A stretch of 64,000 nt of DNA from Leucoraja ocellata (lineage: Eukaryota), in NCBI GenBank assembly GCA_036785375.1, contig JAWMAR010000070.1, positions 7,440,001 through 7,504,000 of the forward strand, in the 5' to 3' direction. Within the stretch, counting starts at the first letter, position 1. Each line of letters starts with the position of its first letter. This document shows, one piece after another, positions 1-64,000 of the stretch. The notes under the pieces were generated by a model. The model did not search any database. It was not told the origin of the DNA and saw only the letters and a program-made list of their open reading frames with translations. A program made the position numbers and the translations under genes.

Positions 1-2
1 AT

Positions 3-167
3 GTTCACTGGAAGTTCGTGCAACGAAACGTCCTTTGGGAACAGGACGCCACGTTGCTCCTGACAGGTGTAAAAGAGGAAGATAAAGGGACGTATTCCTG
101 TGTTTGGATCAAGTATCGTCAGAAACCGGTATGTGAATTATTGATGCAGCTGATGATCTCTCACTGA
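3..167 (+). CDS. 3' end of a secreted single Ig-V-domain gene, subfamily A (5' part outside window)
   Basis: Frame from nt 3 reads VHWKFVQRNVLWEQDATLLLTGVKEEDKGTYSCVWIKYRQKPVCELLMQLMISH*. It matches the end of the 46129 copy with one synonymous difference seen. Confidence 0.85.
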   Translation, partial: VHWKFVQRNVLWEQDATLLLTGVKEEDKGTYSCVWIKYRQKPVCELLMQLMISH

Positions 168-1045
168 TTCAGCAGGGCCAGTCCCAGGGTCAGTAACAAA
201 GTCTAGTTTAGTTTAGTTTAGTTCCGTTCAGAGGTACAACAGGGAAACAAGCCCTTCGGCCACAGAGTCAATGGGGACCAGTGATCACCCCATATACTAG
301 TACTATCCCACACACTAGATACAATTTACACTGACCAATTAACCTACAAACCTGCACGTCTCTGGGGTGTGGGACGAAACCGGAGCTCCCGGATTCCAAA
401 GAGGAAGGAAGATTCCAAGGGGAGTTAGGGGCGACCGTGGCTGACAAGGGAAGTCAGGGACACTATCACAAATGCATTTCGTTGTCTCTGTTCTGTACAC
501 TGACAATGACAATTAAATTGAATCTGAATCTGATAAAAGTGAACAGGTATAACGTTGCAAAGATGAGCGGAAAGCCAGGGGATTAGGTAACTCTTTTAAA
601 GAGCAACAGAAGATAACTAAAAAAGCAATACGGGGAGAAAAGATGAGGTATGAAGGTAAGATAGCCAAGAATAGAAAGGAGGATCGTAAAAGCTTCTTTA
701 GATATGTGAAAAAAATTAGTTCAGACTAAAATTGGTCCTTTATAGACTAAAAACTTTGGATCCGTCTTCACTAAGGAGAACACAAACAATCTCCCTGATG
801 TACTAGTGGCCAGAGGATCTGGGGACAACGGAGAGCCAGTGGATGTAGTGTACCTGGACTTGCAGGAAGTATTTGATAAGGTCCCACATAGGAGATTAGT
901 GGGCAAAATTAGAGCACATGGTATTGGGGGAAGGGCCTGTTTCCATATTGTTTGACTCTGACACTAAGTAGGGAATAGTAAAGGTATAAAGATGAGCAGC
1001 GTGGAAGGTGTGAGCGTGGATCGCCTGCAGTGAGGAGAACTGACC

Positions 1046-1194
1046 TTGCTTGCACCGGTAAATGTACGTTTAATTTAAATAAACTTTCCTCTGCCTGCCC
1101 TGAAGACAGCCGGTGTGAGTGATTCTTTGTACGCCAGCATTGAGTTGGGTGTGAACTTTGTGCAACTTTTGCTCACTACGGGCAACATCGCCGG
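1046..1194 (+). terminator. Conserved poly(A) module of subfamily A (also 34443-34588, 40966-41114, 47477-47625)
   Basis: AATAAA at 1078, 34472, 40998 and 47509, each followed by GU-rich gtgtgagtgattctttgt...gttgggtgtg, about 850-900 nt after the stop codon. Confidence 0.6.
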
Positions 1195-1369
1195 ATTAAA
1201 GGGCCTGTCCCACGAGCATGCGACTCCATGCGGCAAGCGCGACCTAACGTGGTCACTTGAGCCGTACGGCCTCGCGGGGCCGGTCCCACTTTGATCGCCG
1301 GAGCCGTATGGAGTTGTGTGGAGCTGGTCCCGACATCGCGCGGGGCTCTGAAAAACTGAATATGTTAGG

Positions 1370-1650
1370 ATATGGAAACAGGTTCTTCGGCCCACCGAGT
1401 CTAACCCAACCAATGATCACCCCTACACTAGTTCTAACCTACCCACTAGGGACAATTTACTGAAGCCAATTAACCATCAAATCTACACGTCTTTGCAATC
1501 TGAAAGGGAACCAGAGCACCCGGAGGAAACCCACATGGTCCCAGGGACAATGTACATACACTGTACAGACAGTGCCCGTAGTTACCATCGAAGGCGGGTC
1601 TCTAGCGCTGTAAGGCAGCAACTCTACCGCTGCGCCACTGTACCGCCCCT
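1370..1650 (-). mobile_element. tRNA-derived SINE (HE1-like); copies in each tandem unit
   Basis: Reverse complement begins ggcggtacagTGGCGCAGCGGtagagttgctgcc (A-box). Body gtttgtaggttaattgg recurs many times in the window. Confidence 0.6.
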
Positions 1651-3159
1651 GCATTGCCCTCGTGCATTGTTAGGGCTGCTGATTAGAGTCCAGTTTTGAC
1701 CCTCGTTGGGTGTCAATTGTGGTTGTCAAGGAGCTTTCTTACCTCCGTATGGAGCCTGGTCTTCCAGTTATAGACCCACACCACCCTGGCCACACTCTCT
1801 TATCACCACTACTGAGGGGAAGGTACAGGAGCCTGAGAACCGTGAGCTCCAGGTTCAAGAGCAGCTTCTTCCCAGCAAGCACAAGGTTGTTGAACCAGCC
1901 TGCACAACCCCAACCACAACCCTACGCCACTCACCACAACCCTACACAACCCTGATGGATACTGCACCACTGGTGATGCCCCACGTACGTTGTCTTGTAC
2001 TATCATGGTCTGGTTTACTTGGAATAACTGAGACCTTATTGTGTACTTATGGTGTAAGTATATAATCATGATAGGCCAGGGTAGACAGTGGAGGGCTGCC
2101 ACTACAGAGCCGCCCATAGACCTGATAGAATTATATAAAGTTACTGTGCAGACCAAGACCAACGGCTCATTTCTCCGTTTCCCCTCTTCCTCCTCTTCAC
2201 CCTCCCTCTTCAATACCTAGAGAGGGAGGAGGGGTAGAGAGGGAGAGAGGCAGAGAGAAAGGGGGTAGAGAGAGAGTGGGAAGGGGTAGAGGGAGAAGGA
2301 GGGTGGTAGTGGGGGGGTGGAGGGATTAAATACATTCTTCTCAAGCTTACCCCCAGTCTAGTTCAGTCAAAAACCACTGAGTCAAGCACTGGAACAATTA
2401 ATCTTTATTTTTGGACTGTACATCTAATTCAACTACACGATACCTAAACCACTGCGGGTTCAATCCTTGTATCTGCTTGGCCAAACCCTTCAGCCTCGTG
2501 CAAGCAGAAACACTCCAAAAGGTCACGCTGTCCCAAGGATTCTTCCAGAAGATCGACAAAGGACCTCGTGGGGGCTGCCTTTTATAAGTCCCCGAACCTT
2601 GAGGGGCCGAACTACATAGGGGTGGTCTCTTTACAATCCAATCAAACATATTAATTACATCAGTATATTATAGACAGTTCCCCAGACCACTAACAGATCC
2701 CATACATTGTTTCAGGAGAAGCTTCTGGAAGATACTAACTTAACTTGAATAATGCAACATTTACCCTGGAATTCAAACAAACCTGCCAGGGCTCAACACT
2801 TTAGCCAATCAACAAACAGTAGGATAACTGCCTGGCACATTATATACAATATTTACAATGCTGTTGCAGTAATCTAATCAACCATGCATTTACACTTCAT
2901 TGGAGGTCATCTCCTTGCACGGAAATCGGCATCAAAACATGGGGGTGCACAATTCCATGGCGGCACACATGCACACGCGTGCATGCGGCACACACGCGAG
3001 GATTCGGCCGTGGGCCCTGTGGACGGTAACATCGGGAGCTGACTTGGTTGGTGACCGACTCCGAACTCCAGCAACAGCAGCTTCGTCCGCCCGGAATCGT
3101 GAGGCTTGAATCGGCCCGTTCGCGGGGCCTTTCATCGCCCGACGGGGGTTTCAACATTG

Positions 3160-3905
3160 GTATTGATGTGGATAGAGAACTGGCTGGCAGACAGAAAGCA
3201 AAGAGTAGGAGTAAACGGGTCCTTTTCAGAATGGCAGGCAGTGACTAGTGGGGTACTGCAAGACTCAGTGCTGGGACCCCAGCTATTTACGATATATATT
3301 AATGATCTGGATGAGGGAGTTGAATGCAACATCTCCAAGTTTGCAGATGACACGAAATGGGGGGCAGTGTTAGCTGTGAGGAGGATGCTAGGAGGCTGCA
3401 AGGTGACTTGGATAGGCTGGGTGAGTAGGCAAATGCATGGAAGATGCAGTATAATGTGGATAAATGTGAAGTTATCCATTTTGGTGTAAAAAACAGGAAA
3501 GTAGGTTATTATCTGAACGGTGGCCGATTAGGAAAAGGGGAGATGCAGCGAGACCTGGGTGTCATGGTACACCGGTCATTAAAAGTGGGCATGCAGGTGC
3601 AGCAGGCAGTGAAGAAAGAGAATGGTATGTTAACATTCATAGCAAAAGTAGCAGGGAGGTTCTACTGCAGTTGTACAGGGTCTTGGTGAGACCACACCTG
3701 GAGTATTGCGTACAGTTTTGGTCTGATAATCTGAGGAAAGACATTCTTGCCATAGAGAGAGTACAGAGAAAGTTCACCAGACTGATTCCTGGGATGTCAG
3801 GACTTTATGGCATACTGAGTTGGATGATCAGTATAATCATATTAAATGGCAGTGCAGGCTCGAAGGGCCGAATGGCCTACTCCTTCACCTATTTTCTATG
3901 TTTCT
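3160..3905 (+). mobile_element. 5'-truncated CR1-type LINE fragment (also about 36655-37395, 43175-43935, 48555-49315)
   Basis: RT motifs [27 protein letters not shown] and a (tttctatg)n tail. Confidence 0.85.
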
Positions 3906-4109
3906 ATGGGAGCCTCGATCGCCTCGATGCAGCAGTTTGATTTTAAGCCGCTCGGGCGCTGAAAGGCCCCGCGAACGGGACGATTCTGCCCATAGAAAGC
4001 GTCTGATAAAGTCCGGAACACAAAACATGGGCGGGGGGGGAATCGTCCCCCACCTCCCAAAGCATAGGGAGACGTGCCCCCTGTCCCCCCCCAGGATTTC
4101 CGCCCATGG

Positions 4110-4840
4110 CGGTCACGATGTCTCCTTCACCGCTGCAGTCTCGACGCCTCTTTGATGGCCGCGAAAAACCACATGTGGGGCGTAGAAGGCCGGGTCGGAT
4201 AAAGCGGAAAGTTAATTTCAATGAGGTCCTCCCCCTGACATCACTGGAAGCTGCTGGTCGACCACTCCCCCTTTGTGACATCACTCGAAGCGGGGTGAAG
4301 GTTTGCCGTTTAATAAGTTGGTTTTCACTATTTTTAAAACGCTATAACTTGTGAACTACAGCATGTAATGTGAAGTGGAGGAGTTTATTTTGTCAAAGGG
4401 GTTAATGTGATTAATAATGTGCGGAGGAGGGGAGGAGGAGAGGGGAGAGAAGGAGGAGGGTAAAGACGAGGGGGAGGGAGTGTAAGAGACTCGCCTGCGC
4501 AGTTGTGGGGTATGGGTGAGTGGTGGAATATTACGTTGGGGGGACGGGTACATCGCAAAGGAATCTCATTTAGATTTCTTGGGAGGAGGCTTTTCATTGT
4601 GGGGGGTGGAATTGCTGAGAGGTTTCATTTACTCCTTATTTACAAAATAATTACGATTGTGGGGAGGGGTGGGTTGGAGGCGGGGGCTCCCCGTTTCATT
4701 GTGGGGGGGTGGAGTAAGAGAGAGGTTTCATTTCCAGAATTTTCCTTGTGGGAGGATGGGGTGAGTATTGTGGGGTATGGGTGAGTGGTGGAATATTACG
4801 TTGGGGGAACGGGGCCCAACGGGTCCCACTTGGTCTAGTT
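4110..4840 (+). mobile_element. Possible non-autonomous Helitron-like repeat (one per tandem unit)
   Basis: Ends in a short hairpin (gggacccaacgggtccc in other units) followed by ...ggtCTAGt. No ORF. Confidence 0.35.
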
Positions 4841-5279
4841 ATCATTATTTATTTAATGTTTCACGTTTACACCAATCTCTCCACCACCACGAACAAGCAG
4901 CACAAGACGCGACAAGACAGACACCATTTTATGCAGATGCCGAGAAGTGTGATCAGCTCTGGCTGAACAACTAATCTTGTGTGTGGATTCGATAAGCAGA
5001 AGATTTAATGTCATAGTGTTATACAGTTATAGAGTGATACAGCATGGAAACAGGCCCTTCGGCCCAACTTGCCCACATTGGACAACATGTCCCAGCTACA
5101 CTAGTCCCACCTGTCCACGTTTGGTCCATATCCCTCCAAATCTGACCTATACCTGTTCCTGTCTAGCTGTTTCTTAAACGTCGGGATAGTTTCTGCCTCA
5201 ACTGCGATGGGTTGACCAGAACGAGACGTGGTGGAGACACAAGCAGGATGTGTGGGGCGCCTGGTTGGCCGCTGGCAGC

Positions 5280-5524
5280 TGGGATGACGTTGTTCTTGTT
5301 AAACGTTAACGGCTGATGCAACGACACGTTTGGCAGAGGGTGGAGAGGTCGCGGCTGACTCCGGCCAATGCTCCGTGGGAGGCAGTGATTGGTTGAATGT
5401 ACGTGAGGGCAGACAATGAGGGGCAGGAGAAGCCGGGAGTCGGTATAAAAGGAGCGAGCGATGGCAGGAGATGAGAACAAGACCGACCCCGTCACCCTGT
5501 GTGGAGACTCCGGAGCTGGTAACC
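5280..5524 (+). promoter_or_regulatory. Family promoter, putative non-coding exon 1 and splice donor (for the 6113 copy)
   Basis: CCAAT 5365, ERSE (CGTGG-N9-ATTGG) 5374-5392, TATAAAA 5444-5450, donor CTG|GTAACC at 5519. Acceptor cacccacAG at 6107-6108. Confidence 0.7.
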
Positions 5525-6112
5525 AACCCTGTGGATCCTTCAAGTGTCTGTGAGTGATGGGGGTGGGATTGTCTCTGTTCACTGTTCCCCCAGTTCAGAA
5601 GCCTGATAGCAGAGGGGAAGAAGCTGTTCCTGAGTCTGGTGGTGCGCGCTTTCAAGCTTCTGTACCTTCTGCTAGACAGGACCAGGGAGAAGGAGGAATG
5701 ACCGGGGTGGGACAAGTGATGGAGTCATAGAGTCACAGCGAGACCTTTGGCCCAACTTGCCCGCGCCCACCAACGTGTCCCCATCAATACTAGACCCACC
5801 TGCCTGCGTTTGGCCCTTACCCCTCTAATCCTGTCCTATCAATGTACCTGTCTAACTGTTTCTTAATCATTGTGATAGTACCTGCCTCAACTACCTCTTC
5901 CGGCAGCTCGTTCCAAACACCCTCCACCCTTTGTGTAAAAAAGTCACCCCTCAGTTTCCCATTAAATCTTCCCCCCCCCCCCCCCCCCCCCCCCTCGCCT
6001 TAAACCGATGTCCTCTGGTTCTCGATTCCCCAACTCTGGGCGGGTTCAGGGAATGTCATCATGAATCCTACTGAGTTGCAATAAGGTGACCCATTGTTTC
6101 ACCCACAGGAAC

Positions 6113-6662
6113 ATGGGACTGCAGAGATGGATAGGATTCATGGTCCTTGTGGAGATGGCGTGGCAAGTCTCCGCAACTGGAACAGGTCCGATCTCCAGAG
6201 AATGGGGAGAGGAAGCAAACTTGGCCGGGTGGAACGCACGGGCCCCTCGGCAAGTCACCAATGAACCGCTTCCAAGATGCACGAACGAGTCAGATTCTGA
6301 CAATGATCACGGTGCATCGAATAGCGATATTAGGCTCATTGCATCTCCGGGTGATTCTTTGACGCTGCCCTGTAAAATATCCAAAGATTACAAACAACTC
6401 TGGTTAGTTCAGTGGAGACAAAACGATGTTGAAATTGACAATTATAATGAGAAAACGTATGATGAATATACGGGATCTGATGTCCGCTGGATATTTGTGG
6501 ATCTAGAATTCCTTTGGGACTGGGACGGCTCGTTGCTCCTGAGGCATAAAAGAGAAAGATGAAGGGATATATTCCTGTGTTTGGTTCATTGATACTCATG
6601 TGTTATGTGAAGAATTGGCCCAGCTGACAATCCTCCCAATGATTCAGCAGGGCCCGACCTAG
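6113..6662 (+). pseudogene. Ig-V pro-protein gene, subfamily C (acidic), frameshifted
   Basis: Shared leader MGLQRWIGF...RAPR|Q, then TLPC and VQW. A 2-nt deletion near 6542 (ctg-a-ggc versus ctg-aca-ggt in A) shifts the tail GIKEKDEGIYSCVWFIDTHVLCEELAQLTI out of frame. Confidence 0.8.
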
Positions 6663-7779
6663 GGTCAGTAGCAAAGTCTAGCTTAGTTTAGTTTTGTTTA
6701 GTTCTGGGAAACAGGCCCTTCGGCCCACAGTCAACGGGGACCAGTGATCACCCAATATACACTAGTTCTATCCCACACACTGGATACAATTTACACCGAC
6801 CAATTAACCTACAAACACGCACGTCCCTGGGATGTGGGAGGAAACCGGAGCGCCCGTCGGTCACAGTGAGAACGTGCAAACTCCGTACAGACAGCACCCG
6901 GGGAATAGAGAGGGTGAATGCACTCTTTTACCCAGAGTGCGGGAATCAAGAACCAGGGGACACAGGTTTAACGTGAGAGGGGCGAATTTTGAAAGGAATC
7001 TGAGGGGCAACTTTTTCACTCAGGTGGGGGGGGGGAGGTGTGTATGGAACGAGCTGCCAGAGGAGGTAGTTGAGGCAGGTTCTACAACAACATTTAATGG
7101 GCACTTGGATAGGTCCATGGATAGGAATGGTTTTATGGGGATATGGGCCAAATGTAATGAAATAGGACTAGCTTAGTGGGTCTGCATGGGCGAGGTCAAA
7201 TGGCTATTTCCTACTAGCCAATTATTGTGCTTGTTAGTAGTGACTAGATAGATAGATAGAATCTTTATTTGCCACACAACCAGGGTTGGTGGTATGTGGG
7301 TTCGGTACATGATGCTACACTGCTTTAGTCACATTAACACTAATAACAACACAGATCACAGTAATAAAGTGCATCCATACCACATCACAAATCACAAATC
7401 TCACCAACAATACATAGTGCAAAAGAACAAACAAAGACCATAGACAAGACACTGTATACATCAAAAGTCTTAGTATTGTCTGATTATTGGAGGGAATTAA
7501 GTGTTCTTATTGCTGAGGGGAAGAAACTGTTTTTACAGCGGGTGGATTTTGTAGCAAGTGACCTGAGGCGCCTCCCTGAAGGGAGAGACTGGAAAAGGTG
7601 GTTTGCTGGATGGGAGGGGTCCGAGATGATCTTTATTGCCCATTTTGAGGTACGTTGGAGATAAATGGAATGGATTGAGGGCAGGGGGGAGTTGATGATC
7701 CTGAGGCCTTAGAGACAATGCGCTGTAATCTGTGTAGTGAGTAGACTACACCTATTATGCGCGTTATATTATCAAGAGC

Positions 7780-10700
7780 TTGCCTCCGCTGGTTTGTACG
7801 AGTAACTGCTAGGAAATGTAATGTCCTGCAGATCTATGTTGTAAGTAGATTTAATAAACATGTGTTGTATCTTGATATGTGTCCGACTCAGCTCATTACA
7901 TGATGTCCACCATGTCATGTTTTTTTAATTAGTTTATGTGTCTACTATATCCATCATGACACATTTTTGTCACCTTCCTAGTCCTGTGATCTTTGACTCT
8001 GACATTGCTGAACTCTGACGTCTTTTCGAGCATGACTACACTCATTATGCTGGCATTGTTCATCGCAACGACCCCCCCCAATGTGCGTGCTTTTGTGTTG
8101 CTCAACTTAGCGGGACCTGAAGCTATGAATCGCGCTGGCAATTTCACATTTGAGCCTGCTGTTCTGGATGCTAATGGTCAGGTCCTGGCGCCTGCTGAGA
8201 CGAATGACGACCCTGCTGTCTTACATGCAAAGTTCAGATGGTTGTGTGACCTGCACTCAAACTATATTATTGAACGGAGGTACACAAAAGTGCTGGAGAA
8301 ACTCAGCGGGTGCAGCAGCATCTATGGAGCGAAGGAAATAGGCGACGTTTTTCGGGCCGAAACCAAGGGCGAAGGAAATAGGAAATAGGTAACGTTTCGG
8401 GCCGAAACCCTTAAGGGTTTCGGCCCGAAACGTTGCCTATTTCCTTCGCTCCATAGATGCTGCTGCACCTGCTGAGTCTCTCCAGCATTTTTGTCTACCT
8501 TTGTTCCATTTGATCTTCCGTTTGTGCACGTCGAGTTGATTGCATTAGTCAAAACAGGGCGGACCTCGTGAAGTTTGCAATCTTCCACCCCTGACATATG
8601 ACGAAGGAATGGATCGACTGTGCTTGTATTCACTGGAATTTAGGATGAGACTGGAACTTATAAAAACATATAAAATTCTTAAGGGATCGGACAGACTAGA
8701 TAGATGCAGGAAAAATATTCCCGATGTTGGGGGAGTCCAGAACCAGTGGTCACACAGTTTAAGAATAAGGTCTCGGCCATTTAGGACTGAGATGAAAAAA
8801 AACCTTTTCACCCAGAGAGTTGTGAATCTGTGGAATTCTCTGCCACAGAAGGCAGTGGAGGCCAATTCACTGGATGTTCTCAAGAGAGAGTTAGATTAAG
8901 CTCTTAGTGCTAACGTAATCAAGGGATATGGGGAGAAAGCAGGAACGGGGTAATGATTTAGGATGTTCAGCCATGATCATATTGAATGGCGGTGCTGGCT
9001 CGAGGGGCCGAATGGCCTCCTCCTGCACCAATTTTCTATGTTTCTGCACAATCCCAACAAGGGTCAAAACTGGACTCTAATCAGCTGCTGCAACTGTGCA
9101 AGAGGCCAATGTAAGGGAGGCTCAGTGATACAGCTGTAGAGTTGCTGCCGTACAGCGCTAGTGACCCGGGTTCAATGCTGACTGTAGGTACTGTCTGTAC
9201 GGTGGTTGTACTTTTTCCCTATGACCGTGAGGGTTTCGCCCAGGTGCTACAGTTTCCTCACAGATGTCAAAGACGTGCAGGTTTGTAGGTTAATTGGCTT
9301 CAGTAAATTGTCCCTTGTGTGTAGGTTAGAACTAGTGTACGGGCGATCACTCAAGTTCAAGTGTTTAAGAGAGATTATTGTCATGTGTCCCTGATAGGAC
9401 AATGAAATTCTTGCTTTGCTTCAGCACAACAGAACATAGTAGGCACAAATATAGAACAGATCAGAGTTTCTCCAGCATTTTTGTGTACCTTTGATCTTCC
9501 AGCATCTGCAGTTCCTTCTTGAGCATATTATTGAACGGACCAAGTTTTATGCTCGTATGCAACAGGTTGGTGAACCAAAGGTTTTATCAGTGACTTAAAA
9601 CAAATGGCTGCACGCTGCTGATTTCAAGATCTCTGCGATGAACTCATCCATGACAAACTTGTCGGAGGAATGCTTGATAGCAAGTTACGGGGTGAACTTC
9701 TTTGTAATACTGACCTAACCCTTAATCAAGCAGAGCATGCCTGTTGGATGCTGAGATAACATCTTCCCACACTGAGTCTGTGTCCTCTGGTCACTGTTCG
9801 CAGCATAGTGTTAATCTTGCAGACTACTCCTCTTGTAACACCCACACAAGGTCTGTTCGATGTCAAAATTGCAACTATTTTCTTGCTAGGTGTCAGCAGT
9901 TCTGCGTTGCTTATGGTAAAGCCTGTAATTTCTGCAAGAAGTTAAACCACTTTTCTCGATGCTGCCGTTCCCGTGTGACTCAAGCAGCGTCAAGGATGAG
10001 CCTGCACCTGCTGCAACATGAGCTTGTTGATAATGACTTCCAAGAGCTTGATTTGCCATCCCCCGCTCCACTCTCAGAAAGTACAGATACCAGTTCTGCA
10101 ACCCATTCTCCCCTCCCTTCGTCTAACAAGCAACTTGACCCTGAGGTAACCATGTTTGTGATTAACAGGCCTTTAATCGCTAAGGTTGATACTGGCACAA
10201 AATGCAATGTCATCTCGTTAACAGAGTTTTAAAAATTCGTTATGCTGCATGTATTGAAAAGGCCTCGGCCACGCTTTGGACTTACGGGGGAGATGTTCTA
10301 CACCCTCTTGGACAAGCTGATTTAAAGTGCACCATAGACAAGCAGACTCATACTTTAAAGGTTTATATTGTTAAGGGGGATTCAGAGACTTTGCTCAGTA
10401 TCAACGCAATCCACGATCTAGGCCTGGTATAGTTTGGCTACGCCGTCCATCAAGACTTTCTCGCTGATGGACACACTCAACAGGTACTCTCTCAATACAA
10501 AGATCTGTTTAACGCCAAGCTTAGCAAATTGCCTATCAAATACCACATTGTTGTCGATCCCAACATAACTCCTGTGGTCCGAGAACCGCATCATGCTCTG
10601 CACGCCATGCGTGGCAGAGTAAACAATGAACTCAAGCGGATGGTCTCCATGGGTGTTATTGCCGAGGTTACAGACCCATCTGACTGGGTTTCCACAATGG

Positions 10701-11375
10701 TGGTCGCAACAAAGAAAAACAAAGAGGAGATCCATATCTGCATAAACCCCAGAGACCTTAACTGCCATCAAACGGCCACACTACCCAATGCGATTATTAG
10801 AGGAAGTTGCTGCTCAGGTAGGCAACACTTCAGTATTCTCCATTCTGGATGCCAAGAGCTCATTTTGGAAGATTCCACTGGACCCAGACACGTCAAATCT
10901 CATTTCATTCGGCACCCCCTTTGGCCGATACAAATTTCTGAGAATGCCCTTTGGCATCAACTATGCCAGCGACGTTTTCCAGCGCACGATGGAACAATTG
11001 TTTGTTGAGTACCCATGTGCCATCATTGTTGATGACATTCTCGTCTACAGACGTGATTGGACTGAACATGACGCCAATCTGAAGAAAGAACTATACAATG
11101 CCAAAGACATTCAGCTCAAACTCAATCCCTTGAAGGGCAAGTTTCGAGTTCCAGAAGATACTGACGTTGGACATGTCTTCACAAGTGATGGTCTCAGACC
11201 AGACCCATCAAAAACTGCACCTATCAACAAAATGCCGGTTCCTTGGAATGGTCAACTACCAGGGGAAATTTATTCCCAACCTCAGCGACATATCTGCCCC
11301 CTGTGGGAACTGACACACAAGGACGCTGCATGGTCATGGTATCCGCAGCACCAAAGAGTTTTCCATCAACCGTTC
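7780..11375 (+). mobile_element. Degenerate Gypsy/Ty3 LTR retrotransposon
   Basis: LTR end ...cattaca near 7900, gag with CX2CX4HX4C (CNFCKKLNHFSRCC), protease VDTG, RT FSILDAKSSFWKIPL...FLRMPFGI...IVDDIL. Stops and frameshifts present. Confidence 0.85.
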
Positions 11376-11611
11376 CTCAGCCCACCTGGCCATTATTTCA
11401 GGATGCTGCTGCAATTTATCACAACCATCTCCACTATCTGCAAAACCGCCTACTTTTGTGTCATCTCCCTTTACTTCTGTCCCTGTTTTGTTCCTGACAA
11501 CATTCCCTTTTACTTTTGTTCCTGTTCTCAACACCTGCGGACTCCATGATTTTCCACATGTTGTTCCGGCCCCGTGTGGTCATGGACAATGTTGGACACA
11601 GCTCATAGAAG

Positions 11612-11748
11612 CCGGCGATGTTGCCCGTAGTGAGCAAGAGTTGCACAAAGTTCACACCCAACTCAATGCCGGCGTACAAAGAATCACTCACACCGGCTGT
11701 CTTCAAGAGAGTTTATTTCCATTAATGATACATTTACCGATGCAAGCA
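11612..11748 (-). terminator. Conserved poly(A) module of subfamily B (also 28429-28565, 55179-55315, 58944-59080)
   Basis: AATAAA (rc) at 11712, 28529, 55279 and 59044 with a GU-rich downstream block homologous to that of the A copies. Confidence 0.6.
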
Positions 11749-12151
11749 CGATCTGTCCCATTGCACTACATTTGCCCCATATCCCCCTAAACCTTTCCCT
11801 GTCCCAAGTGTGTATTAAATATTGTTACAATTCCCACCCCACCAGACAGTTCTATAAACCCACCGCCCCCTGAGTGAAAATGTTGCCCTTCAGGTTCCTA
11901 TTAAATCTTGCCCCTCTAACCTTAAACTTATGTCCCCCTGGTTCTTGATTCCCGTACCCCAGGTAAAATATGTTTTGTGTTCACCCCTCTATTCCCCACA
12001 TGATGAATTAAGTGACTACAATATAGAATGCTGTTGTTGGCCTAAGTATGTGGAGTTTATAATGATGGATGTTATTGTGTGTTTGTGCTGTCCTGCCACT
12101 GCCTGTTGCTTCTGTCACATGGGGGGGCCTGTGCTGGGTCAGTGTGAGGTT

Positions 12152-12667
12152 TCACTTCACTGTCAGCTTGATATTTAGTCTACATTCCTTTTGGCCAGTG
12201 AACCAAGAGCAGGAATATATCCCAATATCAGTCTCGAGTAAACCTATGATGACCAACGAGGCATCCCGTGTCCCATCCACGTTTGTATTCATGAACCTCC
12301 AGCGGCCGACCCCCCCTGGATAAGTCGCTCCTTTCCCTTTAGTAAACACGCCCAGTATCCCGCTCCCTTTACTCCAGGTGATCATAAAATCCGCGGGTCC
12401 AGTCTTCCCTGTGGGTACTTTACAGGGTAGCGTAGCAGAACCACCCTTGCGTGCCGTCACATCCGTGAATTTCATCTTGTTCGCAGCTGGCTTAGCACCG
12501 CATTCTGGAGAACTTTGTTTTTTGCCTTGTCGAGGCTCCCGTGCGTTCCACCCGGGCAAGTTTGCTTCCTCTCCCCATTCTCTGGAGATCGGACCTGTTC
12601 CAGTTGCGGAGACTTGCCACACCATCTCCACAAGGACCATGAATCCTATCCATCTCTGCAGTCCCAT
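12152..12667 (-). CDS. Secreted single Ig-V-domain pro-protein, subfamily B (171 aa)
   Basis: ATG in aacATGG context just after the splice acceptor. Signal-like N-terminus, REPR|Q, and V-set motifs GGSATLPC, W, RDASL, DIGIYSC, KLTVK*. No TM segment. Confidence 0.85.
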   Translation of the reverse strand: MGLQRWIGFMVLVEMVWQVSATGTGPISREWGEEANLPGWNAREPRQGKKQSSPECGAKPAANKMKFTDVTARKGGSATLPCKVPTGKTGPADFMITWSKGSGILGVFTKGKGATYPGGVGRWRFMNTNVDGTRDASLVIIGLLETDIGIYSCSWFTGQKECRLNIKLTVK

Positions 12668-13282
12668 GTTCCTGTGGGTGAAACAATGGGTCACCTTATT
12701 GCAACTCAGTAGGATTCATGATGACATTCCCTGAAGCTGCTGCCACCACACTGGGCAATGTCACTGTGCAGCTTCTACAGCTCCCGCCTGGTTTAGTTTA
12801 AGTTGCTTTGACCTGTCGTGGACCAACAACATTGAAGTGGCAGCCAAGGAGGCACACCAATGCATCTACTTCCTCAGAGACAGAGGAAATACGACAAGTC
12901 TCCAATGTCTCTTAGAAACTTCTACAGATGCACCACAGAGAGCAGACTGTGGGGTTGCATCACAGCTTGGTTTGGGAACAGCTCTGAGCCCAAGACCACA
13001 AGATATTGCAGAGTTGTGGATGGAGCCCAGTCCATCACACAGACCACACTCCCCACCAGTGACTCCATCTACAACCAAAAAAATCAAAGTCTTGTCCCAC
13101 CCCGGGCATTCCTCCTTCTCCCTGGTCCTGTCTAGCAGAAGGTACAGAAGCTTGAAAGCGCGCACCACCAGACTCAGGAACAGCTTCTTCCCCTCTGCTA
13201 TCAGGCTTCTGAACTGGGGGAACAGCGAACAGAGACAATCCCACCCCCATCACTCACAGACACTTGAAGGATCCACAGGGTT

Positions 13283-13630
13283 GGTTACCAGCTCCGGAGT
13301 CTCCACACAGGGTGACGGGGTCGGTCTTGTTCTCATCTCCTGCCATCGCTCGCTCCTTTTATACCGACTCCCGGCTTCTCCTGCCCCTCATTGTCTGCCC
13401 TCACGTACATTCAACCAATCACTGCCTCCCACGGAGCATTGGCCGGAGTCAGCCGCGACCTCTCCACTCTCTGCCAAACGTGTCGTTGCATCAGCCGTTA
13501 ACGTTTAACAAGAACAACGTCATCCCAGCTGCCAGCGGCCAACCAGGCGCCCCACACATCCTGCTTGTGTCTCCACCACGTCTCGCTTTGGCCACCCATC
13601 GGACCAGATGTCCCAGCCACGCCACGTCAC
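13283..13630 (-). promoter_or_regulatory. Family promoter and exon 1 (for the 12152 copy)
   Basis: TATA 13357-13363 (rc), ERSE 13415-13433, UPRE-like TGACGTGG 13622-13629 (rc), donor near 13288. Confidence 0.7.
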
Positions 13631-13638
13631 CACCACAG

Positions 13639-14588
13639 ATTCAGATTCAGATTCAGATTCAATTTTAATTGTCATTGTCAGTGTACAGTACAGAGACAAC
13701 GAAATGCATTTAGCATCTCCCTTGAAGAGCGACATAGCAAACGATTTGAATTAAAAAAAAAAATAATAAGTGTCCGGGGGGGGGGGGGGGGGGGGGGTGA
13801 TTGGCAGTCACCGAGGTACGTTGTTTAGTAGAGTGACAGCGGCCGGAAAGAAGCTGTTCCTCGACCTGCTGGTTCGGCAACGGAGAGACCTGTAGCGCCT
13901 CCCGGATGGTAGGAGGGTAAACAGTCCATGGTTGGGGTGAGAGCAGTCTTTGGCGATGCTGAGCGCCCTCCGCAGACAGCGCTTGCTTTGGACAGACTCA
14001 ATGGAGGGGAGCGTGGAACCGGTGATGCGTTGGGCAATTTTCACCACCCTCTGCAATGTCTTCCGGTCGGAGACAGAGCAGTTGCCATACCATACTGTGA
14101 TGCAGTTGGTAAGGATGCTCTCGATGGTGCAGCGGTAGAAGTTCACCAGGATCTGAGGAGACAGATGGACCTTCTTCAGTCTCCTCAGGAAGAAGAGACG
14201 CTGATGAGCCTTCTTGATCAGAGTAGAGGTATTGTGGGTCCAAGAGAGGTCATCGGAGATGTTGACTCCCAGGAACCTGAAGCTAGAAACACGTTCCACC
14301 TCCGTCCCGTTAATGTGGATGGGGGTGTGCGTGCCGCCTCTGGACTTCCTGAAGTCTACAATGAGCTCCTTGGTCTTCTTGGAGTTAAGGGCCAGGTTGT
14401 TGTCAGCGCACCATGCTGCTAAGTGCTGGACCTCCTCCCTGTAGGCCAGCTCATCGTTGTTGCTGATGAGGCCAATCACCGTTGTATCATCTGCATACTT
14501 GATGATGGTGTTAGTACCATGTACAGGTGTGCAGTCATAGGTGAAGAGGGAGTAGAGGAGGGGGCTCAGCACACAGCCCCCTCAGCCC
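13639..14588 (-). mobile_element. 5'-truncated Rex1/Babar-type LINE
   Basis: ORF 13808-14572 (LSPLLYSLFTYDC, KYADDTT, FYRCTIESIL), (gaatct)n tail, TSD ccacag at 13633 and 14589. The empty site is seen near 30410. Confidence 0.85.
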
Positions 14589-17244
14589 CCACAGCCCTTG
14601 GCACCTGCGCTGGTTCCACAGTTTATACTCAATCTGAGCCGGCAGCTGGGATGGCGTTGGATCAATTCTTCCTTCCCAACAACCATCAGGCTGTTGAACA
14701 CGACACGACACTGAGGTCAACAATGAACATCTATGGAACATCTTTGGTTGCACTAAGGATGTTGGCTTTTCACACTAGTATTGTGCTCTCTCATTTATTG
14801 AATTCTCTTTGAAAATTGAGGGGGGATCTTATAGAAACTTACAAAATTTGTAAGGGGTTGGACAGGCTAGATGCAGGAAGATCGTTGGGGAAGTCCAGGA
14901 CAAGGGGTCACAGTTTATGGATAAGGGGGAAATCCTTTAGGACCGAGATGAGAAAAAGTTTTTTCACACAGAGAGTGGTGGATCTCTGGAATTCTCTGCC
15001 ACAGAAGGTAGTTGAGGCCACAGTTCATTGGCTATATTTAAGAGGGAGTTGGATGTGACCCTTGTGGCTAAAGAGATCAGGGGGTATGGAGAGAAGGCAG
15101 GTACGGGATACTGAGTTGGATGATCAGCCATGATCATGTTGAATGATGGTGCAGGCTCGAAGGGCCGAATGGCCTACTCCTGCACCTATTGTCTATGTTT
15201 CTATGAAAGCTAGGGCATAGGAAATAGGTAACGTTTCGGGCCGAACCCCTTCGGGATTCGGCCCGAAACGTTGCCTATTTCCTTCGCTCCATAGCTACTG
15301 CTGCACTACTGAGTTGGATGATCAGCCATGATCATATTGAATGATGGTGCAGGCTCGAAGGGCCGAATGGCCTCTACTCCTGCACCTATTTTCTATGTTT
15401 CCATGTTTGTTGCTTGTTACATATTTTGTTGCTTTATTGCTTTTAGTGGTTTATTGCTTAAAAGGCTCCTCAACAAAGGACACTTTCCAGTCATGGGTTT
15501 CCTTCCTGTTCCCCAGGCTCAGTGACTGATGACCAACAACTGTGGAGGAGCCATGGTGTTGATGAAGCCGAATTTTAGTTAAAAATATAAGAAGATATTA
15601 AATTGGCTTCTGGGCTAGCTTACAGCTTATATTTAGTGTCAAATTAAACTTTCCTCAGGTTGCGGGGTGTGTGAGATAACATTGTCTCCCAAGTGAAGGA
15701 GCTAGAGAGATATCTTTGAAAGTAAGATGCCATAAACCAAATGACCAATGTTTATGGGGGAGGAGGCAATAAAGGAAGAGAGAAATAGACAGTCACATCT
15801 TTGTAAACAAATGACCTATGTTTATGAGGGACCAAATGACAGAGGAAGCAGCGAAAAGAGCTAGGGTGGTCTATTTGGAGATAAGGCAAATGGCCAATGT
15901 TTTTAGTATATCTTGTACCATGTATAAAAAAAGGTTTGATGTGATGCATTCTGTGGAAACCTTTTCCAGTACCTCTGACCATGACTAATGTCTGTGGAAT
16001 GTGATAAGGGGACAAAAAAACCCTATTTAAAGCAATGTAATTCTGTTGTTCAGAGAAGGTGGCTGAGCACAGTCAAGTGTCTGTGTTGGTCACTTGACTG
16101 GAGTTCTCGCTCCCTTCCATCGGCTGATGTTAAGTAAAGTTTTGAACTGGTCTACCAAACAGTTTGTGTGGTGTCTGTTTATTAAGAAGCGAACCTGGTT
16201 TAGTAGTTAAGATAAGTAACTTTTTCATTGGCGTAGTTATGCAGGCCTCGCTGGGACCACATCAACGGCTGACTGTGCAAGAGGTTGCGGAGGTTGCCGG
16301 GATTGGAAGGGAGATAACTGAGCTCTATCGGCCCCCTTGTACGACCGACTCCCTAGAAACTCCCGGGAACGTCTGTGATCCTTCATCAGAGATTGAATTG
16401 GTTCCCTGCCGAGGGTCTTAGCAACAGACAAAGGTCAGACCAGTTGGGCTTTATATGTTTTTTTTAAGAGGGGATTGTGTATGTATTTTTAAGGCAGCAT
16501 TGTGCATGTATTTTTAAGAAAGGTCTTATGTATATTGTTAAGAAGGACGTGAGTGGTTCCTCTCTCTCTCTCTCTCTGTCTATCTCTCTTTGTTTTTTTC
16601 TCTCTCTACTAAGGGCTCATCAGCGTTGTTGAGATATCCGTGATTTGTCGGGTTGAGATACGGGGGTTGAGGTGTGTGTCTGGCTTATTGAGACATCCGA
16701 AGAGTTGTCGGGTTGAGAAATAAGTGACATTGTATATTACAGTATTAAGAAGTCTACCAAGTTGAAAAAAACTGGGGTCTCGGTTAGCGGGTCTGCTTCA
16801 TTGAGACACTTGGGTCGTATATTAAAGAGTTAAAAAAGTCAGCCAAATTGAGAAACTGGGGTCTCATTTAGTGGGTCGGCCTGGTTGATATATTTGGAAC
16901 GATTCGGAATTAAGAAGTCTGTTTTCTCTCTCTCTCTTTCTATCTATCTATGGGGAATGCTATTGATACCGGTCCTATATATGTGTTATTTGAATCCTAT
17001 GTATAATAAGAAATTTAGAATGTTAAGTTACAAGTTGACCAAATGGTTAGGGGATGAAGCCTGGCCAGTAGGGGGCACATGGAATGTTGAGACAATTAAA
17101 TAAGCAGAGGTGTTGATATGGGAAAGGAAGACAGGAAAGAAATGGAAGAAAGGAATTAAAACATGGAAATCAGGAACAGAGGAGAAGCATGAGGAGAGTA
17201 GAGTTCGAAGTTGGATGGATACTACATGTAAGAAGGGGATAGAG

Positions 17245-18277
17245 TAGGTATGTTACAAAACTTACCTGAATCGTCAATGAGAATCTGCCATCAGGCCGTG
17301 TGCGTGATTTTGGCGCTGTTTAGAGGAGACAGGTTTAAAACGAGATTTTTACTAGGCTGTTGCAATCGAAAATGTTCAGCCTAGTAAATCATTAACGGAG
17401 AATCGCTGGGGGACCCCGTCGCAAAGGGTGTTATTGGTTTTTATGGCCTTGTATGGTGGTTGTAGTAGTTTGGAGGTCACTCTCTAGATCCGCGACCTCT
17501 CGCAGGCCCAGGGTTTTATAAAGCAAACAATTAAAGGTATGTACCTTATTTTTACATTAAAAGGGGCTTCTTAAGAACCTTAAAGTTTTCTATAGCGAGT
17601 AGCTCATTTTGGGCTTTTTATATCCCGCAGTATTTTTCTGGGCATTTGAGGGCACAAATCCAGCGCAATGTGAACGTTCTAAACCAGCGCATTCACAGGA
17701 ACCCACTAGAAAGCAGATTTAAAATAGACTTTAATTTACAGCAATTGAACACTAAATTCCTTCCATTTGGCCTATAAATTGATGTAAATGAGATTTAAAA
17801 ATCATGTTTTATTGTGAATTATTTGTGACTATTATTTGGACACTTAGGCTATTTAAAAATGTTAATCATTTATTAAGAAATGGATAGATGTTTGGATCTA
17901 GTAATTGAAGTTTGAAATTAGCTACAATTGGGTAACTAACTAATTATATGCTTTAATTTCAGGTCATCCAAGTAAGATTATTTTATATTTGTTTCAGAAT
18001 GCTTCAATCTATGATAACTGAAAATTTCATTCAGTTCTCTTAATTTTTAAGAAGGTTATGGGCTTTTGACTGTCGATGATCACAGTTTTTTTGTTATGTC
18101 CATAGAAAATCAATAGGGAACAAGATGCTAATTCCCGAGTATGAAAATGGCCATAATTCTTTTATTACTTGAGATATGAAAGTGAATTAGGTGTTAAATT
18201 AAACATTGTTATGCTTTATCTGATGGGATAAATTGCAGACTTGATTTTTTAAATCTCACAATTTTGTAACATTGCTA
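17245..18277. mobile_element. Non-autonomous DNA transposon nested in the ERV gag region
   Basis: 16-bp TIRs TAGGTATGTTACAAAA / TAGCAATGTTACAAAA (2 mismatches), flanked by a 7-bp direct repeat GATAGAG. Confidence 0.75.
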
Positions 18278-20109
18278 GATAGAGTTAAGAAACAAGGATA
18301 GCACTCGGAAAGGATGGAAATTAGTGCAACTAGAATGCCAGTGGGCAGAGGAACAAGAGAATAGAATTAAAAGACAGACTGGAGGTGAGAAACAAGTGAT
18401 GGTTCGTAAAAAATAAACCCAGTACTGGTAAATCCTCTGGAGGAGACTTCATGTCTGGCACGACAACCCTATTTGGTAATGAAGATGAGGAGTTAGATAA
18501 TCTTGAGAGATGTCTACCAGTAGCAATGGCATCTTTACCTGGGACAGTTCCGTCAGTAACATCCCTATAACTTGAAGTTCTGACATTACAAAGCTCCCCA
18601 GGATTGGGAGCACGGGAATCCCTTTCTGTGTGTAACTTGTTTAAGGCATTGATGCTACCAGAACAGCTGGTCATTATTAAATGTACTGCATACACTGGTG
18701 CTGGGGACCCTATAGCAAAAGGCAATGAGTTGCCGATAGTGTATCCAAACAGGCAGCCTGTACATCCAAATGCATAGTGACAGCAGCTAAACAGATGCTA
18801 GCAAATAGAACGGTCCTGCCAAACATGAGGGAGGTATGTACATTACAGAGGGACGCCTCTTATATATAAAATAACTATGGAAACAAGAGGGCTGTGCCAT
18901 TAATTCAGCACACCCCGCTTGGACAAGTTGGTGTATACGATACATTTTTACCCGTCTTACCCATGCTGGTAAGGAGGGAATGATAGGATAACAAAGGAAA
19001 TGTGGTGGCACCCGAAAATTTGATAAGAGGCACTGAAGCAGGCCTCTGAATGTAAAATTTGCCAATGAAATAATCCAGGCAAACCAATTAGGATACCCTC
19101 AGGGGTGACGCCAATGCCATCATGATCGTTTGAATGCATACAGATTGATTTTATTGAGATGCCAAGGGCCCAGTGTTATAAATATTGCGTATTGATTTTA
19201 GATTTATTTAGTAGGTGGAGTGAAGCTCTACCAACCACCAATAATAAGGAAAATGTGCACATTTTAATATCTGACAGAAATTCACTGTACACACCACCCA
19301 CTGGTATCTGGGATGGTGGAAAGAGTCAATGGGGATTGCAAAACAAAATTACCCCGGAGGTAAATCCTTTTCCTGACAAGCAACTATGTTATAAAAATTG
19401 GGGATGAAGGAAAATTCAATGGAGAAATGAGGATAGAATAGGGAGACTGAATAGTCAAGGGCAGTCTGACTAATCATGATCTGGATCAATGTCCAATTAG
19501 GGTTAGGTGACCAGGATTTTGGTCAACAGAAGTCTTGTCAGAAAAAGGGAAAGTAAATTACAAAGAGATGTCTTTGAAGATGAAATATTATATACTGCTG
19601 GTAAAACAATGTTTTTGTATATGTACTGCTTGTAAAACAATGTTTTTTGTATGTGGAATGTGTGAAATTCGAAGCAATGAGCAAAGTTGTGTGTCGCTTT
19701 AAATAGTTTGTCCTTTAAAATGCAAATAGACAAAGTTTATGGTGTGCTCAGTTAAAGAAACAGGCATGAATGGGGGGCGGAGCTATACTCGATGATAAAA
19801 TGTGTTGGTTGATTATAAATCTTTTGAACCAAGTTTAAAAAAAAAGACTCATCCCGATTAAAGTGTTAAATGAGATTGGAAATGTCAAAATTACAGAGAA
19901 AAGAAAATGTATTATTGATTACTGATTCTGAATGAGTTTTTTTGGGAAAGATTGTTTTGATATGATAACAGAGGTTGTCTTTTAAAATGTAAATGAAGCA
20001 AGATTACTGTTTTCAAGCAAACAAAAAGATGTTGCTGTAGCATGTGCTGTGTGAGTGAAATGAAGGTGTGAATGTGTGAAGATAAAGCTTTAGATGTAAA
20101 AGGGGCAAA

Positions 20110-22638
20110 AACGGACCACAATATGGTCGAATTCCATATTCAAATAGAAGGGGAGCAGGTTGAAACTCAGGCTAGGGTGCTTAGTCTAAATAAGGGGGAT
20201 TATGAAGGTATGAGGACTGAGCTGATCAAAGTTGACTGGGATAGCAGACTCAAGAATAAGACGGTACATGAGCAGTGGTGTACGTTTAAGGGTATACTGT
20301 ATAATCTTCAAGAAAAATTTATTCCTATGAAGAAAAAAAGGGGTAAGGGTAAGAACAGTCAGCCATGGCTCAGTAAAACTATAAAGGATAGTATTCGGCT
20401 GAAAGCAAGGGCATATAAGGTAGCCAGAGATAGTGGGAGGGTAGAGGATTGGGAAGCATTTAAAGGTCAGCAAAAAATAACTAAGAGATTAATTAAGACG
20501 GGGAAAATAGATTATGAAAGGAATTTAGCGAACAACATAAAAACTAATAGTAAGAGTTTTTATAGCTATATAAAAAGAAAAAGGGTGGCTAAGGTGAACG
20601 TTGGTCCATTGGAGGGTGAGACTGGAGAGTTGTTGGTGGGGAACATGGAAATGGCAAAGGCATTAAACGAGTATTTTGTATCAGTCTTCACCATAGAAGA
20701 CACAAAAAATATTCCAACGCTGGATAAACAGGGGGCGGTAGGAATGGAGGAGCTAAATACTATTAAGATCACCAAGGAGGTGGTATTAGGGAAATTAATG
20801 AGACTGAAGGAGGATAAATCCCCTGGGCCTGATGGATTACATCCAAGGGTCTTGAGGGAGATAGCGGTGGGGATTGTGGATGCATTGGTGATAATTTTCC
20901 AAAACTCCCTGGAGGCAGGAACGGTCCCAGTGGATTGGAAAATGGCCAATGTAACACCTATATTTAAAAAAGGAAGTAAACAGAAGGCGGGTAACTATAG
21001 ACCGGTTAGTCTAACATCGGTGGTGGGTAAAATGTTAGAGACAATTATTAAAGAAACACTAACGGGGCACTTGGATAAACATGACTTCATCGGACAGAAC
21101 CAGCATGGTTTTGTGAAGGGGAAGTCCTGTTTAACGAATCTGCTCGAATTCTTTGAGGAAGTAACAACCCGGGTGGATAAAGGGGAACCGGTGGATGTGG
21201 TATACTTGGACTTCCAAAAGGCTTTTGACAAGGTGCCACATAAGAGACTATTGCTAAAAATAAAAAATTATGGGATTGGGGGTAATATATTAGCATGGGT
21301 AGAGGATTGGCTAACAAATAGGAAGCAGAGAGTGGGGATAAATGGTTCATACTCGGGATGGCAACCGGTAACTAGCGGGGTTCCGCAGGGGTCGGTGCTG
21401 GGACCCCAGTTGTTCACAATTTATATAAATGATTTGGAGGAGGGAACCAAGTGTAATATATCAAAATTTGCGGACGATACAAAAATGGGAGGAAAAGTAG
21501 GGGATGAGGAGGATAGGAAGAGTCTGCAAAAGGATATAGATAAGCTAGGTGAGTGGGCAACAACTTGGCAGATGAAATTTAATACTAATAAATGTGAAGT
21601 CATTCACTTTGGGAAAAAAAATGATAGGGCAAGTTATTTTCTAAATGAGGAGGAGCTGCGTTGTAATGCAACGCAAAGGGATCTAGGGGTATTAGTACAT
21701 GAATCACTGAAAGTTAGTATGCAGGTGCAGCAAGCAATCAGGAAGGCCAATGGAGTTTTGGCCTTTATTGCTAGGGGGATTGAGTATAAAAACACGGAGG
21801 TCTTGCTGCAGCTGTACACAGTATTAGTGAGACCACATTTGGAATACTGTGTACAGTTCTGGGGTCCATACTTAAGAAAGGATGTACTAGCCCTGGAGGC
21901 AGTGCAGCGAAGGTTTACAAGATTAATTCCTGCAATGAGGGGATTGACATATGAGGAAAGGTTAAGTAGGCTGGAACTCTACTCTTTGGAGTTTAGAAGA
22001 ATGAGAGGCGATCTCATTGAAACATATAAGATCGTGAGGGGCCTTGATCGGGTGGATGCACCGAGGATGTTCCCAATGATCGGGGAAACTAGAACTAGGG
22101 GACATAGTTGCAGAATAAGAGGGGGCTCTTTTAAAACTGAGATGAGGAAGAACTTCTTCACCCAGAGGGTGGTTAATTTATGGAATTCACTGCCCCAGGG
22201 AGCAGTGGAAGCAGAAACTTTAAATATATTTAAGACAAAAATAGATGTTTTTTTAGCTGCCAAGGGGATAAGGGGCTACGGGGAGAGGGCAGGGATATGG
22301 ACCTAGGTATGGTTAGTATAGTAAGACCTGAGTGATCTCCTGGACAAGTGTCGATCGCCTGGATTGGGGTCGGAGAGGAATTTCCCGGATTTTTTTCCCG
22401 AATTGGACCTGGGTTTTTATCCGTTTTTTTGCCTCCCCCAGGAGATCACGAGGTTCTTGGGGTGGAGAGGGGTGATAGCGGTATAAGGGGGAGGGTAGTG
22501 TCTTGTGTTCTGTGTCTTGTGTCTACTGTTTGTGGGTAAGTGTGTCTGTTTAGTGTTCAGCCATGAGCGAATGGCGGTGCGGGCTCGACGGACCTGGTGG
22601 TCTACTCTCGCACCTACTTTCTATGTTTCTATGTTTCT
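20110..22638 (+). mobile_element. Young 5'-truncated CR1-type LINE with uninterrupted ORF2 (RT), nested in the ERV
   Basis: 744-aa open frame 20072-22306 with SPGPDG, YRPVSL, LDFQKAFDKV, GVPQGSVLGP, FADDTK. Tail (tttctatg)n. Confidence 0.92.
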
Positions 22639-25600
22639 AAGGTAGATGAAAAATTGTTTTATGACTTAAAAAAGGGGGTTTGAGGGAACTCACAATGAGG
22701 GATGAAAGGTGAGAAGATAAAGTAGATTGGGGAAGAGAACATATTTGGAGAATTGAATATTTAGGTGGGGAGAGCCTCTTTGGATATAATCGGATTAAAG
22801 GATAAATTCACAGGGAAGTGTTAAGAAGGGACTGGAGATACTGGAGGATCAAAGGGGGACAAAAGTGCTGGAGAAACAGCTGGTGAACAAGATTCACAAC
22901 TTTTTATTGATACAGGAAAAGCTGCTCTGTCCACCCCCTGGAGAGTGGGGGAAAGCCACCTACAGGCCCTGGGCAATTAACTAATTATGTATGGTCGGCA
23001 ATTAACCCATGTCTTGCCAGATCTACATTCCCAGGTTGGAGGAGTTTTTGCTGGAAACCAGTGACCAAGGCCATAAAGGCTATACGATGGGGGTGCTGGG
23101 ACAAGAAGAAATTGAGACTGTTGAAAGAAACAACCAAGTGTTGCTAACAACATGAACTGCTGTAAAGATGAAAGATCATCGTCGCTGGATACATTTGATT
23201 GACTGTGAACAGTTTGTGGAAACAAGGACGATGGGCTATTGATGCTCCCTTTATTCTGGGGTGGCCCAGCCCACATGGACTGAACTTTCTTCAGAATGGC
23301 AAACTTGCAGACTAACCTACATTTAAAGGATGGTACACACCTCCTTTTAAACAAGATTGAAGTCAAACATGACAAGCGCAGCAAAGATACCCTGACTACG
23401 GACAGTAAGAGGTCTGCAAAGGCCAGTTAAATCTACCTGTTTTTGCCACAACCAAGGCACTGGTGTATATTAAGGAAACAGTATATTTGTGACAGGGCAT
23501 TGTTATGTTGCAAATGCAGTGCCACACAAGAGAAGCATGAACCAGTTACACCAGCACACAGGGAATTCCAAATGAAGCCGAATAAAGGCTGAGCAATTTT
23601 TATGAACCTTTTCCTGTCCTATGGTAGTATCTTAGTGTCACATCCGGGGGAGGTTGGTGGCCATTTAAAATGTTTGGAGGGACTTGTGAAACGATTGTCC
23701 ACTATGAATTGATTGTGCTACTAGTGTACTATTAATTTGTCTGATGAGATGCTTATGGTCTTTCGTATGTACTCAGGAAGGACTGCAGTTGTTATCAAAA
23801 TTTTGATAAAAGGATGGAATGATGAAGCCGAATTTTAGTTAAAAATATAAGAAGATATTAAATTGGCTTCTGGGCTAGCTTACAGCTTATATTTAGTGTC
23901 AAATTAAACTTTCCTCAGGTTGCGGGGTGTGTGAGATAACATTGTCTCCCAAGTGAAGGAGCTAGAGAGATATCTTTGAAAGTAAGATGCCATAAACCAA
24001 ATGACCAATGTTTATGGGGGAGGAGGCAATAAAGGAAGAGAGAAATAGACAGTCACATCTTTGTAAACAAATGACCTATGTTTATGAGGGACCAAATGAC
24101 AGAGGAAGCAGCGAAAAGAGCTAGGGTGGTCTATTTGGAGATAAGGCAAATGGCCAATGTTTTTAGTATATCTTGTACCATGTTAAAAAAAGGTTTGATG
24201 TGATGCATTCTGTGGAAACCTTTTCCAGTACCTCTGACCATGACTAATGTCTGTGGAATGTGATAAGGGGACAAAAAAACCCTATTTAAGGCAATGTAAT
24301 TCTGTTGTTAAGGGGAGGTGGCTGAGGACAGTCAAGTGTCTGTGTTGGTCACTTGACTGGAGTTCTCCCTCCCTTCCATCGGCCGATGTTAAGTAAAGTT
24401 TTGAACTGGTCTACCAAACAGTTTGTGTGGTGTCTGTTTATTAAGAAGCGAACCTGGTTTAGTAGTTAAGATAAGTAGCTTTTTCAGTGTGGTCTATAGA
24501 TATTGATGACTTCAGTGGAACAAGATGTAAAGAAGGTGTTTATCCCTCGATCAGCGCATTGAAATCCCTCCTCAACATTAACAGTTCGGAACAATTATTA
24601 TTTGCATCCCAAGTCAAACTGAACTGCCCTCATTTGTGTTTAAGAAGGAACTGCAGATGCTGGAAAATCGAAGGTAGACAAAAGTGCTGGAGAAACTCAG
24701 CGGGTGCAGCAACATCTATGGAGCAAAGGAAATAGGCAACGTTTTAGGACGAAACCCTTCCGGGTTTGGCCCGAAACGTTGCCTATTTCCAGAAGGGTTT
24801 TGGGACAAAATGTTGCCTATTTCCTTTGCTCTATAGATGCTGCTGCACCCGCTGAGTTTCTCCAGCATTTTTGTCTTCTCTTACTTGTTCCAATCCAGAA
24901 TATTTTAACAGGTCTGAGCAGCAAAGATGTGCCATGGAGTTGCCTTTAGCTGAGTTGAGTCGAGTTGACTTGAGTTTAGTTCAGATTTGTTTAGATTTAT
25001 ACAATGGTATATGGACACACTGATCTGTTCTGTATTTGTGCCTACTATGTTCTGTTGTGCTGAAGCAAAGCAAGAATTTCATTGTCCTATCAGGGACACA
25101 TGACAATAATCTCTCTTGAACACTTGAACTTGAGTGATCACCCGTAAACTAGTTCTAACCTACACACAAGGGACAATTTACTGAAGCCAATTAACCTACA
25201 AACCCGCACGTCTTTGACATCTGTGAGGAAACTGTAGCACCTGGGAGAAACCCTCACGGTCATAGGGAAAAAGTACAACCACCGTACAGACAGTACCTAC
25301 AGTCAGCATTGAACCCGGGTCACTAGCGCTGTACGGCAGCAACTCTACTGCTGTATCACTGAGCCTCCCTTACATTGGCCTCTTGCACAGTTGCAGCAGC
25401 TGATTAGAGTCCAGTTTTGACCCTTGTTGGGATTGTGCAGAAACATAGAAAATTGGTGCAGGAGGAGGCCATTCGGCCCCTCGATCCAGCAGCGCCATTC
25501 AATATGATCATGGCTGAACATCCTAAATCACTACCACTTTCCTGCTTTCTCCCCATATCCCTTGATTCCGTTAGCACTAAGAGCTTAATCTAACTCTCTC

Positions 25601-25987
25601 TTGAAAACATCCAGTGAATTGGCCTCCACTGCCTTCTGTGGCAGAGAATTCCACAGATTCACAATTCTCTGGGTGAAAATGTTTTTTTCATCTCAGTCCT
25701 AAATGGCCGACACCTTATTCTTAAACTGTGTGACCACTGGTTCTGGACTCCCCCAACATCGGGAATATTTTTCCTGCACCTATCTAGTCTGTCCGATCCC
25801 TTAAGAATTTTATATGTTTTTATAAATATGTTCCAGTCTCATCCTAAATTCCAGTGAATACAAGCACAGTCGATCCATTCTTTCGTCATATGTCAGGGGT
25901 GGAAGATTGCAACCTTCACGAGGTCCACCCTGTTTCGACTAATGCAATCAATTCGACGTGCACAAACGGAAGATCAAATAGAACAAA

Positions 25988-26229
25988 GGTAGACAAAAAT
26001 GCTGGAGAGACTCAGCGGGTGCAGCAGCATCTATGTAGCAAAGGAAATAGGCAATGTTTCGGAACGAAACCCTTCTGGAAATAGGCAACGTTTCAAGCCA
26101 AAACCCGGAAGGGTTTCGGCCCGAAACGTTGCCTATTTCCTTCGCTCCATAGATGCTGCTGCACCCGCTGAGTTTCTCCAGGATTTTTGTGTACCTTCGA
26201 TTTTCCAGTATCTGCAGTTTCTTCTTCAA
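25988..26229. repeat. Palindromic Penelope-like repeat (related copies about 8279-8500, 15205-15305, 24640-24875, 30750-30860, 53730-53850, 61245-61360)
   Basis: Long inverted arms gctggagaaactcagcgggtgcagcagcatctatgg...cgaaac / reverse complement. Flanked here by the direct repeat atcaaatagaacaa. Penelope assignment is from recall of such repeats, not from a search. Confidence 0.6.
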
Positions 26230-28968
26230 CATCAAATAGAACAAGTTGTCCTACAACTTTAGGCTGTGCACGCCACACGAAAGAAGAAGTTGACATGTCA
26301 GTCCCGCCATCCCGGGTATTAACCTGGTGAACCTACGTTGCACTCCCTCAATAGCAAGAATGCCCTTCCTCAAGATGACAGTGAAGGGCCGCCACTACAC
26401 AGACACCCAGTAGACCTGATAGAATGATATAAAATTATGAGAGGCGTAGATAGCTGAGATAACCTGAAGCAATTTCCCGAAGGCTTTGGAGACGGTGCAG
26501 AAACGGTTCCCCAGAATGATGTCGGGATCGGAGGTTGTTAGTTATATGGACAGGTTGGATAATCTTGGATTGGTTTCTCTAGAACTTCAGATGTTGAGCG
26601 GAGACCTGACAGAAGGTAATAAAATTCTTAAGGGGTTGGACAGGCTAGATGCAGGAACGTTGTTTCCGATGTTGGGGAAGTCCAGAACAAGGGGTCACAG
26701 TTTAAGGATAAGGGGGAAATCTTTTAGGACCGAGATGAGAAAAACATTTTTCACACAGAGAGTGGTGAATCTGTGGAATTCTCTGCCGCAGAAGGTAGTT
26801 GAGGCCACAGTTCATTGGCTTTTTTTAGGAGGGAGATAGATGTGGCCCTTGTGGCTAAAGGGATCAGGGGGTATGGAGCGAAGGCAGATACAGGATACTG
26901 AGTTGGATGATCAGCCATGATCATATTGAATGGCGGTGCAGGCTCGAAGGGCCGAATGGTCAACTCCTGCACCTATTGTCTATTGTCTATTGAGATAGGA
27001 AACATTTAAAGATGTGCGAAGCACAGAGGGTGGTGGGTGCCTGGAACACGATGCTGTGGGTGGTGGAGGCAGATACAATAGTTCAGAGTCTTTATCTAAA
27101 AAATCTCATGGATATGCAGGGAATTGAGATTATGGATCAGGTGCAGGCAGAGGAGATTAGCTGAACTTGGCAGCATGTTCAGCACGGACCTTGTGGGCCG
27201 AAGGGCCTGTTCCTGTGCTGTTCCATGTTCTATGTTACATCATCTTCTCAATCACATCTTGAGAAGAACATTTTCCAGAGGTGCCCTGGTACCACCAGTG
27301 TGACATTCATTGTATCTGCTGCAGTCAACGAGTGTGTTGTGTAGACAGCCAGAGGAGAAGATGGGATTTATGTGCAGTTTCATTTTGTAATCATTATTTA
27401 TTTAATGTCATAGTGTAATAGAGTCATAGAGTGATACAGCGTGGAAACAGGCCCTTCGGCCCAACTTGCCCACACTGGCCAACATGTCCCAGCTACACTA
27501 GTCTCACCTGCCTGTGTTTGGTCCATATCCCTCCAAACCTGTCCTCCCCATGTACATGACTCACTGTTTCTTAAACATTGGGATCTAAATGTTGCCTCAC
27601 CAACGCAAGATGACCTCCCAACCTCTATACTCCATACTGTGACTGATGAAGGCCAAAGTACCAAAAGCCTTTTTGACCACCGTATCTATCAACTGCATCT
27701 TCAAGGAACCATGTACCTTCACTCATAGATCCCTCTGCTATACAACATTCCCCAGAGCTGGACTATTCACTGTGTAGGTCCTGCACATGTTAGAAACATA
27801 GAAACATAGAAACTAGGTGCAGGAGTAGGCCATTCAGCCCTTCGAGCCTGCACCGCCATTCAATATGATCATGGCTGATCATCCAACACAGTTTCCAGTA
27901 CCTGCCTTCTCTCCATACCCTCTGATCCCCTTAGCCACAAGGGCCACATCTAACTCCCTCTTCAATATAGCCATTGAATTGGCCTCGACTACCCTCTGGT
28001 TACCCTCTCCCCAAGACTCCCCAAAACACAACATCTCACATTACTCTGTATTAAATTCCATCAACCGTTCCTCAGCCCAACTGGCCAATATTTCAGGATC
28101 CTGCTGCAATTTTTCACAACCATCTCCACTATCTGCAAAACCGCCTACTTTAGTGTCATAGAAACATAGAAAATAGGTGCAGGAGTAGAGGCCATTCGGC
28201 CCTTCGAGCCTGCACCGCTATTCAATATGATCATGGCTGATCATCCAACTCAGTATCCTGTACCAGCCTTCTCTCCATACCCCCTGATCCCTTTAGCCAC
28301 AAGGGCCACATCTAACTCCCTCTTAAATATAGTCATCTGCCTTTACTTCTGTTCCTGTTCTCAACATTTTCCACATGTTGTTCCGTCCCCGTGTGGTCAT
28401 GGACAATGTTGGACACAGCTCATAGAAGCCGGCGATGTTGCCCGTAGTGAGCAAGAGTTGCACAAAGTTCACACCCAACTCAATGCTGGCGTACAAAGAA
28501 TCACTCACACCGGCTGTCTTCAAGAGAGTTTATTTCCATTAATGATACATTTACCAATGCAAGCACGATCTGTCCCATTGCACTACATTTGCCCCATATC
28601 CCCCTAAACCTTTCCCTGTCCCAAGTGTGTATTAAATATTCTTACAATTCCCACCCCACCAGACAGTTCTATAAACCCACCGCCCCCTGAGTGAAAATGT
28701 TGCCCCTCAGGTTCCTATTAAATCTTGCCCCTCTAACCTTAAACTTATGTCCCCCTGGTTCTTGATTCCCGTACCCCAGGTAAAAGATGTTTTGTGTTCA
28801 CCCCTCTATTCCCCTCATGATGAATTAAGTGACTACAATATAGAATGCTGTTGTTGGCCTAAGTATGTGAAGTTTATAATGATGGATGTTACTGTGTGTT
28901 TGTGCTGTCCTGCCACTGCCTGTTGCTTCTGTGACATGGGGGGGCCTGTGCTGGGTCAGTGTGAGGTT

Positions 28969-29481
28969 TCACATCACTGTCAGCTTGGTATTTAGTCTAC
29001 ATTCCTCTTTGCCAGTGAACCAAGCGCAGGAATACATCCCAACATCACTCTTCTGTAAACCCGTGATGACCAACGAGGCATCCCGTGTCCCATCCACGTT
29101 TGTTTCCTTGAACGACCAGCGGCCGGCCCCCCCTGGATAGGTCGCACCTTTCCCTTTAGTAAACACGGCCAATGTCCCCTTCCCTTTACTCCAGGTGACA
29201 GCAAAGTTGCTGGGTCCATCCTTCCCTGTGGGTACTATACAGGGTAGCGTAGCAGAACCACCCTTTGCCGTCACATCCGTGAATTTCATCTTGTTCGCAG
29301 CTGGCCTAGCACCGCATTCTGGAGTATCTTGTTTGTTGACTTGTCGAGGCTCCCGTGCGTTCCACCCGGGCAAGTTTGCTTCCTCTCCCCATTCTCTGGA
29401 GATCGGACCTGTTCCAGTTGCGGAGACTTGCCACACCATCTCCACAAGGACCATGAATCCTATCCATCTCTGCAGTCCCAT
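28969..29481 (-). CDS. Secreted single Ig-V-domain pro-protein, subfamily B (170 aa)
   Basis: Same architecture: GGSATLPC...TWSKG...RDASL...DVGMYSC...ECRL..LTVM*. Confidence 0.85.
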   Translation of the reverse strand: MGLQRWIGFMVLVEMVWQVSATGTGPISREWGEEANLPGWNAREPRQVNKQDTPECGARPAANKMKFTDVTAKGGSATLPCIVPTGKDGPSNFAVTWSKGKGTLAVFTKGKGATYPGGAGRWSFKETNVDGTRDASLVITGLQKSDVGMYSCAWFTGKEECRLNTKLTVM

Positions 29482-30056
29482 GTTCCTGTGGGTGAAACAA
29501 TGGGTCACCTTATTGCAACTCAGTAGGATTCATGATGACATTCCCTGAACCCGCCCAGAGTTGGGGAATCGAGAACCAGAGGACATCGGTTTAAGGCGAG
29601 GGGGGGGGGGAAAGATTTAATGGGAAACTGAGGGGTGACTTTTTTACACAAAGGGTGGAGGGTGTTTGGAACGAGCTGCCGGAAGAGGTAGTTGGGGCAG
29701 GTACTATCACAATGATTAAGAAACAGTTAGACAGGTACATTGATAGGACAGGATTAGAGGGGTAAGGGCCAAACGCAGGCAGGTGGGTCTAGTATTGATG
29801 GGACACGTTGGTGGGCGTGGGCAAGTTGGGCCGAAGGTCTCGCTGTGACTCTATGACTCCATCACTTGTCCCACCCCGGTCATTCCTCCTTCTCCCTGGT
29901 CCTGTCTAGCAGAAGGTACAGAAGCTTGAAAGCGCGCACCACCAGACTCAGGAACAGCTTCTTCCCCTCTGCTATCAGGCTTCTGAACTGGGGGAACAGT
30001 GAACAGAGACAATCCCACCCCCATCACTCACAGACACTTGAAGGATCCACAGGGTT

Positions 30057-30405
30057 GGTTACCAGCTCCGGAGTCTCCACACAGGGTGACGGGGTTGGTC
30101 TTGTTCTCATCTCCTGCCATCGCTCGCTCCTTTTATACCGACTCCCGGCTTCTCCTGCCCCTCATTGTCTGCCCTCACGTACATTCAACCAATCACTGCC
30201 TCCCACGGAGCATTGGCCGGAGTCAGCCGCGACCTCTCCACCCTCTGCCAAACGTGTCGTTGCATCAGCCGTTAACGTTTAACAAGAACAACGTCATCCC
30301 AGCTGCCAGCGGCCAACCAGGCGCCCCACACATCCTGCTTGTGTCTCCACCACGTCTCGCTTTGGCCACCCATCGGACCAGATGTCCCAGCCACGCCACG
30401 TCACC
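30057..30405 (-). promoter_or_regulatory. Family promoter and exon 1 (for the 28969 copy)
   Basis: TATA 30131-30137, ERSE 30189-30207, TGACGTGG 30396-30403 (rc). Confidence 0.7.
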
Positions 30406-32274
30406 ACCACAGCCCTTGGCACCTGCGCTGGTTCCACAGTTTATACTCAATCTGAGCCGGCAGCTGGGATGGCGTTGGATCAATTCTTCCTTCCCAACAA
30501 CCATCAGGCTGTTGAACACGACACGACACTGAGGTCAACGATGAACGTCTATGGAATGTCCAAGGTTGCACTAATGCCCCTGTCCCACTTAGGAAACCTG
30601 AACGGAAACCTCTGGAGACTTAGCGCCCCACCCAAGGTTTCCGTGCGGTTCACGGAGGTTTTTGTCTGTCTCCCTACCTGCTTCCACTACCTGCAACCTC
30701 CGGCAACCACCTGCAACCTCCGGCAACCACCTGCAACCTCCGGGAACCTTCGGGACGAAACGTTGCCTATTTCCTTCACTCCATAGATGCTGCTGCACCC
30801 GCTGAGTTTCTCCAGCATTTTTGTGTACCTTCGATTTTCCAGTATCTGCAGTTTCTTCTTCAACATCAAATAGAACAAGTTGTCCTACAACTTTAGGCTG
30901 TGCACGCCACACGAAAGAAGAAGTTGACATGTCTGTCCCGCCATCCCGGGTATTAACCTGGTGAACCTACGTTGCACTCCCTCAATAGCAAGAATGCCCT
31001 TCCTCAAAATGACAGTGAAGTGCTGCCTCTACAGAGACACCCAATAGACCTGATAGAATGGTATAAAATGATGAGAGGCGTAGATAGCTGAGATAACCTG
31101 AAGCAATTTCCCGAAGGCTTTGGAGACGGTGCAGAAGCAGTTCCCCAGAATGATGTCGGGATCGGAGGTTGTTAGTTATATGGACAGGTTGGATAATCTT
31201 GGATTAGTTTCTCTAGAACTTCAGATGTTGAGCGGAGACCTGACAGAAGGTAATAAAATTCTTAAGGGGTTGGACAGGCTAGATGCAGGAACGTTGTTCC
31301 CGATGTTGGGGAAGTCCAGAACTAGGGGTCACAGTTTAAGGATAAGGGGGAAATCTTTTAGGACCGAGATGAGAAAAACATTTTTCACACAGAGAGTGGT
31401 GAATGTGGAATTCTCTGCCACAGAAGGTATTTGAGGCCAGTTCATTGGCTATATTTAAGAGGGAGTTAGATGTGGCCCTTGTGGCTAAAGGGATCAGGGG
31501 GTATGGAGAGAAGGCAGGTACTGGATACTGAGTTTGATGATCAGCCATGATCATATTGAATGGCGGTGCAGGCTCGAAGGGCCGAATGGCCTACTCCTGC
31601 ACCTATTGTCTATTGTCTACTGTCTATTGTCTATTGAGATAGGAAACATTTAAAGATACAAGTGGAGGTAGTTACAATAGTTCAGAGACTTTATCTAAAA
31701 AATCTCATGGACATGCAGGGAATTGAGATTATGGATCAGGTGCAGGCAGAGGAGATTAGCTGAACTTGGCATCATGTTCAGCACGGACCTTGTGGGCCGA
31801 AGGGCCTGTTCCTGTGCTGTTCCATGTTCTATGTTACATCATCTTCTCAATCACATCTTGAGAAGAACATTTTCCAGAGGTGCCCAGGTACCACCAGTGT
31901 GACATTCATTGTATCTGCTGCAGTCAATGAGTGTGTTGTGTAGACAGCCAGAGGAGAAGATGGGATTTATGTGGAGTTTCATTTTGTAATCATTATTTAT
32001 TTAATATCATAGTGTAATAGAGTCATAGAGTGATACAGCGTGGAAACAGGCCCTTCGGCCCAACTTGCCCACACTGGCCAACATGTCCCAGCTACACTAG
32101 TCCCACCTATCCACGTTTGGTCCATATCCTTCTAAATCTGACCTATACCTGTTCCTGTTTAACTGTTTCTTAAACGTTGGGATAGTTTCTGCCTCAACTG
32201 CGATGAGTTGACCAGAACGAGACGTGGTGGAGACACAAGCAGGATGTGTGGGGCGCCTGGTTGGCCGCTGGCAG

Positions 32275-32520
32275 CTGGGATGACGTTGTTCTTGTTAAAC
32301 GTTAACGGCTGATGCAACGACACGTTTGGCAGAGGGTGGAGAGGTCGCGGCTGACTCCGGCCAATGCTCCGTGGGAGGCAGTGATTGGTTGAATGTACGT
32401 GAGGGCAGACAATGAGGGGCAGGAGAAGCCGGGAGTCGGTATAAAAGGAGCGAGCGATGGCAGGAGATGAGAACAAGACCGACCCCGTCACCCTGTGTGG
32501 AGACTCCGGAGCTGGTAACC
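32275..32520 (+). promoter_or_regulatory. Family promoter and exon 1 (for the 33093 copy)
   Basis: ERSE 32370-32388, TATAAAA 32440-32446, GTAACC donor near 32515. Confidence 0.7.
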
Positions 32521-33092
32521 AACCCTGTGGATCCTTCAAGTGTCTGTGAGTGATGGGGGTGGGATTGTCTCTGTTCACTGTTCCCCCAGTTCAGACGCCT
32601 GATAGCAGAGGGGAAGAAGCTGTTCCTGAGTCTGGTGGTGCGCGCTTTCAAGCTTCTGTACCTTCTGCTAGACAGGACCAGGGAGAAGGAGGAATGACCG
32701 GGGTGGGACAAGTGATGGAGTCATAGAGTCACAGCGAGACCTTCGGCCCAACTTGCCCGCGCCCACCAATGTGTCCCCATCAATACTAGACCCACCTGCC
32801 TGCGTTTGGCCCTTACCCCTCTAATCCTGTCCTATCAATGTACCTGTCTAACTGTTTCTTAATCATTGTGATAGTACCTGCCCCAACTACCTCTTCCGGC
32901 AGCTCGTTCCAAACACCCTCCACCCTTTGTGTAAAAAAGTCACCCCTCAGTTTCCCATGAAATCTTTCCCCCCCTCACCTTAAACCGATGTCCTCTGGTT
33001 CTCGATTCCCCAACTCTGGGCGGGTTCAGGGAATGTCATCATGAATCCTACTGAGTTGCAATAAGGTGACCCATTGTTTCACCCACAGGAAC

Positions 33093-33632
33093 ATGGGGCT
33101 GCAGAGATGGATAGGATTCATGGTCCTTGTGGAGATGGTGTGGCAAGTCTCCGTAACTGGAACAGGTCCGATCTCCAGCGAATGGGGAGAGGAAGCAAAC
33201 TTGGCCGGGCGGAACACACGGGCGTATTTCAAAGTCACCAATGAACCGCTTCCAAGATGCACGAACGAGTCAGATTCTGATGCCATCAGTCATCACCCAT
33301 CACCGATTAACAAGAAGGTGCTCGTTGCATCTCTGGGTGGTTCTGTTACGTTGCCATGTAATATATCCATCCTTAAAAATCATTACAGGGTTGTTCAATG
33401 GAAAAAAGATGGTGTTCAAATTGCCAGTTTCCATGAGAGAGCGTATGCGCGTTATACGGGGTCTGATGTTCACTGGAAGTTCGTTGATCACAACGTCTAT
33501 ATGGCTCAGGACGCCACGTTGCTCCTGACAGGTGTAAAAGAGGAAGATACAGGGACGTATTCCTGTGTTTGGTTCCATTATAGAGATAGACCGTTTTGTG
33601 AATTATTGATGCAGCTGATGATCTCTCACTGA
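33093..33632 (+). CDS. Secreted single Ig-V-domain pro-protein, subfamily A (179 aa)
   Basis: Shared leader, RNTR, GGSVTLPC, VQWKKDG, QDATL, DTGTYSC, FCELL. Sequons NES and NIS. No TM segment. Confidence 0.85.
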   Translation: MGLQRWIGFMVLVEMVWQVSVTGTGPISSEWGEEANLAGRNTRAYFKVTNEPLPRCTNESDSDAISHHPSPINKKVLVASLGGSVTLPCNISILKNHYRVVQWKKDGVQIASFHERAYARYTGSDVHWKFVDHNVYMAQDATLLLTGVKEEDTGTYSCVWFHYRDRPFCELLMQLMISH

Positions 33633-36600
33633 TTCAGCAGGGCCAGTCCCAGGGTCAGTAGCAAAGTCTAGTTTAGTTTAGTTTTGTTCAGAGGTACATC
33701 AGGGAAACAAGCCCTTCGGCCACAGAGTCAATGGGGACCAGTGATCACCCCATATACTAGTTCTATCCCACACACTAGATACAATTTACACTGACCAATT
33801 AACCTACAAACCTGCACGTCTCTGGGGTGTGGGACGAAACCGGAGCACCCGGATTCCAAAGAGGAAGGAAGATTCCAAGGGGAGTTAGGGGCGACCGTGG
33901 CTGACAAGGGAAGTCAGGGACACTATCAAAATAAAAGAGAACAGGTATAACGTTGCAAAGATGAGCGGAAAGCCAGGGGATTAGGTAACTCTTTTAAAGA
34001 GCAACAGAAGATAACTAAAAAAGCAATACGGGGAGAAAAGATGAGGTATGAAGGTAAGATAGCCAAGAATAGAAAGGAGGATCGTAAAAGCTTCTTTAGA
34101 TATGTGAAAAAAATTAGTTCAGACTAAAATTGGACCTTTATAGACTAAAAACTTTGGATCCGTCTTCACTAAGGAGAACACAAACAATCTCCCTGATGTA
34201 CTAGTGGCCAGAGGATCTGGGGACAATGGAGAGCCAGTGGATGTAGTGTACCTGGACTTGCAGGAAGTATTTGATAAGGTCCCACATAGGAGATTAATGG
34301 GCAAAATTAGAGCACATGGTATTGGGGGAAGGGCCTGTTTCCATATTGTTTGACTCTGACACGAAGTAGGGAATAGTAAAGGTATAAAGATGAGCAGCGT
34401 GGAAGGTGTGAGCGTGGATCGCATGCAGTGAGGAGAACTGACCTTGCACCGGTAAATGTACGTTTAATTTAAATAAACTTTCTTCTGCCTGCCCTGAAGA
34501 CAGCCGGTGTGAGTGATTCTTTGTACGCCAGCATTGAGTTGGGTGTGAACTTTGTGCAACTTTTGCTCACTACGGGCAACATCGCCGGATTAAAGGGCCT
34601 GTCCCACGAGCATGCGACTCCATGCGGCAAGCGCGACCTAACGTGGTCACTTGAGCCGTACGGCCTCGCGGGGCCGGTCCCACTTTGATCGCCGGAGCCG
34701 TATGGAGTTGTGTGGAGCTGGTCCCGACATCGCGCGGGGCTCTGAAAAACTGAATATGTTAGGATATGGAAACAGGTTCTTCGGCCCACCGAGTCTAACC
34801 CAACCAGTGATCACCCCTACACTAGTTCTAACCTACACACTAGGGACAATTTACTGAAGCCAATTAACCATCAAATCTACACGTCTTTGTAATCTGAAAG
34901 GGAACCAGAGCACCCGGAGGAAACCCACATGGTCCCAGGGACAATGTACATACACTGTACAGACAGTGCCCGTAGTTACCATCGAAGGCGGGTCTCTAGC
35001 GCTGTAAGGCAGCAACTCTACCGCTGCGCCACTGTACCGCCCCTGCATTGCCCTCGTGCATTGTTAGGGCTGCTGATTAGAGTCCAGTTTTGACCCTCGT
35101 TGGGTGTCAATTGTGGTTGTCAAGGAGCTTTCTTACCTCCGTATGGAGCCTGGTCTTCCAGTTATAGACCCACACCACCCTGGCCACACTCTCTTATCAC
35201 CACTACTGAGGGGAAGGTACAGGAGCCTGAGAACCGTGAGCTCCAGGTTCAAGAGCAGCTTCTTCCCAGCAAGCACAAGGTTGTTGAACCAGCCTGCACA
35301 ACCCCAACCACAACCCTACGCCACTCACCACAACCCTACACAACCCTGATGGACACTGCACCACTGGTGATGCCCCACGTACGTTGTCTTGTACTATCAT
35401 GGTCTGGTTTACTTGGAATAACTGAGACCTTATTGTGTACTTATGGTGTAAGTATATAATCATGATAGGCCAGGGTAGACAGTGGAGGGCTGCCACTACA
35501 GAGCCGCCCATAGACCTGATAGAATTATATAAAGTTACTGTGCAGACCAAGTACAAACCCAACGCAATATTCCACCACTCACCCATTCCCCAACGCTATA
35601 TTTCACCACTCACTCATAGCCCCTAATTGTGCAGGAGCGGCTCATTTCTCCGTTTCCCCTCTTCCTCCTCTTCACCCTCCCTCTTCAATACTTAGAGAGG
35701 GAGGAGGGGTAGAGGGAGGGGGTAGAGAGGGAGAGAGGCAGAGAGAAAGGGGGTAGAGAGAGAGTGGGAAGGGGTAGAGGTTGAGGGAGGGGGGGGAGGG
35801 GGGTAGCGGGGTGGAGGGATTAAATACATTCTTCTCAAGCTTACCCCCAGTCTAGTTCAGTCAAAAACCACTGAGTCAAGCACTGGAACAATTAATCTTT
35901 ATTTTTGGATTGTACATCAAATTCAACTACACGATACCTAAACCACTGCGGGTTCAATCCTTGTATCTGCTTGGCCAAGCCCTTCAGCCTCGTGCAAGCA
36001 GAAACACTCCAAAAGGTCACGCTGTCCCAAGGATTCTTCCAGAAGATCGACAAAGGACCTCGTGGGGGCTGCCTTTTATAAGTCCCCGAACCTTGAGGGG
36101 CCGAACTACATAGGGGTGGTCTCTTTACAATCCAATCAAACATATTAATTACATCAGTATATTATAGACAGTTCCCCAGACCACTAACAGATCCCATACA
36201 TTGTTTCAGGAGAAGCTTCTGGAAGATGCTAACTTAACTTGAATAATGCAACATTTACCCTGGAATTCAAACAAACCTGCCAGGGCTCAATACTTTAGCC
36301 AATCAACAAACAGTAGGATAACTGCCTGGCACATTATATACAATATTTACAATGCTGTTGCAGTAATCCAATCAACCATGCATTTACACTTCATTGGAGG
36401 TCATCTCCTTGCACGGAAATCGGCATCAAAACATGGGGGGGCACAATTCCATGGCGGCACACATGCACACGTGTGCATGCGGCACACACGCGAGGATTCG
36501 GCCGTGGGCCCTGTGGACGGTAACATCGGGAACTGACTTGGTTGGTGACCGACTCCGAACTCCAGCAACAGCAGCTTCGTCCGCCCCGAATCGTGGGGCT

Positions 36601-38789
36601 TGAATCGGCCCGTTCGCGGGGCCTTTCATCGCCCGGCAGGGGTTTCAACATTGGTATTGATGTGGATAGAGAACTGGCTGGCAGACAGAAAGCAAAGAGT
36701 AGGAGTAAACGGGTCCTTTTCAGAATGGCAGGCAGTGACTAGTGGGGTACTGCAAGACTCAGTGCTGGGACCCCAGCTATTTACGATATATATTAATGAT
36801 CTGGATGAGGGAGTTGAATGCAACATCTCCAAGTTTGCAGATGACACGAAATGAGGGGCAGTGTTAGCTGTGAGGAGGGTGCTAGGAGGCTGCAAGGTGA
36901 CTTGGATAGGTTGGGTGAGTGGGCAAATGCATGGAAGATGCAGTATAATGTGGATAAATGTGAGGTTATCCATTTTGGTGTAAAAAACAGGAAAGTAGAT
37001 TATTATCTGAATGGTGGCCGATTAGGAAAAGGGGAGATGCAACGAGACCTGGGTGTCATGGTACACCAGTCATTAAAAGTGGGTATGAAGGTGCAGCAGG
37101 CAGTGAAGAAACAGAATGGTATGTTAGCATTCATAGCAAAAGGATTTGAGTATAAGAGCAGGGAGGTTCTACTGCAGTTGTACAGGGTCTTGGTGAGACC
37201 ACACCTGGTGTATTGCGTACAGTTTTGGTCTCCTAATCAGAGGAAAGACATTCTTGCCATAGAGGGAGTACAGAGAAAGTTCACCAGACTGATTCCTGGG
37301 ATGTCAGGACTTTATGGCATACTGAGTTGGATGATCAGTATAATCATTAGAAATGGCAGTGCAGGCTCGAAGGGCCGAATGGCCTACTCCTGCACCTATT
37401 TTCTATGTTTCTATGGGAGCCTCGATCGCCTCGATGCAGCAGTTTGATTTTAAGCCGCTCGGGCGCTGAAAGGCCCCGCGAACGGGACGATTCTGCCCAT
37501 AGAAAGCGTCTGATAAAGTCCGGAACACAAAACATGGGCGGGGGGGAATCGTCCCCCACCTCCCAAAGCATAGGGAGACGTGCCCCCTGTTCCCCCCCCC
37601 CAGGGATTTCTGCCCATGGCGGTCACGATATCTCCTTCACCGCCGCAGTCTCGACGCCTCTTTGATGGGCGCGAAAAACCCCATGTGGGGCGTAGAAGGC
37701 CGGGTCGGATAAACCGGAATGTTAATTTCAATGAGGTCCTCCCCCTGACATCACTGGAAGCTGCTGGTCGACCACTCCCCCTTTGTGACATCACTCGAAG
37801 GGGGGTGAAGGTTTGCCGTTTAATAAGTTGGTTTTCACTATTTTTAAAACGCTATAACTTGTGAAGTACAGCATGCAATGTGAAGTGGAGCAGTTTATTT
37901 TGTCAAAGGGGTTAATGTGATTAATAATGTGCGGAGGAGGGGAGGAGGAGAGGGGAGAGAAGGAGGAGGGTGTAGACGAGGGGGAGGGAGTGTAAGAGAC
38001 TCGCCTGCGCTGTTGTGGGGTATGGGTGAGTGGTGGAATATTACGTTGGGGGGATGGGTACATCGCAAAGGAATCTCATTTAGATTTCTTGGGAGGAGGC
38101 TTTTCATTGTGGGGGGTGGAATTGCTGAGAGGTTTCATTTACTCCTTATTTATAAAATAATTACGATTGTGGGGAGGGGTGGGTTGGGGGCGGGGGCTCC
38201 CCGTTTCATTGTGGGGGGGTGGAGTAAGAGAGAGGTTTCATTTCCAGAATTTTCCTTGTGGGAGGGTGGGGTGAGTATTGTGGGGTATGGGTGAGTGGTG
38301 GAATATTACGTTGGGGGGAACGGGACCCAACGGGTCCCACTTGGTCTAGTTATCATTATTTATTTAATGTTTCACGTTTACACCAATCTCTCCACCACCA
38401 CGAACAAGCAGCACAAGACGCAACAAGACAGACACCATTGTATGCAGATGCCGAGAAGTGTGATCAGCTCTGGCTGAACAACTAATCTTGTGTGTGGATT
38501 CGATAAGCAGAAGATTTAATGTCATAGTGTTATACAGTCATAGAGTGATACAGCATGGAAACAGGCCCTTTGGCCCAACTTGCCCGCATTGGACAACATG
38601 TCCCAGCTACACTAGTCCCACCTGTCCACGTTTGGTCCATATCCCTCCAAATCTGACCTATACCTGTTCCTGTCTAGCTGTTTCTTAAACGTCGGGATAG
38701 TTTCTGCCTCAACTGCGATGGGTTGACCAGAACGAGACGTGGTGGAGACACAAGCAGGATGTGTGGGGCGCCTGGTTGTCCGCAGGCAG

Positions 38790-39035
38790 CTGGGATGACG
38801 TTGTTCTTGTTAAACGTTAACGGCTGATGCAACGACACGTTTGGCAGAGGGTGGAGAGGTCGCGGCTGACTCTGGCCAATGCTCCGTGGGAGGCAGTGAT
38901 TGGTTGAATGTACGTGAGGGCAGACAATGAGGGGCAGGAGAAGCCGGGAGTCGGTATAAAAGGAGCGAGCGATGGCAGGAGATGAGAACAAGACCGACCC
39001 CGTCACCCTGTGTGGAGACTCCGGAGCTGGTAACC
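38790..39035 (+). promoter_or_regulatory. Family promoter and exon 1 (for the 39614 copy)
   Basis: ERSE 38885-38903, TATAAAA 38955-38961, donor near 39030. Confidence 0.7.
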
Positions 39036-39613
39036 AACCCTGTGGATCCTTCAAGTGTCTGTGAGTGATGGGGGTGGGATTGTCTCTGTTCACTGTTCCC
39101 CCAGTTCAGAAGCCTGATAGCAGAGGGGAAGAAGCTGTTCCTGAGTCTGGTGGTGCGCGCTTTCAAGCTTCTGTACCTTCTGCTAGACAGGACCAGGGAG
39201 AAGGAGGAATGACCGGGGTGGGACAAGTGATGGAGTCATAGAGTCACAGCGAGACCTTCGGCCCAACTTGCCCGCGCCCACCAACGTGTCCCCATCAATA
39301 CTAGACCCACCTGCCTGCGTTTGGCCCTTACCCCTCTAATCCTGTCCTATCAATGTACCTGTCTAACTGTTTCTTAATCATTGTGATAGTACCTGCCTCA
39401 ACTACCTCTTCCGGCAGCTCGTTCCAAACACCCTCCACCCTTTGTGTAAAAAAGTCACCCCTCAGTTTCACATTAAATCTTTCCCCCCCCCCCCCTCGCC
39501 TTAAACCGATGTCCTCTGGTTCTCGATTCCCCAACTTTGGGCGGGTTCAGGGAATGTCATCATGAATCCTACTGAGTTGCAATAAGGTGACCCATTGTTT
39601 CACCCACAGGAAC

Positions 39614-40153
39614 ATGGGACTGCAGAGATGGATAGGATTCATGGTCCTTGTGGAGATGGTGTGGCAAGTCTCCGCAACTGGAACAGGTCCGATCTCCAGA
39701 GAATGGGGAGAGGAAGCAAACTTGGCCGGGCGGAACGCACGGGCGTATTTCAAAGTCACCAATAAACCGCTTCCAAGATGCACGAACGAGTCAGATTCTG
39801 ATGCCATCAGTCATCACCCTTCACCGATTAACAAGAAGGTGCTCGTTGCATCTCTGGGTGGTTCTGTTACGTTGCCATGTAATATATCCATCCTTAAAAA
39901 TCATCACACGGTTGTTCAATGGAAAAAAGATGGTGTTCAAATTGCCAGTTTCCATGAGAGAGCGTATGCGCATTATACGGGATCTGATGTTCACTGGAAG
40001 TTCGTTGATCACGACGTCTATATGGCTCAGGACGCCACGTTGCTCCTGACAGGTGTAAAAGAGGAAGATAAAGGGACGTATTCCTGTGTTTGGTCCGTAT
40101 ATAGTGGTAGACCGTTTTGTGAATTATTGATGCAGCTGATGATCTCTCACTGA
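39614..40153 (+). CDS. Secreted single Ig-V-domain pro-protein, subfamily A (179 aa)
   Basis: Paralog of the 33093 copy with 13 amino-acid differences. Intact ORF. Confidence 0.85.
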   Translation: MGLQRWIGFMVLVEMVWQVSATGTGPISREWGEEANLAGRNARAYFKVTNKPLPRCTNESDSDAISHHPSPINKKVLVASLGGSVTLPCNISILKNHHTVVQWKKDGVQIASFHERAYAHYTGSDVHWKFVDHDVYMAQDATLLLTGVKEEDKGTYSCVWSVYSGRPFCELLMQLMISH

Positions 40154-43100
40154 TTCAGCAGGGCCAGTCCCAGGGTCAGTAGCAAAGTCTAGTTTAGTTT
40201 AGTTTCGTTCAGAGGTACAACAGGGAAACAAGCCCTTCGGCCCACAGAGTCAATGGGGACCAGTGATCACCCCATATACTAGTTCTATCCCACACACTAG
40301 ATACAATTTACACTGACCAATTAACCTACAAACCTGCACGTCTCTGGGGTGTGGGACGAAACCGGAGCACCCGGATTCCAAAGAGGAAGGAAGATTCCAA
40401 GGGGAGTTAGGGGCGACCGTGGCTGACAAGGGAAGTCAGGGACACTATCAAAATAAAAGAGAACAGGTATAACGTTGCAAAGATGAGCGGAAAGCCAGGG
40501 GATTGGGTAACTCTTTTAAAGAGCAACAGAAGATAACTAAAAAAGCAATACGGGGAGAAAAGATGAGGTATGAAGGTAAGATAGCCAAGAATAGAAAGGA
40601 GGATCGTAAAAGCTTCCTCAGATATGTGAAAAAAATTAGTTCAGACTAAAATTGGTCCTTTATAGACTAAAAACTTTGGATCCGTCTTCACTAAGGAGAA
40701 CACAAACAATCTCCCTGATGTACTAGTGGTCAGGGGATCTGGGGACAATGGAGAGCGAGTGGATGTAGTGTACCTGGACTTTCAGGAAGTATTTGATAAG
40801 GTCCCACATAGGAGATTAATGGGCAAAATTAGAGCACATGGTATTGGGGGAAGGGCCTGTTTCCATATTGTTTGACTCTGACACTAAGTAGGGAATAGTA
40901 AAGGTATAAAGATGAGCAGCGTGGAAGGTGTGAGCGTGGATCACATGCAGTGAGGAGAACTGACCTTGCTTGCACCGGTAAATGTACGTTTAATTTAAAT
41001 AAACTTTCTTCTGCCTGCCCTGAAGACAGCCGGTGTGAGTGATTCTTTGTACGCCAGCATTGAGTTGGGTGTGAACTTTGTGCAACTTTTGCTCACTACG
41101 GGCAACATCGCCGGATTAAAGGGCCTGTCCCACGAGCATGCGACTCCATGCGGCAAGCGCGACCTAACGTGGTCACTTGAGCCGTACGGCCTCGCGGGGC
41201 CGGTCCCACTTTGATCGCCGGAGCCGTATGGAGTTGTGTGGAGCTGGTCCCGACATCGCGCGGGGCTCTGAAAAACTGAATATGTTAGGATATGGAAACA
41301 GGTTCTTCGGCCCACCGAGTCTAACCCAACCAGTGATCACCCCTACACTAGTTCTAACCTACACACTAGGGACAATTTACTGAAGCCAATTAACCTACAA
41401 ATCTACACGTCTTTGCAATCTGAAAGGAAACCAGAGCACCCGGAGGAAACCCACATGGTCACAGGGACAATGTACATACACTGTACAGACAGTGCCCGTA
41501 GTCACCATCGAAGGCGGGTCTCTAGCGCTGTAAGGCAGCAACTCTACCGCTGCGCCACTGTACCGCCCCTGCATTGCCCTCGTGCATTGTTAGGGCTGCT
41601 GATTAGAGTCCAGTTTTGACCCTCGTTTGGTGTCAATTGTGGTTGTCAAGGAGCTTTCTTACCTCCGTATGGAGCCTGGCCTTCCAGTTATAGACCCACA
41701 CCACCCTGGCCACACTCTCTTATCACCACTACTGAGGGGAAGGTACAGGAGCCTGAGAACCGTGAGCTCCAGGTTCAAGAGCAGCTTCTTCCCAGCAAGC
41801 ACAAGGTTGTTGAACCAGCCTGCACAACCCCAACCACAACCCTACGCCACTCACCACAACCCTACACAACCCTGATGGACACTGCACCACTGGTGATGCC
41901 CCACGTACGTTGTCTTGTACTATCATGGTCTGGTTTACTTGGAATAACTGAGACCTTATTGTGTACTTATGGTGTAAGTATATAATCATGATAGGCCAGG
42001 GTAGACAGTGGAGGGCTGCCAGTACAGAGCCACCCATAGACCTGATAGAATTATATAAAGTTACTGTGCAGACCAAGTACAAACCCAATGCAATATTCCA
42101 CCACTCACCCATTCCCCAACACTATATATTCCAGCACTCACTCATAGCCCCTAATTGTGCAGGAGCGGCTCATTTCTCCGTTTCCTCTCTTCCTCCTCTT
42201 CACCCTCCCTCTTCAATACCTAGAGAGGGAGGAGGGGTAGAGGGAGGGGGTAGAGAGGGAGAGAGGCAGAGAGAAAGGGGGTAGAGAGAGAGTGGGAAGG
42301 GGTAGAGGGTGAGGGGGGGGTAGAGTGGGGTGGAGGGATTAAATACATTCTTCTCAAGCTTACCCCCAGTCTAGTTCAGTCAAAAACCACTGAGTCAAGC
42401 ACTGGAACAATTAATCTTTATTTTTGGACTGTACATCTAATTCAACTACACGATACCTAAACCACTGCGGGTTCAATCCTTGTATCTGCTTGGCCAAGCC
42501 CTTCAGCCTCGTGCAAGCAGAAACACTCCAAAAGGTCACGCTGTCCCAAGGATTCTTCCAGAAGATCGACAAAGGACCTCGTGGGGGCTGCCTTTTATAA
42601 GTCCCCGAACCTTGAGGGGCCGAACTACATAGGGGTGGTCTCTTTACAATCCAATCAAACATATTAATTACATCAGTATATTATAGACAGTTCCCCAGAC
42701 CACTAACAGATCCCATACATTGTTTCAGGAGAAGCTTCTGGAAGATGCTAACTTAACTTGAATAATGCAACATTTACCCTGGAATTCAAACAAACCTGCC
42801 AGGGCTCAACACTTTAGCCAATCAACAAACAGTAGGATAACTGCCTGGCACATTATATACAATATTTACAATGCTGTTGCAGTAATCCAATCAACCATGC
42901 ATTTACACTTCATTGGAGGTCATCTCCTTGCACGGAAATCGGCATCAAAACATGGGGGTGCACAATTCCATGGCGGCACACATGCACACGTGTGCATGCG
43001 GCACACATGCGAGGATTCGGCCATGGGCCCTGTGGACGGTAACATCGGGAGCTGACTTGGTTGGTGACCGACTCCGAACTCCAGCAACAGCAGCTTCGTC

Positions 43101-45307
43101 CGCCCGGAATCGTGAGGCTTGAATCGGCCCGTTCGCGGGGCCTTTCATCGCCCGACGGGGGTTTCAACATTGGTATTGATGTGGATAGAGAACTGGCTGG
43201 CAGACAGAAAGCAAAGAGTAGGAGTAAACGGGTCCTTTTCAGAATGGCAGGCAGTGACTAGTGGGGTACTGCAAGACTCAGTGCTGGGACCCCAGCTATT
43301 TACGATATATATTAATGATCTGGATGAGGGAGTTGAATGCAACATCTCCAAGTTTGCAGATGACACGAAATGGGGGGCAGTGTTAGCTGTGAGGAGGATG
43401 CTAGGAGGCTGCAAGGTGACTTGGATATGTTGGGTGAGTGGGCAAATGCATGGAAGATGCAGTATAATGTGGATAAATGTGAGGTTATCCATTTTGGTGT
43501 AAAAAACAGGAAAGTAGATTATTATCTGAATGGTGGCCGATTAGGAAAAGGGGAGATGCAACGAGACCTGGGTGTCATGGTACACCAGTCATTAAAAGTG
43601 GGCATGCAGGTGCAGCAGGCAGTGAAGAAAGAGAATGGTATGTTAACATTCATAGCAAAAGGATTTGAGTATAAGAGCAGGGAGGTTCTACTACAGTTGT
43701 ACAGGGTCTTGGTGAGACCACACCTGGAGTATTGCGTACAGTTTTGGTCTCCTAATCTGAGGAAGGACATTATTGCCATAGAGGGAGTACAGAGAAAGTT
43801 CACCAGACTGATTCCTGGGATGTCAGGACTTTATGGCATACTGAGTTGGATGATCAGTATAATCATATTAAATGGCAGTGCAGGCTCGAAGGGCCGAATG
43901 GCCTACTCCTGCACCTATTTTCTATGTTTCTATGGGAGCCTCGATCGCCTCGATGCAGCAGTTTGATTTTAAGCCGCTCGGGCGCTGAAAGGCCCCGCGA
44001 ACGGGACGATTCTGCCCATAGAAAGCGTCTGATAAAGTCCGGAACACAAAACATGGGCGGGGGGGGGAATCGTCCCCCACCTCCCAAAGCATAGGGAGAC
44101 ATGCCCCCTGTTCCCCCCCCAGGATTTCCGCCCATGGCGGTCACGATATCTCCTTCACCGCTGCAGTCTCGACGCCTCTTTGATGGCCGCGAAAAACCCC
44201 ATGTGGGGCGTAGAAGGCCGGATCGGATAAAGCGGAAAGTTAATTTCAATGAGGTCATCCCCCTGACATCACTGGAAGCTGGTGGTCGACCACTCCCCCT
44301 TTGTGACATCACTCGAAGCGGGGTGAAGGTTTGCCGTTTAATAAGTTGGTTTTCACTATTTTTAAAACGCTATAACTTGTGAACTACAGCATGTAATGTG
44401 AAGTGGAGCAGTTTATTTTGTCAAAGGGGTTAATGTGATTAATAATGTGCGGAGGAGGGGAGGAGGAGAGGGGAGAGAAGGAGGAGGGTGTAGACGAGGG
44501 GGAGGGAGTGTAAGAGACTCGCCTGCGCAGTTGTGGGGTATGGGTGAGTGGTGGAATATTGCGTTGGGGGGACGGGTACATCGCAAAGGAATCTCATTTA
44601 GATTTCTTGGGAGGAGGCTTTTCATTGTGGGGGGTGGAATTGCTGAGAGGTTTCATTTACTCCTTATTTATAAAATAATTACGATTGTGGGGAGGGGTGG
44701 GTTGGGGGCGGGGGCTCCCCGTTTCATTGTGGGGGGGTGGAGTAAGAGAGAGGTTTTATTTCCAGAATTTTCCTTGCTAGGGGATGGGGTGAGTATTGTG
44801 GGGTATGGGTGAGTGGTGGAATATTACGTTGGGGGAACGGGGCCAAACGGGTCCCACTTGGTCTAGTTATCATTATTTATTTAATGTTTCACGTTTACAC
44901 CAATCTCTCCACCACCACGAACAAGCAGCACAAGACGCAACAAGACAGACACCATTTTATGCAGATGCCGAGAAGTGTGATCAGCTCTGGCTGAACAACT
45001 AATCTTGTGTGTGGATTCGATAAGCAGAAGATTTAATGTCATAGTGTTATACAGTCATAGAGTGATACAGCATGGAAACAGGCCCTTTGGCCCAACTTGC
45101 CCACATTGGACAACATGTCCCAGCTACACTAGTCCCACCTGTCCACGTTTGGTCCATATCCCTCCAAATCTGACCTATCCCTGTTCCTGTCTAGCTGTTT
45201 CTTAAACGTCGGGATAGTTTCTGCCTCAACTGCGATGGGTTGACCAGAACGAGACGTGGTGGAGACACAAGCAGGATGTGTGGGGCGCCTGGTTGGCCGC
45301 TGGCAGC

Positions 45308-45552
45308 TGGGATGACGTTGTTCTTGTTAAACGTTAACGGCTGATGCAACGACATGTTTGGCAGAAGGTGGAGAGGTCGCGGCTGACTCCAGCCAATGCT
45401 CCGTGGGAGGCAGTGATTGGTTGAATGTACGTGAGGGCAGACAATGAGGGGCAGGAGAAGCCGGGAGTCGGTATAAAAGGAGCGAGCGATGGCAGGAGAT
45501 GAGAACAAGACCGACCCCGTCACCCTGTGTGGAGACTCCGGAGCTGGTAACC
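45308..45552 (+). promoter_or_regulatory. Family promoter and exon 1 (for the 46129 copy)
   Basis: ERSE 45402-45420, TATAAAA 45472-45478, donor near 45547. Confidence 0.7.
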
Positions 45553-46128
45553 AACCCTGTGGATCCTTCAAGTGTCTGTGAGTGATGGGGGTGGGATTGT
45601 CTCTGTTCACTGTTCCCCCAGTTCAGAAGCCTGATAGCAGAGGGGAAGAAGCTGTTCCTGAGTCTGGTGGTGCGCGCTTTCAAGCTTCTGTACCTTCTGC
45701 TAGAGAGGACCAGGGAGAAGGAGGAATGACCGTGGGTGGGACAAGTGATGGAGTCATAGAGTCACAGCGAGACCTTCGGCCCAACTTGCCCGCGCCCACC
45801 AACGTGTCCCCATCAATACTAGACCCACCTGCCTGCGTTTGGCCCTTACCCCTCTAATCCTGTCCTATCAATGTACCTGTCTAACTGTTTCTTAATCATT
45901 GTGATAGTACCTGCCTCAACTACCTCTTCCGGCAGCTCGTTCCAAACACCCTCCACCCTTTGTGTAAAAAAGTCACCCCTCAGTTTTCCATGAAATCTTT
46001 CCCCCCCCCCTCGCCTTAAACCGATGTCCTCTGGTTCTCGATTCCCCAACTCTGGGCGGGTTCAGGGAATGTCATCATGAATCCTACTGAGTTGCAATAA
46101 GGTGACCCATTGTTTCACCCACAGGAAC

Positions 46129-46665
46129 ATGGGACTGCAGAGATGGATAGGATTCATGGTCCTTGTGGAGATGGTGTGGCAAGTCTCCGCAACTGGAACA
46201 GGTCCGATCTCCAGAGAATGGGGAGAGGAAGCAAACTTGGCCGGGCGGAAGGCACGGGCTCCTCGACAGGTCACCAATGAAACGCTTCCAAGATGCACGA
46301 ACGAGTCAGATTCTGATGCCATCAGTCATCACCTATCAACGATTAACAAGAAGGTGCTCGTTGCATCTCTGGGTGGTTCTGTTACTTTGCCATGTAATGT
46401 ATCCAACGTTGACAATAGTCCCGAGGTTACATGGAATAAAGATGGTGTTGAAATTGCCTATTTCCATAGTAGAGTGCATGAGCGTTATACAGGATCTGAT
46501 GTTCACTGGAAGTTCGTGCAACGAAACGTCCTTTGGGAACAGGACGCCACGTTGCTCCTGACAGGTGTAAAAGAGGAAGATAAAGGGACGTATTCCTGTG
46601 TTTGGATCAAGTATCGTCAGAAACCGGTTTGTGAATTATTGATGCAGCTGATGATCTCTCACTGA
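46129..46665 (+). CDS. Secreted single Ig-V-domain pro-protein, subfamily A (178 aa)
   Basis: Leader ending RKARAPR|Q. Same framework as 33093 and 39614 but with different loops. Confidence 0.85.
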   Translation: MGLQRWIGFMVLVEMVWQVSATGTGPISREWGEEANLAGRKARAPRQVTNETLPRCTNESDSDAISHHLSTINKKVLVASLGGSVTLPCNVSNVDNSPEVTWNKDGVEIAYFHSRVHERYTGSDVHWKFVQRNVLWEQDATLLLTGVKEEDKGTYSCVWIKYRQKPVCELLMQLMISH

Positions 46666-49600
46666 TTCAGCAGGGCCAGTCCCAGGGTCAGTAACAAAGT
46701 CTAGTCTAGTTTAGTTTCGTTCAGAGGTACAACAGGGAAACAAGCCCTTCGGCCACAGAGTCAATGGGGACCAGTGATCACCCCATATACTAGTTCTATC
46801 CCACACACTAGATACAATTTACACTGACCAATTAACCTACAAACCTGCACGTCTCTGGGGTGTGGGACGAAACCGGAGCACCCGGATTCCAAAGAGGAAG
46901 GAAGATTCCAAGGGGAGTTAGGGGCGACCGTGGCTGACAAGGGAAGTCAGGGACACTATCACAATAAAAGAGAACAGGTATAACGTTGCAAAGATGAGCG
47001 GAAAGCCAGGGGATTAGGTAACTCTTTTAAAGAGCAACAGAAGATAACCAAAAAAGCAATACGGGGAGAAAAGATGAGGTATGAAGGTAAGATAGCCAAG
47101 AATAGAAAGGAGGATCGTAAAAGCTTCTTTAGATATGTGAAAAAAATTAGTTCAGACTAAAATTGGTCCTTTATAGACTAAAAACTTTGGATCCGTCTTC
47201 ACTAAGGAGAACACAAACAATCTCCCTGATGTACTAGTGGCCAGAGGATCTGGGGACAATGGAGAGCCAGTGGATGTAGTGTACCTGGACTTGCAGGAAG
47301 TATTTGATAAGGTCCCACATAGGAGATTAATGGGCAAAATTAGAGCACATGGTATTGGGGGAAGGGCCTGTTTCCATATTGTTTGACTCTGACACTAAGT
47401 AGGGAATAGTAAAGGTATAAAGATGAGCAGCGTGGAAGGTGTGAGCGTGGATCACATGCAGTGAGGAGAACTGACCTTGCTTGCACCGGTAAATGTACGT
47501 TTAATTTAAATAAACTCTCTTCTGCCTGCCCTGAAGACAGCCGGTGTGAGTGATTCTTTGTACGCCAGCATTGAGTTGGGTGTGAACTTTGTGCAACTTT
47601 TGCTCACTACGGGCAACATCGCCGGATTAAAGGGCCTGTCCCACGAGCATGCGACTCCATGCGGCAAGCGCGACCTAACGTGGTCACTTGAGCCGTACGG
47701 CCACGCGGGGCCGGTCCCACTTTGATCGCCGGAGCCGTATGGAGTTGTGTGGAGCTGGTCCCGACATCGTGTGGAGCTGGTCCCAACATCGCATATGTTA
47801 GGATATGGAAACAGGTTCTTCGGCCCACCGAGTCCAACCCAACCAGTGATCACCCCTACACTAGTTCTAACCTACACACTAGGGACAATTTACTGAAGCC
47901 AATTAACCATCAAATCTACACGTCTTTGCAATCTGAAAGGAAACCAGAGCACCCGGAGGAAACCCACATGGTCACAGGGACAATGTACATACACTGTACA
48001 GACAGTGCCCGTAGTTACCATCGAAGGCGGGTCTCTAGCGCTGTAAGGCAGCAACTCTACCGCTGCGCCACTGTACCGCACCTGCATTGCCCTCGTGCAT
48101 TGTAGGGCTGCTGATTAGAGTCCAGTTTTGACCCTCGTTGCGTGTCAATTGTGGTTGTCAAGGAGCTTTCTTACCTCCGTATGGAGCCTGGTCTTCCAGT
48201 TATAGACCCACACCACCCTGGCCACAAACAGTAGGATAACTGCCTGGCACATTATATACAATATTTACAATGCTGTTGCAGTAATCTAATCAACCATGCA
48301 TTTACACTTCCTTGGAGGTCATCTCCTTGCACGGAAATCGGCATCAAAACATGGGGGGCCACAATTCCATGGCGGCACACATGCACACGCGAGGATTCGG
48401 CCGTGGGCCCTGTGGACGGTAACATCGGGAGCTGACTTGGTTGGTGACCGACTCCGAACTCCAGCAACAGCAGCTTCGTCCGCCCCGAATCGTGAGGCTT
48501 GAATCGGCCCGTTCGCGGGGCCTTTCATCGCCCGGCGGTGGTTTCAACATTGGTATTGATGTGGATAGAGAACTGGCTGGCAGACAGAAAGCAAAGAGTA
48601 GGAGTAAACGGGTCCTTTTCAGAATGGCAGGCAGTGACTAGTGGGGTACTGCAAGACTCAGTGCTGGGACCCCAGCTATTTACGATATATATTAATGATC
48701 TGGATGAGGGAGTTGAATGCAACATCTCCAAGTTTGCAGATGACACGAAATGGGGGGCAGTGTTAGCTGTGAGCAGGATGCTAGGAGGCTGCAAGGTGAC
48801 TTGGATAGGTTGGGTGAGTGGGCAAATGCATGGAAGATGCAGTATAATGTGGATAAATGTGAAGTTATCCATTTTGGTGGCAAAAACAGGAAAGTAGATT
48901 ATTATCTGAATGGTGGCCGATTAGGAAAAGTGGAGATGCAACGAGACCTGTGTGTCATGGTACACCGGTCATTAAAAGTAGGCATGCAGGTGCAGCAGGC
49001 AGTGAAGAAAGAGAATGGTATGTTAGCATTCATAGCAAAAGGATTTGAGTATAAGAGCAGGGAGGTTCTACTGCAGTTGTACAGGGTTTTGGTGAGACCA
49101 CACCTGGAGTATTGCGTACAGTTTTGGTCTCCTAATCTGAGGACAGACATTCTTGCCATAGAGAGAGTACAGAGAAAGTTCACCAGACTGATTCCTGGGA
49201 TGTCAGGACTTTATGGCATACTGAGTTGGATGATCAGTATAATCATATTAAATGGCAGTGCAGGCTCGAAGGGCCGAATGGCCTACTCCTGCACCTATTT
49301 TCTATGTTTCTATGGGAGCCTCGATCGCCTCGATGCAGCAGTTTGATTTTAAGCCGCTCGGGCGCTGAAAGGCCCCGCGAACGGGACGATTCTGCCCATA
49401 GAAAGCGTCTGATAAAGTCCGGAACACAAAACATGGGCGGGGGGGAATCGTCCCCACCTCCCAAAGCATAGGGAGACGTGCCCCATGTCCCCCCCCAGGA
49501 TTTCCGCCCATGGCGGTCACGATATCTCCTTCACCGCCGCAGTCTCGACGCCTCTTTGATGGCCGCGAAAAACCCCATGTGGGGCGTAGAAGGCCGGGTC

Positions 49601-50687
49601 GGATAAAGCGGAAAGTTAATTTCAATGAGGTCCTCCCCCTGACATCACTGGAAGCTGCTGGTCGACCACTCCCCCTTTGTGACATCACTCGAAGGGGGGT
49701 GAAGGTTTGCCGTTTAATAAGTTGGTTTTCACTATTTTTAAAACGCTATAACTTGTGAACTACAGCATGTAATGTGAAGTGGAGCAGTTTATTTTGTCAA
49801 AGGGGTTAATGTGATTAATAATGTGCGGAGGAGGGGAGGAGGAGAGGGGAGAGAAGGAGGAGGGTGTAGACGAGGGGGAGGGAGTGTAAGAGACTCGCCT
49901 GCGCAGTTGTGGGGTATGGGTGAGTGGTGGAATATTACGTTGGGGGGACGGGTACATCGCAAAGGAATCTCATTTAGATTTCTTGGGAGGAGGCTTTTCA
50001 TTGTGGGGGGTGGAATTGCTGAGAGGTTTCATTTACTCCTTATTTATAAAATAATTACGATTGTGGGGAGGGGTGGGTTGGGGGGCGGGGGCTCCCCGTT
50101 TCATTGTGGGGGGGTGGAGTAAGAGAGAGGTTTCATTTCCCAGAATTTTCTTGTGGGAGGGTGGGGGTGAGTATTGTGGGGTAATGGGGTGAGTGTGGAA
50201 TATTACGTTGGGGGAACGGGACCCAACGGGTCACACTTGGGTCTAGTTATCATTATTTATTTAATGTTTCACGTTTACACCAATCTCTCCACCACCACGA
50301 ACAAGCAGCACAAGACGCAACAAGACAGACACCATTGTATGCAGATGCGAGAAGTGTGATCAGCTCTGGCTGAACAACTAATCTTGTGTGTGGATTCGAT
50401 AAGCAGAAGATTTAATGTCATAGTGTTATACAGTCATAGAGTGATATAGCATGGAAACAGGCCCTTTGGCCCAACTTGCCGTATTGGACAACATGTCCCA
50501 GCTACAATAGTCCCACCTGTCCACGTTTTGGTCCATATCCCTCCAAATCTGACCTATCCCTGTTCCTGTCTAGCTGTTTCTTAAACGTCGGGATAGTTTC
50601 TGCCTCAACTGCGATGGGTTGACCAGAACGAGACGTGGTGGAGACACAAGCAGGATGTGTGGGGCGCCTGGTTGGCCGCTTGGCAGC

Positions 50688-50935
50688 TGGGATGACGTTG
50701 TTCTTGTTAAACGTTAACGGCTGATGCAACGACACGTTTGGCAGAGGGTGGAGAGGTCGCGGCTGACTCCGGCCAATGCTCCGTGGGAGGCAGTGATTGG
50801 TTGAATGTACGTGAGGGGCAGACAATGAGGGGCAGGAGAAGCCGGGAGTCGGTATAAAAGGACGCGAGCGATGGCAGGAGATGAGAACAAGACCGACCCC
50901 GTCACCCTGTGTGAGAGACTCCGGAGCTGGTAACC
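50688..50935 (+). promoter_or_regulatory. Family promoter and exon 1 (for the 51516 pseudogene)
   Basis: ERSE 50782-50800, TATAAAA 50853-50859. Confidence 0.65.
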
Positions 50936-51515
50936 AACCCTGTGGATCCTTCAAGTGTCTGTGAGTGATGGGGGTGGGATTTGTCTCTGTTCACTGTTCC
51001 CCCAGTTCAGAAGCCTGATAGCAGAGGGGAAGAAGCTGTTCCTGAGTCTGGTGGTGCGCGCTTTCAAGCTTCTGTACCTTCTGCTAGACAGGACCAGGGA
51101 GAAGGAGGAATGACCGGGGGTGGGACAAGTGATGGAGTCATAGAGTCACAGCGAGACCTTCGGCCCAACTTGCCCGCGCCCACCAACGTTGTCCCCATCA
51201 ATACTAGACCCACCTGCCTGCGTTTGGCCCTTACCCCCCTAATCCTGTCCTATCAATGTACCTGTCTAACTGATTCTTAATCATTGTGATAGTACCTTGC
51301 CTCAACTACTTCTTCCGGCAGCTCGTTCCAAACACCCTCCACCCTTTGTGTAAAAAAGTCACCCCTCAGTTTTCCCATGAAATCTTTCCCCCCCCTCGCC
51401 TTAAACCGATGTCCTCTGGTTCTCGATTCCCCAACTCTGGGCGGGGTTTCAGGGAATGTCATCATGAATCCTACTGAGTTGCAATAAGGTGACCCATTGT
51501 TTCACCCACAGGAAC

Positions 51516-52068
51516 ATGGGGACTGCAGAGATGGATAGGATTCATGGTCCTTGTGGAGATGGTGTGGCAAGTCTCCGCAACTGGAACAGGTCCGATCTCC
51601 AGAGAATGGGGAGAGGAAGCAAACTTGGCCGGGCGGAACGCACGGGCCCCTCGGCAAGTCAACAATGAACCGCTTCCAAGCTGCAACGAATGACTCAGAT
51701 TCTGACAGTGATCACGGTGCATCGAATAGCGATATTAGGCTCATTGCATCTCCGGGTGATTCTTTGACGCTGCCCTGTAAAATATCCAAAGATTACAAAC
51801 AACTCTGGTTAGTTCAGTGGAGACAAAACGATGTTGAAATTGACAATTATAATGAGAAAACGTATGATGAATATACGGGATCTGATGTCCGCTGGATTTT
51901 TGTGGATCTAGAATTCCTTTGGGACTAGGACGGCTCGTTGCTCCTGAGGCATAAAAGAGAAAGATGAAGGGATATATTCCTGTGTTTGGTTCATTGATAC
52001 TCATGTGTTATGTGAAGAATTGGCCCAGCTGACAATCCTCCCAATGATTCAGCAGGGCCCCGACCTAG
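51516..52068 (+). pseudogene. Ig-V pro-protein gene, subfamily C, frameshifted with premature TAG
   Basis: Duplicate of the 6113 copy carrying the same 2-nt deletion, plus extra indels and TGG>TAG at 51926-51928. Confidence 0.75.
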
Positions 52069-53239
52069 GGTCAGTAGCAAAGTTCTAGCTTAGTTTAGTT
52101 TTGTTTAGTTCTGGGAAACAGGCCCTTCGGCCCAACAGTCAACGGGGACCAGTGATCACCCAATATACACTAGTTCTATCCCACACACTGGATACAATTT
52201 ACACCGGACCAATTAACCTACAAACACGCACGTCCCTGGGATGTGGGAGGAAACCGGAGCGCCCGTCGGAAACCCACACGGTCACAGTGAGAACGTGCAA
52301 ACTCCGTACAGACAGCACCCGGGGAATAGAGAGGGTGAATGCACAGAGTCTTTTACCCAGAGTGCGGGAATCAAGAACCAGGGGGCACAGGTTTTAACGT
52401 GAGAGGGGCAAATTTTGAAAGGAATCTGAGGGGCAACTTTTTCACTCAGTGTGGGGGGGGGTGTGGGGGGGGGGGGGGGGGGAGGTGTGTATGGAACGAG
52501 CTGCCAGAGTAGGTAGTTGAGGCAGGTTCTACAACAACATTTAATGGGCACTTGGATAGGTCCATGGATAGGAATGGTTTTATGGGGATATGGGCCAAAT
52601 GTGATGAAATAGAACTAGCTTAGTGGGTCTGCATAGGCGAGGTCAAATGGCTATTTCCTACTAGCCAATTATTGTGCTTGTATAGTAGTGACTAGATAGA
52701 TAGATAGAATCTTTATTTGCCACACGACCAGGGTTGGTGGTATGTGGGTTCGGTACATGATGCTACACTGCTTTAGTCACATTAACACTAATAACAACAC
52801 AGATCACAGTAATAAAGTGCATCCATACCACATCACAAATCACAAATCTCACCAACAATACATAGTGCAAAAGAACAAACAAAGACCATAGACGAGACAC
52901 TGTATACATCAAAAGTCTTAGTATTGTCTGATTATTGGAGGGAATTAAGTGTTCTTATTGCTGAGGGGAAGAAACTGTTTTTACAGCGGGTGGATTTTGT
53001 AGAAAAGTGACCTGAGGAGCCTCCCTGAAGGGAGAGACTGAAAAAGGTGGTTTGCTGGAGGGGAGGGGTCCGAGATTATCTTTATTGCCCGTTTTGAGGT
53101 ACGTTGGAGATAAATGGAATGGATTGAGGGCAGGGGGGGAGTTGATGATCCTGAGGCCTTAGAGACAATGCGCTGTAATCTGTGTAGTGAGTAGACTACA
53201 CCTATTATGCGCGTTAATATTATCAAGAGCTTGCCTCCG

Positions 53240-64000: not shown

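Follow-up and report, generated by a model that had tools for sequence, protein, structure and literature searches.

ER-stress-type motifs in the shared upstream block of a clustered single-IgV gene family in the skate Leucoraja ocellata

The window and its genes

The 64-kb stretch of DNA analyzed here (the window; C70:7,440,001-7,504,000) carries nine genes of one kind, laid out alike: a 5' block leads into a first exon, which is followed by a repeat-containing intron and then by a single coding exon specifying, in order, a hydrophobic leader, a short propeptide, a V-set domain and a stop. In the first copy, on the plus strand, the block (5205-5716; promoter, exon 1 and start of the intron) is homogenized, with 97-99% identity across the nine window copies. 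Exon 1 spans 5461-5549, with a putative 5' end and its donor GT at 5550. In exon 2 the coding frame of copy 1 (6113-6562), which covers signal peptide, propeptide and IgV, is frameshifted and stops after 149 aa.

Intact genes of the basic class ('B') lie on the minus strand at 12152-12667 (171 aa; ERSE 13415-13433, UPRE 13622-13629), 28969-29481 (170 aa; ERSE 30189-30207, UPRE 30396-30403), 55599-56114 (171 aa; ERSE 57476-57494) and 59484-59999 (171 aa; ERSE 60706-60724), the last with a product 96% identical to that of Leucoraja LOC129708941. Intact A-class genes lie on the plus strand at 33093-33632 (179 aa; ERSE 32370-32388, no UPRE), 39614-40153 (179 aa; ERSE 38885-38903) and 46129-46665 (178 aa; ERSE 45402-45420). 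The two broken window genes are copy 1 and the copy at 51516-51988 (plus strand; ERSE 50782-50800), whose frame is disrupted directly after the start. From 50612 to 51988 this copy differs from all others by several 1-nt insertions, in promoter, exon 1 and exon 2; it is either a true pseudogene or a site of local consensus errors. About 21 nt past the stop codon of the A-class genes stands a donor-like GTCAGT (window 46687), which may mark one more, non-coding exon, or be what is left from an ancestor that was bound to the membrane. The window also holds long open reading frames at 20072-22306, 10607-11549, 53407-54261 and 61906-63132, which we take to be LINE reverse transcriptase and LTR/DIRS-type retroelement fragments from their resemblance to these; a Pfam scan of the frames at 53407-54261 and 61906-63132 gave no match.

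The preliminary description of this DNA had placed an ER-stress element (ERSE) with an exact 9-nt spacer about 50 nt upstream of TATAAAA in every gene copy. Nine out of nine copies do carry it, on the strand opposite to the gene, at a measured distance of 51 nt in eight and 52 nt in one. In copy 1 this ERSE-I (CCAAT-N9-CCACG, reversed relative to the gene) occupies 5374-5392 on the minus strand, and the TATAAAA box 5444-5450 on the plus strand. The neighbors named in the same description, a second CCAAT, ATGACGT and TGATGCAAC, are all in place as well. Counted over the family's 61 promoters on C70 and two on C16 (described below), the ERSE is found in 61/61 and, proximally and with a changed spacer, in 2/2; the second CCAAT box, of NF-Y type (5365-5369, plus), in 61/61 on C70; and CTGATGCAAC, an exact ATF4/CARE consensus (5313-5322, plus), as a 9-nt core in 60/61 and as a site in 2/2. 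ATGACGT, a CRE-like half site (5284-5290, plus), is present in 61/61 on C70 and changed in both C16 paralogues, and is on this comparison the weakest element of the set. A sequence one mismatch from the UPRE, AGACGTGG (5224-5231, plus), occurs in 53 of the 61 C70 promoters and in both of those on C16.

Within the 64 kb the exact CCAAT-N9-CCACG is met nine times, as one identical 19-mer each time, against a shuffle mean of 0.08, and none of 100 shuffles reached nine. Self-alignment establishes, however, that the nine blocks are duplicates of one 512-nt block, so that the shuffle P overstates the case and the proper unit of evidence is one promoter. The nine-fold recurrence reflects duplication, not convergence, and was rejected as statistical evidence. 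For the single promoter, the ERSE alone has a P of about 0.001 (0.0014 per 300 nt). The UPRE TGACGTGG lies at 13622, 30396 and 60913, exactly as reported, in three of the four basic-class window genes. Three in 64 kb is not above chance (18 of 100 shuffles reach three), and all three are one homologous site, ~197 nt upstream of the ERSE; the copy at 60913-60920 (minus strand) belongs to a full-length promoter, and the C16 paralogues carry the other consensus variant. The gene at 55599-56114 has no UPRE because its promoter is cut 184 nt upstream of the ERSE.

A clustered family with a homogenized 5' module

Genome-wide (3.44 Gb), the exact 19-mer ERSE occurs 61 times, always within C70:6.99-7.52 Mb. 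The 604 kb of C70 cluster DNA examined contain 57 coding exons, and the promoter stands on the 5' side of 57/57: the block does belong to the IgSF genes, as had been supposed, as the proximal upstream region of a predicted secreted IgSF family. By a length filter 50 of the 57 coding exons are intact, and one more is lost only to the start-codon pattern. Four ERSE-bearing C70 promoters have no coding exon (7,260,715, 7,512,132, 7,035,114 and 7,351,382), two being interrupted in the intron by retroelement-like DNA and two cut just downstream of the ERSE. A genome-wide search with the ERSE-TATA pattern adds an intact and a broken gene, both on C16, whose promoters are ~90% identical. A dispersed high-copy repeat had been named as the outcome that would undo the original reading; the block is not dispersed, since 65 of 65 genome matches to a 29-mer, at up to three mismatches, lie at the two family loci on C70 and C16.

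The C70 array comprises two collinear blocks of 32 and 25 genes with an N gap between them, 99.4% identical over long stretches and 95-98% in the flanks. These may be two haplotypes scaffolded in tandem, which would put the haploid gene number at perhaps 25-32. The genome's GH18 chitinase cluster (C70:6.93-7.96 Mb; L011-L064) encloses the array and is interleaved with it; chitinase genes stand within the array at about 7,049-7,058 kb and 7,366-7,374 kb, and the 61 GH18 matches in the genome are confined to C70 and the small contig C4096. The IgV/chitinase segment as a whole occurs in two copies, at C70:6,985,005-7,312,929 and from 7,313,130 onward, each of them beginning right after an N gap at a nearly equal position. 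At L018:5760-7410 an IgV gene and a chitinase gene stand head to head with their promoters ~1.5 kb apart.

Profile searches located homologues only in Leucoraja (L. erinacea, up to 96% identity), Rhinoraja longicauda and Narcine bancroftii; the library search took in the best 150 of 2702 matches, mostly multi-Ig proteins, which may hide weak shark homologues. On this distribution the predicted secreted single-IgV family is at least batoid-wide. It seems undescribed: NCBI names its products 'uncharacterized' or 'nectin-1-like', the literature search returned no paper with the family's LOC identifiers, and its topical listings contained neither the family nor its motif combination.

The V-set fold is well shown. 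The Pfam V-set model scores above cut-off in five of five members scanned; C82, W98, D147, Y151 and C153 (the B-F disulfide, the C-strand Trp and DxGxYxC) are invariant across the family; AlphaFold models a V-set domain with confidence beginning near residue 51; and Pfam, AlphaFold and Foldseek together place it in the V-set IgSF, V-type sheet included. The closest folds are the V-set domains of CAR, nectin, TIM and TIGIT (22-33% identity, E about 1e-7), and the PDB sequence search and ESM Atlas returned generic V-set matches only. Two extra cysteines, also invariant in the family, probably form a second disulfide. Before the domain stands R-x-P-R in 40 of the 50 intact genes and its first Arg only in the remaining 10, while the Narcine protein retains PRQ at the propeptide site; this is a candidate cleavage site. 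The signal peptide and its cleavage site were read by eye and predict secretion.

Three known groups call for comparison. Nectins have a V-C2-C2 ectodomain plus a transmembrane segment. The skate proteins share the V-set fold with nectin, CAR, TIGIT and TIM (NCBI names the Narcine homologue 'nectin-1-like'), but consist of one domain and a stop, without a membrane anchor, with a propeptide and with the two additional invariant cysteines; nectin family membership is ruled out, since in the 50 intact genes the exon that encodes the G strand also supplies the stop codon behind it. Ig/TCR V segments have a split leader exon and a J-type G-strand motif; here leader and V share one exon and the last strand lacks FGxG/WGxG, which rules them out too. 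The VCBPs of amphioxus and Ciona are secreted, non-rearranging, diversified V-domain proteins linked to chitin binding, and each chain combines two V domains with a chitin-binding domain. With a single V and no chitin-binding domain in the Pfam scan of five members, the skate proteins are not VCBPs, although secreted non-rearranging V domains are common to both and the skate family sits among chitinase genes. Shark UrIg, as outlined in PMC12227049, is a further secreted, non-rearranging V-domain protein, distinct from the skate family. The skate chain has neither a chitin-binding nor a constant domain, and its likeness to VCBPs and UrIg does not imply homology.

Homogenization of the 5' end is set against divergence of the V domain. 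Representatives of six V classes (mature amino-acid identity 27-51%) are, between classes, 99.3% identical at the nucleotide level in the promoter, 99.7% in exon 1, 99.0% in the first 160 nt of the intron and 95.8% in the leader, versus 60% in the V region, 59% in the 3' flank and 52% further upstream. The leader shows 0.028 synonymous differences between classes and the mature part 0.41, which argues for gene conversion rather than protein constraint. Pooled pairwise dN/dS within the two large classes is 1.98 and 1.77; counted conservatively, the values drop to 1.57 (P 0.054) and 1.37 (P 0.096), above 1 but not significantly so; diversifying selection on the V domains is likely, not established. 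Conotoxin and frog skin peptide precursors have a comparable homogenized 5' part and hypervariable mature region. The salivary SSSGP families of the Hessian fly show the same homogenized-5'/variable-mature pattern (PMC2955719), and share with the skate family a tandem and inverted cluster, a homogenized promoter, 5' UTR, intron and signal peptide, and secretion; the skate family differs in its vertebrate IgV fold, its UPR-type motifs and a 3' flank that is not homogenized (the 59% between classes). It makes a clear vertebrate case of a homogenized 5' module beside a hypervariable mature domain.

The promoter taken as a single case

Reduced to one promoter, the block is still unusual, judged by its motif content. 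With the four motif definitions given in PMC10700025, among them UPRE, (C/A)CACGTCA; ATF4/CARE, (A/C)TGA(T/C)GCAA(T/C); and ERSE-I, CCAAT-N9-CCACG, the full-length promoter and both C16 promoters have exact ERSE-I, UPRE and ATF4 sites, and A-class promoters have ERSE-I and ATF4 sites. The UPRE is present in 17 of 61 C70 promoters (the basic class and two orphans) and in 2/2 on C16, and missing from 44/61. Composition-matched simulation gives probabilities per 300 nt of 0.0014 for ERSE-I, 0.056 for the UPRE and 0.0046 for the ATF4 site, with a product of 3.6e-7; none of 300,000 simulated promoters had three of the four motifs. ERSE and ATF4 site alone come to 6e-6 per 300 nt. At an assumed 25,000 promoters, ~0.01 with three motifs and ~0.16 with ERSE plus ATF4 site would be expected per genome. 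ACGT cores number six, against 1.1 expected (P 0.0003), and some 526 kb of cluster DNA outside the promoters contain no ERSE and no ATF4 site.

Other counts are less generous. Given two CCAAT boxes, the probability of an ERSE is ~0.7% per promoter. Across the genome the ERSE-TATA combination shows no enrichment (35 matches outside the family versus 87 for reversed controls, which lack the CpG and are hence more frequent), and two of three non-family matches inspected are GC-poor and not promoter-like. A human screen (PMC5890977) yielded 535 ERSE-I matches, most of them of putative function. Moreover, the motifs first came to notice through visual inspection of a single stretch among a very large number scanned, which is counted against the favored explanation set out below.

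Known promoters offer close likenesses to the individual elements. The 9-nt core of CTGATGCAAC is the reverse complement of the CARE of the human CARS gene, the element mutated in that gene (PMC5175342); compared with the ATF4 CARE genes of that paper, the skate core is identical, on the opposite strand, and fits TGATGxAAx, and in the skate it is joined with an ERSE on a multigene IgSF family. The likeness to ER chaperone promoters extends further. The skate's own hspa5 (promoter and first exons at L070:6500-7850; G000:C13, minus strand) came up as a match to the forward pattern, was recognized as BiP from its reading frame and served as a control. Its promoter combines a canonical ERSE and a UPRE with four CCAAT boxes and five ACGT cores; the ERSE/UPRE system thus exists in the skate genome and looks alike there. 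Common to the family, to skate hspa5 and to the ER chaperone promoters treated in PMC8301375 (HSPA5, HSP90B1, CALR) are the exact CCAAT-N9-CCACG, several CCAAT, a UPRE and a TATA box, a CpG-rich composition, and a non-coding first exon. Orientation and spacing differ: the family ERSE is reversed and 51 nt from TATA, that of hspa5 forward and 14 nt from its TATA box. So does the product, which is predicted secreted cargo and not ER machinery, and an ATF4 site is added. ERSE, UPRE and CARE are already known elements; their combination on a diversified secreted IgV family was not found in print and appears new.

C70 and C16 promoters differ at 28 of 280 nt. Only one of these differences falls within the 40 motif bases, and there the UPRE switches between its two consensus variants (P 0.066; 0.010 when only consensus-breaking changes are counted). 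The C16 promoter is no more conserved than the adjoining intronic repeat, however, which makes this footprint test weak. On C16, ATGACGT and two other ACGT cores have changed and CCACG is kept. An inverted 51-nt duplicate of the ERSE region lies ~260 nt upstream of the C16 ERSE (L066:3916-3966), with the ancestral spacer and a decayed CCACG; the loss of CCACG from this non-proximal duplicate is a single event. Across the family there are at least seven distinct 5' breakpoints, 122-350 nt upstream of the ERSE. Six of them cut off the UPRE, and all stop short of the ATF4 site and the ERSE.

Regulation, expression and competing readings

ATF6 binds CCACG only with NF-Y on CCAAT, and XBP1s binds both ERSE and UPRE and maintains highly secretory cells (both as set out in PMC8301375). 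The reading that we favor, at slightly better than even chances, is that a promoter of UPR/ATF4 type, homogenized by gene conversion, drives a diversifying repertoire of secreted binders in a restricted secretory tissue. The block would be a working proximal promoter of the UPR/integrated-stress type, on which NF-Y at the CCAAT boxes would license ATF6 or XBP1s at the ERSE and ATF4-C/EBP would occupy the CARE; promoters of the basic class and of the C16 pair might, through their UPRE, recruit XBP1s or a CREB3-family factor as well. The promoter would have arisen once and then been carried by tandem duplication over about 30 genes per block, gene conversion holding promoter, exon 1 and signal/propeptide near-identical while the V domains diversify. 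Such a composite NF-Y/bZIP promoter might be off in the majority of tissues and drive strong expression wherever these factors are abundant, with all members responding together. Under its control, single-IgV binders that are secreted and matured by proteolysis would be co-regulated, either in a professional secretory tissue of restricted kind or in response to ER load. The repertoire would most likely serve mucosal or innate defense. For the proteins themselves, a role as mucosal or innate defense binders is a guess to which we give about even chances; recognition proteins of the reproductive tract are a distinctly less favored guess, and signaling or structural secretions take up what is left.

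ERSE, UPRE and CARE are known mainly from ER machinery and metabolic genes; if the favored reading is true, UPR factors drive secreted cargo directly, via one shared triple-motif promoter. What had been proposed at the outset, wiring to the UPR or to a professional secretory-cell program, is supported in part: the exact ERSE-I, ATF4 and UPRE sites and the hspa5-like promoter favor it, and the 44 of 61 promoters without a UPRE, the ATGACGT changed on C16 and the RNA data do not. Exon 1 and exon 2 of a basic-class gene have zero depth in three of three RNA runs at 86% likeness, repeat reads only being found; the runs are one oligo-dT and two single-cell (~1.6-1.9 Gb read of each, 1-5% of each), from unspecified tissue and an organism that may differ from the assembly's, the single-cell libraries being perhaps 3'-biased. 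As modest evidence, the three empty runs argue against ubiquitous expression, not against gland-specific expression, and they sit more easily with a tissue-restricted secretory program than with a chaperone-like UPR target active everywhere. Since reads from a ubiquitous ERSE gene should have turned up in such runs, the favored reading has to assume an extra tissue gate. A search of sequencing runs listed no RNA run containing the family.

The same data suit an ordinary tissue-specific NF-Y/TATA promoter whose bZIP sites are served by CREB/ATF, C/EBP or CREB3L and which has no ER-stress response, the exact ERSE spacing being coincidental or vestigial and its retention in all copies due to gene conversion. 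To this possibility, unlikely but of real weight, may be credited not just the RNA runs without reads but the descent of all copies from one ancestral sequence, the dispensability of the UPRE, the footprint P of only 0.066, and the ~0.7% chance of an ERSE beside two CCAAT boxes, which is not negligible over a genome. It must in turn accommodate the co-occurrence, within 300 nt, of three UPR motifs whose definitions are independent (3.6e-7), the architecture shared with skate hspa5, and a CCACG that on C16 is kept despite changes in the spacer and in nearby ACGT cores and is lost in the non-proximal duplicate. Should the ERSE prove inert, what was first noticed would reduce to a product of duplication, and the family would keep a moderate interest.

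The start of transcription near 5470-5480 that had been predicted was not confirmed. A 900-nt Logan contig encodes a 202-aa form starting at the equivalent of the ATG at 5461, which lies 17 nt after the start of the TATA box. Because 900 nt cannot fit this form unspliced, the family is transcribed and spliced somewhere, and because the contig reaches that ATG, some RNA begins upstream of the predicted start, a further point against a chaperone-like role of the generic kind. It is conceivable, if improbable, that the main start itself lies upstream of a merely TATA-like box, giving the 202-aa form with a 31-residue extension and placing some motifs in or near the 5' UTR. Leucoraja NCBI models of 202-221 aa do use the 5461 ATG, adding that extension from exon 1, and agree with the contig on the spliced form; the ATG is in good context and in frame with exon 2. 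But the equivalent ATG is out of frame in the C16 copy examined, the Rhinoraja model begins at the second ATG without the extension, the extension of the Narcine model is unrelated, and TATAAAA is kept on both C70 and C16. Assembled contigs can also extend on minor transcripts, and the Leucoraja models may be over-extended.

An origin from mobile DNA, such as a solo LTR recruited beside the genes, or by promoter capture from a gene for an ER chaperone, is very improbable, and for recent elements largely refuted: sharp 5' boundaries against repeats and one 12-nt hspa5-promoter match at the UPRE (E 0.026) speak for it, whereas the 65 29-mer matches keep to the family loci, searches with two promoter versions list only family loci among the 40 of 65 candidates scored each time, and there is no extended similarity to the promoters of hspa5 or of neighboring chitinases. 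Accordingly a dispersed repeat or LTR was rejected on the confinement of the copies, capture from hspa5 on matches of only 10-12 nt, and capture from a chitinase promoter on the one examined (L018), which has GATA-like sites, CCAAT and a TATA box and no ERSE.

The favored reading of a UPR/ATF4-type promoter admits a bolder version, which we regard as doubtful: a non-rearranging repertoire of tens of secreted, loop-diversified single-V binders among chitinases, the whole set gated by one gene-converted promoter that responds to all three UPR arms, with ER load in a mucosal secretory cell turning on defense cargo. As part of this version, and no less doubtful, the skate array among chitinases would be a split, vertebrate analogue of the VCBPs.

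In run X19 one contig is identical to window 60476-60952, a span of 477 nt that comprises promoter and exon 1, while no contig of the run covers the V domain at 86% likeness.

Follow-up and report, generated by a model that had tools for sequence, protein, structure and literature searches.

The window analysed here, a 64-kb stretch of skate DNA (64,000 nt in all), carries three tandem copies of a gene, A1, A2 and A3, and the question raised by this locus is what the short loops in which their products differ are for. An earlier note had read them as an antibody-like paratope, diversified in the germline without rearrangement and mounted on a fixed framework. The three genes lie in units of ~6.5 kb (Table 1), and self-BLAST of 31999-41714 against 38514-48226 gave 97.3% identity over 9742 columns, with only LINE-type ORFs in the remainder of each unit. 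Each protein consists of a signal peptide, an N-extension of ~50 residues and a single V-set Ig domain followed by a stop. In A1 the extension carries Cys56, the IgV domain runs up to the G strand and the other cysteines are at positions 89, 158 and 169; the ORF and all four cysteines were intact in 3/3 genes. A GTGAGT donor follows A1 exon 1 directly, at 32546, and the splice junction gives the same join of ..CL to N-MGLQ.. as the Leucoraja protein models. Because the TATAAAAGG box lies just upstream, the exon-1 ATG probably coincides with or precedes the transcription start. Equivalents of the A1 AATAAA were found at 40452 (A2) and 46963 (A3), and the coding part of A0 differed from A3 by one synonymous change. 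The window also contained two family pseudogenes, one frameshifted (the copy at 6113) and one with a broken frame and no ATG (the copy at 51517). The A-gene repertoire is only 3-4 genes in 64 kb. DNA contigs from an independent-looking run matched A1 33360-33491 with 0 differences. The A genes are compact two-exon genes and probably young tandem paralogues. Past the leader, the only hydrophobic 19-mer corresponded to the A'-B strands of the Ig domain, and the proteins are presumably secreted; a probable extra disulfide, Cys56-Cys169, would tie the N-extension to the G strand.

Table 1. Positions in the window of the A-gene array, the parts of gene A1 and the four variable patches.
Feature	Position	Strand	Detail
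A0, fourth A-type gene, A3-like, cut by the window start (3' end present)	1..167	+	
Tandem array of ~6.5-kb units with A1, A2 and A3	31999..48226	+	self-BLAST
TATAAAAGG box, gene A1	32440..32448	+	17 nt 5' of exon-1 ATG at 32457
A1 exon 1, probably non-coding 5' UTR	32457..32545	+	100% match to first 30 residues of Leucoraja model P0001
A1 intron, GT..AG, 543 nt	32546..33088	+	donor and acceptor read
A1 CDS, 179 aa + stop, entirely in exon 2	33093..33632	+	open reading frame, AlphaFold2 model
BC patch (CDR1-equivalent), A1 residues 90-103: B end, BC loop, C start	33360..33401	+	varies at 91, 93-95, 97-102
C'-C'' patch (CDR2-equivalent), A1 residues 112-120: C' end, turn, C''	33426..33452	+	varies at 112, 115, 117-120
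DE loop patch (HV4-equivalent), A1 residues 132-138	33486..33506	+	varies at 132-134, 136-138
F-G hairpin tip patch (CDR3-equivalent), A1 residues 161-168	33573..33596	+	varies at 161, 162, 164-166, 168
First AATAAA 3' of A1 stop	33930..33935	+	~300 nt beyond stop
A2 CDS, 179 aa + stop	39614..40153	+	18/540 nt different from A1
A3 CDS, 178 aa + stop	46129..46665	+	one codon fewer in BC region

All three copies matched the Pfam V-set model (PF07686) above its gathering cut-off of 26 bits (36.9, 38.9 and 42.7 bits), and apart from Ig-type models and a weak DUF7043 no other Pfam family was matched at E up to 1. The V-set B-strand Cys, C-strand Trp and F-strand Y-x-C (C89, W103, Y156 and C158) were invariant in 14/14 family sequences. 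The AlphaFold2 models of A1 and A3 (pLDDT 68-93 for the V-domain blocks, A3 being the second model) both showed a nine-strand topology (A', B, C, C', C'', D, E, F, G), with the same strand order and loop positions. Among the matches listed by VIA, nectin-1/2/3 D1 were best (Z 14.2-15.3, rmsd 1.4-2.2, 101-108 residues, 18-26% identity), and the near folds comprised nectins, CAR, JAML, CD200, TIGIT and CD2 (Z 13-15.3, rmsd 1.4-2.5, ~100-108 residues, 16-26% identity); none of the 50 listed was described as an antibody V domain. Foldseek gave CD155, nectin, PD-L1 and CD2 as top matches, and a PDB sequence comparison gave PVR as the best match (E 5e-5), with NITR10 among the weak ones. Among the matches listed, the modelled domain is thus closest to nectin/CAR/TIGIT-type IgV and not to antibody V, its likeness to nectin-1/2/3 D1 being one of fold and not proof of orthology. 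An RSS heptamer (CACAGTG/CACTGTG) occurred in none of the three genes across the CDS and ~70 nt downstream. In all three, the G strand was contiguous with the F strand, the J-type FGXG motif was absent, a single ORF ran from ATG to stop with no split leader, and the stop came directly after the G strand with no C domain. The claim of a germline-encoded V-set Ig domain with no sign of rearrangement was therefore upheld (Pfam 3/3, RSS 0/3), and the A genes were rejected as rearranging Ig/TCR V genes, given that RSS, split leader, FGXG and constant domain are all missing.

The variable strings quoted previously for the BC, C'-C'', DE and FG regions, together with four invariant segments, were found exactly in the three ORFs. 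By DSSP, the A1 model has its BC loop at 88-99, C' at 108-114, C'' at 118-121, and D (128-130) and E (143-146) on either side of the DE patch, with the FG turn at 163-164 (161-166 in the A3 model). The earlier note had placed the variation in CDR1/CDR2/HV4/CDR3-equivalent loops and suggested mapping it on AlphaFold models, and both models bore this out. Across A1, A2 and A3, 26/57 residues were variable in the tip half of the domain and 4/47 in the other half (p=2.6e-5), with the halves divided at DSSP strand midpoints once the variable sites were known. When loops were counted by DSSP boundaries alone, 16/29 residues varied in the tip loops (BC, C'C'', DE, FG), compared to 1/18 in the opposite loops (A'B, CC', C''D, EF; Fisher p=5e-4). 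In these models, then, the clustering at one tip is far beyond chance, where placement on one face is by strand topology rather than distances or solvent exposure and the three sequences represent effectively two lineages (A1/A2 and A3); the A1-A2 pair alone gave 7/57 versus 2/47 (p=0.18). No residue varied in the back-sheet strands (A', B, D, E), and 13/13 variable strand residues were in C, C', C'', F and G. IgV domains of the nectin/CAR/JAML/CD200/TIGIT/CD2 type bind their partners through the GFCC'C'' sheet. With the variable strand residues all in that sheet, and nectin/CAR/TIGIT-type folds nearest, the term 'antibody-like paratope' is unsupported. As judged from sequence, variation at the loops of one tip points to a putative binding surface in rapid evolution, any antibody-like working being hypothetical, and the earlier reading as a whole is only partly supported.

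Rates of change were compared between the coding sequence and its surroundings. The non-coding flanks of the A units differed by 1.0-2.3%, and the CDSs by 11.7% (A1-A3, 63/537), 11.6% (A2-A3) and 3.3% (A1-A2). For A1-A3, the tip half had a pN of 0.281 (37.8/134.5) and a pS of 0.124, the other half had a pN of 0.028, and the flanks stood at 27/1956 (0.014). By Fisher tests, tip pN exceeded tip pS (p=0.035), pS of the whole V domain (p=0.001), other-half pN (p=2e-8) and flanks (p=1e-30); for A1-A2, tip pN was 0.062 compared to 0.015 in the flanks (p=6e-4). The changes are thus localised, and they exceed every local neutral yardstick. NG86 dN/dS of the V domain was 1.7-2.0. Its pS, at ~0.09 (~6/67), was above that of the flanks (p=6e-4), which fits either an older lineage or imported tracts. 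The exon is not an intrinsic mutational hot spot, since in the frameshifted pseudogene pair the exon-equivalent was 1.7% different and the flanks 1.1-1.4%. The supposedly fixed framework had few changes, but this is no evidence of constraint, its pN (0.028) not differing from the flank rate (p=0.2), so that recency or homogenisation explains its uniformity; nor is it fixed between subfamilies, as framework identity of the A genes to the sister subfamily B was 44-47%.

The 63 A1-A3 differences fell in 5-6 runs (for example, 8/10 nt differ at CDS 132-141), and 18/43 differing codons carried 2-3 changes. The transition:transversion count was 23:40 in the CDS versus 54:44 in the flanks (p=0.024). 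A0 and A3 had flanks about as diverged as other pairs, yet were identical in amino acids over the DE-FG part, which argues that change was not clock-like.

The explanation that we favour, and hold to be reasonably probable, places A1, A2 and A3 in a skate-lineage gene family of compact two-exon structure, as tandem paralogues of recent origin. Every gene would give one small secreted protein, made up of signal peptide, flexible N-extension and one nectin-like IgV domain, that acts as an innate-type binder. The BC, C'C'', DE and FG loops at the N-terminal tip, together with the adjoining upper GFCC'C'' sheet, would form the ligand-contact surface, which diversifying selection would have remodelled against a background divergence of 1-2% in the remainder of the unit. 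Much of this change would have come as short multi-nucleotide replacement runs, through segment switch, micro-conversion or repeated hits. Each gene would have one fixed germline specificity and the repertoire would be a handful of genes, which makes the system resemble innate multigene IgSF binders rather than antibodies. That the variable tip binds something, and what its putative ligand might be, is an inference.

A competing account attributes the pattern mainly to concerted evolution, with older A1/A2-type and A3-type V cores sitting in units homogenised by unequal crossing-over or gene conversion over the promoter-leader cassette, the G strand and 3' UTR, and stretches of framework. Differences would remain where homogenisation was selected against or where tracts ended; alternatively, short tracts may have been imported from paralogues beyond the window. 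We regard this as a serious, if tentative, possibility. Near-identity across all nine copies, even between subfamilies A and B, covered the promoter, exon 1, the intron and the opening 130 coding nt (A1 and B2 differed by 4.6% in the leader versus 44.7% in the remainder of the CDS), and the flank tree was star-like (1-2% for all A pairs) as opposed to ((A1,A2),A3) for the CDS. The raised V-domain pS and the unchanged A0 and A3 loops point the same way. At the 22 sites where A3 differs, Leucoraja protein P0001 had the A1/A2 state at 14, the A3 state at 2 and neither at 6. As it is mostly A1/A2-like at these sites, the A3-type states look like a separate lineage. The A0-A3 comparison likewise fits an exon core of A3 type that may be older than the homogenised units in which it sits. 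In addition, the AYFK/APRQ patch of A1/A2 (8/10 nt) resembles SYWH of P0002, another Leucoraja subfamily member. However, no donor for A3-specific or A1/A2-specific patches was found elsewhere in the 64-kb window, where an 11-mer scan returned the A0 copy only, and 4-5 patches of 10-40 nt between identical stretches make a very fine mosaic, usual gene conversion tracts being coarser. Moreover, tip-half pN still exceeded V-domain pS, so that selection for diversity would be needed even under concerted evolution.

It is unlikely, in our view, that the A genes are a germline soluble repertoire for antigen recognition, with a CDR-like tip that engages structures of foreign or pathogen origin without rearrangement. 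Change at CDR-equivalent positions, with pN above pS, and the secreted-protein layout are consistent with this proposal, but it is opposed by the nectin/CAR/TIGIT-type neighbours of the fold, by the missing J motif, RSS, split leader and C domain, and by the small number of A genes. Subfamily B also argues against it, being variable across the whole fold, and weighs on the favoured reading too: with a pN/pS of 1.0-1.8 in B but no tip bias (22/57 in the tip half versus 21/47 in the other half), a tip-restricted binding surface is not the family rule. A further point against both is that essentially no RNA reads fell on the exon: over 33044-33652, a stretch that includes the leader common to all copies, depth was zero in three runs except for about one read in X10, with about 5, 6 and 25% of the respective runs searched.

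That silence of three ordinary RNA libraries would be expected for expression in a specialised tissue or stage, as under a further reading that we consider doubtful, namely that the secreted proteins evolve fast in a non-immune role (for example reproductive, egg-envelope or chemical-signal), with sexual selection or conflict driving change on a receptor-binding surface. Relatives were found only among uncharacterised skate proteins of two genera, out of 5.8 billion proteins, and this narrow range, a pN/pS of at least 1 in both subfamilies and the layout of conserved signal/pro region and variable mature domain, which is common in fast-evolving reproductive and signal-type families, would all suit such a role; the nectin/TIGIT-like fold, widely used for immune and adhesion recognition, speaks against it. 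Decaying or unconstrained duplicates, or assembly artefacts, with weaker loop constraint behind the pattern, could be imagined from the two pseudogenes and the lack of RNA reads, but this reading is already disfavoured and highly improbable, as tip pN is ~20 times the flank rate and neutral change cannot outrun the local background, the opposite loops hardly changed, the ORFs and cysteines are intact, the true pseudogene pair keeps to the rate of the flanks and the A1 exon is reproduced by DNA contigs.

The favoured reading, of selected innate-type binders, was set against known systems. The A domain is like nectin/PVR(CD155) D1, CAR, JAML, TIGIT, CD226, CD200 and CD2 in being a non-rearranging V domain, and its variable strand residues occupy the binding sheet of nectin-type receptors. 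Those receptors are membrane proteins in which additional Ig domains are joined to a transmembrane segment and tail (in nectins and nectin-like proteins, a V-C2-C2 ectodomain and a cytoplasmic tail), whereas an A gene encodes a single V domain and then a stop, with the extra Cys pair 56/169 and with signal and V in one exon. Full membership of the nectin family was rejected on account of the single-domain ORF that stops after the G strand. We read the A genes as belonging with germline-diversified IgSF multigene families, as they share with CEACAM/PSG N domains, NITRs and VCBPs a tandem multigene organisation, a V-type domain with variation focused on a (here putative) recognition surface, and signs of positive selection with no somatic rearrangement. 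NITRs join a V domain with a J-like motif to a transmembrane region and signalling motif; assignment of the A genes to them failed on the missing FGXG and on a protein that ends at the G strand. CEACAMs carry further domains or anchors that the A genes do not. Their family is a germline multigene set of IgSF binders with signs of positive selection on the recognition surface, as outlined in PMC13278318. Amphioxus VCBPs, as summarised in PMC2632668, have two tandem V domains together with one chitin-binding domain, and the A genes, with a single V domain and Pfam matches otherwise limited to Ig-type models and the weak DUF7043, were rejected as VCBPs. The one-exon signal and V layout and the hyper-conserved promoter-leader cassette of the A genes are found in none of CEACAM/PSG, NITR and VCBP.

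With regard to the mode of change, the closest parallel is ASSET, in which, by the outline given in PMC2711939, short exon segments that encode binding loops undergo radical replacement, with conservation of the adjacent exon sequence and of the introns. Going by that outline, the A genes show a pattern of this type, with the differences in short runs, frequent multi-hit codons and flanks at 1-2%. ASSET concerns another fold and another biology, in a venom context that is lacking for the A genes, and we know of no resolved mechanism for ASSET itself. A bolder and rather improbable version of our reading is that skates have a lineage-specific soluble IgV repertoire in which CDR-equivalent exon segments are swapped wholesale in the germline, with promoter, leader, framework and flanks homogenised; such wholesale loop replacement could proceed by segment switch, templated micro-conversion or targeted multi-nucleotide mutation. 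If true, this would be a germline loop-cassette route to binding diversity on the antibody fold, running alongside RAG-based receptors and independently of them.

Among the lineages that have RAG-based antibodies, cartilaginous fish are the oldest, and a further system of V-domain diversification in them would bear on how V domains are used in recognition. Like the A genes, UrIg/UrIg2 are elasmobranch, germline-encoded, secreted and non-rearranging V-bearing genes, described in the available account as having a split leader, a VJ exon, several C domains and homodimers (PMC12227049); the A genes were rejected as UrIg/UrIg2, with no J motif, C domain or split leader. Carp SITR, a CD300-like soluble IgSF protein from a multigene family, with two Ig domains and, as far as that report outlines it, no transmembrane segment or signalling motif (PMC3031540), is like the A genes in its soluble layout and unlike them in its domains, the A proteins having one nectin-like V domain. 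If the ligand of the A proteins were microbial, they would constitute a new soluble innate recognition family; if endogenous, a new family of fast-evolving ligands of the nectin/TIGIT fold class. With 98% identity between units, and differences confined almost entirely to four tip loops and the sheet next to them, the locus is an unusually clean natural experiment, in which both the putative binding surface and the mode of change (point substitution versus segment replacement) are testable. The family has so far been annotated as 'uncharacterized protein', and the layout of the A genes recurs in annotated Leucoraja and Rhinoraja proteins of 175-221 aa.

Variation among the subfamily A tandem genes (A1, A2 and A3) is clustered towards one end of the predicted IgV fold, and this clustering is real and statistically strong. 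All variable and invariant strings that the earlier note had quoted for these genes were matched exactly in A1, A2 and A3, and a V-set Ig domain was present in 3/3 copies (36.9–42.7 bits, cf. a Pfam cut-off of 26). In the loops at the tip, the N-terminal end of the fold (BC, C'C'', DE and FG), 16/29 residues were variable compared to 1/18 in the loops at the opposite end (A1-A3; Fisher P = 5e-4). When the domain was split into halves, a partition set after the variable sites had been seen, 26/57 residues were variable in the tip half vs. 4/47 in the other half (A1-A3; P = 2.6e-5). Strands C, C', C'', F and G held all 13 variable strand residues, and A', B, D and E held none. Together, the loop counts and strand positions place the variable surface at the tip and the upper GFCC'C'' sheet of the AlphaFold models, with contiguity and exposure judged by topology, which agrees with the one-tip clustering that the earlier note had set against scatter over the fold. 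The A3 model had the same strand order as A1 and a longer FG loop. Taken alone, the young pair A1-A2 was not significant (7/57 vs. 2/47, P = 0.18); 8/9 of its V-domain replacements lay within or beside the four variable patches equivalent to CDR1, CDR2, HV4 and CDR3.

Compared to the non-coding flanks of the tandem units, which differed by 1.0–2.3% in all three A pairs, CDS divergence was 3.3% for A1-A2 and 11.6–11.7% for A1-A3 and A2-A3. For A1-A3, tip-half codons had a pN of 0.281 and a pS of 0.124, and codons of the other half a pN of 0.028 and a pS of 0.06. Tip pN exceeded tip pS (P = 0.035), the pS of the whole V domain (P = 0.001), other-half pN (P = 2e-8) and the flank rate of 27/1956 (P = 1e-30), and V-domain dN/dS was 1.7–2.0 across the three A pairs (Nei-Gojobori). 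The 'fixed framework' described in the earlier note needs no constraint to explain it, as framework pN was not different from the flank rate (P = 0.2); in youth, or in homogenisation, the framework matches the introns. Moreover, the exon is no intrinsic hot spot, since the exon equivalent of the pseudogene pair diverged at the flank rate (1.7% vs. 1.1–1.4%). Contigs from a DNA-like run, which may or may not be the assembly's own sample, matched A1 33360-33491 with 0 differences.

The loop changes were not a steady result of duplication, because A0, a partial fourth A-type copy, and A3 differed at only one position, a synonymous one, in their 162 shared coding nt despite flanks about as diverged as those of other pairs. 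An older A3-type core in homogenised units, or imported short tracts, would fit at least as well as point substitution in situ. In addition to the near-unchanged coding part of A0 and A3, this explanation fits the V-domain synonymous divergence (~6/67 sites), which was also above the flanks (P = 6e-4), and the single A-type Leucoraja protein. Of the 22 positions that set A3 apart in the V domain, this protein shared the A1/A2 state at 14 and the A3 state at 2, and had a third state at 6. The explanation also fits the promoter, exon 1, intron and first ~130 coding nt, which were near-identical across all nine family copies in the window, pseudogenes included, even between A and B. In this part B1 and B2 had 0/130 leader differences, and A1 and B2 diverged by 4.6% in the leader vs. 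44.7% in the remaining CDS, with a sharp boundary at ~codon 43. Differences between A1 and A3 were patchy and multi-hit (18/43 differing codons carried 2–3 changes), with 8/10 consecutive nt changed at CDS 132-141, and the transition:transversion ratio was 23:40 in the CDS (33093-33632 vs. 46129-46665) vs. 54:44 in the flanks of the same units (Fisher P = 0.024). An 11-mer scan found no patch donor in the window except the A0 copy. This segment-wise mode of change in subfamily A recalls ASSET, the segment-switch process in snake toxin genes (PMC2711939). Whichever origin holds, replacement change at the tip still outweighs synonymous change.

The 8/10-nt change gives AYFK at codons 45-47 of A1 (33224-33235) and in A2 (39745-39756), at a position where A3, the B genes, the pseudogenes and most Leucoraja proteins have (A/E)PRQ and Leucoraja protein P0002 has SYWH. 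AYFK abolishes an R-x-x-R motif in A1/A2.

Subfamily B, the sister genes on the minus strand, had an excess of exon over flank divergence as in A (B2-B4: 0.6% upstream vs. 9.3% in the V part) and a pN/pS of 1.0–1.8 over the mature part. Unlike in A, its variable sites lay on both halves of the domain (22/57 vs. 21/47), including the C''D and EF loops.

Protein relatives were sought with a word-indexed search of 5.8 billion proteins, in which 7 of 47 candidates were related, 6 from Leucoraja and 1 from Rhinoraja. These genera belong to different families of Rajiformes, by which the window would be skate DNA. All 7 are annotated as 'uncharacterized protein', are 175–221 aa long and share the layout of the A genes. 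Two weakly matching Ig proteins of teleosts were all that a profile search contributed beyond these, and an index-free all-against-all search of 1.84 billion representatives returned only the Leucoraja protein P0001 as close (85%), the remainder being generic multi-Ig proteins at ≤44% identity. An atlas search gave generic IgV clusters only (TIGIT, VSIG10L2, CD200R and PD-1), which we took as leads. Among the matches listed, the nearest solved folds were D1 of nectin-1/2/3 (VIA Z 14.2–15.3), followed at Z 13–14 by CAR, JAML, MXRA8, CD200, TIGIT, CD226, CD2 and CD4; none of the 50 VIA entries listed was labelled as an antibody V domain. No literature on this IgV family was found, LOC identifiers included, in a search whose scope excluded supplementary expression tables. 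On the modelled fold, the variable surface of subfamily A most likely serves to bind a ligand; it would sit on a secreted IgV domain of nectin-like type, its diversity maintained among these young tandem copies. Subfamily A would thereby belong with the known germline-diversified IgSF multigene families, as a novel variant; the 'antibody-like paratope' proposed in the earlier note may be hypothesised for it.

Splicing of A1 exon 1 to exon 2 gives the ..CL/N-MGLQ.. junction of annotated Leucoraja proteins, and exon 1 (32457-32545) encodes the 30–31-residue MAGDENK.. N-terminus of Leucoraja gene models. Since the exon-1 ATG lies only 17 nt past the TATA box, this extension is probably not translated, and in the public models it probably arose artefactually, from annotation of the longest ORF. 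The 179-aa A1 protein comprises a hydrophobic leader and a low-confidence N-extension (pLDDT <50 for residues 1-49 and 62-71), after which come a short strand around Cys56 and a V domain ending at the G strand. Cysteines 56, 89, 158 and 169 were invariant in 14/14 family sequences; we infer that Cys89-Cys158 is the canonical bond and Cys56-Cys169 a second disulfide. The A genes contained no FGXG motif, RSS heptamer or any domain after the V domain, and the sole hydrophobic 19-mer past the leader was the A'-B strand region of the Ig fold. As judged from sequence, the product would be secreted. A leader intron inside the ORF (GT at 33153 or 33166) was set aside, as skate protein models continue through without a break. 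A multi-exon receptor with downstream exons was dropped, as an in-frame stop abuts the G strand in A genes, which have no GT where B genes carry GTGAAG; annotated skate proteins likewise terminate after the G strand.

Reads from three RNA runs of three studies (~5, 6 and 25% of each) and one DNA-like run were mapped to 32000-34600 (2601 bases). RNA depth was zero over 33044-33652, apart from ~one read in run X10, and most of exon 1 likewise had no reads; RNA reads in the mapped region were confined to flanking repeats. This depth is repeat transcription, not A1 transcription, and because the leader is common to all copies, no family member has more than very low expression in the three libraries. 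Short interspersed repeats at 32000-32110, 33740-33830 and 34175-34350 were abundant in all three RNA runs (depth up to ~900), and their reads ran on into unrelated sequence.

Features of the subfamily A fold and of the gene copies in the window (strand rows in residues, others in nucleotides)
Feature	Position	Strand	Detail
A1 strand A'	75-80		AlphaFold2 model
A1 strand B	84-87		AlphaFold2 model
A1 strand C	100-105		AlphaFold2 model
A1 strand C'	108-114		AlphaFold2 model
A1 strand C''	118-121		AlphaFold2 model
A1 strand D	128-130		AlphaFold2 model
A1 strand E	143-146		AlphaFold2 model
A1 strand F	154-162		AlphaFold2 model
A1 strand G	165-178		AlphaFold2 model
A1 promoter box	32440		TATAAAAGG
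A1 exon 1	end 32545		GTGAGT directly after
A1 intron			543 nt
A1 acceptor	exon 2 from 33089		..CACCCACAG; ATG four bases on
A1 ORF	33093-33632
A1 putative polyadenylation signal	33930		AATAAA
A2 ORF	39614-40153
A3 ORF	46129-46665
A0, A3-like fourth copy			truncated by window start
Exon-1 equivalents of 32457-32545	5461, 38972, 45489
Exon-1 equivalents of 32457-32545	13346, 30120, 57407, 60637	minus
Near-identical promoter-to-leader stretch, A1	32201-33222
Near-identical promoter-to-leader stretch, B2	29333-30375	minus
Subfamily B, four intact genes	12155-12667, 28972-29481, 55602-56114, 59487-59999	minus	starts 12667, 29481, 56114, 59999
Pseudogene, third subfamily	6113-6650		2-nt deletion
Pseudogene, third subfamily	51517-52060		TGG for ATG and 1-nt insertion, frame broken

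The window contains 0 N bases and a single small gene family amid LINE fragments, with no other neighbouring genes in the window. Self-comparison revealed tandem units of ~6.5 kb, with one ORF per A unit (31999-41714 vs. 38514-48226, 97.3% over 9742 columns), and a higher-order duplication in which 46499-53813 is similar to 1-8364. Both pseudogenes are of the KISKDY.. type and resemble the Leucoraja proteins P0003/P0004. Every 6.5-kb unit contains fragments of an ORF2-type LINE (e.g., 36851-37447), and one LINE ORF2 situated between gene copies, at 20072-22306 (+), is intact (744 aa, endonuclease and reverse-transcriptase type).
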